A DNA stretch of 43,226 nucleotides, taken from IMG/VR virus record IMGVR_UViG_3300045988_173145; one strand, given 5' to 3'. Below are positions 1 through 43,226 of the stretch, piece after piece. The notes beneath the pieces were generated by a model. The model did not search any database and was not told where the DNA came from. It saw only the letters and a list, made by a program, of their open reading frames with translations. How positions within the stretch are numbered: position 1 is the first letter of the stretch; each line of letters begins with the position of its first letter. Made by a program: the position numbers and the translations under genes. Origin of the DNA: a virus.

Positions 1-55
1 CGTGTTATGACGTAATTAGGGACACACAGTGTTCAAAGAGGAATGCTGTGATCGT
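1..55. repeat. Exact 55-bp duplicate of the window end (circular-assembly overlap or terminal redundancy)
   Basis: Bases 1-55 (cgtgttatgacgtaattagg...gaatgctgtgatcgt) are identical to 43172-43226 by direct comparison. Confidence 0.95.
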
Positions 56-172
56 TAACAGTGAACAGTGTGTGGTGTGAACAACAATACCGTCATGGTG
101 GTATGCAACATACATTGCACGTGACGGCATGTCACACACGCCACACAGCCAACAAACACACAGAAACAACAG

Positions 173-232
173 GGCGCGTGTCGTGTTACGTGCGTGCTCG
201 CAAGGCTGCGCGCGCACTACACGACACACGCC
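173..232. repeat. Structured hairpin element, copy 1 (33-nt conserved core 188-220)
   Basis: Outer arms ggcgcgtgtcgtgt (173-186) and acacgacacacgcc (219-232) pair at 13 of 14 positions. The core is identical to 868-900. A U-rich tail follows only on the minus strand. Confidence 0.8.
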
Positions 233-321
233 AACCCAAAACACGAAAAGAGGAAAGGCGAGGGGGAGAAAGGCGAGGGAGGGGCGAAGAGAAGAAAGAG
301 AGAAGAGAGTAGTGTTAGACG

Positions 322-753
322 GTGGAGGCGCTCGTCTCGCTGACGCTGCGACGCGCCACCACCCAACACAAACACAAAGAGAACAAAGAAGAAGAAAAGA
401 ACGACACGGTGAGCAGAACAAGCACCAGAGAACACCGACAATTCAGAAAACAAGTACTCGCCAGAGCACAAGCCATGGGCATCACACACTGCCCAGCATG
501 CGGAGTAAAACTCCAATACAACAACAACGGCGGACGCAAACCCAACAGTGCTGAAGCCGACCACATAATCCCAGCCTCGTTAGGAGGAACCAACCATCCG
601 GACAACGGACGAGTCCTCTGCGCCAAATGCAACAGCAGACGCGGCAACGGCAGAGGCGGCAAAGGCAGAGCACGCCACTACCAGAAAAACGAGGAGGAAC
701 GAGACAGACTCCCTATCGCCGTCATGCCCACCGAACACACCGACACATGGTGA
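322..753 (+). CDS. HNH endonuclease
   Basis: HRQFRKQVLARAQAMGITHCPACG ... ADHIIPASLGGTNHPDNGRVLCAKCNSRRG gives a CxxC plus H-N-(H/N) motif with a second CxxC-like pair. It sits upstream of the terminase, as in HNH-dependent packaging phages. Start is uncertain (GTG 322 or GTG 409). Confidence 0.8.
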   Translation: MEALVSLTLRRATTQHKHKENKEEEKNDTVSRTSTREHRQFRKQVLARAQAMGITHCPACGVKLQYNNNGGRKPNSAEADHIIPASLGGTNHPDNGRVLCAKCNSRRGNGRGGKGRARHYQKNEEERDRLPIAVMPTEHTDTW

Positions 754-853
754 CCACACACACCGCCATTCAAGTAGCAGAAAGGCGGGGCGCGAAGAAA
801 AACAGAGAAAGGAAAAGACAAAAGAAACAAACAAAGGAAAGAGAGAACACAGT

Positions 854-910
854 GGTGTTCGGGGATAACGTGCGTGCTCGCAAGGCTGCGCGCGCACTAC
901 CCCGAACACC
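854..910. repeat. Structured hairpin element, copy 2 (33-nt conserved core 868-900)
   Basis: Outer arms ggtgttcgggg (854-864) and ccccgaacacc (900-910) pair at 11 of 11 positions. The core is identical to 188-220 and is flanked on both sides by T-free purine-rich runs. Confidence 0.8.
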
Positions 911-1677
911 AAAAAAGAGAAGAAGAGAAGAAAGACGAAGAGACAAGACAAGAGACGAGACACCCCCCCCCACACCACCGCCATTCCACAATGACACAGC
1001 CATGTCACAAAAACACAGCACTAAACCAACAATACTGCGACAGCAAACACAATGAAAGGGGCAGGACAATGTAAGAGGAACAGGACACAGCCCCACACGC
1101 CACCGCACTTTCCCCACCCACACAAACACGACACCACACAAACGCAAAGGTGGGCGAGACAATACGAAGGAGAGCAGGACAATACGAAGGTGCCGAACCG
1201 ATCCGAAGACCGGACATCACCCCCCCCCGCCATTCAACAGGACCACAGGCAAACAACAAGGGGGACGCCGATACTGAACGAGGGGACACCAGCGCGCAGA
1301 CGGGAGGGACAGCATCACAGCACCCGCCCTTCACTCACCATGCCGCCCCGCCTCGTCATGCTACCCCACTATCCACGACGGCACCCCCTCCACCACGACG
1401 AGGGGGGGAGTAGACGAAGGACACCCCACCACACAAAGGAGTACGGACAGACACGCACCCACACACACCACCTAACCCGACAAGTAACAGTACACGACAC
1501 GACAGCGGTACTCACTCACACACCGAGGTGGAGTGCAGGCCAGGCCATACGCACTGGACTGGGTAGATCAACAGCAGCACACCCCACCGCCATTCCATAC
1601 ACCACACACCGAGGAGAGATGGACGCCATCCACTCATCTGCTCACGTTCACACAACCAACGAACAACAATGATCAAC

Positions 1678-1810
1678 GATCAACAATCATCGTTCAATGA
1701 TTGATCAACGAACAATGAACGATAAACATCATGATGATCAATCATGATCAATGATGATCAATGATGATCAATCATGATCAACGATGAACATGACGATGAA
1801 CATGTGATGC
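1678..1810. repeat. AT-rich array of TGATCA/GATCAA repeats with a 10-bp phased core (1741-1790)
   Basis: T(G/C)ATGATCAA is repeated five times back to back at 1741-1790, with degenerate copies on either side. There are eight GATC sites between 1680 and 1788. Confidence 0.9.
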
Positions 1811-2003
1811 ATGACATGCACACCAATACCATGCACCATGCATGGTGTCAACGCATGCCACAAAGGCAACACAACGCACAAACGCACAAACGCACAAAAA
1901 TACATAAAAACAAAAGAAATGTTACAAAAACACGCAAAAACATGCAAAGCATGAATAAACAATGGCGTTCAAAAAAACCATGGCAACATTTCGAGGCGAA
2001 CAC

Positions 2004-2039
2004 AAGGGATCCCTTAAACGGTAAGGGATCCCTTAAACG
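2004..2039. repeat. Tandem 17-bp repeat, each copy containing the 12-bp palindrome AAGGGATCCCTT
   Basis: aagggatcccttaaacg occurs at 2004-2020 and again at 2023-2039, a 19-bp period. Confidence 0.9.
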
Positions 2040-2174
2040 TGGGACCCACGTCACAAAACAAGACGGAGATCAGACAAAACGAGACGTACACCACACAATT
2101 TATGTGATGGGAGCCACACCCCCCTCCCCCATCCAGCCGCGAACACCCCGAAGGTCTGCCCATCCCTCCCTGCT

Positions 2175-2311
2175 TGTGGAAAACCCTGTGGATAACTCCA
2201 GTAACCTAGACCACAATGTGACTGCCGTCATGTGGAAAACTCCCAAACCTGTGGAAAACCCTGTGGAAAACTTTCTCCGCTTGTGGAAAACCCTGTGGAA
2301 AACTCCACAGG
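2175..2311 (-). promoter_or_regulatory. Array of seven DnaA-box-like iterons TGTGGA(A/T)AA (reverse complement TT(A/T)TCCACA)
   Basis: Boxes start at 2175, 2187 (TGTGGATAA, a perfect TTATCCACA on the minus strand), 2231, 2250, 2262, 2282 and 2294. Three pairs have 12-bp spacing. The terminal inverted repeat is ctgtgga (2293-2299) / tccacag (2304-2310). Confidence 0.6.
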
Positions 2312-2345
2312 AGCATGACGGGCATCACAGCATATAATAGACAAT

Positions 2346-2636
2346 ATGACAACCCACACAAACACCACAAACACCACAATCACCATATACGAACCCAACA
2401 GCCCCACACCCATCACAGACGCCACAAACACAAACAACCCAACACTCATCCGCCAAGCACTCGCACACAAAATCGCCACCGTCATAGACGACCCCAGAAC
2501 AGGCGACACAGCACTCACAAAACTCACCGCACAACTCATACAAATCACAGACCAACTCGCCACCACACAAAACGAAAACACCACCACACACACCACCGAC
2601 ATTCCAAACGAAACACAAACCTGGGACGGCATCTGA
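2346..2636 (+). CDS. Hypothetical small protein translationally coupled to the large terminase (possible small-terminase-like or packaging accessory protein)
   Basis: The stop overlaps the terL ATG (TGATG at 2634-2638). The C-terminal two thirds are non-repetitive (LIRQALAHKIATVIDDPRTGDTALTKLTAQLIQITDQL). The N-terminus is T/N-rich low complexity. No recognisable motif. Confidence 0.4.
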   Translation: MTTHTNTTNTTITIYEPNSPTPITDATNTNNPTLIRQALAHKIATVIDDPRTGDTALTKLTAQLIQITDQLATTQNENTTTHTTDIPNETQTWDGI

Positions 2637-4129
2637 TGAGCGAAAAACACCTCAGCGAAATCGCCGCCCACCTCACCCTCCCAGAAAACATCACACACAC
2701 AGCCTGGCCGCCAGTCAAACACCGCCTCCAAGAAATGCAATACCCCCTCGACGTATGGCAGCAAGACTGGCTCAAAGCAATCCTCGCCAAACGCGACGAC
2801 GGCCACTACGCCGCCAGCATCGACGGAATCCAAGCATCCATCCCAAGACAGGTCGGCAAAACATACACAATCGGCGGCCTCACATTCGCACTCGCCACCC
2901 TCCACCCAAACTACTTCGTCCTCTGGACCGCACACCGCACGCGCACCGCGGACGAAACATTCAACGACATGAAAGGAATGGCACAAATCCCCGAAATCGC
3001 CCCGTACGTACAGAAAATACGGCAAGCAAACGGGCAGCAAGCCATCCTCTTCAACAACGGGTCACGAATCCTGTTCGGCGCCCGCGAAGGAGGATTCGGA
3101 CGCGGATTCCACGGCGTAGACATGATTCTCTTCGACGAAGCCCAAATCCTGGGCGCAGCCGCACTAGACGACATGATCCCCGCCACAAACACCGCCCCGG
3201 ACCCTCTCATCATCAAAATCGGGACACCACCAAAGCCAAAAGATCCATCCGAAGCGTTCAGTGAATTCCGCAACCTCGCCCTTCAAGGCGAAATAAAAGA
3301 CGGCCTCTACCTCGAACTGGCCGCCGACTATGACGCTAATAGTGACGACCGGAAACAATGGGAAAAAGCCAACCCATCGTACCCCCGTCGCACACCCGAG
3401 TCCGCCATTCTAAGAATGCGCCGGCAGCTCGGAGAAGAATCATTCCGCCGCGAAGGCCTCGGAATATGGGACCGCGCCAACGACAGGCTCGCAATCGACC
3501 CCGTCGCCTGGAATACTGCCACAATACGGCCAGAAAACACTCCCAGTGGCATGCGATGGTGCGCCGCAATCCGATTCGCCCCAGACGGGTCAACATGCGC
3601 CCTAGCCAGAGCAGGACACAAGCAGAATACGCCCACACACGTCGAGCTATGCACACACCAAGGCGTCCGCCGCATGAACGAGGGCACGCAATGGATAATC
3701 GACTACATTGCGGACACCAAAGACAGATGGGCGCAAATCATCGTAGACGGAAAATACGGTGCCGGCGACACAATCGAAAGACTGAGAGCCATCGGAGTAC
3801 GCCCACAAGTCATCATCACCCCCACAATCACGCAAATCATAGACGCCTACAGCATGCTAGACGCCTCACTACGCGAAAACACAATCACACACCTGGACGA
3901 CATGCAATTGCGGGCCGAGGCCGCCTCGGCGACGCCGCGCCCGATCGGAACGTCCGGAGGATGGGCACTACAGGCCCCGCCCGGCGCTACCGTAGCCGGC
4001 CTAGAAGCATGCACGCTCGCAATGTGGGCCGCACGCACAACAAAACGAAGGCCCCGTTACAAGCCTTATGATAAAATCGAAAACGCCAATAGTAGAAATG
4101 ATCGTGGCGGCGGAGTATTGTTCCTATGA
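2636..4129 (+). CDS. terL: Terminase large subunit
   Basis: Walker A IPRQVGKTYT and Walker B VDMILFDEAQ, with a C-terminal nuclease-sized domain. ATG 2636 is chosen because residues 1-107 of the 2315 ORF are H/T/K/R low complexity from the AC-rich tract. Confidence 0.9.
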   Translation: MSEKHLSEIAAHLTLPENITHTAWPPVKHRLQEMQYPLDVWQQDWLKAILAKRDDGHYAASIDGIQASIPRQVGKTYTIGGLTFALATLHPNYFVLWTAHRTRTADETFNDMKGMAQIPEIAPYVQKIRQANGQQAILFNNGSRILFGAREGGFGRGFHGVDMILFDEAQILGAAALDDMIPATNTAPDPLIIKIGTPPKPKDPSEAFSEFRNLALQGEIKDGLYLELAADYDANSDDRKQWEKANPSYPRRTPESAILRMRRQLGEESFRREGLGIWDRANDRLAIDPVAWNTATIRPENTPSGMRWCAAIRFAPDGSTCALARAGHKQNTPTHVELCTHQGVRRMNEGTQWIIDYIADTKDRWAQIIVDGKYGAGDTIERLRAIGVRPQVIITPTITQIIDAYSMLDASLRENTITHLDDMQLRAEAASATPRPIGTSGGWALQAPPGATVAGLEACTLAMWAARTTKRRPRYKPYDKIENANSRNDRGGGVLFL

Positions 4130-5742
4130 CTGAAATTTATCCTGACGATGGGCGACTCGTTAATGCTACGCCGGCACCGACCCGCATTTCCGGACTTCCC
4201 GACGACGACAAGGTAACATTTCTGCAACTGTGGCAGAAATGGCAGCAACACTCGAACAAAAACAAGCTGCTCTCCGTCTACTACGATGGCCACCGCGCTT
4301 TCCAGGATTTGGGGATCAGTATCCCACCGCAAATGACGCGCACCAAAGCCGCATTGGGATGGCCTCAGAAAGTCGTCACCATGCTAGCCCGCCGGCACGT
4401 GTTCGAAGGCTACTCCCTGAACGGGGCACCCGACGCATTCGAAGCAAACGAAATACTATCCGCAAACAATTACGACCTTGATCTTGCGCAAGCGATAACG
4501 TCCGCCTACAAACATTCTTTCTCACTGCTCACCGTGACACGAGGGGACGAGACCATTGGTGAGCCGCCCGTTGTCGTGCAGGCCCGTGACGCAGAATGGT
4601 CCGCAGCACTATGGGACACTAGACGTCGCATCATCGAAGCCGCCCTCACAATCGATCAGACCGACAAATACGGGCAGCCGGCCGGCGCCATCATGCACAC
4701 ACCCACCGCCATTTGGCGAATCGACGCCAAAGAAAACGGCGGCGGATGGAAAGCCGAAAAACTCGGAGACACACCCAACCGCATTTTCGTTGAAGCACTC
4801 TGCTACGACCCACAGCTGAACCGCCCCTTGGGACATTCACGAATCACCCGCGAAGTAAGGTACCTCACGGACGCGGCGGTGAGGACAATGGTCCGCGCAG
4901 AAACGTCAGCAGAATTCTTCTCCTCCCCGCAGCGGTACGTGCTCGGTGCGGAAAGAGCAGATTTCGCCGGCCAAGACAGGTGGTCCGCAATCATGGCACG
5001 CGTCCAAGTATTGGAGCCGAACGAAAACGGCGACATTCCCAGTGTTGGACAATTCTCACAAATGACCATGAGCCCTCACCTGGAAATGTACCGACAGCTG
5101 GCGCAGAATTTGTGCGCGGCCACAAACCTGCCTCAGTCCGCGATCGGGGTATTTGCGGAGAACCCCGCCTCGGCTGAAGCGATGCAGGCAGCTGAGGCGG
5201 CGCTCGCGGACGAAGCCGAGTACCAATGGCGCATTTTTACCGCCCCGTTGCGGCGCACGTTGCAGAACATTATTATGGTTCGGGATAAGCTCGATGAGCC
5301 TCCGCAGGAGTCGTGGAAGACTTCAGTGAAGTGGACGCCCGCCCGCTATTCCTCACCGTCGTCTGCCGCCGATTTCGCGGTCAAAATGGTGTCCGCGTTC
5401 CCGTCGCTGCAGGAGTCCCAGACTCTCATGCGGCGTGCCGGGCTCACCGAGGACGATCTCGCAGACATTAACGCCGAGAATCGTAAAAAGAATGCTGTGT
5501 CGTTGCTTGATCGTGCTCTCGCCGCCACGAACAACGGAAACACTGTGGATGAGAACGGCGAGAACGCCGAGAATAGTGACGCAGCCAACAATAATGGTGA
5601 CGATAACGCCGACAATGCTGGCAACAGCAACGGCGGCAATGATAGCGGCAATAACCTGGGCCTTAATAACGCACCCAATACAAGGAACAGGGTTAAGCGC
5701 AACATTAAATTGCCTGGCGGCACCAAAACACCAATAAACTGA
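4126..5742 (+). CDS. Portal protein
   Basis: 538 aa, with an ATGA overlap to the terL stop. Size and position are typical of a portal. The C-terminus is an N/D/G-rich low-complexity tail. Confidence 0.8.
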   Translation: MTEIYPDDGRLVNATPAPTRISGLPDDDKVTFLQLWQKWQQHSNKNKLLSVYYDGHRAFQDLGISIPPQMTRTKAALGWPQKVVTMLARRHVFEGYSLNGAPDAFEANEILSANNYDLDLAQAITSAYKHSFSLLTVTRGDETIGEPPVVVQARDAEWSAALWDTRRRIIEAALTIDQTDKYGQPAGAIMHTPTAIWRIDAKENGGGWKAEKLGDTPNRIFVEALCYDPQLNRPLGHSRITREVRYLTDAAVRTMVRAETSAEFFSSPQRYVLGAERADFAGQDRWSAIMARVQVLEPNENGDIPSVGQFSQMTMSPHLEMYRQLAQNLCAATNLPQSAIGVFAENPASAEAMQAAEAALADEAEYQWRIFTAPLRRTLQNIIMVRDKLDEPPQESWKTSVKWTPARYSSPSSAADFAVKMVSAFPSLQESQTLMRRAGLTEDDLADINAENRKKNAVSLLDRALAATNNGNTVDENGENAENSDAANNNGDDNADNAGNSNGGNDSGNNLGLNNAPNTRNRVKRNIKLPGGTKTPIN

Positions 5743-5749
5743 TATTATT

Positions 5750-6475
5750 ATGCTGTCAACCGCAGAAATCGGGGCGTACGGGCGAGCAGTAGACTCGCTC
5801 GTCACGCTCGCCCAAAACGATCTACACACACTCTGGGCTCACGCCGCTAGACAACGCCCCGAACAAGCGCGCGACCTTCTACTCGAAATCATGCCCGCCC
5901 TCGTAGACCAATACGGCAGTGCGGCCGCCGCAATCGCCGACGAATGGTACCGCGACATGCGCCTAGACCAGGACATTCCCGGCGACGCCCCCACAGTACA
6001 AACGTCACTCACACCACAAGGCGAAATAGACGACAGTGTCAGATTCAGTGCCGGCGCACTATACGCCGGAACCCCCGACATCGCCCTATCCTATCTGACC
6101 GGGGCGCTCATCCGATACGTCAGCGACGGAGCCCGCTCACAAATCGCAGACATGACATGGGCCGATCCAGAAGCAATGGGCTGGGAAAGACGAACCCGCA
6201 ACCCACAAGCCTGCAATTTCTGCGTCATGCTTACAATGAACGAATGCTACTACCGCAGCCAGGGGACCGCGTCATTTGGGGCGCACGACAATTGCAAATG
6301 CGTCGCAGTCCCCGCATGGGACCCAACCTCCCGTGAAGTCCCCGCGAAAGCATACACGCTCGCAGCCAGACACAAAACCGAAAAAGGCCGCACACGCCAC
6401 CGTGAACTCGTCTCATCGTGGATAGACACACACCAGGAAGAGCTCACAGAATGGCGCACCAGACCAATTGAATGA
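5750..6475 (+). CDS. MuF-like head morphogenesis / minor capsid protein
   Basis: It follows the portal. The C-terminal Cys/His cluster NPQACNFCVMLTMNECYY...GAHDNCKCVAVP is typical of actinophage MuF-like proteins. Confidence 0.65.
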   Translation: MLSTAEIGAYGRAVDSLVTLAQNDLHTLWAHAARQRPEQARDLLLEIMPALVDQYGSAAAAIADEWYRDMRLDQDIPGDAPTVQTSLTPQGEIDDSVRFSAGALYAGTPDIALSYLTGALIRYVSDGARSQIADMTWADPEAMGWERRTRNPQACNFCVMLTMNECYYRSQGTASFGAHDNCKCVAVPAWDPTSREVPAKAYTLAARHKTEKGRTRHRELVSSWIDTHQEELTEWRTRPIE

Positions 6476-6478
6476 TTG

Positions 6479-6487
6479 TGCTACAAT
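6479..6487 (+). promoter_or_regulatory. Possible extended -10 promoter element (TGcTACAAT) ahead of the scaffold and capsid genes
   Basis: tgctacaat lies at 6479-6487 in the 107-bp gap after the MuF gene. No convincing -35 element. Confidence 0.25.
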
Positions 6488-6582
6488 GCATAAACAAAGG
6501 CCACTGAGGTATGGCTGCAAAGCCCAGAACAGTTGCCTGAAACACCACAATAACCGCACGGTCAAAATATAGGAAACGCCCA

Positions 6583-7065
6583 ATGAGCGAAAACGCCGCA
6601 AGCGACACTCCGGTCGACAACAGCGCCACTAACGACGGCAACGCCACCACGAACGGGGACAACGCCGCTAGTAAGCCTGAAATCGACTGGAAGAGCGAGT
6701 CCCGAAAGTGGGAGAACCGCGCCAAAGAAAATCGGCGCGCCGCCAACGAACGAGACGAACTCGCCAAGGCCATCGGCGACAAAGACGCCACAATCGAAGC
6801 CCTAAAAGCCAAGGTGGCAGACTTTGAAACCGCCGCCAAGGTTCGGGAATGGTCTGCTAACGCTGCCGCAGAGCACGGTATCAGCGCCGATTTGATTCGA
6901 GGAACAACCGAGGACGAAATCAACGCGCATGCTGCCGCAATCGCCAAAGCATTGCACGACGCTAAGCCATCCGTCGCCCCCGTAGTGCCCCAGGCTGGAG
7001 CCACGCCCGACAATGACGGCGCCAATCTTGCAGAATTCGCTCGGAACGTTTTCGCCGGCGACTGA
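6583..7065 (+). CDS. Capsid scaffolding protein
   Basis: 160 aa, charged and helical (ENRAKENRRAANERDELAKAIGDKDATIEALKAKVADFE), immediately upstream of the major capsid gene. GGAAAC RBS-like sequence. Confidence 0.7.
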   Translation: MSENAASDTPVDNSATNDGNATTNGDNAASKPEIDWKSESRKWENRAKENRRAANERDELAKAIGDKDATIEALKAKVADFETAAKVREWSANAAAEHGISADLIRGTTEDEINAHAAAIAKALHDAKPSVAPVVPQAGATPDNDGANLAEFARNVFAGD

Positions 7066-7124
7066 CACAAGTACAGCCGCAATTCTAAAAAGTAAAATAC
7101 TAGAAAGAAACGGAAATACCCATA

Positions 7125-8057
7125 ATGGCCGTGTTTGATTCAGGCAAGGCGAAGGTCCTCATGCCTCGGCAGATCGCCGACGGGATCATTACTCGCACCC
7201 AGACCCTTTCCACCGTCGCCAAGCTCAACGGCGGAATCCCCATGACCTTCGGCGACGTGGACATTATCACTTTCGATAATTTCCCGCGCGCCGAGTTCGT
7301 CGACGAGGGCGCCGAAAAGGCACCCACCTACGGTGAGTTCGGTTACGTGACCGCTAAGCCGCACAAGGCGCAGGTCACGATGCGTTTCAACGAGGAGGTG
7401 CAGTGGGCGGACGAGGACTATCAGCTTGACGTCCTCAACCAGCTCGCGCAGAAGGGCAGTGAGGCGCTTTCCCGGGCCCTCGACCTCGGCCTTTACCACC
7501 GTGTTAACCCTCTGACCGGTGCTGTTATTGACGCGTGGACCAACTACCTGACCTCCACCACCAAGAATGTTGAGGTCGGCACTACGGAGATGGACCAGGC
7601 GATCCGTCAGGCCGCCGGGCTGCTCATTAACGACAATGCCGCGCCTATTACGCCGACCGGTCTTGCGCTTGCGCCGTCCGCGGTTTGGGCGCTCGGTAGC
7701 CTCCAGACCAAGAATGCCGACGGGTCGCCGTCGGGCACGCCGCGTTACCCGCAGATCGGCCTCGGTGTCGACATTGACAACTTCATGGGGCTCCCGGCCG
7801 CTGCCGGAAACACCGTTGCCGGCAAGCCCGAGGCGACCGCCGCCACCAATGTCGAGGGCATTGTCGGTGATTTCGTCGACGGTATTCGGTGGGGAATTCA
7901 GCGTTCTCTGCCGCTCGAGATTATCCGTTTCGGTGACCCGGACGGCCAGGGTGATCTGAAGCGTCGGAACCAGATTGCTCTGCGTCTCGAGATTCTGTAC
8001 GCCTGGTATGTTTTCCCGGATAAGTTCGCGACGATTAAGACCAAGGCTGGCGCCTGA
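7125..8057 (+). CDS. Major capsid protein (HK97-fold type)
   Basis: 310 aa after the scaffold. Composition and position are typical of a major capsid protein. A long antisense shadow ORF is typical of strongly coding GC-rich genes. Confidence 0.8.
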   Translation: MAVFDSGKAKVLMPRQIADGIITRTQTLSTVAKLNGGIPMTFGDVDIITFDNFPRAEFVDEGAEKAPTYGEFGYVTAKPHKAQVTMRFNEEVQWADEDYQLDVLNQLAQKGSEALSRALDLGLYHRVNPLTGAVIDAWTNYLTSTTKNVEVGTTEMDQAIRQAAGLLINDNAAPITPTGLALAPSAVWALGSLQTKNADGSPSGTPRYPQIGLGVDIDNFMGLPAAAGNTVAGKPEATAATNVEGIVGDFVDGIRWGIQRSLPLEIIRFGDPDGQGDLKRRNQIALRLEILYAWYVFPDKFATIKTKAGA

Positions 8058-8126
8058 TAAAATCGCCGTAAACAAAACAAAACACAACCCATCCAAACAA
8101 AATTTTTCCCAGGGGCGATTCCGGAA

Positions 8127-8339
8127 ATGCGATCCTACAAGCACCGAGACCACGACATTGTGATCCATCTCGCAGACGACCACAATGTGGCGCTCGGAGA
8201 CGAATACACCGAAATCGTCCCTGGGAATGATGACGCCGGCGGGGCAGGCGAGCCCGCCTCCTCTTCCTCCCCTCGCACTGCCCCGCCAGCACCTGCCCCT
8301 CGTCGGGGACGAGGCCGCCCTAGAAAGATGGCAAAGTGA
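8127..8339 (+). CDS. Small head-module protein with a C-terminal AT-hook-like motif
   Basis: 70 aa with an acidic N-half, a P/A/S linker and C-terminal PRRGRGRPRKM. The stop overlaps the next start (GTGA at 8336). Confidence 0.55.
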   Translation: MRSYKHRDHDIVIHLADDHNVALGDEYTEIVPGNDDAGGAGEPASSSSPRTAPPAPAPRRGRGRPRKMAK

Positions 8340-8821
8340 TCCCCGACGACATTATTCCGTTCGCCACGGTCGAGGACCTAGAGGCGCGGTGGCGGGCACT
8401 CTCGGACAATGAGCGCATTCGCGCCGACGTACTCCTCGCCGACGCGACCGACCTTATTGTGTCGAAATGCCCCCGGTGGGAATCCGCCACGCCCCGCACA
8501 CGGAAGCGTGTAGCATGCGCCGTGGTGCGTCGCGCAATGCAAGGCGGAGACGCTATCGGCGGCGTCACAGACAGTGGCGGCGGAATCTACTCCGAACCCC
8601 ACGGAATTATCGCGTCGGAATCACACACAACAGGGCCGTTCAGTGACCAGTTTACGTATCAGAATCCTGAAGGCGGCCTCTACCTGAAACGCGAGGAAAA
8701 GGATGCTCTCGGTGGCTCTGGCGGCGCGTTCGAGGTAGACCTCCTGCGGGATTATGATGTGCGATTCGCCACCGATCAGCTGATCGAAGACATTAATGCG
8801 ATCAGCGGGCAGGAGCCGTAA
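8336..8821 (+). CDS. Head-tail connector (gp6-like adaptor)
   Basis: The N-terminus DDIIPFATVEDLEARWRALSDNERIRADVLLADATDLI resembles phage gp6-like head-tail connector proteins. Supported by synteny. Confidence 0.65.
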   Translation: MIPDDIIPFATVEDLEARWRALSDNERIRADVLLADATDLIVSKCPRWESATPRTRKRVACAVVRRAMQGGDAIGGVTDSGGGIYSEPHGIIASESHTTGPFSDQFTYQNPEGGLYLKREEKDALGGSGGAFEVDLLRDYDVRFATDQLIEDINAISGQEP

Positions 8822-9150
8822 TGCTTTCAGGATACGTGCCTGTCATACGGCGTAGGAGAGGCCCGGCGTCGAAAGACCAGTACGGGAATCCAGTGCCGGG
8901 GCAGTGGGAGAATGTTGCTTTGCCGCCCGCGGTGTTTGCGCCGGCCACGTCTACTGAGCCGATCAGTGCTGGGGCGATGCCTGTCACCGTACCAGCCGCC
9001 CTTTATTGGCGGAATACCACAATCGACGTGACCGCCGAGGATCATCTTATTGTAGACGGCATAGAATACCGTGTCGAGGGCCGCCCCTCCCCCTACCCTA
9101 AGGGGATGGTTGCGCAGATTCGCGCCAACGAAGACAAGGTGAGCGAATAA
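8821..9150 (+). CDS. Head closure / head-tail joining protein
   Basis: 109 aa, coupled start (TAATG), position between the adaptor and the tail genes. Confidence 0.55.
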   Translation: MLSGYVPVIRRRRGPASKDQYGNPVPGQWENVALPPAVFAPATSTEPISAGAMPVTVPAALYWRNTTIDVTAEDHLIVDGIEYRVEGRPSPYPKGMVAQIRANEDKVSE

Positions 9151-9404
9151 TGCCGAAAGTAAAATTTCAGCTCAACAGGGACGGTGTCGCCGATCTTCTG
9201 CGCGGTCCCGACGTGGCCCGGACGGTCGCATTGGAGACGGGGCGTGTAGCCAATGCTGCCGGGCGGGGGTTCGAGGGTGAGACGACGCATGGAAATCGTA
9301 CTCGCGGATATGTTAGGGCGCGCACCGTCGCTGCAATGCGCAAACAGATGAGGGAGCACACGTTGGAGCGTGCGATCGGCCTCACAATGGGTGGCGGGAA
9401 ATGA
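9150..9404 (+). CDS. Neck protein (HK97 gp10-like position)
   Basis: 84 aa with overlapping start and stop codons on both sides. Call is from synteny. Confidence 0.5.
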   Translation: MPKVKFQLNRDGVADLLRGPDVARTVALETGRVANAAGRGFEGETTHGNRTRGYVRARTVAAMRKQMREHTLERAIGLTMGGGK

Positions 9405-9790
9405 CACCAACATACGATCGTGCCCCCACGGTGCCGGACATAAAAAAGAGGCTCATGGACTTCCTGTCCACGCACATGGGCGTGCCGGTCGTGGCCCGTC
9501 GCCCCGAGAGTCCGGACCGTCCCGCCACGTTCATTCGAGTCATCTCCACTGGCGGTACTGGGGTCACGCAGAAAGCGCTCTGCACCGCGTTGGAGACGAT
9601 CGACGCCTATGCGCAGTCGTCGGGTGAGGCGATGAAAATTGCGTGCGAGGCCGTGAATGCGGCGCACACTATGCCGAACTATCAGGATGGTATAGTGATG
9701 GTACAATCATCCTATCCGATAGAAATGCCCGATCCGGACACGTCTCAGGCGAGGGCGACTGCAACATTAACAATTACAGCACACAGGTGA
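9401..9790 (+). CDS. Tail terminator-position protein
   Basis: 129 aa with an ATGA overlap, immediately upstream of the major tail gene. Confidence 0.5.
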   Translation: MTPTYDRAPTVPDIKKRLMDFLSTHMGVPVVARRPESPDRPATFIRVISTGGTGVTQKALCTALETIDAYAQSSGEAMKIACEAVNAAHTMPNYQDGIVMVQSSYPIEMPDPDTSQARATATLTITAHR

Positions 9791-9797
9791 ACAAATA

Positions 9798-10382
9798 ATG
9801 GCTGTTAACGCTGACAATGCACTCATTTTCTCGTCCGACAATGACGCGCTCTGGCTGGGCGACTACGTCGAAAAGTTCGGCGAGAAGGTCACGTCGCTCA
9901 CCCAGGACCTCTCCGGCGTGACCGGTCTCACCAACGTTGGGTGGATTAGCGAGGACGGGTTCAAACTCACCTCCGACGACTCCGTCACCAAGATCAAGGG
10001 ACACCAGGGTCACGGCGTCGTCAAAACATTCCTCGACTCCTCCGAGACGACTTTCAGCGCCACTCTTCTGGAGACCATGCTCGCCCCGCTCTCCTGGTAT
10101 TTGGACGCTACCAGTGAGAAGGTTGAGGATGGTGGCGCTACCAAGGGTGTGAAGATTACCGCCAAGTCCTCCCGCAAGGTCAAGCTTCTCTGCGGTGTCG
10201 CCGATTTTTTCGACGTTTCTGGTGTGGGCGCGCAGATTCGTATTGTTTTCCCGCGTCTGGAGCTCGGTGAGCGCGGCGAGATCACTTTCCAGCAGGCCGA
10301 GATCACCGGATACGAGTACAACCTCTCCGTGCTGGGCGACTACATTATCTACTCCGACCACAAGGCCCTGCTCCCTGCCTGA
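9798..10382 (+). CDS. Major tail protein
   Basis: 194 aa, upstream of the chaperone pair and the tape measure, followed by a strong hairpin. Confidence 0.7.
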   Translation: MAVNADNALIFSSDNDALWLGDYVEKFGEKVTSLTQDLSGVTGLTNVGWISEDGFKLTSDDSVTKIKGHQGHGVVKTFLDSSETTFSATLLETMLAPLSWYLDATSEKVEDGGATKGVKITAKSSRKVKLLCGVADFFDVSGVGAQIRIVFPRLELGERGEITFQQAEITGYEYNLSVLGDYIIYSDHKALLPA

Positions 10383-10390
10383 CAACAATT

Positions 10391-10441
10391 CTTCCCCGCT
10401 ATTTCGTGTTTCGGATGGGTTGTCGCGGAATAGCGGGGAAG
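10391..10441 (+). terminator. GC-rich hairpin after the major tail gene
   Basis: cttccccgctatt (10391-10403) pairs with aatagcggggaag (10429-10441), a 13-bp stem with no U-tract. Confidence 0.55.
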
Positions 10442-10498
10442 ATCCAAAACAAACACAACCCACCCACTTTATAAAACAAATTTTGAGGACAACCCATT

Positions 10499-10825
10499 AT
10501 GTCTGACAAGACCGCGAAGAGCAAGGCAAAGGCCGCCGGAGCCAAGGTTCCGGCTGACAGGTTGGCCAAGGCTGAGGCCACGCGTGATCCGATTCACGTG
10601 GACTATGAGGGAATCGAGTTCGACATTCCTCCGGAGGCATTGGAGGACTTCCGAGCATTCGAGGCCCTCGACGCCGGTAATCCGTTCCCGCTTTTCCGCC
10701 TTATCGTAGGCGACCACAAGGACGAGGTTTACGCTGCGTTGGAGGATGAGAATGGTCGTGTTCCGATTGACTCGGTGACCGACTTTATGCAGTCAATCGT
10801 GTCCGAGGTGGGCGCGGGAAACTGA
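10499..10825 (+). CDS. Tail assembly chaperone (G-like, zero-frame product)
   Basis: 108 aa, acidic, between the major tail and tape measure genes. It ends just after the slippery heptamer. Confidence 0.8.
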   Translation: MSDKTAKSKAKAAGAKVPADRLAKAEATRDPIHVDYEGIEFDIPPEALEDFRAFEALDAGNPFPLFRLIVGDHKDEVYAALEDENGRVPIDSVTDFMQSIVSEVGAGN

Positions 10826-11220
10826 CGATTCTCCCACTACTACTCCGCGAGTATGGGTGGGAGATAGAAGCCGACCTGCAACGATACTACAACACAGATC
10901 TCCTCGATCTATATCGAGGCAAAATAACCCCGCGGCGGGTGATGGCACTCATCGGCGGCCTCCCGCCGGGGTCAACATTCGATAGGGCGCGCGGCGGAGG
11001 CAGGTACTGGTCCGATGAAGTGGCCGCCACAATAATGTCAGCACACAATATCCAGACCACATTGCTTGCCGTCAATGGGGTTAAGAAAGATAAGTGGCCC
11101 GAGACGCCGAAACCTCCGGCCGAAGGATACCGGGAAACCGGCAACACCAGAGTGTCGAGCAAGCACGCTAAGGCGCAAAAAGCTAAGGGTGAGAAATGGC
11201 TTGCCCGATACGGCAACTGA
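10499..11220 (+). CDS. Tail assembly chaperone fusion (GT-like) made by a -1 frameshift at 10816-10822
   Basis: The -1 frame is open from 10771 to 11220 and overlaps the end of the G ORF. G_GGA_AAC is in the correct X_XXY_YYZ phase. Confidence 0.75.
10816..10822 (+). promoter_or_regulatory. Programmed -1 ribosomal frameshift slippery heptamer GGGAAAC
   Basis: Zero-frame codons are GCG GGA AAC TGA. Slippage gives GGG AAA CTG in the frame that continues to 11220. Confidence 0.75.
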
Positions 11221-11243
11221 CCCGCATTTCTATCGGATAGTGT

Positions 11244-11300
11244 AAAATGGTTCACGCCAAGACAAACACGAAAAACGGTTTGATTGGCGTGAACCATTTT
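11244..11300 (+). terminator. 17-bp perfect hairpin between the chaperone and tape measure genes
   Basis: aaaatggttcacgccaa (11244-11260) pairs with ttggcgtgaaccatttt (11284-11300). The loop is 23 nt and the 3' arm ends in TTTT. Confidence 0.55.
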
Positions 11301-11328
11301 CGCTACACATGATTTCGGAGAGGTATCA

Positions 11329-14300
11329 ATGGCCGGATATGATCTCGGGACCGCATGGATTCAGATCAGCCCGTCCGTGCGGGGCCTCGCCCGAAGTATC
11401 AATAGCGAAATCGGTAACGTCGACACCGGGCCGGCCGAAAGAAAGATCACATCCGGGCTTGGCGGTGCGTTCAAGTCGGTGGCGAAAGTTGCTGGCGCTG
11501 CGCTCGGAGGACTCGCAATCGGCGGCATTGCGGTCGCGTTCGGTGGCGTCGCAAAAGAGGCGTTCAATGCGGCCGACGCCACGATCAAATTCAAGCAAAC
11601 GCTCGCATTCGCCGGTAAAAGTGCGGACGAAATTAACGCGCTCACAAAAAGCACACGTTCCTACGCGGACCGCACAATCTACGAGCTCGACGATATCCAG
11701 TCAATTACCGCGCAGCTCGCATCCAACGGTGTAAAAGGCTACGATAAGCTCGCCGAGGCCGCCGGTAACCTGAACGCTGTTGCTGGCGGAAACGCGCAAA
11801 CATTCAAAACTGTCGGCCTCGTCATGACACAGACCGCGGGCGCCGGAAAACTCACCACCGAGAACTGGAATCAGCTTTCCGACGCCATTCCCGGCGCATC
11901 CGGTAAATTGCAGGAAGCCATGAAAAAGAATGGTGCCTACACCGGCAATTTCCGGGAAGCAATGGAAAAGGGTGAAATCACCGCCGAGGAATTCAATCAA
12001 GCAATCCTCGACCTCGGTATGGAGGACGTGGCTATTGAGGCCGCTACATCCACCAAAACCTTGGAGGGGGCTTGGGGGAATTTCAAGGCCACCCTTGTGA
12101 CCGGGGCGCAGGAAATCGCCGAAAAAGCACTCCCGTGGATCACTGCGTCCCTTGACGCTATGAGCAAGGGGTTTGAAAAAGTATTCAACTGGGTGAGCAA
12201 TTCATTCATCCCCAGTATTACGAATGCTTTCAACGTTATCCGCAAGGGTGACTTCACGGGCCCTATCTTCTCGTTCGAAGAAGACTCGAGCTTCGTTGAT
12301 TTCCTTTTCCGCATGCGTGACGCTGCCGCCGCCGCGGGGGAATGGATCAACAAAACACTCGTACCCTCGTTGAAGAATCTTAAAGACTTGCTTCTGTCTG
12401 GTGATTTCACGGGGACGATTTTCGGATTCGACAAAGACTCCGGAATCATCTCATATATCACCAACGTGCGCAACAGCTTCGTCGAGCTCGGCAAATTCAT
12501 TGTCGGAACACTCGTCCCCGGCATTGCTACCGCTCTCAGCACCATCGCGAACAGCAGCCTCGTCCAATTCATGGAGAATCTCACCGTCGCTATTCTCAAC
12601 AGCAAAGTGGCAGTTTACAGTATTGCGGCAGCGTTTACGGCATGGAAAGCCGTCATGGTCATGTCCTCAATGCAGCAATGGCTAAATGACATGGAAGGCG
12701 TAGCCGGCGTCGCCGGGCGTGTCACCACAGCCATTAACGCAATGACCGTGGCGAAGATCAAAGACACGGTTGAGACTGCGCAGCTCAACCTCATGTACGC
12801 CGGCGAATTCCTGTCAAATATCGCGCGCGCAACGACACAGATTACAATGCAGGCGGTTGCTTGGGGTAGGGCCACAGCAATGATGGTCCTCCACAAAACT
12901 GCAACAATCGCCTCGACCGCGGCGCAGTGGGCATTCAACGCCGCCATGGACGCCAACCCTATCGGCCTTGTTGTAATCGCTATCGCAGCATTGGTTGCGG
13001 CCATTATTGTTGCATGGCAGAACTCCGAAACATTCCGCAACGTCGTCATTTCATGTTGGGAAGCAATCAAAATGGCCGCCGGCGCCGTGGCCGATTGGTT
13101 CGCCGCTAACGTATGGCCCCTAATGCAAGTCGCCTGGGACGGAATCGTGGCAGGCGCCCAATGGATGTGGGGCGTCATGGTATCCGTCTGGCAAGGAATG
13201 CAACCTGTCATTCAAACGGTCATTGATTGGATCGTCGGCACCGCTTGGCCCGCGCTTCAGGCGGCATGGGACGGGATCGTCGCCGGCGCCCAATGGGTAT
13301 GGAACGGTATTGTCAGCGTGTGGCAGGGAATACAGCCTGTCATTCAAGCCGTCGTTGATTGGATTGTAAATACTGCGTGGCCTAACCTTCAGGCCGCCTG
13401 GGACGGCATTTCTGCGGGCGCAATGATCGTCTGGAATGGTATGGTCGCAGCCTGGCAAGGGATCAGTGACATAATCCGGCCCGTCGTCGACTGGATTGTT
13501 AACGTTGTCGCCTTGTATCTCACCACGGCATGGGATGCTATCAGTTGGGGTGTGAGTGCGCTCTGGTCTACGATTCAGTGGGCGTGGGACGCCATTTGGG
13601 CGGCAATCATGCCCGTCGCCACACAAATCTACAACGACATTTGGCCCATGGTAGTCGGCGCCTTTAACGCGATTAAAGACACCGCCTCCATGATGTGGGC
13701 CGATATTCAGATTGCATGGACCGCGATTCAAACCGCTATTCAGCCCGTTGCAGATTGGATTTACAATACAGTTTGGCCTTGGGTCGTTGGCGCGTTTAAT
13801 GCGATTAAGGATACGGCCGCTAACATGTGGTCTAATATTCAGGTCGCGTGGGCCGCGATTCAGGCTGCTATGCAGCCGGTAGTCGAGTGGATTTACTACA
13901 CGGCGTGGCCCTGGGTCGTCGACGCGTTTAACACGATCAAGGATGCTGCGTCTAATCTTTGGGGTACGGTTCAGGCTGCGTGGACTTCTATTCAGGCTGC
14001 TATGCAGCCCGTGGTCGAATGGATCTACTACACGGCGTGGCCCTGGGTGGTCGACACATTCAATACGATAAAAGACACCGCATCGTCCCTTTGGGGCACC
14101 ATATCAGCGGCATGGAACGGCATTTGGGCCACAATTCAGCCCGTCGTTGATTGGATCTACAATATTGCATGGCCCTGGGTCGTAGGCGCATTCAACGCCA
14201 TTAAAGACACGGCCTCCATAATGTGGGGCTCCCTATCGGCGACATGGAATGGTATTTGGGCCGTTATGCAGCCTGTGGTGAATTGGATTCAAACCTACGC

Positions 14301-15891
14301 TGCACCCGTTATTAGTGTGGCCTGGGAAATAATCTCTACGGGTGCGAAAATTCTGGGTGGAATCATTGCGTTCGTGTTCGCGTCCATTATTGCTGCGGTC
14401 ACTATGGGAGTCGCCGTAATTCAAGGTGCGGCCACCACGATCAGTGCCGCCTGGAATACTGTTGTTTCGTGGACCAGTTGGCTGAAAAACATGGTCGTCT
14501 CCGCGTGGAACATTCTAAAAGGCGAAATCCAAATCGTTAAAGATTGGATTGCCAACACGCTCGTCCCCGCAATTACAAGCGCCTGGGACAGGGTCGTGGC
14601 CGCCGCCAACACAATGAAAGACGGTGTTAGGACGGCGTGGGACAAAATCAAGGAAGCCGCCGCCAAACCCGTTAACTTCGTTATCGGCACAGTCTACAAC
14701 AATGGGCTGCGGAAGCTCGTTAACGGGATGATGGAGAAGCTCTCTCTTGATCTTCGTCTTCCTGAGGCTCCCACGATTGGCGGGTACGCGTCAGGTGGTG
14801 TTCTGCCCGGATACTCTCCGGGCCGCGACATTTATCATTTCGTATCACCCGATGGTGGCGGCAGGCTCGCGCTTTCCGGCGGAGAAGCAATCATGCGGCC
14901 CGAATGGGTGAAGGCGGTCGGCGGCCCGGCAATGGTGAATGCAATGAACCGTGCCGCCGCGCACGGGGACCGCATTCCTGGCGGTGATGCGGGGTATGCC
15001 GCATTCGCTCCCGGCGGTATTTGGGACCCGGTCAAATCAACGGTAGAAAAGGGCGCGTCCGCTGCCCTTAATTGGATCACCGGCGCTGCCGACGCGGTAT
15101 CCTCGATATTCTCCGACCCGATCGGAGCCGTCGAGACTGTCATCAAAGCTCCGGTTCACAAGCTTCTCGATTCGTGGGGCGGCGACGGGGCGAAGCCATT
15201 CTTTGACGCCGGAAAGGCGAGCGTGGACAAAACCATTGACGCGCTCGGCGACTGGATTAAAGATCACATGCCAGTGGTCAGCGGTTTCGGTGGCGGAATC
15301 GGTGCTATTGGTGCCGCTGCCGGCGACCTCGTGAATACTGCGCGACGGGCTATTGGTACACCGTATGTTTGGGGCGGCGTCTCCCCAGGGGGGGGCCTCG
15401 ACTGTTCTGGTCTTGTTTATTGGGCGCTCAACGCGATGGGCATTCATGTGCCGCGTCTCACGGCGGCGGGATATCAGGCAATGTCATCCCCCGGCAATCC
15501 CATGGTTCCCGGGACGCTTCTCTTCTGGGGGTACCCGGCCCACCACGTTGCTATCGCCTCCGGCAACGGCATGATGGTCGAAGCGCCGACTTTCGGTATC
15601 CCAGTTCGTGAGGTCCCGATCTATGGTGGACCGTCCGCGGGTAATCTCCGCTACGATAATGGCGGATTCCTGCAGCCCGGTCTTTCAACAATCGAGAACA
15701 AAACTGGTCGTCCGGAGCCCGTTTTCACGTCAGCCCAGTGGGAGAAAATGGATAAGCTGATCAGCCTCCTGGAGAATCGCGCTCTCGGCCCCGACGTACT
15801 CGAAATTCGGGACGTGGACAATGATCTTGTGGGTCGCATGCAAGTAGAGGCGACGTCGGCCATAGTAGACTATGACCGAATGAACCGATAA
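11329..15891 (+). CDS. Tape measure protein with a C-terminal NlpC/P60 peptidase domain
   Basis: 1520 aa with TM-like and W-rich repeat segments. C-terminal GTPYVWGGVSPGGGLDCSGLVYWAL ... HHVAIASGNGMMVEAP is an NlpC/P60 Cys-His signature. Confidence 0.9.
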   Translation: MAGYDLGTAWIQISPSVRGLARSINSEIGNVDTGPAERKITSGLGGAFKSVAKVAGAALGGLAIGGIAVAFGGVAKEAFNAADATIKFKQTLAFAGKSADEINALTKSTRSYADRTIYELDDIQSITAQLASNGVKGYDKLAEAAGNLNAVAGGNAQTFKTVGLVMTQTAGAGKLTTENWNQLSDAIPGASGKLQEAMKKNGAYTGNFREAMEKGEITAEEFNQAILDLGMEDVAIEAATSTKTLEGAWGNFKATLVTGAQEIAEKALPWITASLDAMSKGFEKVFNWVSNSFIPSITNAFNVIRKGDFTGPIFSFEEDSSFVDFLFRMRDAAAAAGEWINKTLVPSLKNLKDLLLSGDFTGTIFGFDKDSGIISYITNVRNSFVELGKFIVGTLVPGIATALSTIANSSLVQFMENLTVAILNSKVAVYSIAAAFTAWKAVMVMSSMQQWLNDMEGVAGVAGRVTTAINAMTVAKIKDTVETAQLNLMYAGEFLSNIARATTQITMQAVAWGRATAMMVLHKTATIASTAAQWAFNAAMDANPIGLVVIAIAALVAAIIVAWQNSETFRNVVISCWEAIKMAAGAVADWFAANVWPLMQVAWDGIVAGAQWMWGVMVSVWQGMQPVIQTVIDWIVGTAWPALQAAWDGIVAGAQWVWNGIVSVWQGIQPVIQAVVDWIVNTAWPNLQAAWDGISAGAMIVWNGMVAAWQGISDIIRPVVDWIVNVVALYLTTAWDAISWGVSALWSTIQWAWDAIWAAIMPVATQIYNDIWPMVVGAFNAIKDTASMMWADIQIAWTAIQTAIQPVADWIYNTVWPWVVGAFNAIKDTAANMWSNIQVAWAAIQAAMQPVVEWIYYTAWPWVVDAFNTIKDAASNLWGTVQAAWTSIQAAMQPVVEWIYYTAWPWVVDTFNTIKDTASSLWGTISAAWNGIWATIQPVVDWIYNIAWPWVVGAFNAIKDTASIMWGSLSATWNGIWAVMQPVVNWIQTYAAPVISVAWEIISTGAKILGGIIAFVFASIIAAVTMGVAVIQGAATTISAAWNTVVSWTSWLKNMVVSAWNILKGEIQIVKDWIANTLVPAITSAWDRVVAAANTMKDGVRTAWDKIKEAAAKPVNFVIGTVYNNGLRKLVNGMMEKLSLDLRLPEAPTIGGYASGGVLPGYSPGRDIYHFVSPDGGGRLALSGGEAIMRPEWVKAVGGPAMVNAMNRAAAHGDRIPGGDAGYAAFAPGGIWDPVKSTVEKGASAALNWITGAADAVSSIFSDPIGAVETVIKAPVHKLLDSWGGDGAKPFFDAGKASVDKTIDALGDWIKDHMPVVSGFGGGIGAIGAAAGDLVNTARRAIGTPYVWGGVSPGGGLDCSGLVYWALNAMGIHVPRLTAAGYQAMSSPGNPMVPGTLLFWGYPAHHVAIASGNGMMVEAPTFGIPVREVPIYGGPSAGNLRYDNGGFLQPGLSTIENKTGRPEPVFTSAQWEKMDKLISLLENRALGPDVLEIRDVDNDLVGRMQVEATSAIVDYDRMNR
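13100..14300 (+). repeat. About nine tandem 132-bp (44-aa) W-rich repeats inside the tape measure gene
   Basis: Units such as WSNIQVAWAAIQAAMQPVVEWIYYTAWPWVVDAFNTIKDAASNL recur. For example, attcaggctgc at 13858 and 13990 is exactly 132 bp apart. Confidence 0.85.
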
Positions 15892-15919
15892 AACCATTAG
15901 TGACGGAAAGCATATAATA

Positions 15920-16699
15920 ATGCCGATTACGGGATGGATTGCTACACATACGGGGCTGCCGTCAATAATGGCCACAGGCAAGGAACCCGTCTATGCGGGG
16001 GATCGTCTTTTCGCTGTTCCTGGGATGGCTCGCGACAAAAGACCTCTCACTGGGCGGGCGAAAATGATTCGCGAGCTCGAGGGCCCCAAGCTGACCGAGC
16101 CGGTAACAATGATCCTCTCAGACGCATACGCCGTGCCGGGCACCACAATAAAATACACTCAGGGCGACTCCTCGGTCACGTTAACTCGCCCCGAGGTGGA
16201 GTGGTGGCGCGGCATGGTGAGCGGCCTCAACGGGCGCACCGTCCCCGGGCTCATCTGGGAGGAGGCCCAGGATAAAAGAGAATGGTCCTCCCCAATTTCG
16301 AGATACAATTCACTTATCGCCAGGTGGCCGATGCTCGAAGTGGCTCGCACCGGAGGCGGGCAATTCGTCCTAGATGACCCGTCTCACGTTAATAATGTTT
16401 GGGAGATCTTGCAGAAGCGTGAGCCTCTTATTCTTACGCCCGGCGCCCCCGCCGACGTTCTACCGTCACGATTCATCACCGTTGATAAAGTCGACAGTGC
16501 CAGGATCACGGGGGATGGTATCATTCGGTGGAACGTGAAATGGCATGAGCTCCCCGAGGATTCACCGATGCTTGTCGGCCCTCACGCCGGCTGGGGTGCC
16601 GCACCTTGCGTCACCTGGGGTGAATGGCGTGAAGTCGACAAGGTCTGGAAATCGCGCACATATATTGAGATTTGCAAAATGATTGCGGGGATGCCATGA
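15920..16699 (+). CDS. Minor tail protein (distal tail protein position)
   Basis: 259 aa, the first gene after the tape measure. Call is from synteny only. Confidence 0.6.
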   Translation: MPITGWIATHTGLPSIMATGKEPVYAGDRLFAVPGMARDKRPLTGRAKMIRELEGPKLTEPVTMILSDAYAVPGTTIKYTQGDSSVTLTRPEVEWWRGMVSGLNGRTVPGLIWEEAQDKREWSSPISRYNSLIARWPMLEVARTGGGQFVLDDPSHVNNVWEILQKREPLILTPGAPADVLPSRFITVDKVDSARITGDGIIRWNVKWHELPEDSPMLVGPHAGWGAAPCVTWGEWREVDKVWKSRTYIEICKMIAGMP

Positions 16700-17769
16700 G
16701 AAACGGCCCCACGCTAGCCGCCCTTTCAGACGGCCTCAGCATCGGCGCAAGAATCGATATCATTCGTGGTGGCGAGGTTCTCAAAACGGGGATTCCCGCC
16801 TCCGAGGTGAAGGTCGAGTGGTCCTCGACGAACCGTCAAGTTCCGGGCGCCTTGTCTTATTCTTGCCCAATGTCTTGGGTTCCGGAATGGCCATTGGATG
16901 CGCTCAATAATTTCGGACAGCGTTCCATGGTGACTGCGCTTTATGAGAATCGGCGCGGTGACTACTGGGAGATTCCGCTCGGTGAGTTCGTTAACGTGGA
17001 ATGGTCTGTGTCGAAGGAAAAGGTGAATGTTTCCTGTAAGGATTTGACGCAGATTCTTGCCGATAATCCGAGGCCATGGCCGTCTTCTCCGGGCGCTGGC
17101 GCCACCCTGCTCTCCGAAGCAAACGAGCTGGCAGAATATGTGCGAGTAAAACTGGAGGACGACGTCTGGGACGCACCCATCCCACGCACCACGCAATGGG
17201 GAAATTCGCGAATCGAATCAATCTATAAGCTTGTCGAATCCCGCGGTTGTGGTATTCGTAGTGGTGCCGATGGAATGTTGCATATTTTCAAGCTCCGTGA
17301 TAAAACTGCGCCTGACGAGATTTACACGTATGAGTCCGGGTTTCTTTTGGAAGCACCGCGTGCTCCGAGGTCGGGCGGCCGTCGCCCTAACCGCTGGTAC
17401 GTTACCGGCAGTAAACAACAGAAAGCTCAAGGTGAGCAAGAGGAACGATGGACCGCGGAACGCGAAATCACTGACCCGCCGTACGAGCCGTCCGGTTATG
17501 GTTGGGTTACGTCGCACAAGGAGTTCAGTGCCGCCAGCTCGGCGAGAGAGGTATCCGAGGCCGCGGACACGTACATGATTCAGGACATTTCCTCCCGCTC
17601 TTCCCGCTCTTTGACGATTATCCCGGACGCTCGTATTGAGGTCGGAGATATTGTCGGTGCGATCACCGAGCAGGGCGAACATATTGCAGGCCGTGTCTCA
17701 GCTTACAGTCTCCCGTTGTCTGATCCGTCCGCTACAATGAGGGTAGACATAGAGGTACTGGGAGAATAA
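16696..17769 (+). CDS. Minor tail protein (Tal / baseplate hub position)
   Basis: ATGA overlap with the upstream stop at 16696-16699. 357 aa. Call is from synteny only. Confidence 0.6.
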   Translation: MRNGPTLAALSDGLSIGARIDIIRGGEVLKTGIPASEVKVEWSSTNRQVPGALSYSCPMSWVPEWPLDALNNFGQRSMVTALYENRRGDYWEIPLGEFVNVEWSVSKEKVNVSCKDLTQILADNPRPWPSSPGAGATLLSEANELAEYVRVKLEDDVWDAPIPRTTQWGNSRIESIYKLVESRGCGIRSGADGMLHIFKLRDKTAPDEIYTYESGFLLEAPRAPRSGGRRPNRWYVTGSKQQKAQGEQEERWTAEREITDPPYEPSGYGWVTSHKEFSAASSAREVSEAADTYMIQDISSRSSRSLTIIPDARIEVGDIVGAITEQGEHIAGRVSAYSLPLSDPSATMRVDIEVLGE

Positions 17770-17779
17770 ACGGGGCATC

Positions 17780-19696
17780 ATGGTCAGACCGTCACTATTG
17801 CTTGACACGGCGCCACGAAACGGCGGCGGGCGCAACAATAACAATGTTATTGTTCAGCAATCCTCAGTATCATGGACGTACGGGAAAATCACTGGCACGT
17901 CCGCCACCGACAGTACGCTCCCGTCCGGATGGGTAGAAGTAGGGATACCCTACAGCAACCCAACCTCCCATGCTGTCGGTGAATCTGACGGTATTGCTAC
18001 GTGGATAGGCGCCCGCGTACTCGTTATCATTGATTCATCCGGGCGCGTAGTCAAGATCAGTGACCCTATCGCTGAGCCGCCTTCCGGCGCGAAAGTTGAG
18101 AACCTCGGACACACCGGTAAAATTCTCAGCCAGGCCGCAAAGGATGCTGAACGCGCTTTCAAGGAAGCCGACGCGATTCGAGACCGAGCCAACAAGGCCG
18201 AAGGTGCCGCGAACAAGGCGGCGAAAGATGCGGAAAAAGCTGTTCAGATTGCGGAAGCTAACCGTCCGCCCGTAGTATCCCAGACCGCGCCCGAGAATCC
18301 CGTCACAGGGTTGATCTGGTATGTCACCGACAATGCCGGGCACATTACCGACGTGCGTATCTGGGACGGTACGCAGTGGGTGACCAGGACAATGGTCGCC
18401 GGCAGCATTCTCGTCCCCTCATCCGTGGGAAATGTTTCGCTTGCTGACGGATCTGTGTCCGCCCGCAATATTTATGCGTCCGGAGAGCTCTGGGCTAAGA
18501 TCGCAGCGTTCGCGTCCGTCACTACGGAAATGCTGACCGCCGGAAACGCAACATTCAACGCCGCGAAAGTCACCGGTGACCTCATCGGTAACCGCCTTAT
18601 CGGTGGCGAACTTTCGCTCGTTGATACCGAGCCGACGTCGGGCGAGAAGAATATCCGATTCGGCCTCGGCAGCGAATACGGGTTCTGGGAGTCTATCTGG
18701 TCACCCAAAATCGCGACTGTCGAGGAGATGGAGGGCGGCACAAGGTTCGTTCTGACGGACAGAGACAGGCCTAATCGTAACGATGGCGCGCAGATGGCAA
18801 TCTACGACATTGCTGTTGCGAAACCAAAAACATATGGTATTGCCGGTGAAGGCGTCGGTAAGGTCGAGGGGTATATTCTTTTTACCCCGTCGTGGAACGG
18901 CCGCGCGATTCTCACAATCAACATTGGCAAGAATAGAATCATCGCTGTTGACGAGCAGGCGACGGCCGGGCAGAAAATAAGATTCGATTTCACGCTTCCA
19001 GACGGTGCGTGGATCCAAGACACTGACACGCCTTTCTACATTAGTGCCCGCACGAACGATGTTTTCACGCCGGGAATGCAGCTCGGAATCATTTACTCCA
19101 TGTACGTGTCATGGAAAATGAGTCGCTCCTCCGGTCTGCATATTTTCCGTGACGATGAGGGTGTTGCGAAAATACAGATTACTGATCGTCAGGGCGGCGA
19201 GCTCGTCATGGATACGAATGGCGTGTCCTATGATCCGCCCGGGTCGCCGGCGCCTCATTCCTCGTCGTGGCGTACTTTCACGGAGCCGCCTTTCGCTCAC
19301 ATGGCAACAAACAATGCTCATTTGTGGACTAAAAAAGATGACTGGACGGAGGTTCCGGTTGGTTCGCAGGAGAAGATTGTTCGCGGCGGAATGCAGGTAG
19401 ACGGTGTCGAGATCATTATTCCGCAGAGCGGGCTTTACCGTCTGGACGGTACAACATGGTACAGGTCATCGTGGGCCGGGTACGTTGGCGGCACGAGAGT
19501 TGCCCGCCCCAATGATGTTGAGCGCGGCGTTTACATGTATGCCGCTTTGAATCATGGTTTGTGGACCGCGTTGCAGGTGACTGGTGTTAGGCGTTTGAAT
19601 GTCGGGGATCGGATCGCGCTTTATACGTATCAGAATATTGACGAGGGTACAATTATGGATTGGGGCGAGATGACGGTTAGCTGGCTCACCTACTGA
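17780..19696 (+). CDS. Tail fibre / receptor-binding protein candidate
   Basis: 638 aa with a coiled-coil stretch (AAKDAERAFKEADAIRDRANKAEGAANKAAKDAEKAVQIAEAN) followed by a beta-rich C-terminal part. Confidence 0.6.
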   Translation: MVRPSLLLDTAPRNGGGRNNNNVIVQQSSVSWTYGKITGTSATDSTLPSGWVEVGIPYSNPTSHAVGESDGIATWIGARVLVIIDSSGRVVKISDPIAEPPSGAKVENLGHTGKILSQAAKDAERAFKEADAIRDRANKAEGAANKAAKDAEKAVQIAEANRPPVVSQTAPENPVTGLIWYVTDNAGHITDVRIWDGTQWVTRTMVAGSILVPSSVGNVSLADGSVSARNIYASGELWAKIAAFASVTTEMLTAGNATFNAAKVTGDLIGNRLIGGELSLVDTEPTSGEKNIRFGLGSEYGFWESIWSPKIATVEEMEGGTRFVLTDRDRPNRNDGAQMAIYDIAVAKPKTYGIAGEGVGKVEGYILFTPSWNGRAILTINIGKNRIIAVDEQATAGQKIRFDFTLPDGAWIQDTDTPFYISARTNDVFTPGMQLGIIYSMYVSWKMSRSSGLHIFRDDEGVAKIQITDRQGGELVMDTNGVSYDPPGSPAPHSSSWRTFTEPPFAHMATNNAHLWTKKDDWTEVPVGSQEKIVRGGMQVDGVEIIIPQSGLYRLDGTTWYRSSWAGYVGGTRVARPNDVERGVYMYAALNHGLWTALQVTGVRRLNVGDRIALYTYQNIDEGTIMDWGEMTVSWLTY

Positions 19697-19730
19697 AGAT
19701 TGTGCAACAATATTTTTAGGAGAAAACAAT

Positions 19731-20432
19731 ATGCCTAACACTAGGTGGACCGGCGGTATCGTCCCCACGGTAGACGATAATCTCATTGAGGCCTGGGACG
19801 CGTATGATGATTCCGCTGGCAGGGTTATGCCGGCGGCGTCCGTGGCCGCGGCACGGGTTATGTTGGCGGCAGCACCGTCCGGGGCAGTCTCGAAAGCGCG
19901 CCCCGCCGTTTTCATTATCGACGACATTCTGTACACTGCCGACGGCTCCAAGGCTGGCGACGGGTCATTCAACATTAACCCTGCGAATTCGTTCAGCGGC
20001 GTGCTTTACAGGCATCGCGATAATACGAACGGCCGTGGGCGTTCCACCTCGGATCATGCTACTTACACGTGGGGTGACGGTATTGTTACTCTGCCGATTA
20101 AGAGTCTCATGGAGTTCTCGCTTGACGTGTGCGTGAGCATTGCGCACGAGGATTATCATTCTGAGGAGGAGAAGGATAAGGCTGTAGGGTCGTATTTCTT
20201 CGGGTTCAAGCTTGACAATCGGGGTATTTGGCAGACCGAGATTCAGTACAATCGCACGTTTATGACGCACCATATGCAGTGGCGCCTTTCCGTAGAGGCC
20301 GGCTCGCATAGGGTTGCTTATACTACGGCGGGTAGTTATGGTGCGGACCCGTACTGGCATTACGATGGTGGCGTGTTTCCTGGCACCGTGTTTACGGTGG
20401 CTACTCTTGGTGCGACCCGCGTTGACCTGTAA
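19731..20432 (+). CDS. Minor tail / fibre-associated protein
   Basis: 233 aa with a good RBS (TAGGAGAAAACAAT ATG). Call is from position. Confidence 0.55.
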   Translation: MPNTRWTGGIVPTVDDNLIEAWDAYDDSAGRVMPAASVAAARVMLAAAPSGAVSKARPAVFIIDDILYTADGSKAGDGSFNINPANSFSGVLYRHRDNTNGRGRSTSDHATYTWGDGIVTLPIKSLMEFSLDVCVSIAHEDYHSEEEKDKAVGSYFFGFKLDNRGIWQTEIQYNRTFMTHHMQWRLSVEAGSHRVAYTTAGSYGADPYWHYDGGVFPGTVFTVATLGATRVDL

Positions 20433-20475
20433 TAGACAAAAATAGTTCACTACTGTTAGGAAAGGTGTCAATAAT

Positions 20476-20868
20476 ATGACTAAGGTCATAGCTACGGTTG
20501 TAAATGCGGCCGGCAAGACAGTCAACGCGACAATGAGTGTTCGCCCGGAAACCGTCTACACGTCCGACAATATTACGACAGTCCCCGCCCCGGTGCGCGG
20601 CGACGCCGACGATAAGGGCCGGATCGAGGTTGAGGTAGACGCCAGTCATGGCGGCAGGTGGGCGATTGTCCTGAACGTTGCCGGTGTTTGGGCGCGTGAA
20701 GTGCGTGGTGCGGAGCTGCCGGCCTCCGGTGACGTGCAGGTGACCTCCCTGTCGGCATGGAATGGCGGCAGCACCCCTGATCCTGGCAATCCTGGCGGCG
20801 GCGGCCAAGGCAATGCTGGCAAGATCACCGTTAGCGATGATGGTCTTACCTGGACTTACGGAGAGTGA
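20476..20868 (+). CDS. Minor tail protein, small beta-rich domain with a G/P-rich linker
   Basis: 130 aa, RBS AGGAAAGG, contains GNPGGGGQGNAG. Call is from position. Confidence 0.5.
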   Translation: MTKVIATVVNAAGKTVNATMSVRPETVYTSDNITTVPAPVRGDADDKGRIEVEVDASHGGRWAIVLNVAGVWAREVRGAELPASGDVQVTSLSAWNGGSTPDPGNPGGGGQGNAGKITVSDDGLTWTYGE

Positions 20869-20877
20869 GAAAACACA

Positions 20878-21867
20878 ATGGCAAACGTTACTGGGTACAC
20901 TAAGGCTGGCGTTGACAAGCTGGTCGACCCGCTATTCTCCTCGATCTCGCCTTTCACGGTCGGCGGCCACTATTATTCTCCGGTCACGTATTTCTGGCCT
21001 GATTTCTACAATGAGGGCCAGGCTGGAAAAGTCTCAAAGTGGGCCAAGACGCTGGCCTACGGGGATGCTCTCGGCTACGTGATCATGAATCGTTCCACGG
21101 GCGATTGGTCCGCCAAGGATAATGACTTTCTTACACAGGCGCAGCGCGCCCAGGCGGCCGGGGCGAAGAGGATTCTTTGGTACATTCCTACCCGCTATGG
21201 CGTCGCGTCACTCGCCAAGGATGACGCCGCTCGGAATGGTGTGCCGGACCCGGACAAATTCACGCGCGAATACATTATGCAGCTGTGCGCCAACCTGCGC
21301 TCCCAGTACGACGGTCTTTTCCAGGGAGTATTCTTGGACGAGGTAATCAACGGCTGGGGCGCACAGTCCGGCCGGGTCGGATGGTACGGAGACCTCATCG
21401 GCGAAATTCGACGCACCTACGGCAAGAATTTCACAATCGCCATTAACCCTGGCAGCAATATTACTGAGGCCGTGTGTGCGCTCGATTTCGACGTGTGCAT
21501 GAGTTTTGAGAATACTGCTGCCAAGTATTTGACGGATGACCCTAATAACCCGATTGCGAATGATGTGATGCGTGAGCAGCCTTCCACCGAGTGGTGGCAC
21601 GTTATTCATGGGGTTACGAAAGAGAATTTCCGGCAGGTAATCGATCGCGCCGCATCGTTCGGTGTCTCGCATTTGTATGTGACCGACGGTGAGCTGGTGC
21701 AGGGTGAGGGCGGCCAGTGGGTGCCCGAGAAGAATCCTTATCAGAATCCTCCGTCGGATTGGATCATGGAGCGCGTGGTCGCTTGGCATGGCGGCTATCT
21801 CGGTTTGGCTGAGCGTGTTGCCGCGCTGGAGGCGAAGGCAACTCCGCCCCCGCAGCCGGGCGCCTGA
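20878..21867 (+). CDS. Putative glycoside hydrolase / exopolysaccharide depolymerase (spherulation-specific family 4, GH135-like)
   Basis: The motif pattern YFWP ... YVIMNRSTG ... ILWYIPTRYG ... GVFLDEV ... HLYVTDG resembles spherulin-4/Sph3-type proteins. This is from memory and was not searched. Confidence 0.4.
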   Translation: MANVTGYTKAGVDKLVDPLFSSISPFTVGGHYYSPVTYFWPDFYNEGQAGKVSKWAKTLAYGDALGYVIMNRSTGDWSAKDNDFLTQAQRAQAAGAKRILWYIPTRYGVASLAKDDAARNGVPDPDKFTREYIMQLCANLRSQYDGLFQGVFLDEVINGWGAQSGRVGWYGDLIGEIRRTYGKNFTIAINPGSNITEAVCALDFDVCMSFENTAAKYLTDDPNNPIANDVMREQPSTEWWHVIHGVTKENFRQVIDRAASFGVSHLYVTDGELVQGEGGQWVPEKNPYQNPPSDWIMERVVAWHGGYLGLAERVAALEAKATPPPQPGA

Positions 21868-21887
21868 ATGTTTCACGTGAAACATTC
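21866..21887. repeat. 22-bp perfect palindrome GAATGTTTCACGTGAAACATTC
   Basis: Self-complementary by inspection. It overlaps the stop codon of 20878..21867 and the 5' arm of the adjacent terminator. Confidence 0.95.
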
Positions 21888-21924
21888 CCCCTCACCACGA
21901 TTTCTGTGGTGAGGGGGAATGTTT
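21880..21924. terminator. Bidirectional hairpin terminator at the first convergent junction
   Basis: aacattccccctcaccac (21881-21898) pairs with gtggtgagggggaatgtt (21906-21923), an 18-19 bp stem with a 7-nt loop. It lies between a plus-strand and a minus-strand gene end. Confidence 0.8.
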
Positions 21925-21943
21925 TCATGCCTGACGCAAGAGA

Positions 21944-22411
21944 CTATAGTCCCAAACGCTGATAGTCTCCTCCGTGCTCGCGAGCAATATCATCCAATAC
22001 TCCCATGAGATCAGAGCGCGCATCATCCTGAACAGTAATAGACGGCGAGTTCAGGATCGAGTGAATCGTATTGTTGATCTCCTTGAATTGACGAGCAGCA
22101 ATAGCATCGCATTTTACACTGTCCCATCGTCGTGCTAGACGGCGTGCAAGATCGGATGTATTCTCGCCGCTTGTTTCATGGGCGACGCCCACAGCGTTCA
22201 ATGACCAGTCCCAGATGATCCATTTACTGACAGCGCGTCCGTCGCCGTTTTCTACGGTGACGTCAATTCCACTACCCTTATAGGGGTTATGCCACTTCAG
22301 ATGAGCGACCATGCGTGCTTCGTCGATATCGCACACGTCGGGTTTAGGAAGCCACAATTGCGTGAAACTGATCTCGTGCTCGATCTCCAGCATTGGGTTA
22401 TTCGCTGTCAT
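21944..22411 (-). CDS. Hypothetical protein
   Basis: 155 aa with an ATGA overlap to the upstream gene. No motif recognised. Confidence 0.6.
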   Translation of the reverse strand: MTANNPMLEIEHEISFTQLWLPKPDVCDIDEARMVAHLKWHNPYKGSGIDVTVENGDGRAVSKWIIWDWSLNAVGVAHETSGENTSDLARRLARRWDSVKCDAIAARQFKEINNTIHSILNSPSITVQDDARSDLMGVLDDIAREHGGDYQRLGL

Positions 22412-22662
22412 GAGACGCTCCGCAAAAGTATGCTACAGCGCACCGCAGAATGCTTGGGGCCATCGGAGTCTTTGTGAGTCCATCCTGTTGACACGCCGCG
22501 CTTCGTCTTCACGAAAACACCATTATCGGTGATCTCGATCTTTCCCGGCAAGCACTCAACGGTAGTTACTTTGGTGTGGTCGGAAATGCGGGGAGAGGGG
22601 ATCATATCCTGCAATTCCGCAGCAATGGCCAACGCGATTTCCTGGCGATCAATCTTGCTCAT
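22408..22662 (-). CDS. Hypothetical protein
   Basis: 84 aa, tightly packed in the operon. Confidence 0.55.
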   Translation of the reverse strand: MSKIDRQEIALAIAAELQDMIPSPRISDHTKVTTVECLPGKIEITDNGVFVKTKRGVSTGWTHKDSDGPKHSAVRCSILLRSVS

Positions 22663-23180
22663 TATTCTACCTCCCGAGCGGACGGTGTGACACCGATCTG
22701 TCCCTGATAATGCGATCCCAGACCATTGGTGCCGTACGGCATACTGGCAGGCCTGTCCAGGTCTTCGAAAGCGATCTGCGCAATCCTATCCCCAGGGAAA
22801 AGGCGGGCGGCTTTAGTGGAGTGCAGGTTGGCGATCTCCAGGGTTACGTTTCCCTGAAATCCTGGATCAATGTATCCCGCGGACACGTGAACGAGAATTC
22901 CGCGGCGCGCCCACGATGACTTACCTTCCACCCTGGCCACTAGGTCGGCAGGCACGCTGACTTTCTCCTGCGTGGACGCGAGAATAAACTCCCCTGGCAG
23001 TAGCTCGTAACCATTCTCGTCAATGGTGACATTCTCGTCACCGTGACGATAGGTGATAATGTTTTCGTCCAGTCGCACTTCCACCGACGCCGGCTGAATA
23101 GACAACGTTTTGCGCCAGTCGGAAATGAGTTCGCCCCAATCGATTCTGCGTCGGAGAGTGAAATCACTCAGTGTAGCCAT
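22662..23180 (-). CDS. dcd: dCTP deaminase (Dcd/dUTPase superfamily)
   Basis: VPADLVARVEGKSSWARRGILVHVSAGYIDPGFQGNVTLEIANL matches the E. coli Dcd core [43 protein letters not shown]. Confidence 0.85.
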   Translation of the reverse strand: MATLSDFTLRRRIDWGELISDWRKTLSIQPASVEVRLDENIITYRHGDENVTIDENGYELLPGEFILASTQEKVSVPADLVARVEGKSSWARRGILVHVSAGYIDPGFQGNVTLEIANLHSTKAARLFPGDRIAQIAFEDLDRPASMPYGTNGLGSHYQGQIGVTPSAREVE

Positions 23181-23635
23181 TGTGGTAGTCCTTCGTCTTT
23201 GTTTTCCTCGATCACATGAACCGTGTAACCTTTATCGCATAGAATTGCTTTAGCTTCAAGAGCGAGAGCAGGCCTCTCTCCCGGGACGATTCCCACCGTG
23301 TCTCTACCGCGCTCCGACAGTACGATCGCGCAGACATACGCATCATCGTCCGACGAGTCGCTATACGTGAGCACATACCCGCCTATCTCATCCGAATATG
23401 TGCATCTAGTGAAAGTGATTCTTCCTTCTTGCCATGAACGCAAGGCAAGTGTTGTTCTCTGAATAAATTGAACGTTGTACATAAGCCCACGGATCGCGCC
23501 AGGCGGATCGAGAGAATAACTCCTGATAGTGAAGTTACAGTCGGTGGCATGCATAAACGCGGCCGCACCCCACAGTTCACCACATTTCGCCAAATCAACA
23601 AAAACAATATCAACAATATTCTCCACAACACTCAC
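23168..23635 (-). CDS. Hypothetical protein
   Basis: 155 aa with a GTGA-coupled start. Confidence 0.55.
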   Translation of the reverse strand: MSVVENIVDIVFVDLAKCGELWGAAAFMHATDCNFTIRSYSLDPPGAIRGLMYNVQFIQRTTLALRSWQEGRITFTRCTYSDEIGGYVLTYSDSSDDDAYVCAIVLSERGRDTVGIVPGERPALALEAKAILCDKGYTVHVIEENKDEGLPQWLH

Positions 23636-24627
23636 GCTTCCGGAATATAGTTATTGAGATGATCGTATGAAATGGCGGATATGAATTCTGTGAGCCGATC
23701 TCGAACTTCCCTAGCACGATCCTCTGGGGTGAGCTGCCTGTCAATGGTGTCCCAGTAGGCGTTTCGCAGAATTGCGATCACTGACTGGCTTCCATGCTTG
23801 GCGACGAGTTCGCGCAGATACCACGCCGCTTTCCCCATGTCAACATTCTCGTTGGCACCATTCTTGTGACCAGCCCTGAAAATATACTTCAGGGCACTCC
23901 CAGTCAGATAGTCTTTGTCGCGAATGAAAGTGATGGGCTCAGGATTGAGGGTCACATAGTGTGACGGGTGAGTCACCTCATTCTCATGCACATCATCCTC
24001 GATACATCCACCGTCCTTCTCTGTGATATAGAGAATGTCATCACACAAGGTCAACTCATGATGCCGCTCGTCGAAAGACGAGAATCTTTCTTCGCCATTT
24101 TCGGTCACATACCAAATGCACCATTCGCCAGTGAAATACCTACTCGCCCTCTTGATGGGCGCATAATAGCTGTCAGAAGTGCAAAGCGATACCGGATCGT
24201 TGACGAATTTCGTCTCATAGTCGGAATAAGCCTCATAAGGGCCGGTTTGCTGCCAATGCCAGCCGTCGTGCTTATGCTCCAAAGAGAAGCGACGACGACT
24301 CCAGCATGCTACTCGCCGTTTATTAGCAGAATTGCGGACGTGCACTTCCCAGAACCCGCAATGCGACACTACCTTAGAAACATACTCGTACATGCCGTCC
24401 GGGTAGAAAATCTTCTCGCACTCATCATCTACAGGCGACACAACATAATCTCCTTCCCCTGTCTGCGTGATCGAATACTCGTTGTACTTGAAATAGTGTC
24501 TCCGCTCTACACCGTCATGAATAGAATCGAAACTAATCCCCTTGTCGTCGCCGGTTTGCGCTATGATTCTCTCTTTACTACCGCCTGGCAAGTACAGCCA
24601 AACCTGTCTCAAAAACACCACGTCCAC
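23632..24627 (-). CDS. Hypothetical protein with a C-terminal DUF3310-like domain
   Basis: The C-terminus HPSHYVTLNPEPITFIRDKDYLTGSALKYIFRAGHKNGANENVDMGKAAWYLRELV resembles the DUF3310 pattern (HY...KY..R...K...KA.WYL). The GTG start lacks a clear RBS, so the start is uncertain. Confidence 0.55.
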   Translation of the reverse strand: MDVVFLRQVWLYLPGGSKERIIAQTGDDKGISFDSIHDGVERRHYFKYNEYSITQTGEGDYVVSPVDDECEKIFYPDGMYEYVSKVVSHCGFWEVHVRNSANKRRVACWSRRRFSLEHKHDGWHWQQTGPYEAYSDYETKFVNDPVSLCTSDSYYAPIKRASRYFTGEWCIWYVTENGEERFSSFDERHHELTLCDDILYITEKDGGCIEDDVHENEVTHPSHYVTLNPEPITFIRDKDYLTGSALKYIFRAGHKNGANENVDMGKAAWYLRELVAKHGSQSVIAILRNAYWDTIDRQLTPEDRAREVRDRLTEFISAISYDHLNNYIPEA

Positions 24628-24643
24628 GGTCGTTTACGCTATT

Positions 24644-24967
24644 TCAGTTGCCGAGAGTGCCAACCGTAGCGAAATAAGCGAAAAACACCTGAAGCCACCA
24701 AAAAGCACGCCACACCAATGACAGTCCAATAACACCAACAATGAGGGCGACTGCACCCATTGCCATACCCTCACCCGTGGACCGCGGCCTACGAAGCCAC
24801 GCCACGAAACGATTCGTGGGGCGCGGCGGCGCCATCACACTGAGCGGCACAGACAATGCGGGCGGCGCCGGGGCAGGCCGAGGCGGAGGCGGTGGTGCAG
24901 GTGCGCTAGCCGCGGGCGGAGGCGGCGCAGGAGTAGGAGCCGACGGGGCACTCGAAAAAGTAGACAT
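24644..24967 (-). CDS. Proline-rich membrane protein
   Basis: N-terminal P/A-rich segment (PTPAPPPPAASAPAPPPPPRPAPAPP), then two hydrophobic helices. RBS GAGGAA. Confidence 0.6.
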   Translation of the reverse strand: MSTFSSAPSAPTPAPPPPAASAPAPPPPPRPAPAPPALSVPLSVMAPPRPTNRFVAWLRRPRSTGEGMAMGAVALIVGVIGLSLVWRAFWWLQVFFAYFATVGTLGN

Positions 24968-24979
24968 AATAGTTGTTCC

Positions 24980-25168
24980 TCACTTTCCGTTCAGTTCTGC
25001 CATGAGACGGTTAGTCCAACCGTCGCTGTAGTTGAAGTTCGTGCGCTTAGTGCGGCGTGTGCTCTTGATTCTCTTCGCCCGATTCCTCTTGTGCTCCTGA
25101 AACTCGATCGTCTTGCGACGAACCTCGTCCTCGCGTCCATCAATGCGGCGGATTACCGGGTATTTCAT
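24980..25168 (-). CDS. Small basic protein
   Basis: ATG 25168 forms an ATGA overlap with the upstream stop. K/R-rich (HKRNRAKRIKSTRRTKR). Confidence 0.5.
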   Translation of the reverse strand: MKYPVIRRIDGREDEVRRKTIEFQEHKRNRAKRIKSTRRTKRTNFNYSDGWTNRLMAELNGK

Positions 25169-25560
25169 GATTTGACCCACTCGATCTGGTCGCCGAGAAG
25201 TCCGCGCAGATCATTAATCAGATTGTGTGCGTTCCCGAACTCCTCCTCGGCGATATCGAAAATACGGTAGACGTTTCCTTCAGTGCAGACCACGAGGAAG
25301 GAATCGTGGGCGCACTCGGAGAGGAAAACGTTGCGGACGTTTCCGATGAGGGCGGGCCGCTGAACGGGGATGGCCTGTACGAGGTCGGCCCCGGTGAGAA
25401 TTGCGACGGCGGTCACTCGCTCAACTGGGATGCCCCGGAACTCATTCTCGCCTTTCTCGTATCCTTTTGCGGGGAAGTGAATCTTGGTGCCCTTCAGGTT
25501 AGTGAAAACGGCGCCTCCTGTAGTTTTGCATGATCCGTATCCCGTGCGGCGGCGTGCCAT
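25165..25560 (-). CDS. Hypothetical protein
   Basis: 131 aa. RBS GAGGAGAGGATTATT ATG. Confidence 0.6.
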   Translation of the reverse strand: MARRRTGYGSCKTTGGAVFTNLKGTKIHFPAKGYEKGENEFRGIPVERVTAVAILTGADLVQAIPVQRPALIGNVRNVFLSECAHDSFLVVCTEGNVYRIFDIAEEEFGNAHNLINDLRGLLGDQIEWVKS

Positions 25561-25606
25561 AATAATCCTCTCCTCAAAATATGTGCGTGTGATGGTGGTG
25601 GTGTGG

Positions 25607-25640
25607 TGGTGGCCCGTCGTCCGCGACGGGCCACCACCGT
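25607..25640 (-). terminator. 15-bp GC-rich hairpin (no U-tract) between two minus-strand genes
   Basis: ggtggtggcccgtcg (25607-25621) pairs with cgacgggccaccacc (25626-25640), with a 4-nt loop. Confidence 0.5.
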
Positions 25641-25650
25641 TATGTGTGTG

Positions 25651-25944
25651 TCAGTGGTCCAGCCACTGCTCGGCCAGGTAGGCGATGGTCTCGTCAGTCA
25701 GGGCAGAAAGTCCGTCGTGGATGAGAATGACTCCGTCGACATCGTACTGCCAGAGTCCCCAGGAGACGACGTCATCGCACACGCAAAGTCCGAGTGCCTG
25801 CCCACCGTGGGTGGTGCCTCGCTTGAGGCCGATGGTCTCGCCGGTCTCGTCCACCCAGTAGTCCGTGTCGCCCCAAGCGTTGGCGGCGGTGCCGACGGCG
25901 TAGGCGATGTCGGTGTCGGTGGTGATGTTCTCGGTGGTGGTCAT
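25651..25944 (-). CDS. Hypothetical protein (first gene of the inverted module)
   Basis: Start placed at the internal ATG 25944, preceded by GAGAGGACAAGACA. The longer 26028 start has no RBS. Confidence 0.55.
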   Translation of the reverse strand: MTTTENITTDTDIAYAVGTAANAWGDTDYWVDETGETIGLKRGTTHGGQALGLCVCDDVVSWGLWQYDVDGVILIHDGLSALTDETIAYLAEQWLDH

Positions 25945-26075
25945 TGTCTTGTCCTCTCTATCCTTGGCTGGGTGGCTTGTCCTCCCTGCCGATGACTCAA
26001 TCATGCTCTCTCGTGTATCGTGGGTCAACCCATGTAGGCGGTGGCCTATCTCACAAAACCATGTTGCACTAGGTG

Positions 26076-26105
26076 TTGACAGACACTGGACACGTGTGGT
26101 ATACG
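26076..26105 (+). promoter_or_regulatory. Sigma-70-like promoter for the lysis cassette
   Basis: TTGACA (26076-26081), an 18-nt spacer containing ACACGTGT, and the extended -10 TGgTATACG (26097-26105), about 75 nt upstream of the endolysin start. Confidence 0.45.
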
Positions 26106-26180
26106 CGCGCGCACGTACCTATATGCGCTAAAGACTCCCCCCAGGTGCTCATGATAAAATTATGACCACCGAAAACCTTT

Positions 26181-27653
26181 ATGAAAGGCGGTGCAAAATT
26201 GGCAGATTCCGTCACAGAATATGCTGCGTCGGAAATGAAATATTGGTGCACCACAGGCGACTACGGGGGCACCGGATACGCCCAGGACAACCGCTGGACC
26301 TGCTACTGGAATTCCAATGATGCCGGCTGGAAAACTGGTCCCGGCGACATGGATTGCAGTAGCGGCGTAGCGGGCGCCTACAATGTTGCATTTCACAATG
26401 TTTGGGGAACCGGTTGGGATGATCCGATCATGTTCCCGCGGACCGGCGAAACGTGGACCGAAACTCTGAATTCTTTGGCCGCGAATCGCGGTTTCATGGA
26501 TATTGGGGACACGTGGTACGGGTCCACGCCGTCGGGAGGATTCCATGTCGGCGACATGGTCCTGAAGACCACTGGAGACGGTGGACATGTCGCAATGTGC
26601 GTGCGCGAAGATGACGGTTCATTCAACGCGGGTGATCCGCTTCTCGCTGAGGCGTGGATTAACGAGAATGGTGAAATCGCGGAAGGTCAGATGGGGGACC
26701 AGACCGGCTACGAAACGCACGTAGTCCGGTACAGTAGTCACCCGATGACTGTCGCGGCCTCGTGGTCCACGTGCATCCGTTTCGGAAAGCGGACCGATTC
26801 CGATAATGGGCACGAGTCCGCGGGTTCGTACCGCCTTTCTTCTATTCAGGAGGCTGTTCTCAGGGCCGCCGATGCAGAGAATTGCCCGTGGTGGGCTGCC
26901 CTGGCGTGCCTGTGGATGGAGACCGGCGAGCGCGGCGCTAACATTTACGGGCACGACGCCGGGGGCGCCGGCCCGCACGGCGAGGAAGTAACCGAGGAGA
27001 ATTTCCGCGAATTCCTTGCGGCAATTCGAGACGGCGAAAACTCGAACGGTGTCGGTCCGTTGCAGATTACGTATCCGGGCTATTTCTTTGATGACCCGGA
27101 TCGTGAATGGTGGATGCCGGAAAAGTCGGCTGAAGTCGGCTGCCGTATTCTTCGCGATCTTATTAACGCAGAAGGCGATTCCTATGAGGCTTTGAAGCGT
27201 GTCGGGTCGCGGTATAATTCAGGGAATCCGTATGACGCGTATGAGTCTTATGGGATTCTTTTCAGTAATCGTTGCAAGTCTTGGTATGATTATGGTCGCC
27301 CTTCTGGTGGCGCCGGAGAGGATTTTTGGGATATGAGTGAGGGCGTTGATCTGCTCAGGGAGATTCGCGATCTTTTCCGTAGTGGAAAGGCGGGCGATCA
27401 TTTCGCTGGCGACATGAACTGGTACGCCAAGGCCACCTATGAGGAGGTTAAGTCTATTCACGCGTCTGTGGATCAGATTCTGCATTCTGTGACTCCGGGT
27501 CAGGAGAACGTGCGTGAGGCGGGCGCGATTTATGGTGCCGTGAACGAAATTCGCAAGGCCGTGTCGACGCCGTCGTCTTTGCAGGCGCACGATGGTGTCG
27601 CAGAGTCTCCCACACCGGAGTCTCCTGCCCCGGCTCCGGAGCAGAATTCCTGA
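26181..27653 (+). CDS. Endolysin: N-terminal Cys-His peptidase (CHAP/NlpC-like) plus a lytic transglycosylase-like domain
   Basis: DCSSGVAG ... GDGGHVAMCV is the Cys/His pair. LWMETGERGANIYGHD ... GVGPLQITYPGYF is transglycosylase-like. Exact start is uncertain. Confidence 0.7.
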   Translation: MKGGAKLADSVTEYAASEMKYWCTTGDYGGTGYAQDNRWTCYWNSNDAGWKTGPGDMDCSSGVAGAYNVAFHNVWGTGWDDPIMFPRTGETWTETLNSLAANRGFMDIGDTWYGSTPSGGFHVGDMVLKTTGDGGHVAMCVREDDGSFNAGDPLLAEAWINENGEIAEGQMGDQTGYETHVVRYSSHPMTVAASWSTCIRFGKRTDSDNGHESAGSYRLSSIQEAVLRAADAENCPWWAALACLWMETGERGANIYGHDAGGAGPHGEEVTEENFREFLAAIRDGENSNGVGPLQITYPGYFFDDPDREWWMPEKSAEVGCRILRDLINAEGDSYEALKRVGSRYNSGNPYDAYESYGILFSNRCKSWYDYGRPSGGAGEDFWDMSEGVDLLREIRDLFRSGKAGDHFAGDMNWYAKATYEEVKSIHASVDQILHSVTPGQENVREAGAIYGAVNEIRKAVSTPSSLQAHDGVAESPTPESPAPAPEQNS

Positions 27654-27780
27654 CACAGAATATTGGTATTTATTGTGGCCTGTTCACTCACTATTATGCT
27701 GAGTGTCGTTCCACGATAGATGCGACATGCGGGGAGCTTCGCTCTCTTCCCTCCCCGTAGCCTCCTGTGGCAGTGGTAGA

Positions 27781-27830
27781 GCAAGTCTCCGGACGGTCAA
27801 TGAAAGATCGTCCGGAGACTTGCTTTTTGT
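27781..27830 (+). terminator. Intrinsic terminator after the endolysin gene
   Basis: gcaagtctccggacg (27781-27795) pairs with cgtccggagacttgc (27809-27823) and is followed by TTTTTGT. Confidence 0.8.
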
Positions 27831-27996
27831 GTGCTATACTTCCCTACGTACCGCTCATATTGGTTAATACACAAATATTTTCCTACGCGTTCCGACGGTG
27901 CAATAAGAGAATACTATCGCCCTCATGTTTTCCTACACACATTAACCCGACATGTTCTAGGAATCGGCGTGAGGGCGATAGTATACAATCCATCCA

Positions 27997-28227
27997 ATGA
28001 AAGTGAAAATTAGAGTGACTAAGTCGCTTTATGTTGCTACTATTTTTGCGGCCGTCATGGTGACGGCAAACACCGGGCTCATGGTGTATGAAGATTACAC
28101 CAACGGCACTATGAATGTGACTCGCGATTCTTTATGGTGTGTTGGTGCGATTATTCTTTGGGCCAGCGTGCGCACTGTCCGGTTCATGCGGACTGTCGGC
28201 TATCATCCGGGATTCCATAGAAAGTAA
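27997..28227 (+). CDS. Small two-TM membrane protein in a moron-like insert (holin, antiholin or exclusion candidate)
   Basis: 76 aa with two hydrophobic segments (LYVATIFAAVMVTANTGLMV, LWCVGAIILWASV). Bracketed by terminator hairpins in AT-richer DNA. No clear RBS. Confidence 0.45.
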   Translation: MKVKIRVTKSLYVATIFAAVMVTANTGLMVYEDYTNGTMNVTRDSLWCVGAIILWASVRTVRFMRTVGYHPGFHRK

Positions 28228-28234
28228 CTAAAAC

Positions 28235-28281
28235 ATAACATTCCCCGCCTAGCAATGATGACGTTAGGCGGGGAATGTTAT
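28235..28281 (+). terminator. 17-bp perfect hairpin with AACATTCCCC / GGGGAATGTT arms
   Basis: ataacattccccgccta (28235-28251) pairs with taggcggggaatgttat (28265-28281), with a 13-nt loop. Confidence 0.65.
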
Positions 28282-28337
28282 ATAATTCCTATTGCAGCCC
28301 TGCAACAGCAATCACGATAGAGGACATTAGATATACG

Positions 28338-28706
28338 ATGCTCAATTTCCTGAACGATGTCCTCTCCGACGCCACCCTAGTAGCCCTAGCCGCCCTCACT
28401 GGCACAATATTCTCGAACGTTACGCAACGCAAAAACGCGAGAGACCAGGAACAAATCTCAATCCTGGACATTACCGTCCGCTCTCTTTCCGAGAGAGTGA
28501 CTGCCCTGGAGGCCAGTCTTGCGGCCGCCGAAAGAGCTGCAGACCTGGCAGAGGACGGCCGCCGTCGGGCTGAAGTGAAGTGGTGGGAGGCCGTTTCTTT
28601 TGCGCATACCGTTCTCGATTGGGGTAGGTCCCTGAAAATTCTGATACCATCTGATAAAGAGGACTCAATCCCTACTGAGCCTCAAATTCCGGATTCCATG
28701 AGGTGA
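28338..28706 (+). CDS. Membrane-anchored coiled-coil protein of the lysis cassette
   Basis: ATG 28338 is chosen downstream of the hairpin. N-terminal TM segment (ATLVALAALTGTIF), then a coiled coil (VRSLSERVTALEASLAAAERAADLAEDGRRRAE). Confidence 0.55.
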   Translation: MLNFLNDVLSDATLVALAALTGTIFSNVTQRKNARDQEQISILDITVRSLSERVTALEASLAAAERAADLAEDGRRRAEVKWWEAVSFAHTVLDWGRSLKILIPSDKEDSIPTEPQIPDSMR

Positions 28707-28715
28707 TTCATAAAT

Positions 28716-28952
28716 ATGTTTACTCCTGAGGTCCGCAAGGCCCTTTATGCCCTGCTCACCGCTGTTCTCGGTGTTTTCGCCGCTTTCAATGTTATTTCCG
28801 CCGATCAGGCGTCTCAGTACGCTGACGCTGCTACCCAGATTGTTGGTGCTCTGACTCTGGCGCTGGCCACGTATCACACTCGCCCCGGCGCGGCCGCTGG
28901 CCGTCACGTCGCCGGTGAGGGTGAGGCTGCCAACGAGGACAAGGTCGCCTGA
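28716..28952 (+). CDS. Holin-like two-TM protein
   Basis: 78 aa with TM segments ALYALLTAVLGVFAAFNVI and AATQIVGALTLALATY and a charged C-terminus. It is the last gene of the lysis cassette. Confidence 0.55.
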   Translation: MFTPEVRKALYALLTAVLGVFAAFNVISADQASQYADAATQIVGALTLALATYHTRPGAAAGRHVAGEGEAANEDKVA

Positions 28953-28966
28953 CCTCCGTCATTCAT

Positions 28967-29014
28967 AAACATTACTGCCCCCTACCGGATAGTCGGCAGG
29001 GGGCAGTAATGTTT
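28967..29014. terminator. Bidirectional hairpin terminator at the second convergent junction
   Basis: aaacattactgccccct (28967-28983) pairs with agggggcagtaatgttt (28998-29014), a 17-bp perfect stem. Confidence 0.8.
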
Positions 29015-29025
29015 CACGTGAAACA
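29010..29025. repeat. 16-bp perfect palindrome TGTTTCACGTGAAACA (copy 2)
   Basis: Self-complementary. It overlaps the 3' arm of the 28967-29014 hairpin. Confidence 0.95.
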
Positions 29026-29032
29026 CGGGGGC

Positions 29033-29050
29033 ATGTTTCACGTGAAACAT
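29033..29050. repeat. 18-bp perfect palindrome ATGTTTCACGTGAAACAT (copy 3)
   Basis: Self-complementary. It lies 8 nt after copy 2 and abuts the stop of the RuvC-like gene. Confidence 0.95.
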
Positions 29051-29536
29051 TCATCTCCGTTCCACGTCGTCTCCGATGATGCGGGCGATCACGTTCTCGT
29101 CGTGGCGTTTAGTGACTGCCCACAGGAAAAGATGGCGTCCCGCGTCACGTGCGTCGTCCGCATCGGGCTGACCCACGTCAGTTCCTGTAGGCCAAAAATT
29201 GAGAGACTTCAAAACATGGTCTGGCATGGTAGTTTTTGCCATTGCGGGAGTCTGCCATACGATGTCCCCGATCTCCCATTCCAGTACGGAGTTGATTTTT
29301 ACTGGGGTGAGGTCTGCGAGAAAATTGTTGCTAGGTCGAAGATCGAACTGCTCGCACACGACAATATCTGGGGCGAATTCGTTTCGTGTGGCCAGAATGT
29401 CATAGACGCTGGCCGTCCAATGCTCATACTTGAATTGTTGGACGTGGATGATTGAGAATTCGCGGTCGTCGTGGAAGTCTCCGATGACGATTCCTGTTGA
29501 TTTGCCGGGGTCGACGGCCATTACCCGCTGCATCAC
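29051..29536 (-). CDS. RuvC-like Holliday junction resolvase
   Basis: VMAVDPGKSTGIV (first catalytic Asp), VVCEQF (Glu) and PDADDARDAGRH (C-terminal Asp pair) give a RuvC-fold pattern. Confidence 0.7.
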   Translation of the reverse strand: MMQRVMAVDPGKSTGIVIGDFHDDREFSIIHVQQFKYEHWTASVYDILATRNEFAPDIVVCEQFDLRPSNNFLADLTPVKINSVLEWEIGDIVWQTPAMAKTTMPDHVLKSLNFWPTGTDVGQPDADDARDAGRHLFLWAVTKRHDENVIARIIGDDVERR

Positions 29537-30582
29537 GCCTTTCCGCCTTTCTTCCGCAGATTACGTCGCGACTTGTTCACGGTAGCAATATTTTTCACCA
29601 TGTCCGAACGCACTCCGTCTACCTTGAGCCACAGCGTATCCGGCGCCATCGGCTTACCGCGACCCTTTTTCAGAGTCCACGGCGTGTCCGGGTCGTCCGG
29701 GAAAGGCAGATTCTTATAACACCATATCGCACAATCCTGCGGGGAATCGAAATGGAAGTCCTCTTTTGGAATGTATCTTTTCAGGTCATAAATGCGTCGC
29801 ATGAGTGAAGGGGTGAGCCATTTCGGTAGTTCCTTGTACATGCGAAGCGATGAGCTAGTGCACGGGCAATTCACAGGTTCGCCGCCGCTGAAACGCGAGA
29901 CACGAATCCACTTCGCTTCCCCGCAATTCACGCAACGCATATGAAAATACTTATGGTGATCACTCATGAATCTGTACTCAGGGGACGTGACTTCCCACTG
30001 TCGAAAGCGGCGTCCCACCATTTCCGGCTCCTCCCCGGTCAAGTTTTTGTTCACCGGCTTGACCGGATGGAGAATGCGGCGTTCGCGACCTTTCTTTCTT
30101 GTCTTGGTGCGTATGATAGAGATTTCACCGGGGCGAAATACCCCGTTCTCGGTCGCGAATTCCCATTCGAATACAACCGATGGGTTGAATTCTTTGTAGC
30201 ACCATTCGATAGCTGACGTCATGCCGTCGAACTCGAAATTGTCTACACCGTTCTCCTCTCGCCATGCCCAAATATTGAGGCGAATGTCGTTGTAGGAGCG
30301 GCTCGGCATGAGCGTCTCGTTTGCTTTGCGATGGTAGCGCAAATACGGCATATCCGGTGTGTGATCCAATGCCACGTCGAGGTTGCATGGGGCGATCGGC
30401 TTGGTAATGTCAGGGCGCACGAAACGCCACTTCTTGTCCTCGGGGACCTCCAAGTAGGTGAAGCACCATTCCAGGGCGTCATCCACGGACGGGAAAAGGA
30501 ACTCCCCGCTGGGGACGCTTGTTTGAAGTCGTTCCAGCCTGTTAGCGGCTAGCCTGTACAGTTTGTATGATGGTTGCATCAT
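29533..30582 (-). CDS. Hypothetical protein with three internal repeats and a zinc-ribbon-like CxxC...CPC motif
   Basis: Repeats FPSVDDALEWCFTYL, FDGMTSAIEWCYKEF and FDSPQDCAIWCYKNL, plus CVNCGEAKWIRVSRFSGGEPVNCPC. Start ATG 30582 follows GAGAAGAGAGAAAAC. Confidence 0.6.
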   Translation of the reverse strand: MMQPSYKLYRLAANRLERLQTSVPSGEFLFPSVDDALEWCFTYLEVPEDKKWRFVRPDITKPIAPCNLDVALDHTPDMPYLRYHRKANETLMPSRSYNDIRLNIWAWREENGVDNFEFDGMTSAIEWCYKEFNPSVVFEWEFATENGVFRPGEISIIRTKTRKKGRERRILHPVKPVNKNLTGEEPEMVGRRFRQWEVTSPEYRFMSDHHKYFHMRCVNCGEAKWIRVSRFSGGEPVNCPCTSSSLRMYKELPKWLTPSLMRRIYDLKRYIPKEDFHFDSPQDCAIWCYKNLPFPDDPDTPWTLKKGRGKPMAPDTLWLKVDGVRSDMVKNIATVNKSRRNLRKKGGKA

Positions 30583-30610
30583 TCGTGTTTTCTCTCTTCT
30601 CTTATTTGGT

Positions 30611-30650
30611 TGAATAGCGGGGGCAACACTCACGTTGCCCCCGCTATTCA
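30611..30650 (-). terminator. 17-bp perfect GC-rich hairpin between two early genes (no U-tract)
   Basis: tgaatagcgggggcaac (30611-30627) pairs with gttgcccccgctattca (30634-30650), with a 6-nt loop. Confidence 0.5.
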
Positions 30651-30669
30651 AATCATGCGACCATGTGTG

Positions 30670-31260
30670 TCAGAAAACTACCGGTGATGAGGTCGCAGTA
30701 TTCTTCTTGGCCTCGAAATCAATGGAAGAAATCTCTGCTCTCGGAGGCCAGAAAGCGGGCTTCGGGGCGCCGTCCTCACCGAGGACCGTGACACCGTTCT
30801 CGTCCTGCTCGTATGCGGGGCGACCGTAATCGTCCAAACGGGGGCGCGGCTTGCTCATCCTTGTCACCAATGTTGCGTGAGCGCCCTCCAAATTCTCGCA
30901 CACGCGTTTCACGGTAGTATCGATCTTCTGCGGCGAGAGAAGATCGGCCCGCTCCCTCGCATCGGCCGGCCACAGACCAGCGGCACTGAAATACTTCGGA
31001 ATATTGAAGTGGATAAAAGTCTTTCCATTCTTGTTGATAGTGAAGACAGTGCGGTCGGTGAGGGCCTTTCCGGCGTCCTCGTCGTCGCCGTCGATCATCC
31101 AATCGGTGACAAGCATAGGCCGCCCATTCTTGGACGTAGTCATTTCGGCTTTAGTGATGAATGCTGAGTGCTTTCCGGGCTTGGGCGGCTCGAAATTGCC
31201 ACCGCCGGTAGCGACTTCCAGGGATGAGAGGTCGGTGCCGAAGTTGAAGCCAGTTGCCAT
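30670..31260 (-). CDS. DUF669-like protein (putative ssDNA-binding partner of Sak4)
   Basis: MATGFNFGTDLSSLEVATGGGNFEPPKPGKHSAFITKAEMTTSKNGRPML fits the DUF669 N-terminal pattern and lies next to the Sak4-like ATPase. ATG 31260 follows AGGAG. Confidence 0.55.
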   Translation of the reverse strand: MATGFNFGTDLSSLEVATGGGNFEPPKPGKHSAFITKAEMTTSKNGRPMLVTDWMIDGDDEDAGKALTDRTVFTINKNGKTFIHFNIPKYFSAAGLWPADARERADLLSPQKIDTTVKRVCENLEGAHATLVTRMSKPRPRLDDYGRPAYEQDENGVTVLGEDGAPKPAFWPPRAEISSIDFEAKKNTATSSPVVF

Positions 31261-31303
31261 AATTATTGTGCTCCTATGAGATGGTGGTAAAGAATTGCGG
31301 CGG

Positions 31304-31417
31304 TCAGTTCTCGCCGTCGGTGGGCTTGCTGCGGAGTGCTTCCCTGACAGCGTCGGCGGCGATAGCGAGAGTCTCGGCGGAGACGCCACGGTCAGCGGTA
31401 ACAGTAATCTTAGCCAT
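31304..31417 (-). CDS. Possible 37-aa micro-protein
   Basis: MAKITVTADRGVSAETLAIAADAVREALRSKPTDGEN is preceded by GGAAGAGAGAAAAC and fills the gap between the Sak4 and DUF669 genes. It is below the ORF-track size cutoff. Confidence 0.35.
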   Translation of the reverse strand: MAKITVTADRGVSAETLAIAADAVREALRSKPTDGEN

Positions 31418-31447
31418 AATAGTTTTCTCTCTTCCTATGTGTTTTGG

Positions 31448-32200
31448 TTAGTGGCTAGTGATGTAATTGTGAATCTTGGTCATGCTCGGATTCCCCATTG
31501 CTGGCGGGAACCCGCGCGTCTGTTGCTTTGTCACAACGTTCGGTTTGCGAGTGTACAGTACTGGCACGGTGATTTCTTCTCCGTCTCCATTGTCCACGTT
31601 CGCCCATTCCATGTAGCCGACGAAATTGAACAGGGCGGGGATGCGCTGTCCAGATTTTTGCCCTTCAAAGGATGGGGCAATGAAGACTTCCCCAGTGACC
31701 TCGCTGCTCTCGCGTGCGGAATGCGTGATAGCAATGAATGAAATGTCGGGGGCGTCCAGGAATACGCTGATCGCCTTCAACAGGGAGTCGTATACTGCCC
31801 GCCATTTCGTCCACGTATCATTCGACACAGTCTCATAATGAGAGAGGATGAGTTCCTGACACTTATCCAACGTGTCGAACACTACTGTCTTGTAGGGGAA
31901 TTCTGCAAGATTGCGTGCAATATTGTCGCAAAGATTGGCGCAATCAACCCACTTGTCGCAATGTACGACAGTAATGTTTGCAGGGTTCCCCCAATCCCGT
32001 ACTGGGAGTGTGCCGGATTCGAAATCAACGTACAGGACGGGCGACATATCGTCCACCTGTGATGCTGTGGCTGCGAGCGAAGTTTTACCAACGCCGCTCA
32101 CACCATGAATAAGCATGTTGAAATGGTTATTCTGCTCCGGGTTTACGACCGTCATTCCAAGACGGGCAAGAGTGTCCTCGAAAGTCATGATATGTTTCAC
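31448..32200 (-). CDS. Sak4-like RecA-family AAA ATPase
   Basis: Walker A MLIHGVSGVGKTSLA and Walker B-like VVFDTLD. The alternative ATG at 32188 is better spaced from AGGAGG than GTG 32200. Confidence 0.7.
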   Translation of the reverse strand: MKHIMTFEDTLARLGMTVVNPEQNNHFNMLIHGVSGVGKTSLAATASQVDDMSPVLYVDFESGTLPVRDWGNPANITVVHCDKWVDCANLCDNIARNLAEFPYKTVVFDTLDKCQELILSHYETVSNDTWTKWRAVYDSLLKAISVFLDAPDISFIAITHSARESSEVTGEVFIAPSFEGQKSGQRIPALFNFVGYMEWANVDNGDGEEITVPVLYTRKPNVVTKQQTRGFPPAMGNPSMTKIHNYITSH

Positions 32201-32203
32201 CTC

Positions 32204-32953
32204 CTAACCGTTCATATTGTAGTTTTTGAATGCTTCCGTGTGGCGCTCATGCGAGCAGTACCAACATAAAGGAGACGATTGGAGGTTGTCAACCCTACCG
32301 TCATGTGACCTCGCTCTCTCCCAAATGTTTTGGAGTCTCCCTATGGCCGCGAGCGCAACGTCCTGCCGCCACGGAAAAGAAAACTCGCAAATACTGTCCG
32401 GCACAACCTCTACACTGCAGTCCCTTGGGAGGGCAACAATGGAACAGTGGGCCACGTCGTAGCCGAGTTGCGTGAGACCATACCCGTATAGCATGATCTG
32501 AATATAGTATTTACGAAACTGACTCCCCGCCGCCGTATCAGCGAATCGCGGTAGACCATCATCCCATTTAACACTTTTCCGGAATGCGGAAATCTTTTTC
32601 CGTGAGAGCAGCTTCCAGTCTAGGACCGTCGCCGCCGCAATATCGAAACGATCCACACTCCCAGAAATACGCCCATAGTCTTCAAGATCGCATACATCTA
32701 CTCTCTGCTCCACTAGAACGTTCGGTTCGTTTTTTGTGCGTGATTCCGCGTAGGCGTGAAATGCGGTGCCCAGGAACGGTGCCAGCGGCGTGCCCGCATT
32801 TTCCGTATCGTGCGGGATGTCGAGGAGTTTGTCAGCGATACACCGTTCGCAATCGTCTCCGATTTCGCTTACGCCGATACGTGTTTGTTTGTCGCGTTCG
32901 GTTGGGGCGAAAACATTACTGATCGCTGTTGCGGCGGCCGGGCTCAAATTCAA
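32204..32953 (-). CDS. PD-(D/E)XK (Cas4/RecB-like) exonuclease
   Basis: N-terminal GDDCERC, GSVDRFDIAAATVLDWKL (D...D-x-K) and a C-terminal Cys cluster SSPLCWYCSHERH. The TTG start at 32953 after AGGAAGGAGAG is inferred; the ORF is open up to 33091. Confidence 0.6.
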   Translation of the reverse strand: MNLSPAAATAISNVFAPTERDKQTRIGVSEIGDDCERCIADKLLDIPHDTENAGTPLAPFLGTAFHAYAESRTKNEPNVLVEQRVDVCDLEDYGRISGSVDRFDIAAATVLDWKLLSRKKISAFRKSVKWDDGLPRFADTAAGSQFRKYYIQIMLYGYGLTQLGYDVAHCSIVALPRDCSVEVVPDSICEFSFPWRQDVALAAIGRLQNIWERARSHDGRVDNLQSSPLCWYCSHERHTEAFKNYNMNG

Positions 32954-33182
32954 ATTTCTCTCCTTCCTGAATTGCGGCGATAGCGGCGAGCCTGACGTCA
33001 CGGTGAACCTCAATGTCTCCGCTCGCGATATCTTCAATGAAGAATAGTCTTGCGTCGCCGGCCGGCATGATTTCGTAGACCGTACCGTCAATCTCTTCGG
33101 CGCGCATTGCGGCTTGTTCGAGATTCGAGTAGACCCGGTAGTCGCCTTTCTGCGACGATTCCCATACTAGATAGACGCCCAT
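32916..33182 (-). CDS. Hypothetical protein
   Basis: 88 aa. RBS AAGGAAGAGAGAG upstream of ATG 33182. Confidence 0.55.
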   Translation of the reverse strand: MGVYLVWESSQKGDYRVYSNLEQAAMRAEEIDGTVYEIMPAGDARLFFIEDIASGDIEVHRDVRLAAIAAIQEGEKFEFEPGRRNSDQ

Positions 33183-33228
33183 TAGTGTTTTTGCTCTCTC
33201 TTCCTTAAGTGTTGATTAATGGTGTGTG

Positions 33229-33447
33229 TTATTCGATAATGGTTGCTGTGAGGCCGGCTCGCTCCTCGATTGCCGTGGAAATGACGGCCGCATAGCATTG
33301 GATCCGCCAGATGTTCTCCGATCGAATGTTGGGTACGTGTAGTTGCATTGTTTTGACGCCGAACTGTGTTGGCCATTTCAGGATGATTGTGCGGCCGGCG
33401 ATTTCGTCAATCGTGGTGGCCTGTGTGATGCGCATAATGTTTTTCAC
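33229..33447 (-). CDS. Hypothetical protein
   Basis: 72 aa. Start is GTG 33447 (GTGA overlap) or ATG 33435, downstream of AGAGGAGAGG. Confidence 0.5.
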   Translation of the reverse strand: MKNIMRITQATTIDEIAGRTIILKWPTQFGVKTMQLHVPNIRSENIWRIQCYAAVISTAIEERAGLTATIIE

Positions 33448-33764
33448 CTCTCCTCTGTGGTGAGTTCGTAAATGTCGAGGTTTTTATTGGTGGCCATGCC
33501 GCGCACAATGTTAATGTTGTCCGCTGTGACATGGATGACATTAACATCCGAGTGCCCATCGCTCACGGGGGCGACGACCAGGAAATTCCTGCCGACCAGC
33601 TCACTGTCGTCGGATACGAGAATGTTTCTGATAGTGCCTGTCATGCGACGTCGCACTAGGCGAATGGTTGATCTGTCGCGTGTTTCTGTCTTCATGGCAT
33701 CTACCGTATGCGTGTGACGACACTGTGCACAACCCACATGGGCGTGGCGTCTATCACATCTCAT
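33444..33764 (-). CDS. Hypothetical protein
   Basis: 106 aa. ATGA overlap with the SNF2 stop. Alternative ATG at 33695. Confidence 0.5.
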   Translation of the reverse strand: MRCDRRHAHVGCAQCRHTHTVDAMKTETRDRSTIRLVRRRMTGTIRNILVSDDSELVGRNFLVVAPVSDGHSDVNVIHVTADNINIVRGMATNKNLDIYELTTEER

Positions 33765-35155
33765 ATGAGGCCGCTCTCACGCAGACGCTCATACCCCGCC
33801 GCCAGCCTGGGCTCCACAGCCGTCACGTCAACAGTATTCTCACACTGCAAAAGAAAACGATTCACCCGTTTCGTTTGCCCCTTACGATTCAAACGGGCGG
33901 ACGCCTGCAAATTCAAAATCACACTATTATCCTCACTCAACCAGATCTCAGTGTTACAAACATTCTGCAGGCCGTCGATCCCTTCTGCGGCGGCCGCAAT
34001 GACGGCACAGAGAATCCGCGGACCATCGGGCTCCAAAAATCGTCGCCATTCATTGCGGTAGTCACTGGACAATTCAACGCTTTGATAGCCGGCGTCGGCC
34101 AGTCGTTTCCGCAATGGCGCCATGAATTTACGTGAGTGGCACCACAGAATAACCCTCTCATCGGACGGCAAATCCGACAGAATGTCGAGAGTAGCGTCGA
34201 TTTTCGAGGATCCTCGCTCCTCGAATTCGACACTATCGTCCACAATTCTCAACGGTCCGAGAGTGATCTGTCTGAGTCTCCCGTCTAGAACGGCGGCGGA
34301 CGAGGCCACGCTGGCACCACCATCCATAACCGCCAAACGATGATCCACGAACTCCCGATACATCCTCTTCTGTTCACGCCGCATCCCACAAGCAACGCGT
34401 TGAACATTTACGGGAGGTAGATCGCCGAAAACCTCACTACCCCGCATCGCAGACCAATTGTCTCCCACAGAATCGCGGAGAGCACCAGGATTCCTCTCGC
34501 CACCATAGATTCTGGCATACGGGGACGCCGCAAAAGGATTGAACTCAGAAACAAAAAACTCATCCGCAAACCGGTAGAAACTACGATCGACACTATCCTG
34601 GTTCAAGAATTTGAGTACCCCGTAAATGTTGACGGGTTTGTTGCCGGCAGGCGTACCCGACAAGCCGAGACGACACCTTGATTTCAGCGCCTTTACGGCC
34701 CGGAAAGATTGGGTGCGATGATTTGCGATACGGTGGACTTCGTCAACGATCACCATGTCGAACGATTTCTTCGAGAAGGAAGCATTCGGCCACTTTCCCG
34801 CGTCCACCGCCTTTCCCAAGGAAACCAACAGCTCGAAATTAATGACCCACCAACCGTTCTTGCCGTTCAACATGTCTTCAATGTTGGCGCGCCCAGCTTT
34901 GGTGGTGCGAGACAGTACTTTCGCTTCCTGGCCGGTGATGGTTTTGATGCTGGCCTGCCATGATGGAATGACGCGTTTGGGGCACACAATGACGACCCGC
35001 CTGTTCGCGTCGAGTTTTTGCGCGGTCCAGATGGCGCCGTATGTTTTGCCACAGCCAGGCTCCCAAGCCAGCAAAGCGCCCCCACCGTCTCGAATCGCGG
35101 TGACGGTGCGGTTGATTTCTCTTTCCTGCGCCCCTGTGGGTTGAATATTAATCAT
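33761..35155 (-). CDS. SNF2-family (DEAD/H-box) helicase
   Basis: GCGKTYGAIW (motif I), MVIVDEVHRIAN (DEVH), LSGTPAGNKPVNIYGVL (III) and QASARLNRKGQTK (VI). Confidence 0.85.
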   Translation of the reverse strand: MINIQPTGAQEREINRTVTAIRDGGGALLAWEPGCGKTYGAIWTAQKLDANRRVVIVCPKRVIPSWQASIKTITGQEAKVLSRTTKAGRANIEDMLNGKNGWWVINFELLVSLGKAVDAGKWPNASFSKKSFDMVIVDEVHRIANHRTQSFRAVKALKSRCRLGLSGTPAGNKPVNIYGVLKFLNQDSVDRSFYRFADEFFVSEFNPFAASPYARIYGGERNPGALRDSVGDNWSAMRGSEVFGDLPPVNVQRVACGMRREQKRMYREFVDHRLAVMDGGASVASSAAVLDGRLRQITLGPLRIVDDSVEFEERGSSKIDATLDILSDLPSDERVILWCHSRKFMAPLRKRLADAGYQSVELSSDYRNEWRRFLEPDGPRILCAVIAAAAEGIDGLQNVCNTEIWLSEDNSVILNLQASARLNRKGQTKRVNRFLLQCENTVDVTAVEPRLAAGYERLRESGLI

Positions 35156-35216
35156 TGAAGTTCGTCCAAACGACTACTAGTAGGCAAATGGTGAGCATGA
35201 ACACGAGGCATGTCAT
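35148..35216 (-). CDS. Possible 22-aa hydrophobic micro-peptide
   Basis: MTCLVFMLTICLLVVVWTNFND is preceded by GGAAAGGAAAGAG. Its stop overlaps the first codons of the SNF2 gene. Confidence 0.25.
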   Translation of the reverse strand: MTCLVFMLTICLLVVVWTNFND

Positions 35217-35240
35217 CTGCTCTTTCCTTTCCGGTATGAG

Positions 35241-35276
35241 GAACCCCGCCCCGTCATTGTCAACGGGGCGGGGTTC
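35241..35276 (-). terminator. 12-bp GC-rich hairpin upstream of the SNF2 gene (no U-tract)
   Basis: gaaccccgcccc (35241-35252) pairs with ggggcggggttc (35265-35276). Confidence 0.45.
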
Positions 35277-35286
35277 ATCGTGACGG

Positions 35287-35604
35287 TCAGTGGGCGATGG
35301 CGTGACGCTGAACGGCGTCCCAGTAGGAGTCTTCGTCCACATCCACCACATAGTAGGGGGTGCCAGTGGAGGAGAAATATTGTCCGATCACATCGTCGGC
35401 GATCGCAGCTACGTCGTAGTCGTCCATCTGGTCCAGGGTGGGGATAATGTCGAACATGATGACGTCATCCCGAGTGCTGCGACGAGCGATGGTATCCATA
35501 ATCTCTCTTCTCTCTGTGTCAGTGCCACCGTCTCTCGGTGACGCCACTAGTATAGGCAGGCTGTGCACGCCCCCGTCAACCCACAGGAGCGTGACTCCGT
35601 TCAC
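35287..35604 (-). CDS. Hypothetical acidic protein
   Basis: 105 aa from GTG 35604 (GTGA overlap). Alternative ATG at 35499 after AGAGAAGAGAGATT. Confidence 0.5.
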   Translation of the reverse strand: MNGVTLLWVDGGVHSLPILVASPRDGGTDTERREIMDTIARRSTRDDVIMFDIIPTLDQMDDYDVAAIADDVIGQYFSSTGTPYYVVDVDEDSYWDAVQRHAIAH

Positions 35605-36500
35605 ATCTCCAGTTGGAGGAGAGACAACGCCCTACCCACAGCCGCGCTCACGTCACCGCCGCACTCCAGCAACCTCATGCAATCGAACACCGTGTGCGCC
35701 CGCCCATCCGCGAGCGGATCATCCGCATGATGCGAGAAGACCAGACCACTGTCCAACATCGTCACACCCGGGGCCGTATCGCCGCCACGCGTATACCGCC
35801 AACGCCGCCCCACCGACTCGTAAGGCCAACAAAACAAACCCACAAGATCATTAAACCCATACTTTGAATTGAACTCGCCAATCACCCCACCATAGCCGCC
35901 ATCGGGCACAGAAGACAAAGAAACAACATCATTCTTCTCCTCATACCCGATATTCTCCAGCCACTTATCAACACTCAAACGGGCACCGTCAATAAGCCAA
36001 TGACGCACCCTCAAACCAAGACGATGCGACGGCAGGAAAAAAGCGCGGGACGCCTCAGCACACGACCCATCCCACTGGGCCACGGGCCCCAACACACTGA
36101 AACACGTCCGGCCGATCGCCTCACTTTCTCCCGCGGTCATGCTGCGAGTGCACGGCAGAACAACGCGGAAACGCGGGGATGGGAAAGACGACGATGCCGT
36201 CTCCCACACAATACCAGCGAGATTCGCCACACGCATACGATCCCCAACAAAATCTTTCCGCGACCCATGATCCGCGTCCAAAACAATCGCGGACCGGGAC
36301 ACGAAATTCCTTTTCTGCCGCCTGCCTCCTGAAAGAATGCCAGCAAAAAACGCGGGAGCATCATATTTCTCGCATTTCGAGGGCGCCTCACAAAGGGCAG
36401 CAAAATCACTAAGATTCACGCTAGTGGCACGCCACCCTGTGATGGAGCGAACACTGGCCGCTACCATCACAGGGAAACGCACCCCGAAAACATCACTCAC
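35601..36500 (-). CDS. Archaeo-eukaryotic-type (AEP, VirE/BT4734-like) primase-polymerase
   Basis: SAIVLDADHG (DxD), PRFRVVLPC and WDGSCAEASRAFFLPSH resemble AEP motifs I-III. It is upstream-adjacent to the DUF3987-like gene. Confidence 0.55.
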   Translation of the reverse strand: MSDVFGVRFPVMVAASVRSITGWRATSVNLSDFAALCEAPSKCEKYDAPAFFAGILSGGRRQKRNFVSRSAIVLDADHGSRKDFVGDRMRVANLAGIVWETASSSFPSPRFRVVLPCTRSMTAGESEAIGRTCFSVLGPVAQWDGSCAEASRAFFLPSHRLGLRVRHWLIDGARLSVDKWLENIGYEEKNDVVSLSSVPDGGYGGVIGEFNSKYGFNDLVGLFCWPYESVGRRWRYTRGGDTAPGVTMLDSGLVFSHHADDPLADGRAHTVFDCMRLLECGGDVSAAVGRALSLLQLEM

Positions 36501-38064
36501 CGCACGATGGTTCCGCTATCTGATCCCGCAGAATCGCCTCCACGAGATCATTATCCACAATGGCACCTTCCGTCCGGAACTTCACGCCCCGACGAAGAAT
36601 ATACTGCCGATACTCCTCCACGCTCCGCGGGGACAAGTTCTTCGCTTCCAGCACCTGATAAAGGCGCGTCTCGGTCGGCGGATTACTACTGAAATCATCT
36701 ACCATGCGCGTCAAATCCGGAACAAAAACGTAGTCGATCATTTTCAGCGCGTCAGGCAGCCAGAAATCGGAGGCCAGACTGAAAGCTTTCCGAACGGCGG
36801 ACGATGACACGCCCATCTGCTGCTCGAAAAGAGACAGAATAGCAGCCACGCGCATAATATGATTCCCCATACGGTCAATGACCGCCTGCACTGCCCGTCG
36901 GAAAGGCGACTCACGGGCCGCCTCCCTAGACCAGGCCCGCATCGTTTCTACCCAAACATTCCGGGCCGACTCGGTCACGGTCATAACCATTGGCGTATTG
37001 ACGGGCCAAAACTCGGTGCCACAAGTGACAGTACCACGGAATTCATGCTGCATCATACCCAGCATTGTTGAAATGCATTCGGAAGCATGCTCAACAAAAC
37101 TATCACCACGATGCGCGTTCAGGTCATTGTTGGTGACCCATCCGAAAGACGAAGGATCAGACTGGCGGTCCTCCTCATCCAACGCGAAAAGAATACGCGG
37201 ACCCCACCCAGTCTCGAACAATGACTGCGTCATATTATCGACTACGTCGCCGAGAATTCCGGTGCCGCAGAAAGCAAGAGAATGAGGAACCCTCTCACTG
37301 TCTGCCCGCCTGACACCGTCGTCACCGACACGCACGGACTCGACAGTCCTACCCGAGTAGACGTCGGTCAGGAATCCGATGAGCCCGCTACGATAACCCT
37401 CCCCCTGTGACGCGGAGTACATGTTCTGTAGTTCGTCCACGAACATGATAGACGCCCCGCCAGGACGCTGCGCCATCCGCAAATTCAGGCCTTCGGCCGT
37501 CACATTAGACCCGAACATAACATTCGCCATAAGAGACCGCTCACACGGACTATTGTCGATAGTATTCAGCAAATCTTTACGATCAGCCTCGAACCCGGTG
37601 ATGCGATTATTGATATCGTCCCGCTCGGCACGGTACTCGTCAATATCAATACGACCACTCCTCTTCTCCAAGGATTCCAGACGACGGTACAGCATGCGGA
37701 GCGCTGAATCAACCTCCTGCACGGCCACCAAAGACCCTGACGAATCCCAGTGAAACGCGCCCACGCAATCGTCAAAAAAACTACGCACCAAAGACTGCGC
37801 CGTAGTTTTCCTCGACAAAGTAGACGCCCCAAGGCAATGAGAGTACAAAGTCAACGGCACCATGTTCTGCGCGCTCGCAGACAAATGAGTTCTCGCAGAC
37901 AACGGCGCAGACACCATCGTCAAGAAAGTCGTCCACAGAAACCTGGACGGCGTCTCCGGCGACCTGGACTGCAAATAATCAATGATCCTGTCAGCGAACC
38001 AATCATAATGCGTGCCACCATCCGGGGACGCGAACTCGTAATCCGCAATCTTCTCGACACTCAA
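36493..38064 (-). CDS. DUF3987-like protein (putative primase-associated helicase/NTPase)
   Basis: 523 aa. Walker B-like SIMFVDELQNMY, and only a degenerate P-loop (GASTLSRKT). Coupled to the primase gene (GTGAGTGA). TTG start. Confidence 0.4.
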   Translation of the reverse strand: MSVEKIADYEFASPDGGTHYDWFADRIIDYLQSRSPETPSRFLWTTFLTMVSAPLSARTHLSASAQNMVPLTLYSHCLGASTLSRKTTAQSLVRSFFDDCVGAFHWDSSGSLVAVQEVDSALRMLYRRLESLEKRSGRIDIDEYRAERDDINNRITGFEADRKDLLNTIDNSPCERSLMANVMFGSNVTAEGLNLRMAQRPGGASIMFVDELQNMYSASQGEGYRSGLIGFLTDVYSGRTVESVRVGDDGVRRADSERVPHSLAFCGTGILGDVVDNMTQSLFETGWGPRILFALDEEDRQSDPSSFGWVTNNDLNAHRGDSFVEHASECISTMLGMMQHEFRGTVTCGTEFWPVNTPMVMTVTESARNVWVETMRAWSREAARESPFRRAVQAVIDRMGNHIMRVAAILSLFEQQMGVSSSAVRKAFSLASDFWLPDALKMIDYVFVPDLTRMVDDFSSNPPTETRLYQVLEAKNLSPRSVEEYRQYILRRGVKFRTEGAIVDNDLVEAILRDQIAEPSCGE

Positions 38065-38375
38065 TTGTCCTCCCCCTCCACGTGGGCAAGAAAACTATTG
38101 AAAGCGTCAAGAATCTCGTCGCCGTCGAAAGTGTAGCCGACGTCAAACATGGGGCCCCAGTAGCGGTTCGTCTGTTCGAAAATCGCCGCCTTGTAACCGC
38201 GCACAGTATCCGCTTCGAAAATAAAGCGGTGCCCCAGCGATGCGACCACAATGTGGATACTATTGTTCCAGGCGCTTACTTCCAGGCCGAGCGAATCATT
38301 TCCGCCCTTGCTGGCGTAATTCTTGCACGTCTCGGTGACGTGCTTCAGGAATTCCCAGTCGAATAGCTTGATCAT
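38061..38375 (-). CDS. Hypothetical protein
   Basis: ATG 38375 forms an ATGA overlap with the upstream stop. 104 aa. Confidence 0.55.
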   Translation of the reverse strand: MIKLFDWEFLKHVTETCKNYASKGGNDSLGLEVSAWNNSIHIVVASLGHRFIFEADTVRGYKAAIFEQTNRYWGPMFDVGYTFDGDEILDAFNSFLAHVEGEDN

Positions 38376-38680
38376 TTGTCCTCCCACAGTCTTGTCTTGA
38401 TTTCGTTGAGCAGCTCCTGAAGCTCCCATGCCCCACTTCCCTTCACTGTTGTTATTGTTTCGTTCGTGTCGCGATCTCGAACACTCACAGAATACTCGCC
38501 CCCCACAATGGAGAGAGTGCACCCGTACCGTTTCCCGATGACGTCCATGTAGAGGACGGGCAGATCACTGTCTACACTGGCATCCTCCCCAGCGTCCAAC
38601 AAAATTGACTCGCAGCGCGAGTCATTGAGCATCTCCACAATGAACTCAGTCACGACCGGCCGCAGCTCATCGTTAATCAT
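38372..38680 (-). CDS. Hypothetical acidic protein
   Basis: 102 aa, coupled to neighbours on both sides. Confidence 0.55.
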   Translation of the reverse strand: MINDELRPVVTEFIVEMLNDSRCESILLDAGEDASVDSDLPVLYMDVIGKRYGCTLSIVGGEYSVSVRDRDTNETITTVKGSGAWELQELLNEIKTRLWEDK

Positions 38681-39012
38681 GACTCCTGCCCTTCCCTCAT
38701 GCCGGCCAGCTCTGCGAAGCGATTCACGGCATGGACGATGAGGTCCCGGTCGGCGTCGACACCATCCAACCTAATATGATTCGACAGCTGAACGACGCGA
38801 ACCCGCCACTCCTTGTCTTTCGTGACAATAATCCTGAAGACAGTCCTATCGGCGGGGTTCATGGCCATCGCCTTGAAGAAAACCTCGGAAAGGCGGCCGC
38901 CTTCATTGTGGCCCCGCAAAGCGACGATAGAACACTGGGGCCACTTGACGAAATCGCCAACACAGCTACCGAGGAAGGCGAACACCGCCTTATCGGTACT
39001 GGAGTCACTCAT
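38677..39012 (-). CDS. Hypothetical protein
   Basis: ATG 39012 (ATGAGTGA overlap with the upstream stop). 111 aa. Confidence 0.55.
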   Translation of the reverse strand: MSDSSTDKAVFAFLGSCVGDFVKWPQCSIVALRGHNEGGRLSEVFFKAMAMNPADRTVFRIIVTKDKEWRVRVVQLSNHIRLDGVDADRDLIVHAVNRFAELAGMREGQES

Positions 39013-39286
39013 TGCCGGCCGCTTCACTGCGGTTCGCCGCGACAATCAAAGCGCGGTGGACGAACTCGCCGACACTTTCCGGAGAAATCACGGTACTCTT
39101 CCGCTTAACGTGCCTTACCCTCACCGTGTCGCCAGCGACCACGATACGGCAAGTGCTGCCAATAGTAATGATGCCGCCGTCATAAATCTTACGGGCAGGC
39201 GCATGCACGTTGAACTCGTGGCGACGCCCGTCATCATTCCACTCACGAACCGCCTGAGTAACAACCGTCTCAAAAACTGCACCCAT
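39005..39286 (-). CDS. Hypothetical protein
   Basis: 93 aa. RBS GGGAAGAAAGAGG. Confidence 0.55.
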   Translation of the reverse strand: MGAVFETVVTQAVREWNDDGRRHEFNVHAPARKIYDGGIITIGSTCRIVVAGDTVRVRHVKRKSTVISPESVGEFVHRALIVAANRSEAAGNE

Positions 39287-39350
39287 AGTAATGCCTCTTT
39301 CTTCCCAATAATGTGATGGATACTACCATTTACCGTTGAAAGGCGTTGGG

Positions 39351-39842
39351 TTAAATGTCGAAGCCGATCACCTCCTCCGCTGGCACATCCGCCAGATCAC
39401 ACAAATCGACCAGCCTGTCTCTGGCGTCAGACAAAGAGAGCCTCCACTCCGGCGATTCCTTCTCACTGCCCCGCATTCCTTCCAGGCAAAGAATGAAATC
39501 GTACGCCAGACGGGCGCTCTCCTCCTTTATCTCCTGCCGCCTAACGTGCTTGCGAATCCACCTGGCCGCAACGGCCGTGTTCTCCCCCATAGTGAAAATC
39601 TTCCTCCACCACGCGTCCACTGCCGTGTCTTTCGGACTGAAATACCAAGCCGTCGGCCTACCGTCGTCGAAAACGTACGTTTCAATAACACTAGCCTTAG
39701 TGTCCCAGATCACGACGGTAAAGCCAGCATCATCGTAATGGATGGAAGTGGCGGGAGGCATATTCTCCCGAATAAACCCCATTTCAACGTCACGGTCGGT
39801 CACCCCCTCACTATCGGGGCCATCATATTCAAACCATGGCAT
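39351..39842 (-). CDS. Hypothetical protein
   Basis: 163 aa. RBS GAGAGGAAGAGGAGAAGAGG. Confidence 0.6.
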   Translation of the reverse strand: MPWFEYDGPDSEGVTDRDVEMGFIRENMPPATSIHYDDAGFTVVIWDTKASVIETYVFDDGRPTAWYFSPKDTAVDAWWRKIFTMGENTAVAARWIRKHVRRQEIKEESARLAYDFILCLEGMRGSEKESPEWRLSLSDARDRLVDLCDLADVPAEEVIGFDI

Positions 39843-39880
39843 GATCCTCTTCTCCTCTTCCTCTCAGAATTGCGGTGGTG

Positions 39881-40795
39881 TCAGACGACCCTACTGTCAG
39901 AAATCTCCCGGATGCGATCACAGAACCAACACCACGCCTCCTCCACGGCGTCCGAACGATCAGGGGAATCCAACGCGCCAGGGGCAAGCTCAACACCACT
40001 CCTATCCGCGCCCACAGCAATCTGCCCAACAATCTCACCATTGAAATAGGCGACCATCACAGAATCACCCGCCATCGCAAGAGTAATACCACAATCGTTC
40101 GCCGCCGAAACAAGACCATCCATAACAGAAGCGCCAACAACAAGACAGTCAAACATTTCCTGCACACTATCCGCAATATTCTCAGTACGGGTCACACCAA
40201 CATCGGTCCCCCATTGGAGAGTCTCAACATTGTCCACGGTCAACGCAGCCTCACCGGAAACGAACGTCATCTCGCCCAACGGCTTCGTGTAAACGTGGAA
40301 TCGCGTTGAATGGGTGAGTGGCTTCGCCGGCCTCCACCGAGTAGTAGCCTCCACGGGAGTGCGGGAACACCCAATAACAGGATCATGGGTGAGATCATCC
40401 ACGAAGTGGTCCCAGACGGGGCGCATTGACTCGTCCTCCCCAGTGAACGGGTCAATGTCCAGCTCGGCGCCGCTGCGCCTCATAGCGACCGCCATGGTGC
40501 CAATCGTAGCCCCGCCGGACGACAGCGTCAGAGTCGAAAACTCGTCCTCGTCAACATAGAGGCCATGCTCATCGGCCAGAGTAAGAATGCGATCATAAAT
40601 CCTCGCCATACCCACCATGGAAGCCAGTCCCTCGTTAGCTGAACGACGGTCGTCCGGAAATTCGGGGAGGTAGCAGGGTACAAGGCGGTCGGACAGAAGA
40701 ATGTCCGCCCCATCCATTACCTGCATTGTGCTGTCCGACCAAACGCCCTGTGACCAATTCGTGACGTCAATGGTGAGATGCGCTTCATAAAACAC
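39881..40795 (-). CDS. Hypothetical protein with an internally duplicated domain
   Basis: 304 aa with a GTG start after GAGGAAGAGGAAG. The repeated segments are GGATIGTMAVAMRRSGAELD and NGEIVGQIAVGADRSGVELA. Confidence 0.6.
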   Translation of the reverse strand: MFYEAHLTIDVTNWSQGVWSDSTMQVMDGADILLSDRLVPCYLPEFPDDRRSANEGLASMVGMARIYDRILTLADEHGLYVDEDEFSTLTLSSGGATIGTMAVAMRRSGAELDIDPFTGEDESMRPVWDHFVDDLTHDPVIGCSRTPVEATTRWRPAKPLTHSTRFHVYTKPLGEMTFVSGEAALTVDNVETLQWGTDVGVTRTENIADSVQEMFDCLVVGASVMDGLVSAANDCGITLAMAGDSVMVAYFNGEIVGQIAVGADRSGVELAPGALDSPDRSDAVEEAWCWFCDRIREISDSRVV

Positions 40796-40843
40796 GACTT
40801 CCTCTTCCTCTAGTGTTTGTGCTGTTCGGAATTGCGGGGCGCG

Positions 40844-41026
40844 TTACCGCACACCCAGCGCACCCCACAGGACCCAGATAGCCGCCACGACACCGAGCGT
40901 CCCCACCGCGGCGAAGCATGATGCGGTCAGGTAGATGATGGTGGCCAGGATGATTTCGCTGCCCCTTCTCGAAGGGCGGCGGGTCGCAACGTTGGTGTGA
41001 CGTGGTGCCGCATGCCTCATGCTCAT
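40844..41026 (-). CDS. Small membrane protein
   Basis: 60 aa with a strong RBS (AAGAGGAGACAACC ATG). Basic N-terminus, then two hydrophobic helices. Confidence 0.55.
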   Translation of the reverse strand: MSMRHAAPRHTNVATRRPSRRGSEIILATIIYLTASCFAAVGTLGVVAAIWVLWGALGVR

Positions 41027-41330
41027 GGTTGTCTCCTCTTTCCCTGTGATGGTCTTGGTTGTGTTGTGGGGCGCCTTGCTTTGCCCCCGATGGCCTTAAC
41101 TCTAGGATCACGACGCTCGCCCTGTCTACCCCACCTGGACGAGACGTCCATCACAGTCCAGTGCGCCAGTTCCCGACATGGTCGGCCCATCACCCCCAGA
41201 ACGTCGGGGGATGGGCTACATGCGGCCGCATCCTCCATCCCATGCAATCACGAGATAGAGGATGCGATGCCAGTCCAACGGAAGAGACGCTCCCAGCGTC
41301 GAGGAGCGGACGCCTCAGTGTCGCACCGTC

Positions 41331-41768
41331 TCACACAACGTCAATGCCTCTCTCTTCCAGCACGCCACCAATCTCCTCGACATTCCCCTGATCAACGCCA
41401 GCAACGCTGATACCGCACTCGATCTCGCCGTCACTGTGCTCAATAATTTCAAGCTCAAGTGAGACGCGGTCCAGCCCGAAAACGATTTCCCTGCCCAATA
41501 GTGCGACGGGATGCACGTCCACATATCCGATGCCGCGGAGAATGTCGAGGGCACGGAACATCATGTCAGCACCACGCGCAACAGCGGCGAGCAGTGTCGT
41601 CATATGTTCGGGTGTCTCTTTTTTGTCGGCGACACTCACCATGTAGTTCGTGCCATCCGTGTGCTCGATCATAATTGCGAGCCGAGCCGGGGAATCGTCT
41701 GACGGCTTCGCGATTCTGTGCAGGTCTATGCGTCGGATGAGCATTCCCGCGTCTACTGTGTTGCCCAT
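41331..41768 (-). CDS. Hypothetical protein (first early gene), paralogous to the domains of 39881..40795
   Basis: ATG 41768 follows GAAAGGATGGGAG. It contains DGEIECGISVAGVDQGNVEE, which is similar to the repeats in 39881..40795. Confidence 0.55.
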   Translation of the reverse strand: MGNTVDAGMLIRRIDLHRIAKPSDDSPARLAIMIEHTDGTNYMVSVADKKETPEHMTTLLAAVARGADMMFRALDILRGIGYVDVHPVALLGREIVFGLDRVSLELEIIEHSDGEIECGISVAGVDQGNVEEIGGVLEERGIDVV

Positions 41769-41817
41769 GTACTCCCATCCTTTCTTCCTTGTGTGCACCG
41801 ACCTCGGTACCGTGTCT

Positions 41818-41848
41818 ATCATAGAAGAGCGGTGCATGGTGCTGTCAA
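41818..41848 (-). promoter_or_regulatory. Candidate leftward early promoter
   Basis: On the minus strand: TTGACA (plus coordinates 41843-41848), a 19-nt spacer and TATGAT (41818-41823), about 45 nt upstream of ATG 41768. The spacer is longer than optimal. Confidence 0.35.
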
Positions 41849-41927
41849 CACCCAACACGTGTGATCCGCGTCTCGGTGGCTCTAGGAGTCCCGGGGGCTT
41901 GCGCCCCATCCGTGCCATCCTGCAAGC

Positions 41928-42185
41928 ATGGACACTTCAACCTCTCCGAACATCTCACCCCTCCTCGAGCCCGAGACCGCGATGGCTCTCATGCTCCGCT
42001 ACGTCGAAGACAACGAGGAGGTCGCTCGCCAGTACGCGCGCGCGATGATTCGATCTTTCATGTTCGACCTCGACACCCGCGATGTTTACCACCTTATGAA
42101 CAACATCATCACCGAGACCACGAATGATATCCGGAAATTCGAGGGGGGGGCGGCGAGCCGGAGCGACGTGAGCTGCGACGGCTGA
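41928..42185 (+). CDS. Hypothetical protein whose reading frame depends on a G8 run at 42143-42150
   Basis: 85 aa as written. The -1 frame after the G-run stays open to 42217 and encodes GEPERRELRRLIDRVKAELED. Confidence 0.45.
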   Translation: MDTSTSPNISPLLEPETAMALMLRYVEDNEEVARQYARAMIRSFMFDLDTRDVYHLMNNIITETTNDIRKFEGGAASRSDVSCDG

Positions 42186-42246
42186 TCGACCGCGTCAAGG
42201 CCGAGCTGGAAGACTAAGCCGCCCGTCCCGCCCAAAAAGAAAGAAC

Positions 42247-42597
42247 ATGAAAATGAGCACCGCCATCCACCGCACCGAGGATCCCACCTTCGAGACCGTC
42301 GAGTTCGGCGCAGTCTACTCCGTTCGAGGCACCGATACAGTGGAGCCCTGGGTCCCCCGCAATATCGGCGACGCCTACGGTGTCGACTCCATCGAGCCGC
42401 TGGACGTTCCCGCCGGATGGGACGACGCCTACGAGTACGCAATTGCCGACAAGCACATTTGGCTTCGCATCGCCCGCCTCGCCCGGGAGGCCTATCTCGC
42501 TCATGCCATCCTCGAGGTCTCTATCGTCCCCGTTGAGGACGAGGAGATGGACACCGAGTCATGCGCTCTGCTGTACCGCTTCACCCGGCCCTACTGA
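42247..42597 (+). CDS. Hypothetical acidic protein
   Basis: 116 aa. RBS-like AAAAAGAAAGAAC ATG. Followed by a hairpin. Confidence 0.55.
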   Translation: MKMSTAIHRTEDPTFETVEFGAVYSVRGTDTVEPWVPRNIGDAYGVDSIEPLDVPAGWDDAYEYAIADKHIWLRIARLAREAYLAHAILEVSIVPVEDEEMDTESCALLYRFTRPY

Positions 42598-42618
42598 CTC
42601 GACTGTCCTGAGGATGAC

Positions 42619-42651
42619 GAGGCCCCGCCTTCGAAGGGGAGGTGGGGCCTC
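42619..42651 (+). terminator. Hairpin after the rightward two-gene unit
   Basis: gaggcccc (42619-42626) pairs with ggggcctc (42644-42651), with an inner cct/agg stem. No U-tract. Confidence 0.4.
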
Positions 42652-42948
42652 AGTGCGTCTCGAACGGTTGAAGGGCGGTGTGTGGCTGGGGGCAGCACTA
42701 GTCACTACGATGCCGATCTCTCACAGTTCCTGTTAACCTCCTGTTTACTTCGTTCACCTCTCGTTTACTTTCTATGCATGTGGGTTGTTTGCTAGCAACC
42801 TGCTTTCTAGAGCAAAAACACCCGTTTGTGTTACTACAATGTTGGTGCGTGTCGTCACACTTTCTGCCCTTGTAGCAAGGGATTGTGTCAGTGTGTTTCG
42901 CGTGATTGCAACGTTTAGTCCCCGTTTACAGTTGTTTGTTGGCAGTGT

Positions 42949-42977
42949 TTGTTGCGGTGACTTTGGTCCCGTATGCT
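42949..42977 (+). promoter_or_regulatory. Candidate promoter TTGTTG-17-TATGCT
   Basis: -35 at 42949-42954, a 17-nt spacer and -10 at 42972-42977. Confidence 0.3.
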
Positions 42978-42983
42978 ACACTC

Positions 42984-43073
42984 GAGTAGACGAATCGTCG
43001 AAGACGATCGGCGGCGCAGCCGCTGAGGAGCCCTAGCGACGCAAGCGAGCGTCAGCGCCGCCGGGTGTTTTCG
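42984..43073 (+). ncRNA. Candidate small non-coding RNA of about 90 nt (promoter to terminator)
   Basis: Bounded by the candidate promoter above and the only U-tailed hairpin of the region. It contains an additional small hairpin (atcgtc gaa gacgat). Confidence 0.3.
43010..43073 (+). terminator. Intrinsic terminator with a U-tract
   Basis: ggcggcgcagccgct (43010-43024) pairs with agcgtcagcgccgcc (43048-43062) at 13 of 15 positions, followed by GGGTGTTTTCG. Confidence 0.55.
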
Positions 43074-43171
43074 AAGGGCTCGCCACTGTGTTGGGCCCAA
43101 CCTATACTCTTAAAAGAGTACTAGAATTAGATACTGTCTAGCTGTGTTAGGCAGTGTTTAATTAGGTGATG

Positions 43172-43226
43172 CGTGTTATGACGTAATTAGGGACACACAG
43201 TGTTCAAAGAGGAATGCTGTGATCGT
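43172..43226. repeat. Exact 55-bp duplicate of the window start
   Basis: Identical to bases 1-55. Confidence 0.95.

What the first reader, a model, noticed from the sequence alone, without database searches (positions are those of the whole stretch)
173..910. Two hairpins with an identical 33-nt core and compensatory outer stems bracket the HNH gene
Positions 188-220 and 868-900 are identical (acgtgcgtgctcgcaaggctgcgcgcgcactac), exactly 680 bp apart.

The flanks differ in sequence but are complementary within each copy. Copy 1 pairs ggcgcgtgtcgtgt (173-186) with acacgacacacgcc (219-232) at 13 of 14 positions. Copy 2 pairs ggtgttcgggg (854-864) with ccccgaacacc (900-910) at 11 of 11 positions. 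The core can also pair internally, gtgcgtgc (190-197) with gcgcgcac (210-217).

An invariant core inside a stem that changes sequence but keeps pairing is the classical signature of a selected secondary structure.

Only on the minus strand is each hairpin followed by a U-rich stretch (reverse complement of 140-172 and of 776-853). They therefore look like intrinsic terminators or 3'-end structures of leftward transcripts running antisense through the T-poor tract and the HNH gene. Alternatively they are cruciform or protein-recognition sites delimiting an HNH cassette.
Basis: partly seen in the sequence, partly recalled or inferred. Interest (0 to 1): 0.75.

Follow-up and report, generated by a model that had tools for sequence, protein, structure and literature searches.

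The report
Twin conserved hairpins flanking HNH gene
Two about 60-nt hairpins with an identical 33-nt top bracket the last gene (an HNH nuclease) of an abundant, uncultured human oral phage; comparison of more than 70 related genomes shows that selection keeps them folded, most likely as RNA signals marking transcript ends, but their strand and exact job remain unproven.

Summary
Positions 188-220 and 868-900 are identical. Each core sits in a roughly 25-bp hairpin (173-232 and 853-911), and the two bracket the HNH gene (409-753).

About 120 related oral-metagenome phage genomes (TerL 94-98% identical) all carry both copies. In copy 1 the outer stem covaries: 7 pairs have double changes, and some genomes have matched 1-bp deletions. 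The apical stems are nearly invariant. The tetraloop varies freely but is usually the same in both copies of one genome (29 of 42 against 8.3 expected), which indicates concerted evolution.

Contig ends place cos at about 2156/2157. HNH is therefore the last gene before the right genome end.

Mismatch types (59 C.A against 2 G.U on the + strand) and RNAalifold energies (-40.5 minus against -31.8 plus) favour folding of the minus strand. Strong T-avoidance on the + strand confounds this. The only credible promoter and the gene itself are on the + strand.

My best reading is RNA-level, orientation-dependent transcript-boundary hairpins, at low-to-moderate confidence. The rivals are plus-strand mRNA processing or stability sites, DNA-level hairpins read by packaging or replication proteins, and recombination sites.

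There is no Rfam match and no host copies. I class it as a new member of a known kind.

The parts
173..232 (.). Hairpin 1 (HP1). It has a 14-bp outer stem, a 3x1 internal loop, and then the invariant apical module 188-220 (8 bp with a U.G wobble, a UC bulge, 3 bp and a 4-nt loop).
   Evidence: Searches show the sequence and fold. Searches show covariation of the outer stem in 39-72 distinct relatives. The covariance model scores it at 94.8 bits.
853..911 (.). Hairpin 2 (HP2). It has the same apical module (868-900). Its outer stem TGGTGTTCGGGG/CCCCGAACACCA is almost invariant among relatives.
   Evidence: Searches show the sequence and fold. Searches show the invariance across relatives. The covariance model scores it at 61.3 bits.
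409..753 (+). HNH endonuclease gene (114 aa). It is the last gene before the right genome end.
   Evidence: Pfam HNH and HNH_5 match and PHROG HNH families match. 114-aa homologues exist. The cultured relatives Rothia phage Spartoi and Arthrobacter phage MrSmee also end with an HNH gene.
312..370 (.). A third conserved hairpin (HP-X) between HP1 and the HNH start. It is not homologous to HP1 or HP2.
   Evidence: Conservation is 0.96-0.99. It folds. RNAalifold gives -31.4 on the minus strand and -25.8 on the plus strand. The covariance model scores it at only 7.8 bits.
43080..43161 (+). A conserved rightward promoter-like site (TCGCCA-17-TATACT) followed by 2-3 palindromic operator-like repeats TAGACAnTGTCTA. 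It lies about 230 nt upstream of HP1 across the circular junction of the assembly.
   Evidence: The scan hit is. Conservation is 0.93-0.99.
42985..43075 (+). A conserved structured RNA-like element ending in a hairpin plus a U-tract, i.e. a rightward intrinsic terminator. I used it as an internal control for strand inference.
   Evidence: It folds. Its wobble intermediates are all U.G on the + strand (131 cells, 0 C.A), and RNAalifold gives -42.1 on the plus strand and -35.3 on the minus strand.
2134..2160 (.). The inferred cos cut, with the right end at about 2156 and the left end at 2157. The invariant flank CCGCGAACACCCCGAAGGTC repeats the HP2 arm motif CCCCGAACACC at 10 of 11 positions, plus an overlapping CCCCGAA.
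   Evidence: At least 9 independent contigs begin at the base homologous to 2157, and one of them carries an Illumina adaptor fused to that base. The flank is invariant in 19 genomes.
140..4100 (+). A T-poor tract (T 2-16% on the + strand) whose left edge coincides with HP1. It spans HNH, the 1.4-kb non-coding right end, cos, TerS and TerL.

Best explanation
HP1 and HP2 are selection-maintained RNA stem-loops that mark the two borders of the HNH transcription unit at the right end of a cos-type actinobacterial siphophage, probably of an oral Micrococcaceae host such as Rothia.

I think they act as orientation-dependent transcript-boundary elements.
- In leftward (minus-strand) RNA, each folds into a roughly 25-bp hairpin followed by U-rich sequence. 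It then ends, or processes and protects the 3' end of, leftward or antisense transcripts. This keeps such transcripts out of the HNH gene and out of the operator-controlled early region to the left.
- In rightward RNA, the same sequences are followed by A-rich, U-free sequence. They therefore do not terminate the HNH mRNA.

The invariant apical module (8 bp, UC bulge, 3 bp) is probably read by one common factor, either a polymerase-associated factor or a double-strand RNase or RNA-binding protein. The loop is unconstrained and is kept alike in the two copies by gene conversion between the 33-40 nt repeats.

Shown: the structure, its conservation, covariation, concerted loop evolution, and its position relative to the gene and cos.

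Inferred: that it acts in RNA, on which strand, and that it terminates or processes transcripts.
For: - The structure is under selection. Both copies are present in every related genome examined (114 a-type and 117 b-type copies), while the flanks diverge (conservation 0.3-0.6 next to 0.95 in the cores).
- Covariation statistics support pairing. Both arms lose 1 bp together in some genomes. One inner-stem C-G has changed to U-A.
- Minus-strand signature. Among 72 distinct HP1 sequences there are 929 Watson-Crick cells, 59 C.A-type cells (G.U on the minus strand) and 2 G.U-type cells on the + strand. Neutral flanking columns predict only about 1.6-2.1 to 1.
- RNAalifold gives -40.5 on the minus strand and -31.75 on the plus strand for HP1, and -31.4 against -25.8 for HP-X. 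The adjacent bona fide + strand terminator shows the reverse.
- U-rich 3' tails occur only on the minus strand.
- The phage uses long perfect hairpins at other operon borders, some with U-tracts.
- The T-poor tract starts at HP1.
- Precedent: cluster A mycobacteriophages make abundant, stable leftward non-coding RNA from the extreme right genome end, with undefined 3' ends (PMC5712189).
- Concerted evolution of the loops: 29 of 42 genomes have identical loops, against 8.3 expected, and 0 of 20000 permutations reach this.
Against: - No conserved sigma-70-type leftward promoter was found to the right of HP2.
- The minus-strand tails lack a U-run, and the whole minus strand is U-rich here.
- The invariant U195.G212 is a wobble on the + strand but an A.C mismatch on the - strand.
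- Single-sequence MFEs are equal on the two strands (-40.45 against -39.91).
- Counted as independent events, the mismatch asymmetry is only about 12-15 to 2-3. It could be produced by T-avoidance on the + strand.
- HNH and the only conserved promoter point rightward, so the hairpins are certainly present in + RNA if that promoter is active.
- A plain terminator does not need an invariant 26-nt stem sequence.
Confidence: 0.33

Rival explanations
1. Plus-strand mRNA elements. The hairpins lie in the 5' and 3' untranslated regions of the rightward HNH mRNA. They act as double-strand RNase (RNase III-type) processing sites and/or barriers to exonucleases, cutting out and stabilising a discrete HNH message from a long U-poor transcript. 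This would resemble the RNase III sites that bracket phage T7 genes.
For: - HNH is on the + strand.
- A conserved promoter with operators lies about 230 nt upstream of HP1.
- Both hairpins have about 25 coaxial bp with an asymmetric internal loop. This stem length and layout match my recollection of RNase III substrates.
- The loop sequence is irrelevant while the stem sequence is constrained.
- The invariant U.G gives 8 contiguous pairs on the + strand.
- The absence of a U-tract lets + RNA read through.
Against: - C.A mismatches that break the + strand outer stem persist at high frequency (25 of 72 at one pair), while + strand wobbles are nearly absent.
- The consensus fold is 9 kcal/mol worse on the + strand.
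- There is no direct evidence of cleavage.
- TerS has its own TATAAT 7 nt before its ATG. A long polycistronic RNA that would need processing is therefore not required.
Confidence: 0.25
2. DNA-level hairpins. One strand (probably the minus strand), exposed as single-stranded DNA or extruded as a cruciform, is recognised by a phage protein: the HNH/terminase complex during termination of packaging, or a primase or initiator during replication. The invariant module and the HP2 arms are the protein's sequence-specific contacts.
For: - The stems of the apical module are invariant far beyond what folding alone needs.
- The HP2 arms are sequence-invariant. The same motif abuts the cos cut (CCGCGAACACC plus CCCCGAA at 2137-2155).
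- The elements lie 1.25-2 kb from the right end, next to the packaging nuclease gene.
- The folds are also stable with DNA parameters.
- The composition of the 4-kb zone (minus strand rich in G+T, poor in A+C) resembles the signature of a strand that spends time single-stranded.
- G.T tolerance on the minus strand fits a minus-strand ssDNA fold.
Against: - The motif match near cos is short and was found post hoc (3 hits against 1.2 expected genome-wide).
- A cruciform would not give a strand-asymmetric mismatch spectrum.
- Cultured relatives with the same HNH-last layout have no such hairpins.
- I know of no precedent for hairpin signals 1-2 kb from cos.
Confidence: 0.2
3. Recombination sites of a mobile or excisable HNH cassette. 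The two identical cores are crossover sites (site-specific or short-homology) through which the HNH module is lost, duplicated or acquired.
For: - The cores are direct repeats flanking a single nuclease gene.
- Loop evolution is concerted.
- One contig has a clean a-core-b' junction lacking HNH (L146). Another has a b-core-a' junction, as expected of a duplication or a circle.
Against: - Only 2 of about 230 junctions are of these types. One comes from a 2.7x-coverage contig and the other from the first 55 bases of another contig, so both may be assembly artefacts.
- The arms of each copy are self-complementary rather than hybrid, unlike attL and attR.
- No recombinase or transposase was detected among the ORFs scanned.
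- The core was not found elsewhere in 185,579 species genomes, apart from two chance hits inside coding sequences.
- HNH-last is the ancestral layout in relatives.
- Recombination does not explain covariation of the outer stems.
Confidence: 0.07
4. A recent local duplication or a mutationally maintained quasi-palindrome with no function.
For: Two copies only. Palindromes can be homogenised by template switching.
Against: - Both copies are present in all relatives from many samples, while the surrounding non-coding DNA is highly diverged.
- The stems stay invariant although the loop and flanks mutate freely.
- Compensatory changes and compensatory indels are present.
Confidence: 0.02

Closest known systems
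Intrinsic (factor-independent) terminators, including U-tract-poor 'I-shaped' hairpins described in Actinobacteria
   Same: GC-rich stable hairpin at the border of a transcription unit. U-enriched sequence follows on one strand. The same phage has similar long hairpins at other operon ends.
   Different: The stem is much longer (about 25 bp) and composite. There is no U-run. The apical stem sequence is invariant and duplicated. The strand is not established.
RNase III processing hairpins of phage T7 (for example R1.1) and the lambda sib site
   Same: Several hairpins with a shared core within one phage, lying between or around genes. About two helical turns of duplex are interrupted by an asymmetric internal loop. 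The loop sequence is irrelevant.
   Different: No cleavage data exist. There are only two copies, both around one small gene. High-frequency C.A mismatches on the sense strand argue against a sense-strand duplex requirement.
Lambda nutL/nutR boxB and HK022 putL/putR antitermination RNA sites
   Same: Two copies per genome of a small hairpin with an identical or near-identical core and different flanks, acting in cis on transcription.
   Different: nut and put sites lie just downstream of early promoters on divergent transcripts, and the loop (boxB) is the recognition element. Here the loop is the only free part, both copies are on the same strand 0.65 kb apart, and no N-like or Q-like gene was identified.
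REP/BIME elements and IS200/IS605 subterminal hairpins
   Same: An imperfect palindrome of about 30 nt with a bulge. Read on the minus strand, the core starts with GTAG, like a REP. The copies are same-strand hairpins at both ends of a short segment.
   Different: There are only two copies, and no copies in host-type genomes. No Y1 transposase or RAYT was seen. The position is fixed in all genomes. The extra covarying outer stems are not a REP feature.
[quoted passage not shown]
   Same: An actinobacteriophage with a non-coding right-end region next to cos. Stable structured RNA of unknown function is expected there.
   Different: In those phages a mapped promoter (Pleft) and RNA-seq support exist. 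Here no leftward promoter is identified, there is no sequence similarity, and an HNH gene lies inside the region.
Integron attC sites
   Same: Imperfect palindromes whose pairing, rather than sequence, is conserved. They are recognised as a single folded strand and flank gene cassettes.
   Different: In attC the outer R boxes are conserved and the centre varies, which is the opposite of what is seen here. No integron integrase is present, and there is no array.

Membership tests
Intrinsic terminator | A stable GC-rich hairpin directly followed by a U-tract on the transcribed strand | tested here: inconclusive
   The hairpin criterion is met on both strands. The + strand tails have U 0.01-0.07, so the criterion is not met there. 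The - strand tails have U 0.52-0.55 but no run of 4 or more U. The simple terminator scan did not call either hairpin.
Intrinsic terminator | Located at the 3' end of a transcription unit on the strand where it acts | tested here: inconclusive
   On the + strand, HP2 follows the HNH stop by 100 nt, but HP1 precedes the gene. On the - strand no gene or promoter was found upstream.
RNase III processing site (T7 R1.1 type) | At least 20 bp of near-continuous duplex with an internal loop | tested here: met
   HP1 has 14+8+3 bp and HP2 has 12+2+8+3 bp, each with an asymmetric internal loop and a bulge.
RNase III processing site (T7 R1.1 type) | Cleavage by RNase III that yields the mature mRNA ends | not testable with these tools
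   This needs end-mapping in infected wild-type and rnc-deficient hosts.
Rfam families (any described RNA) | A match to a curated covariance model | tested here: not met
   There were no hits at gathering score over the whole window. Over 1-2700 at E up to 5 there were only chance snoRNA and miRNA hits, and these lay elsewhere.
REP / RAYT or IS200-IS605 hairpins | Many dispersed copies in the genome or host, and an associated Y1 (HUH) transposase | tested here: not met
   There are two copies only. The scan of 185,579 species genomes returned 2 chance hits inside coding sequences, without arms. No transposase domain was found among the ORFs scanned.
att-type site-specific recombination junctions (attL/attR) | An identical core flanked by hybrid arms, with an integrase nearby | tested here: not met
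   The arms of each copy are complementary to each other (a/a' and b/b'), not hybrid. No integrase was found among the ORFs scanned.
Lambda nut / HK022 put antitermination sites | Position just downstream of early promoters, with loop-specific recognition by an N-like protein or by RNAP | tested here: inconclusive
   HP1 lies about 230 nt downstream of a promoter-like site. However, the loop is the only unconstrained part, no N-like gene was identified, and HP2 lies after the gene.
Conserved structured element (generic criterion) | Pairing maintained by compensatory substitutions across homologues | tested here: met
   96.1% of cells are paired. 7 pairs have changes on both sides, covering 29 cells, and 0 of 500 shuffles reach these values. 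Slid controls give 0-2 such pairs. RNAalifold recovers the same helix independently.

The most novel reading that the evidence does not exclude
The hairpins are single-strand DNA (or R-loop-associated) signals on the minus strand, within a 4-kb strand-asymmetric zone centred on cos. In this reading the minus strand is exposed during replication or packaging. It folds at HP1 and HP2, and a phage protein reads it: the HNH/terminase complex, whose cos-flank motif is repeated in the HP2 arms, or the primase-helicase. The signals would then act as packaging-termination or priming signals. This would be a previously undescribed class of cis element for cos phages, and it would also explain the extreme T-poor composition.
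Probability: 0.1. Interest if true: 0.8.

Novelty: new member of a known kind. Interest (0 to 1): 0.45.

Why it matters
The phage is very common in human oral metagenomes, with well over a hundred near-complete genomes in public data, yet it has never been cultured. These hairpins are the best-conserved non-coding elements around its packaging nuclease gene.

They offer a clean natural example of three things:
- A modular hairpin, with a sequence-constrained top and a structure-only base.
- Concerted evolution of a two-copy cis element.
- How strand of action might be read from wobble asymmetry, and how compositional bias can confound that reading.

If they are orientation-dependent transcription barriers, they help explain how a cos phage isolates its last gene and its early control region once the genome circularises. 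If instead they are read as DNA by the HNH/terminase machinery, they would add a new component to HNH-dependent cos packaging.

Tried and rejected
- Known RNA families: Rfam returned nothing at gathering score or at permissive thresholds. There are no tRNA or tmRNA genes.
- Similarity to cultured phages: megablast found nothing. blastn found only a short HNH-coding match to Arthrobacter phage MrSmee.
- Host REP-like or CRISPR-repeat-like origin: the core was not found in species-representative genomes, apart from two chance hits inside Streptomyces and Acidobacteria coding sequences.
- More distant relatives: the only distant TerL relative in IMG/VR (41% identity, L116) has no comparable repeats. 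The right ends of Rothia phage Spartoi and Arthrobacter phage MrSmee have an HNH gene but no twin hairpins. The HNH protein search returned only relatives at 89-99% identity.
- Extra diverged copies: a covariance-model search of the whole window with filters off found none. HP-X is not a homologue.
- A small ORF through HP2. The codon at 852-854 is ATG in 59, GTG in 5, TTG in 1 and AAG in 1 of 66 sequences, and the core would encode VRARKAARAL. I rejected it as a conserved protein because the downstream frame is not kept: the conserved CCGCCATTCCA is read in all three frames, and ORF lengths run from 31 to more than 130 codons.
- A leftward promoter to the right of HP2. The candidates TTGGCA-17-TATTGG near 1823-1851 and TAAATT near 2100 lack key -10 bases or conservation.
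- Gene-context look-ups for two HNH proteins returned nothing. A third gave gene calls that confirm a leftward right arm.
- Literature searches found no description of this phage group or of such hairpins.
Full report
**Observation.** The sequence is as described.
- The 33-mer at 188-220 recurs exactly at 868-900. No other match exists in the window even with 3 mismatches, and 0 are expected by chance.
- Each copy is embedded in its own inverted repeat. 173-186/219-232 pair at 13 of 14 positions (C177.A228 is the exception). 853-864/900-911 pair at 12 of 12.
- The shared core folds on itself: 8 bp including U195.G212, a UC bulge, 3 bp and a 4-nt loop.
- The composite hairpins have about 25 bp. 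They fold at -37 to -41 kcal/mol as RNA on either strand, 3-6 SD better than shuffles. They also fold well with DNA parameters.
- A covariance model built from relatives finds only these two copies in 43 kb, at 94.8 and 61.3 bits. The next hit scores 20.8 bits and is a generic hairpin.

**Genomic setting.**
- The window is a circular assembly, with a 55-bp terminal overlap.
- It is a siphophage. Its TerL is about 49% identical to that of Arthrobacter and Rothia phages and about 46% to that of Propionibacterium freudenreichii phages. One related contig is labelled human oral metagenome.
- Structural genes run rightward from TerS (2346-2636, PHROG small terminase) and TerL (2639-4129). The replication genes of the right arm (AAA_24, SNF2 helicase, DUF3987) are on the minus strand.
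- At least nine independent contigs from different samples start at the base homologous to 2157. One has a sequencing adaptor fused to it. The physical ends (cos) are therefore at about 2156/2157.
- The true order at the right end is: early control region, HP1, HP-X, HNH (409-753), HP2, 1.25 kb of non-coding DNA, right end.
- HNH as the last gene is shared with Rothia phage Spartoi and Arthrobacter phage MrSmee. These have no comparable hairpins.

**Comparative evidence.**
- Exact and gapped pattern scans of IMG/VR and of metagenome contigs, plus TerL-anchored loci, gave well over 100 loci from one tight phage cluster (TerL 94-98% identical).
- Every genome that spans the region has both hairpins (114 a-type and 117 b-type copies). 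The surrounding non-coding DNA is highly diverged and full of indels: conservation is 0.3-0.6 there, against 0.95 over the cores.
- In HP1 the outer stem changes sequence but keeps pairing. On 39 distinct sequences, 96.1% of cells are paired. Seven pairs have changes on both sides, covering 29 cells. No shuffle out of 500 reaches these values, and slid controls collapse. RNAalifold recovers the helix independently.
- Some genomes have lost one base pair from both arms.
- The stems of the apical module are almost invariant. Searching without requiring the exact core turned up only three changes. One is a compensatory C193-G214 to U-A. One is a T191 to C in HP2 of two contigs. One is a deletion of the unpaired T218.
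- The outer stem of HP2 is sequence-invariant apart from singletons.
- The first two loop bases vary freely, with nine variants. They are nonetheless identical in the two copies of a genome in 29 of 42 cases, against 8.3 expected, and 0 of 20000 permutations reach this. That is concerted evolution. The simplest cause is gene conversion between the short repeats.
- One low-coverage contig shows a clean deletion of HNH between the cores. Another starts with the reciprocal junction. Both are compatible with recombination at the cores, and equally with assembly artefacts.

**Which strand folds?**
- Evidence for the minus strand:
  - In 72 distinct HP1 sequences the non-Watson-Crick cells of the outer stem are C.A or A.C on the + strand (G.U on the - strand) in 59 cells, and G.U on the + strand in 2. 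Transition frequencies in the neighbouring unpaired columns predict only about 1.6-2.1 to 1.
  - The alignment-level fold is -40.5 kcal/mol on the minus strand against -31.75 on the plus strand. HP-X at 312-370 behaves the same way (-31.4 against -25.8).
  - As a control, the conserved structure at 42985-43075 is a hairpin with a U-tract on the + strand. It shows only + strand wobbles (131 cells, no C.A) and folds better on the + strand.
  - Only the minus strand has U-enriched 3' tails (0.52-0.55 against 0.01-0.07), although without U-runs.
- Evidence against the minus strand:
  - The invariant U195.G212 is a wobble only on the + strand.
  - Single-sequence energies are equal on the two strands.
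  - Counted as independent events, the asymmetry is only about 12-15 against 2-3.
  - The region is under strong T-avoidance on the + strand (T 2-16% from 140 to about 4100). This favours T-to-C changes and so C.A intermediates.
- Context points rightward. HNH is on the + strand. The only well-conserved promoter-like site is TCGCCA-17-TATACT at 43080-43108, followed by palindromic operator-like repeats, and it also points rightward. I found no convincing leftward promoter to the right of HP2.

**Interpretation.**
- The elements are real, selected, two-copy structured elements. They have a modular design: a sequence-constrained top, a structure-only base in HP1, and a free loop.
- The phage uses long perfect hairpins at other operon borders, some with clear U-tracts. 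A transcript-boundary role is therefore the most economical reading.
- I lean to an orientation-dependent barrier. It would be effective on leftward RNA, where hairpins are followed by U-rich sequence. It would be harmless to the rightward HNH message, which has no U after the stems. This uses the wobble asymmetry, the tails, and the coincidence of HP1 with the left edge of the T-poor tract.
- It has a precedent in the abundant leftward non-coding RNAs at the right ends of cluster A mycobacteriophages (PMC5712189).
- It does not explain why the apical stems are invariant. That suggests a sequence-specific reader.
- The main rival is that the hairpins work in the + strand mRNA as RNase III-type processing or stabilising sites, as around T7 genes.
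- A DNA-level role remains open, for two reasons. The invariant HP2 arm CCCCGAACACC recurs at 10 of 11 positions, with an overlapping CCCCGAA, directly at the invariant cos flank (2137-2155). The base composition of the zone also resembles that of a strand often single-stranded.
- A mobile-cassette reading is weak. The arms are not hybrid, no recombinase was found, and no copies exist elsewhere.

**Comparison with known systems and novelty.**
- There is no Rfam family match, and no similar DNA in cultured phages.
- The literature I could search does not describe this phage group.
- The element fails the defining tests for REP/IS200-type hairpins and att junctions. It meets the structural test for an RNase III-type substrate. 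It is inconclusive as an intrinsic terminator.
- I class it as a new member of a known kind, namely phage transcript-boundary hairpins. Two features are unusual: the duplicated invariant module and the concerted loop evolution.

**Verdict.** The mechanism is assigned with low-to-moderate confidence and needs strand-specific RNA end-mapping to settle.

Noticed in passing
window 2134-2160: Physical genome ends (cos) inferred from contig starts. At least 9 contigs from different samples begin at the base homologous to 2157 (TGCCCATCCCTCCC...), and one carries an Illumina adaptor fused to it. The flank GACCTTCGGGGTGTTCGCGGCC (minus strand) is invariant in 19 genomes.
   Followed up: partly
window 140-4100: An extreme strand asymmetry. 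T is 2-16% on the + strand (AT skew up to 0.56), with C above G from about 1 kb. It is roughly centred on cos and covers HNH, 1.4 kb of non-coding DNA, TerS and TerL. Its left edge is sharp at HP1, and the polarity is reversed (T-rich) at 42700-43170. The cause is unknown. The right end of Arthrobacter phage MrSmee shows a milder A>T skew (0.21-0.37), while Rothia phage Spartoi does not.
   Followed up: partly
window 1656-1790: About ten TGATCA/GATC-containing repeats with 10-bp phasing (ATGATGATCAATCATGATCA...). From memory they resemble Dam-site clusters of origins or the phage P1 pac site. An A-rich stretch follows at 1895-1975.
   Followed up: no
window 2167-2307: Six or so direct repeats of CCTGTGGAAAAC/CTTGTGGAAAAC immediately to the right of the cos cut and upstream of TerS. 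They are likely small-terminase binding sites (cosB-like).
   Followed up: no
window 2004-2035: Two tandem copies of AAGGGATCCCTTAAAC, each itself palindromic, about 130 bp to the left of cos. They look like a protein-binding site.
   Followed up: no
window 763, 978, 1227, 1587 (+ strand, exact) and 13 further sites: The motif CCGCCATTCMA occurs 17 times with up to 1 mismatch, against 2.3 expected (0 of 100 shuffles reach this). Four exact copies lie in the same orientation in the right-end non-coding region. In many relatives a copy overlaps the 3' foot of HP1. Variants form the arms of the hairpin at 30612-30650.
   Followed up: partly
window 42936-43075: A highly conserved block (0.90-0.98) with promoter-like hexamers, followed by a roughly 90-nt structured element that ends in a GC hairpin and GGGUGUUUUCG. 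It shows compensatory and U.G-mediated changes on the + strand. It is a candidate small RNA or leader with an intrinsic terminator, and it has no Rfam match.
   Followed up: partly
window 43080-43161: A conserved promoter-like TCGCCA-17-TATACT followed by 2-3 copies of the palindrome TAGACAnTGTCTA (operator-like). Some relatives carry an extra copy.
   Followed up: partly
window 312-370: A third, unrelated conserved hairpin (conservation 0.96-0.99) about 40 nt upstream of the HNH start. It folds better on the minus strand at the alignment level.
   Followed up: partly
window 2331-2348: TATAAT ends 9 nt before the A of the TerS ATG (2346), which looks like a leaderless-mRNA promoter arrangement. 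The structural operon may therefore not depend on transcription across cos.
   Followed up: no
L146 (ERZ773028 NODE_11742) and L032/L060 (IMGVR_UViG_3300045988_160651): One 3-kb contig (2.7x coverage) joins the HP1 5' arm, the core and the HP2 3' arm, deleting HNH cleanly. Another contig begins with the reciprocal junction (HP2 5' arm, core, HP1 3' arm). These are either natural recombinants at the cores or assembly artefacts.
   Followed up: partly
window 852-854 and downstream: The codon at the foot of HP2 is ATG in 59 of 66 relatives, GTG in 5 and TTG in 1, and it is preceded by a purine-rich tract. The core would encode VRARKAARAL. The downstream frame is not conserved, so any product would be a short variable basic peptide.
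   Followed up: yes
window 21869-21888 and 29007-29052: The palindrome AATGTTTCACGTGAAACATT occurs at the end of the late operon and twice at a gene-orientation switch at 29 kb. It is a candidate regulator-binding site.
   Followed up: no
window 22662-23180 (-) and 23632-24627 (-): A dCTP deaminase-like protein (Pfam DCD, 2.5e-31) lies next to a DUF3310 protein. This is a possible nucleotide-pool or DNA-modification function. I did not test whether it relates to the base-composition anomaly.
   Followed up: no

What the first reader, a model, noticed from the sequence alone, without database searches (positions are those of the whole stretch)
21866..21924. AATGTTTCACGTGAAACATT palindrome family marks both convergent-transcription junctions
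A 22-bp perfect palindrome GAATGTTTCACGTGAAACATTC (21866-21887) overlaps the stop of the last tail gene. It shares its AAACATT arm with the adjacent 18-19-bp terminator hairpin (21880-21924).

The mirror arrangement occurs at the other convergence point: hairpin 28967-29014 (AAACATT...AATGTTT), then TGTTTCACGTGAAACA (29010-29025) and ATGTTTCACGTGAAACAT (29033-29050). A third hairpin (28235-28281) also uses AACATTCCCC/GGGGAATGTT arms.

Three copies of a 16-nt or longer perfect palindrome in 43 kb cannot be chance. Because one arm is shared, palindrome and terminator are mutually exclusive structures, so protein binding to the CACGTG-centred palindrome could modulate termination or read-through between oppositely oriented modules. 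The motif may also be borrowed from the host genome; I have a vague recollection of MFHVKH pseudo-ORFs in some actinobacterial annotations, which I have not verified.
Basis: partly seen in the sequence, partly recalled or inferred. Interest (0 to 1): 0.65.

Follow-up and report, generated by a model that had tools for sequence, protein, structure and literature searches.

The report
Host centromere (parS) sites in phage
The repeated palindrome is a letter-perfect copy of parS, the site bacteria use to grip and segregate their own chromosome, and this human-mouth phage carries three copies but no partition or integration genes, so it probably borrows the host's segregation machinery as Bacillus phage phi29 does.

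Summary
TGTTTCACGTGAAACA occurs perfectly at 21869-84, 29010-25 and 29034-49; no shuffle reached three matches. It is the consensus chromosomal parS, the loading site of host ParB/Spo0J.

- **The genome.** The window is a roughly 43.2-kb circularly assembled siphovirus from human oral metagenomes. Its host is probably in the Actinomycetaceae. About 60 ORFs showed no ParA, ParB, integrase or repressor.
- **Conservation.** Thirty-five full-length relatives, 88-89% identical in DNA, keep 2-4 sites at the same two junctions. parS columns are 99% identical. The spacer between sites, the hairpin loop and third codon positions are 49-73% identical.
- **Temperate kin.** Phages sharing the virion module have an integrase and repressor after the lysis cassette and no parS.
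- **Positive control.** An IMG/VR scan for the 16-mer recovered phi29-like phages, the published case of phage-borne host parS.

Best reading: host ParB loads on the phage DNA and couples the unintegrated genome to host segregation. Binding and function are inferred, not shown.

The hairpins are separate bidirectional terminators.

This is a new member of a known kind.

The parts
21869..21884 (.). parS-1: perfect consensus ParB-binding site. The extended 22-bp palindrome is 21866-21887. It sits 1 nt after the stop codon of the last tail gene.
   Evidence: Present in all 35 full-length relatives with at most 1 mismatch. Column identity 0.99.
21880..21924 (.). J1 bidirectional intrinsic terminator hairpin: 19-bp perfect stem, 7-nt loop. 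Its outer AAACATT/AATGTTT pairs overlap the right half of parS-1.
   Evidence: -41.2 kcal/mol on the + strand and -39.2 on the - strand, z-scores -8.0 and -6.6. In 31 relatives 97.6% of cells are paired and 3 of 19 pairs show double changes. Forty distinct sequences all fold at -34 to -44 kcal/mol.
21917..21935 (.). Decayed remnant of a second J1 parS (GAATGTTTTCATG...). The intact site is present here in relatives L015, L027 and L042, giving a parS-hairpin-parS arrangement.
28235..28281 (.). Third hairpin with AACATTCCCC/GGGGAATGTT arms. It lies within the lysis block, upstream of gene 28275-28706. There is no parS beside it, here or in relatives.
   Evidence: (-32.9 kcal/mol). No parS with 2 or fewer mismatches nearby in relatives.
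28967..29014 (.). J2 bidirectional terminator hairpin, 15 nt after the holin stop codon. Its 3' end (TGTTT) is the start of parS-2.
29010..29025 (.). parS-2: perfect consensus site.
   Evidence: Conserved in most relatives, carries 1 mismatch in a few, and is deleted in L021 and L041.
29034..29049 (.). parS-3: perfect consensus site, 1 nt before the stop codon (29051-29053) of the - strand RuvC-like gene. The 8-nt spacer to parS-2 is hypervariable in relatives.
   Evidence: parS-3 columns 0.993 identity, spacer 0.49.
20878..21867 (+). Last tail gene (Spherulin4-like domain), the end of the late + strand operon that runs into J1.
21944..25560 (-). Block on the - strand converging on J1. It contains unknown ORFs, a dCTP-deaminase/dUTPase-like gene (22662-23180) and a DUF3310 protein (23632-24627).
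26181..28952 (+). Lysis block converging on J2: endolysin 26181-27653 and holin 28716-28952.
29051..41918 (-). Early/replication block on the - strand converging on J2: RuvC-like, DUF669/SSB-like, AAA_24, exonuclease, SNF2 helicase, primase-like and DUF3987 primase-helicase genes. No ParA, ParB, integrase or repressor was detected.

Best explanation
The three palindromes are bona fide chromosomal-type parS centromere sites carried by a phage that has no partition genes of its own.

**Proposed mechanism**
1. After injection and circularisation, the host's ParB (a CTP-dependent clamp) loads at the sites at about 21.9 kb and 29.0 kb and forms a partition complex on the phage DNA.
2. Host ParA, and possibly ParB partners such as SMC or polar tethers, then position that complex like a chromosomal origin region.
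3. Unintegrated phage genomes are therefore retained and handed to both daughter cells whenever lysis is delayed, for example in a carrier state, pseudolysogeny or slow-growing plaque biofilm.

This is the strategy published for the virulent Bacillus phage phi29. It carries five host parS sites and uses Spo0J to get its genome into the forespore. Here the same strategy appears in a siphovirus of a non-sporulating oral actinobacterium.

The adjacent hairpins are ordinary bidirectional intrinsic terminators. The overlap with parS is anatomical. The AAACATT/AATGTTT ends of parS extend the stem and supply the U-rich tail. The convergent junctions are among the few non-coding slots in this genome.

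**Shown:** identity to the consensus, non-randomness, strong purifying selection across a diverged clade, absence of phage par and integration genes, and the phi29 precedent.

**Inferred:** ParB binding, and the segregation or persistence benefit.
For: 1. **Identity.** All three sites match the consensus 16 of 16. Every literature hit for the core sequence is a ParB/parS paper. The consensus table covers Firmicutes, Actinobacteria and Proteobacteria.
2. **Selection.** Thirty-five full-length relatives are only 87.6-89.5% identical to the window over 21 kb, yet 30 have 3 sites, 3 have 4 and 2 have 2, allowing at most 1 mismatch. Mean pairwise identity is 0.99 in parS-1 and parS-3 columns. It is 0.49 in the spacer between sites, 0.50 in the hairpin loop, 0.72 in the spacer after the hairpin and 0.73 at third codon positions.
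3. **No phage-encoded partner.** Pfam and PHROGs scans of about 60 ORFs found no ParB, ParA, integrase or repressor. PDB sequence searches of three unknown proteins were empty.
4. **Contrast with kin.** Phages sharing the virion module (major tail 74-77% amino-acid identity, tail proteins 58-71%) carry a tyrosine integrase and an HTH repressor directly after the lysis cassette. They have no parS. In the window, the paired J2 parS sites occupy the slot directly after the lysis cassette. Cluster A mycobacteriophages show the same positional swap, with parABS in place of the integration cassette (PMC7157519).
5. **Precedent and positive control.** Phi29 has five host parS sites used with Spo0J (PMC2731898). 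A blind IMG/VR scan for the 16-mer recovered phi29-like podoviruses with 2-4 perfect sites.
6. **Sufficiency in principle.** Chromosomal par systems together with a single parS stabilise otherwise unstable plasmids (PMC7022226).
Against: - No binding or segregation data exist.
- The host is not identified to species. Its ParB and parS were therefore not checked. Actinomycetaceae is inferred only from endolysin and major-tail homologues.
- No repressor or other evidence of a quiescent state was found, so the phage is predicted to be virulent, and a strictly lytic phage gains little from partition.
- No isolate-genome assembly carrying the phage as an episome was found.
- At both junctions the parS sites lie on the transcribed side of a terminator, so active transcription would tend to strip ParB.
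- The contrast with temperate kin rests on a single evolutionary event.
Confidence: 0.6

Rival explanations
1. Host ParB is recruited, but for a purpose in the lytic cycle rather than for inheritance. Options: replicating phage genomes (3 sites each) titrate ParB away from the host origin and disturb host segregation or division; ParB loads SMC to compact and resolve phage DNA; or a ParB coat or condensate shields or localises the phage DNA.
For: The sequence evidence is the same as for the best explanation. The phage looks virulent, with no integrase or repressor. ParB is known to load SMC and to interact with division and polar proteins (PMC7022226).
Against: No known phage precedent exists for these uses, and the one characterised case (phi29) is about inheritance. 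Nothing in the sequence separates these variants from partition. Only 3 sites are maintained, with no amplification into a large decoy array.
Confidence: 0.2
2. The palindromes are regulatory elements of the two convergent terminators. A bound protein, host ParB or another factor, acts as a roadblock or pause site that sets termination or read-through between opposed modules.
For: All sites abut terminator hairpins at the two convergent junctions. For transcripts arriving from the opposite operon, the parS half-site AAUGUUUCAC is the U-rich tail. A protein bound there would meet RNA polymerase exactly at the release point (read from the sequence).
Against: The RNA-level competition is negligible: -8.8 against -41 kcal/mol. 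The hairpins persist where the adjacent parS has decayed or been deleted. The third hairpin, with the same arms, has no parS. A terminator accessory would not need a 16/16 match to the host centromere in every copy. In phi29-like phages the same 16-mer sits between co-directional genes or inside ORFs.
Confidence: 0.1
3. The sites are operators for a phage-encoded DNA-binding protein of unrecognised family that shares, or has converged on, the parS specificity. The host ParB is then irrelevant or a competitor.
For: Many ORFs have no detectable family. Examples are 29533-30651 (372 aa), 39881-40795 (304 aa), 41331-41918 (195 aa) and 21944-22411 (155 aa).
Against: ParB N-terminal and HTH domains are normally easy to detect, and none was found in about 60 ORFs. 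An exact, invariant match to the host consensus, including the outer T/A positions, is what mimicry of the host site predicts. An independent operator would not be expected to match so exactly.
Confidence: 0.07
4. There is no function. The palindromes are captured host DNA, or by-products of palindrome extension around the terminator hairpins.
For: The parS-hairpin-parS units are long composite palindromes. The hairpin loop is found in both orientations among relatives (GATTTCT and AGAAATC), which suggests recombination within the palindrome.
Against: Sites at two loci 7 kb apart are maintained perfectly in genomes that differ at about 11% of positions, while adjacent non-coding bases drift to about 50% identity. 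A chance origin is excluded.
Confidence: 0.03

Closest known systems
Host parS (Spo0J-binding) sites in Bacillus phage phi29 (Meijer et al. 2005, as described in PMC2731898)
   Same: A phage classed as lytic, with no ParA or ParB of its own, carries several copies of the host's chromosomal parS consensus. Phi29 has five and this phage three. The host centromere protein handles the phage genome. The 16-mer scan also picked up uncultivated phi29-like phages.
   Different: Phi29 is a small protein-primed podovirus of a spore-former, and its documented benefit is entrapment in the forespore, working with Spo0A boxes. This is a 43-kb siphovirus of a probable Actinomycetaceae host that does not sporulate. 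The sites are fused to bidirectional terminators at the two convergent junctions, and no partner regulator sites are known.
Chromosomal ParABS centromeres (parS near oriC; ParB-CTP clamp; Lin and Grossman type plasmid stabilisation)
   Same: The 16-bp sequence is identical. The sites are clustered, 3 within 7.2 kb. Chromosomal par systems together with one parS can stabilise an unstable plasmid (PMC7022226).
   Different: The sites are on a virus rather than beside oriC and parAB. The replicon supplies only the cis element.
Actinobacteriophage parABS cassettes (RedRock and other cluster A mycobacteriophages; PMC7157519)
   Same: These are actinobacterial siphoviruses that lack an integrase and persist extrachromosomally. 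The partition element sits where relatives carry the integration cassette, downstream of the structural and lysis genes (compare).
   Different: Those phages encode their own ParA and ParB. Their parS-L and parS-R loci are arrays of a phage-specific 8-bp repeat. They also have a repressor and a defined prophage replication origin. None of these was found here.
Centromere mimicry by parasitic mobile elements (SGI1 hijacking the IncC plasmid parABS; PMC10954446)
   Same: A mobile element carries only parS copies and exploits ParAB encoded by another replicon (title and abstract).
   Different: SGI1 targets a helper plasmid's system, not the chromosome's. It is an integrative island, not a phage.
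Bidirectional intrinsic terminators at convergent phage operons (for example TD1 of phi29)
   Same: GC-rich perfect stems of 17-21 bp with A-rich 5' and U-rich 3' flanks lie between convergent genes. They fold strongly on both strands.
   Different: Here the flanks are halves of a ParB site.

Membership tests
Chromosomal-type parS (ParB/Spo0J binding site) | 16-bp inverted repeat matching tGTTNCACGTGAAACa | tested here: met
   Three 16/16 matches. Consensus taken from PMC7022226 Table 1.
Chromosomal-type parS (ParB/Spo0J binding site) | Under selection as a unit: conserved in relatives beyond its surroundings | tested here: met
   Identity 0.99 in parS columns against 0.49-0.73 in the flanks, across a clade about 11% diverged.
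Chromosomal-type parS (ParB/Spo0J binding site) | Specific binding and CTP-dependent loading of the cognate ParB | not testable with these tools
   Needs EMSA, BLI or ChIP-seq with the host ParB.
Chromosomal-type parS (ParB/Spo0J binding site) | A cognate ParB with this specificity is present in the cell | not tested
   The host is only inferred (Actinomycetaceae). The consensus is shared by the characterised Actinobacteria.
Phi29-type host-parS hijack by a phage | Phage lacks its own ParA and ParB | tested here: met
   No ParBc, ParA/CbiA or related hit in about 60 ORFs with Pfam and PHROGs.
Phi29-type host-parS hijack by a phage | Multiple copies of the host consensus parS on the phage genome | tested here: met
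   Three copies in the window and 2-4 in relatives.
Phi29-type host-parS hijack by a phage | Spo0J-dependent segregation of the phage genome into the forespore, coupled to Spo0A repression | not testable with these tools
   The probable host family does not sporulate (own knowledge), so this outcome probably does not apply. Any analogous outcome at vegetative division is untested.
Actinobacteriophage parABS cassette (RedRock type) | Phage-encoded parA and parB genes | tested here: not met
   None found (same calls as above).
Actinobacteriophage parABS cassette (RedRock type) | parS loci made of arrays of a phage-specific 8-bp direct repeat flanking parAB | tested here: not met
   The sites are single 16-bp host-consensus palindromes. 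RedRock description from PMC7157519.
Actinobacteriophage parABS cassette (RedRock type) | Occupies the position of the integration cassette of close relatives | tested here: inconclusive
   The J2 sites lie directly after the lysis cassette, where structural-module relatives carry the integrase. The rest of the genome is not colinear with those relatives.
Bidirectional intrinsic terminator | Stable GC-rich stem-loop with a U-rich 3' flank on both strands, between convergent genes | tested here: met
   Folding energy -39 to -60 kcal/mol, z-scores -6.6 to -10.6. The U-tracts are short (AAUGUUU).
Bidirectional intrinsic terminator | Structure conserved through compensatory change | tested here: inconclusive
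   97.6% of cells are paired against about 50% when the partner is slid. Only 3 of 19 pairs show double changes and 10 never vary.
Bidirectional intrinsic terminator | Transcript 3' ends map to the hairpins | not testable with these tools

The most novel reading that the evidence does not exclude
The phage may mimic a mini-chromosome.

- The clade combines host centromeres (parS) with a clade-specific array of 5-9 co-oriented DnaA-box-like 9-mers. These are TGTGGAAAA or TGTGGATAA, the reverse complements of TTTTCCACA and TTATCCACA, at 2175-2302.
- The array sits next to a 10-bp-phased, AT-rich TGATCA repeat block.
- The clade has lost the integrase and repressor that its structural kin carry.
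- If host DnaA fires this array and host ParABS partitions the product, this very common human oral phage would persist as a plasmid-like episome using only borrowed host cis-sites. That would be a third lifestyle, distinct from integration and from phage-encoded parABS.
- Capture of host parS would then be a recurrent phage strategy. It was seen here in at least three unrelated lineages: this clade, phi29-like phages, and phages with a small terminase, large terminase and SU10-type portal that carry five-site arrays.
Probability: 0.2. Interest if true: 0.85.

Novelty: new member of a known kind. Interest (0 to 1): 0.6.

Why it matters
Phage-borne copies of the host centromere have been characterised experimentally only for phi29, where they serve spore entrapment.

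- **A case outside sporulation.** This clade is abundant in human oral metagenomes, with hundreds of near-identical protein records. Its host is a non-sporulating actinobacterium. The finding suggests that hijacking host ParB is a general route to persistence for phages that look virulent by gene content.
- **Relevance to annotation.** Lifestyle predictors score only integrase, parA and parB genes. They would miss a persistence strategy that relies on a cis-site alone.
- **Relevance to ecology.** Carrier states and pseudolysogeny are poorly understood in biofilms such as dental plaque.
- **A testable handle.** Three 16-bp sites can be scrambled without touching any gene.

Tried and rejected
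- **Megablast** of 18-32 kb against the INPHARED phage collection found nothing. Endolysin tblastn against phages gave only two weak gut-virus hits.
- **Host identification from isolate genomes.** The single-sequence endolysin scan found nothing. The profile scan found only distant cellular homologues, best Actinomyces israelii at 60%. Cluster look-ups gave no organism names. A host at species level is therefore not established.
- **Rothia as host**, suggested by terminase similarity to Rothia phage Spartoi (49%) and by the 55% GC. This was demoted, because the endolysin and major-tail homologues point to Actinomyces.
- **Hidden ParB, ParA or repressor among the unknown ORFs.** PDB sequence searches of the 372-, 304- and 195-aa proteins were empty.
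- **Enrichment of parS half-sites** (as in Pseudomonas aeruginosa) was not seen. There are 2 extra GTTTCACG against about 2.4 expected.
- **Search for a ParB gene next to parS in the IMG/VR hits.** Only 1 of 119 loci matched. This is a weak test and I draw no conclusion from it.
- **Literature searches** for host parS in actinophages or other siphoviruses found no report.
- **The more distant 34-35 kb phage group** with a related endolysin (GC 66-68%) has no parS within 2-3 mismatches in the stretch fetched.
- **Strong covariation in the hairpins**, assumed at first, turned out modest on counting.
Full report
**1. The observation**

- TGTTTCACGTGAAACA occurs exactly three times: 21869-21884, 29010-29025 and 29034-29049.
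- No further site appears even with three mismatches allowed.
- Dinucleotide shuffles give 0.25 matches on average, and none of 100 reaches three.
- The 22-bp palindrome 21866-21887 overlaps the last two bases of the stop codon of the last tail gene (20878-21867).
- Two strong hairpins, 21880-21924 and 28967-29014, each share 5-7 nt with a neighbouring palindrome.
- A third hairpin, 28235-28281, has the same AACATT/AATGTT outer arms. That arm pattern occurs 3 times against 0.06 expected.
- Both loci are true convergence points of transcription units.

**2. What the motif is**

A full-text search for the core TTTCACGTGAAA returned only ParB/parS papers. The table of chromosomal partition systems in PMC7022226 lists these consensus sequences:

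| Organism | parS consensus |
|---|---|
| Bacillus subtilis, Corynebacterium glutamicum | TGTTNCACGTGAAACA |
| Mycobacterium smegmatis | GTTTCACGTGAAAC |
| Hyphomonas neptunium | TGTTTCACGTGAAACA |

The three sites are therefore perfect copies of the near-universal bacterial centromere, the loading site of ParB/Spo0J. The mechanical ORF 29009-29455 starts that way.

**3. The genome around it**

The window is a circularly assembled phage genome. Bases 1-55 repeat at 43172-43226.

| Region | Strand | Content |
|---|---|---|
| up to 21867 | + | HNH endonuclease, terminase, portal, capsid, tape measure, tail genes |
| 21944-25560 | - | dCTP-deaminase/dUTPase-like gene, DUF3310 protein, unknown ORFs |
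| 26181-28952 | + | lysis block (endolysin, holin) |
| 29051-41918 | - | early/replication block: RuvC-like, SSB-like, AAA_24, exonuclease, SNF2 helicase, primase-helicase |
| 41928-42597 | + | two small genes |

This layout rests.

- Pfam and PHROGs scans of about 60 ORFs found no ParB, ParA, integrase, recombinase or repressor.
- PDB sequence searches of three larger unknown proteins were empty.
- The only cis-element of a partition system present is parS itself.

**4. Relatives**

- A protein-seeded scan of IMG/VR found 43 close relatives of 42-43 kb with endolysin identity of 96-100%. Records of the same phage come from human oral metagenomes.
- Over the 21-kb stretch spanning both junctions, the 35 full-length loci are only 87.6-89.5% identical to the window.
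- Allowing at most one mismatch, 30 of them have three parS sites, three have four and two have two. The sites are always at the same two junctions.

| Alignment columns | Mean pairwise identity |
|---|---|
| parS-1 and parS-3 | 0.99 |
| 8-nt spacer between the J2 sites | 0.49 |
| J1 hairpin loop | 0.50 |
| spacer after the J1 hairpin | 0.72 |
| third codon positions of the tail gene | 0.73 |

- Three genomes carry an intact second parS just after the J1 hairpin, giving parS-hairpin-parS. The window keeps only a decayed remnant there (GAATGTTTTCATG).
- Two genomes lack one J2 site.
- Selection therefore acts on the 16-mers themselves. The hairpins and the parS sites can be gained or lost independently.

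**5. The hairpins**

- As RNA, the J1 region folds at -41.2 kcal/mol on the + strand and -39.2 on the - strand. The J2 region folds at -52.7 and -59.8. All are far beyond shuffled controls.
- The parS palindrome alone is worth -8.8 kcal/mol. The minimum-energy structures simply draw the shared AAACAUU into the long stem.
- Forty distinct J1 sequences from relatives all fold at -34 to -44 kcal/mol.
- On a 31-sequence alignment, 97.6% of cells are paired, against about 50% when the partner column is slid.
- Covariation is modest. Three of 19 pairs show double changes, one of them in the AACATT/AATGTT arm, and ten pairs never vary.
- These are bidirectional intrinsic terminators. The parS half-site AAUGUUU doubles as their U-rich tail.
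- The proposed switch between a palindrome structure and a terminator structure has no energetic basis. ParB also acts on duplex DNA, not on RNA.

**6. Host and evolutionary context**

- The terminase is closest to those of Arthrobacter, Rothia and Propionibacterium phages, at 46-49%.
- A profile of the endolysin family finds its best cellular homologue in Actinomyces israelii, at 60%.
- The named cellular homologues of the major tail protein are from Actinomyces bowdenii and Actinomyces sp. 432, at 53-55%.
- The host is therefore probably an oral member of the Actinomycetaceae. This is an inference. The clade's 55% GC is lower than that of its kin.
- Phages sharing the virion module have 62-70% GC. 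Their major tail protein is 74-77% identical and their tail proteins 58-71%.
- Those phages carry a tyrosine integrase and an HTH repressor directly after the lysis cassette, and they have no parS.
- In the window, the slot directly after the lysis cassette holds the terminator and the paired parS sites.
- The pattern recalls cluster A mycobacteriophages, where about 20% replace the integration cassette with a parABS system at the colinear position (PMC7157519). The difference is that here only the host-type cis-site is present.

**7. Precedent and positive control**

- Phi29, classed as lytic, has five parS sites for host Spo0J. Published evidence indicates that it exploits the host segregation machinery to trap its genome in the spore (PMC2731898).
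- Among the multi-copy loci sampled, L170, L078, L129 and L139 are phi29-like podoviruses. They have the Phi29 capsid protein, and between them the tail knob gp9, the Gp16 packaging ATPase and a protein-primed type B polymerase.
- The method therefore recovers the known case.
- Two other loci, L086 and L125, are a different kind of phage with an Sf6-like small terminase (L086), a large terminase and an SU10-type portal (L125). They have five perfect sites within about 1 kb of non-coding DNA.
- Host parS on phage genomes thus seems recurrent.
- I found no report of it for actinobacterial phages or siphoviruses in the searchable library.

**8. Mechanism**

The best-supported reading has three steps.
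1. Host ParB loads at the three sites.
2. It builds a partition complex on the unintegrated phage genome.
3. Host ParA, and possibly SMC or polar tethers, position and segregate that complex. Phage DNA is then retained in both daughter cells when lysis is deferred.

- Chromosomal par systems together with a single parS are known to stabilise unstable plasmids (PMC7022226).
- A parasitic element that carries only parS in order to exploit another replicon's ParAB is also known (SGI1 and IncC plasmids, PMC10954446).
- I rate 'these are functional ParB sites' at about 0.85-0.9.
- I rate 'the benefit is inheritance or persistence' at about 0.5. The combined statement gets 0.6.
- Weaknesses: no binding data, host ParB and parS not checked, no repressor or other sign of a quiescent state, and the sites are transcribed before the terminators.
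- Rivals are ParB recruitment for a lytic-cycle purpose (0.2), a roadblock role in termination (0.1), an unrecognised phage-encoded binder (0.07) and no function (0.03).

**9. Verdict**

- Its proposed mechanism is not supported.
- The feature is a new member of a known kind, phage-borne host centromeres, in a new phage type, host phylum and habitat.
- Interest is moderate to high, because only the phi29 case has been studied, and this one cannot be about spores.

**10. In passing**

- The first 2.6 kb of the window is oddly composed: T 11%, A 36.5%, C 30.6% on the + strand. This is conserved across the clade.
- In the GC-rich relatives that share the virion module, where an integrase was seen on the contigs long enough to show it, the HNH gene directly abuts the small and large terminase genes, so this region is absent.
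- The region holds a 10-bp-phased TGATCA repeat block (1656-1790), twin 17-mers (2004-2039) and seven co-oriented TGTGGA(A/T)AA 9-mers at 2175-2302. The 9-mers are the reverse complement of the DnaA-box consensus. Eight occur in the whole window against 0.42 expected.
- The 9-mer array is conserved at 5-9 copies in the clade.
- About a third of the clade's IMG/VR contigs end inside or next to the array. It may therefore be a packaging site, or merely an assembly breakpoint, rather than an origin.
- If the 9-mers are DnaA boxes, the phage mimics both the origin and the centromere of its host.

Noticed in passing
window 1-2600: The + strand is extremely T-poor and A/C-rich (A 36.5%, C 30.6%, G 21.5%, T 11.4%; AT skew +0.54). 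The region lies between the HNH endonuclease gene (322-753) and the conserved core of the large terminase (about 2630). The same composition is seen in 10 relatives. In the related GC-rich phages that share the virion module, the HNH gene directly abuts the small and large terminase genes, so this is a clade-specific insertion of about 1.9 kb. Its function is unknown.
   Followed up: partly
window 2175-2302 (plus one copy at 36551-36559 on the - strand): Seven co-oriented copies of TGTGGAAAA or TGTGGATAA lie here, mostly in pairs 12 bp apart. They are the reverse complements of the DnaA-box sequences TTTTCCACA and TTATCCACA. Eight occur in the window against 0.42 expected. The array is conserved at 5-9 copies in all clade members examined and is absent from the related GC-rich phages that share the virion module. 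Many IMG/VR contigs of the clade end within or beside it. It could be a DnaA-box cluster, a terminase (cos/pac) recognition array, or just an assembly breakpoint.
   Followed up: partly
window 1656-1790: A block of 10-bp-phased repeats rich in TGATCA (ATGATGATCAATCATGATCAATG...) has at least 7 registers. It is AT-rich and resembles iterons or an unwinding element.
   Followed up: no
window 2004-2039; 188-251 and 868-931: Two identical 17-mers, AAGGGATCCCTTAAACG, lie 19 bp apart and each contains a palindrome. Separately, a 64-nt direct repeat (78% identical, with a perfect 33-nt core ACGTGCGTGCTCGCAAGGCTGCGCGCGCACTAC) flanks the HNH gene.
   Followed up: no
window 1-55 and 43172-43226: The two ends of the window are identical over 55 nt. 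The record is therefore a circular or terminally redundant assembly with about 43,171 unique bases.
   Followed up: yes
window 21899-21905, and the same position in L003, L007, L008, L009, L012 and others: The loop of the J1 terminator occurs in two mutually reverse-complementary forms among relatives (GATTTCT and AGAAATC). This is expected if the centre of the long palindrome flips by recombination between its arms.
   Followed up: partly
L086:2657-3444 and L125:10535-11462 (IMG/VR 3300037189_030872 and 3300032247_000416): A different phage lineage has five perfect consensus parS sites within about 1 kb of mostly non-coding DNA next to the large terminase gene. In L086 the sites lie between the small and large terminase genes. 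The lineage has an Sf6-like small terminase (L086), a large terminase and an SU10-type portal (L125), with GC 50-54%. No ParB was seen in the stretches fetched.
   Followed up: partly
L170, L071, L085, L078, L129, L139: Uncultivated phi29-like podoviruses, several from the same IMG/VR dataset (3300045988) as most of the window's relatives, have GC 37-54% and carry 2-4 perfect consensus parS sites. Some sites are in tandem pairs 26-34 bp apart and some lie inside ORFs. This extends the phi29 parS case beyond Bacillus isolates.
   Followed up: partly
window 29009-29455 (+): A spurious 148-aa ORF begins at the ATG inside parS-2 and reads MFHVKHGGMFHVKH.
   Followed up: yes
window 20878-21867: The last tail gene has a Spherulin4-like domain (PF12138, E = 3.5e-14). 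It is possibly a glycan-degrading tail enzyme. It is absent from the related integrase-carrying phages, whose equivalent slot holds a protein with a CBM_5_12 domain.
   Followed up: no
window 41331-42597: Back-to-back divergent genes, 41331-41918 (-) and 41928-42185 (+), are only 9 bp apart. They are followed by 42247-42597 (+) and a terminator-like palindrome at about 42620-42650. None has a detectable family. This is the place where a cryptic lysis-lysogeny-type switch would be expected if one exists.
   Followed up: no
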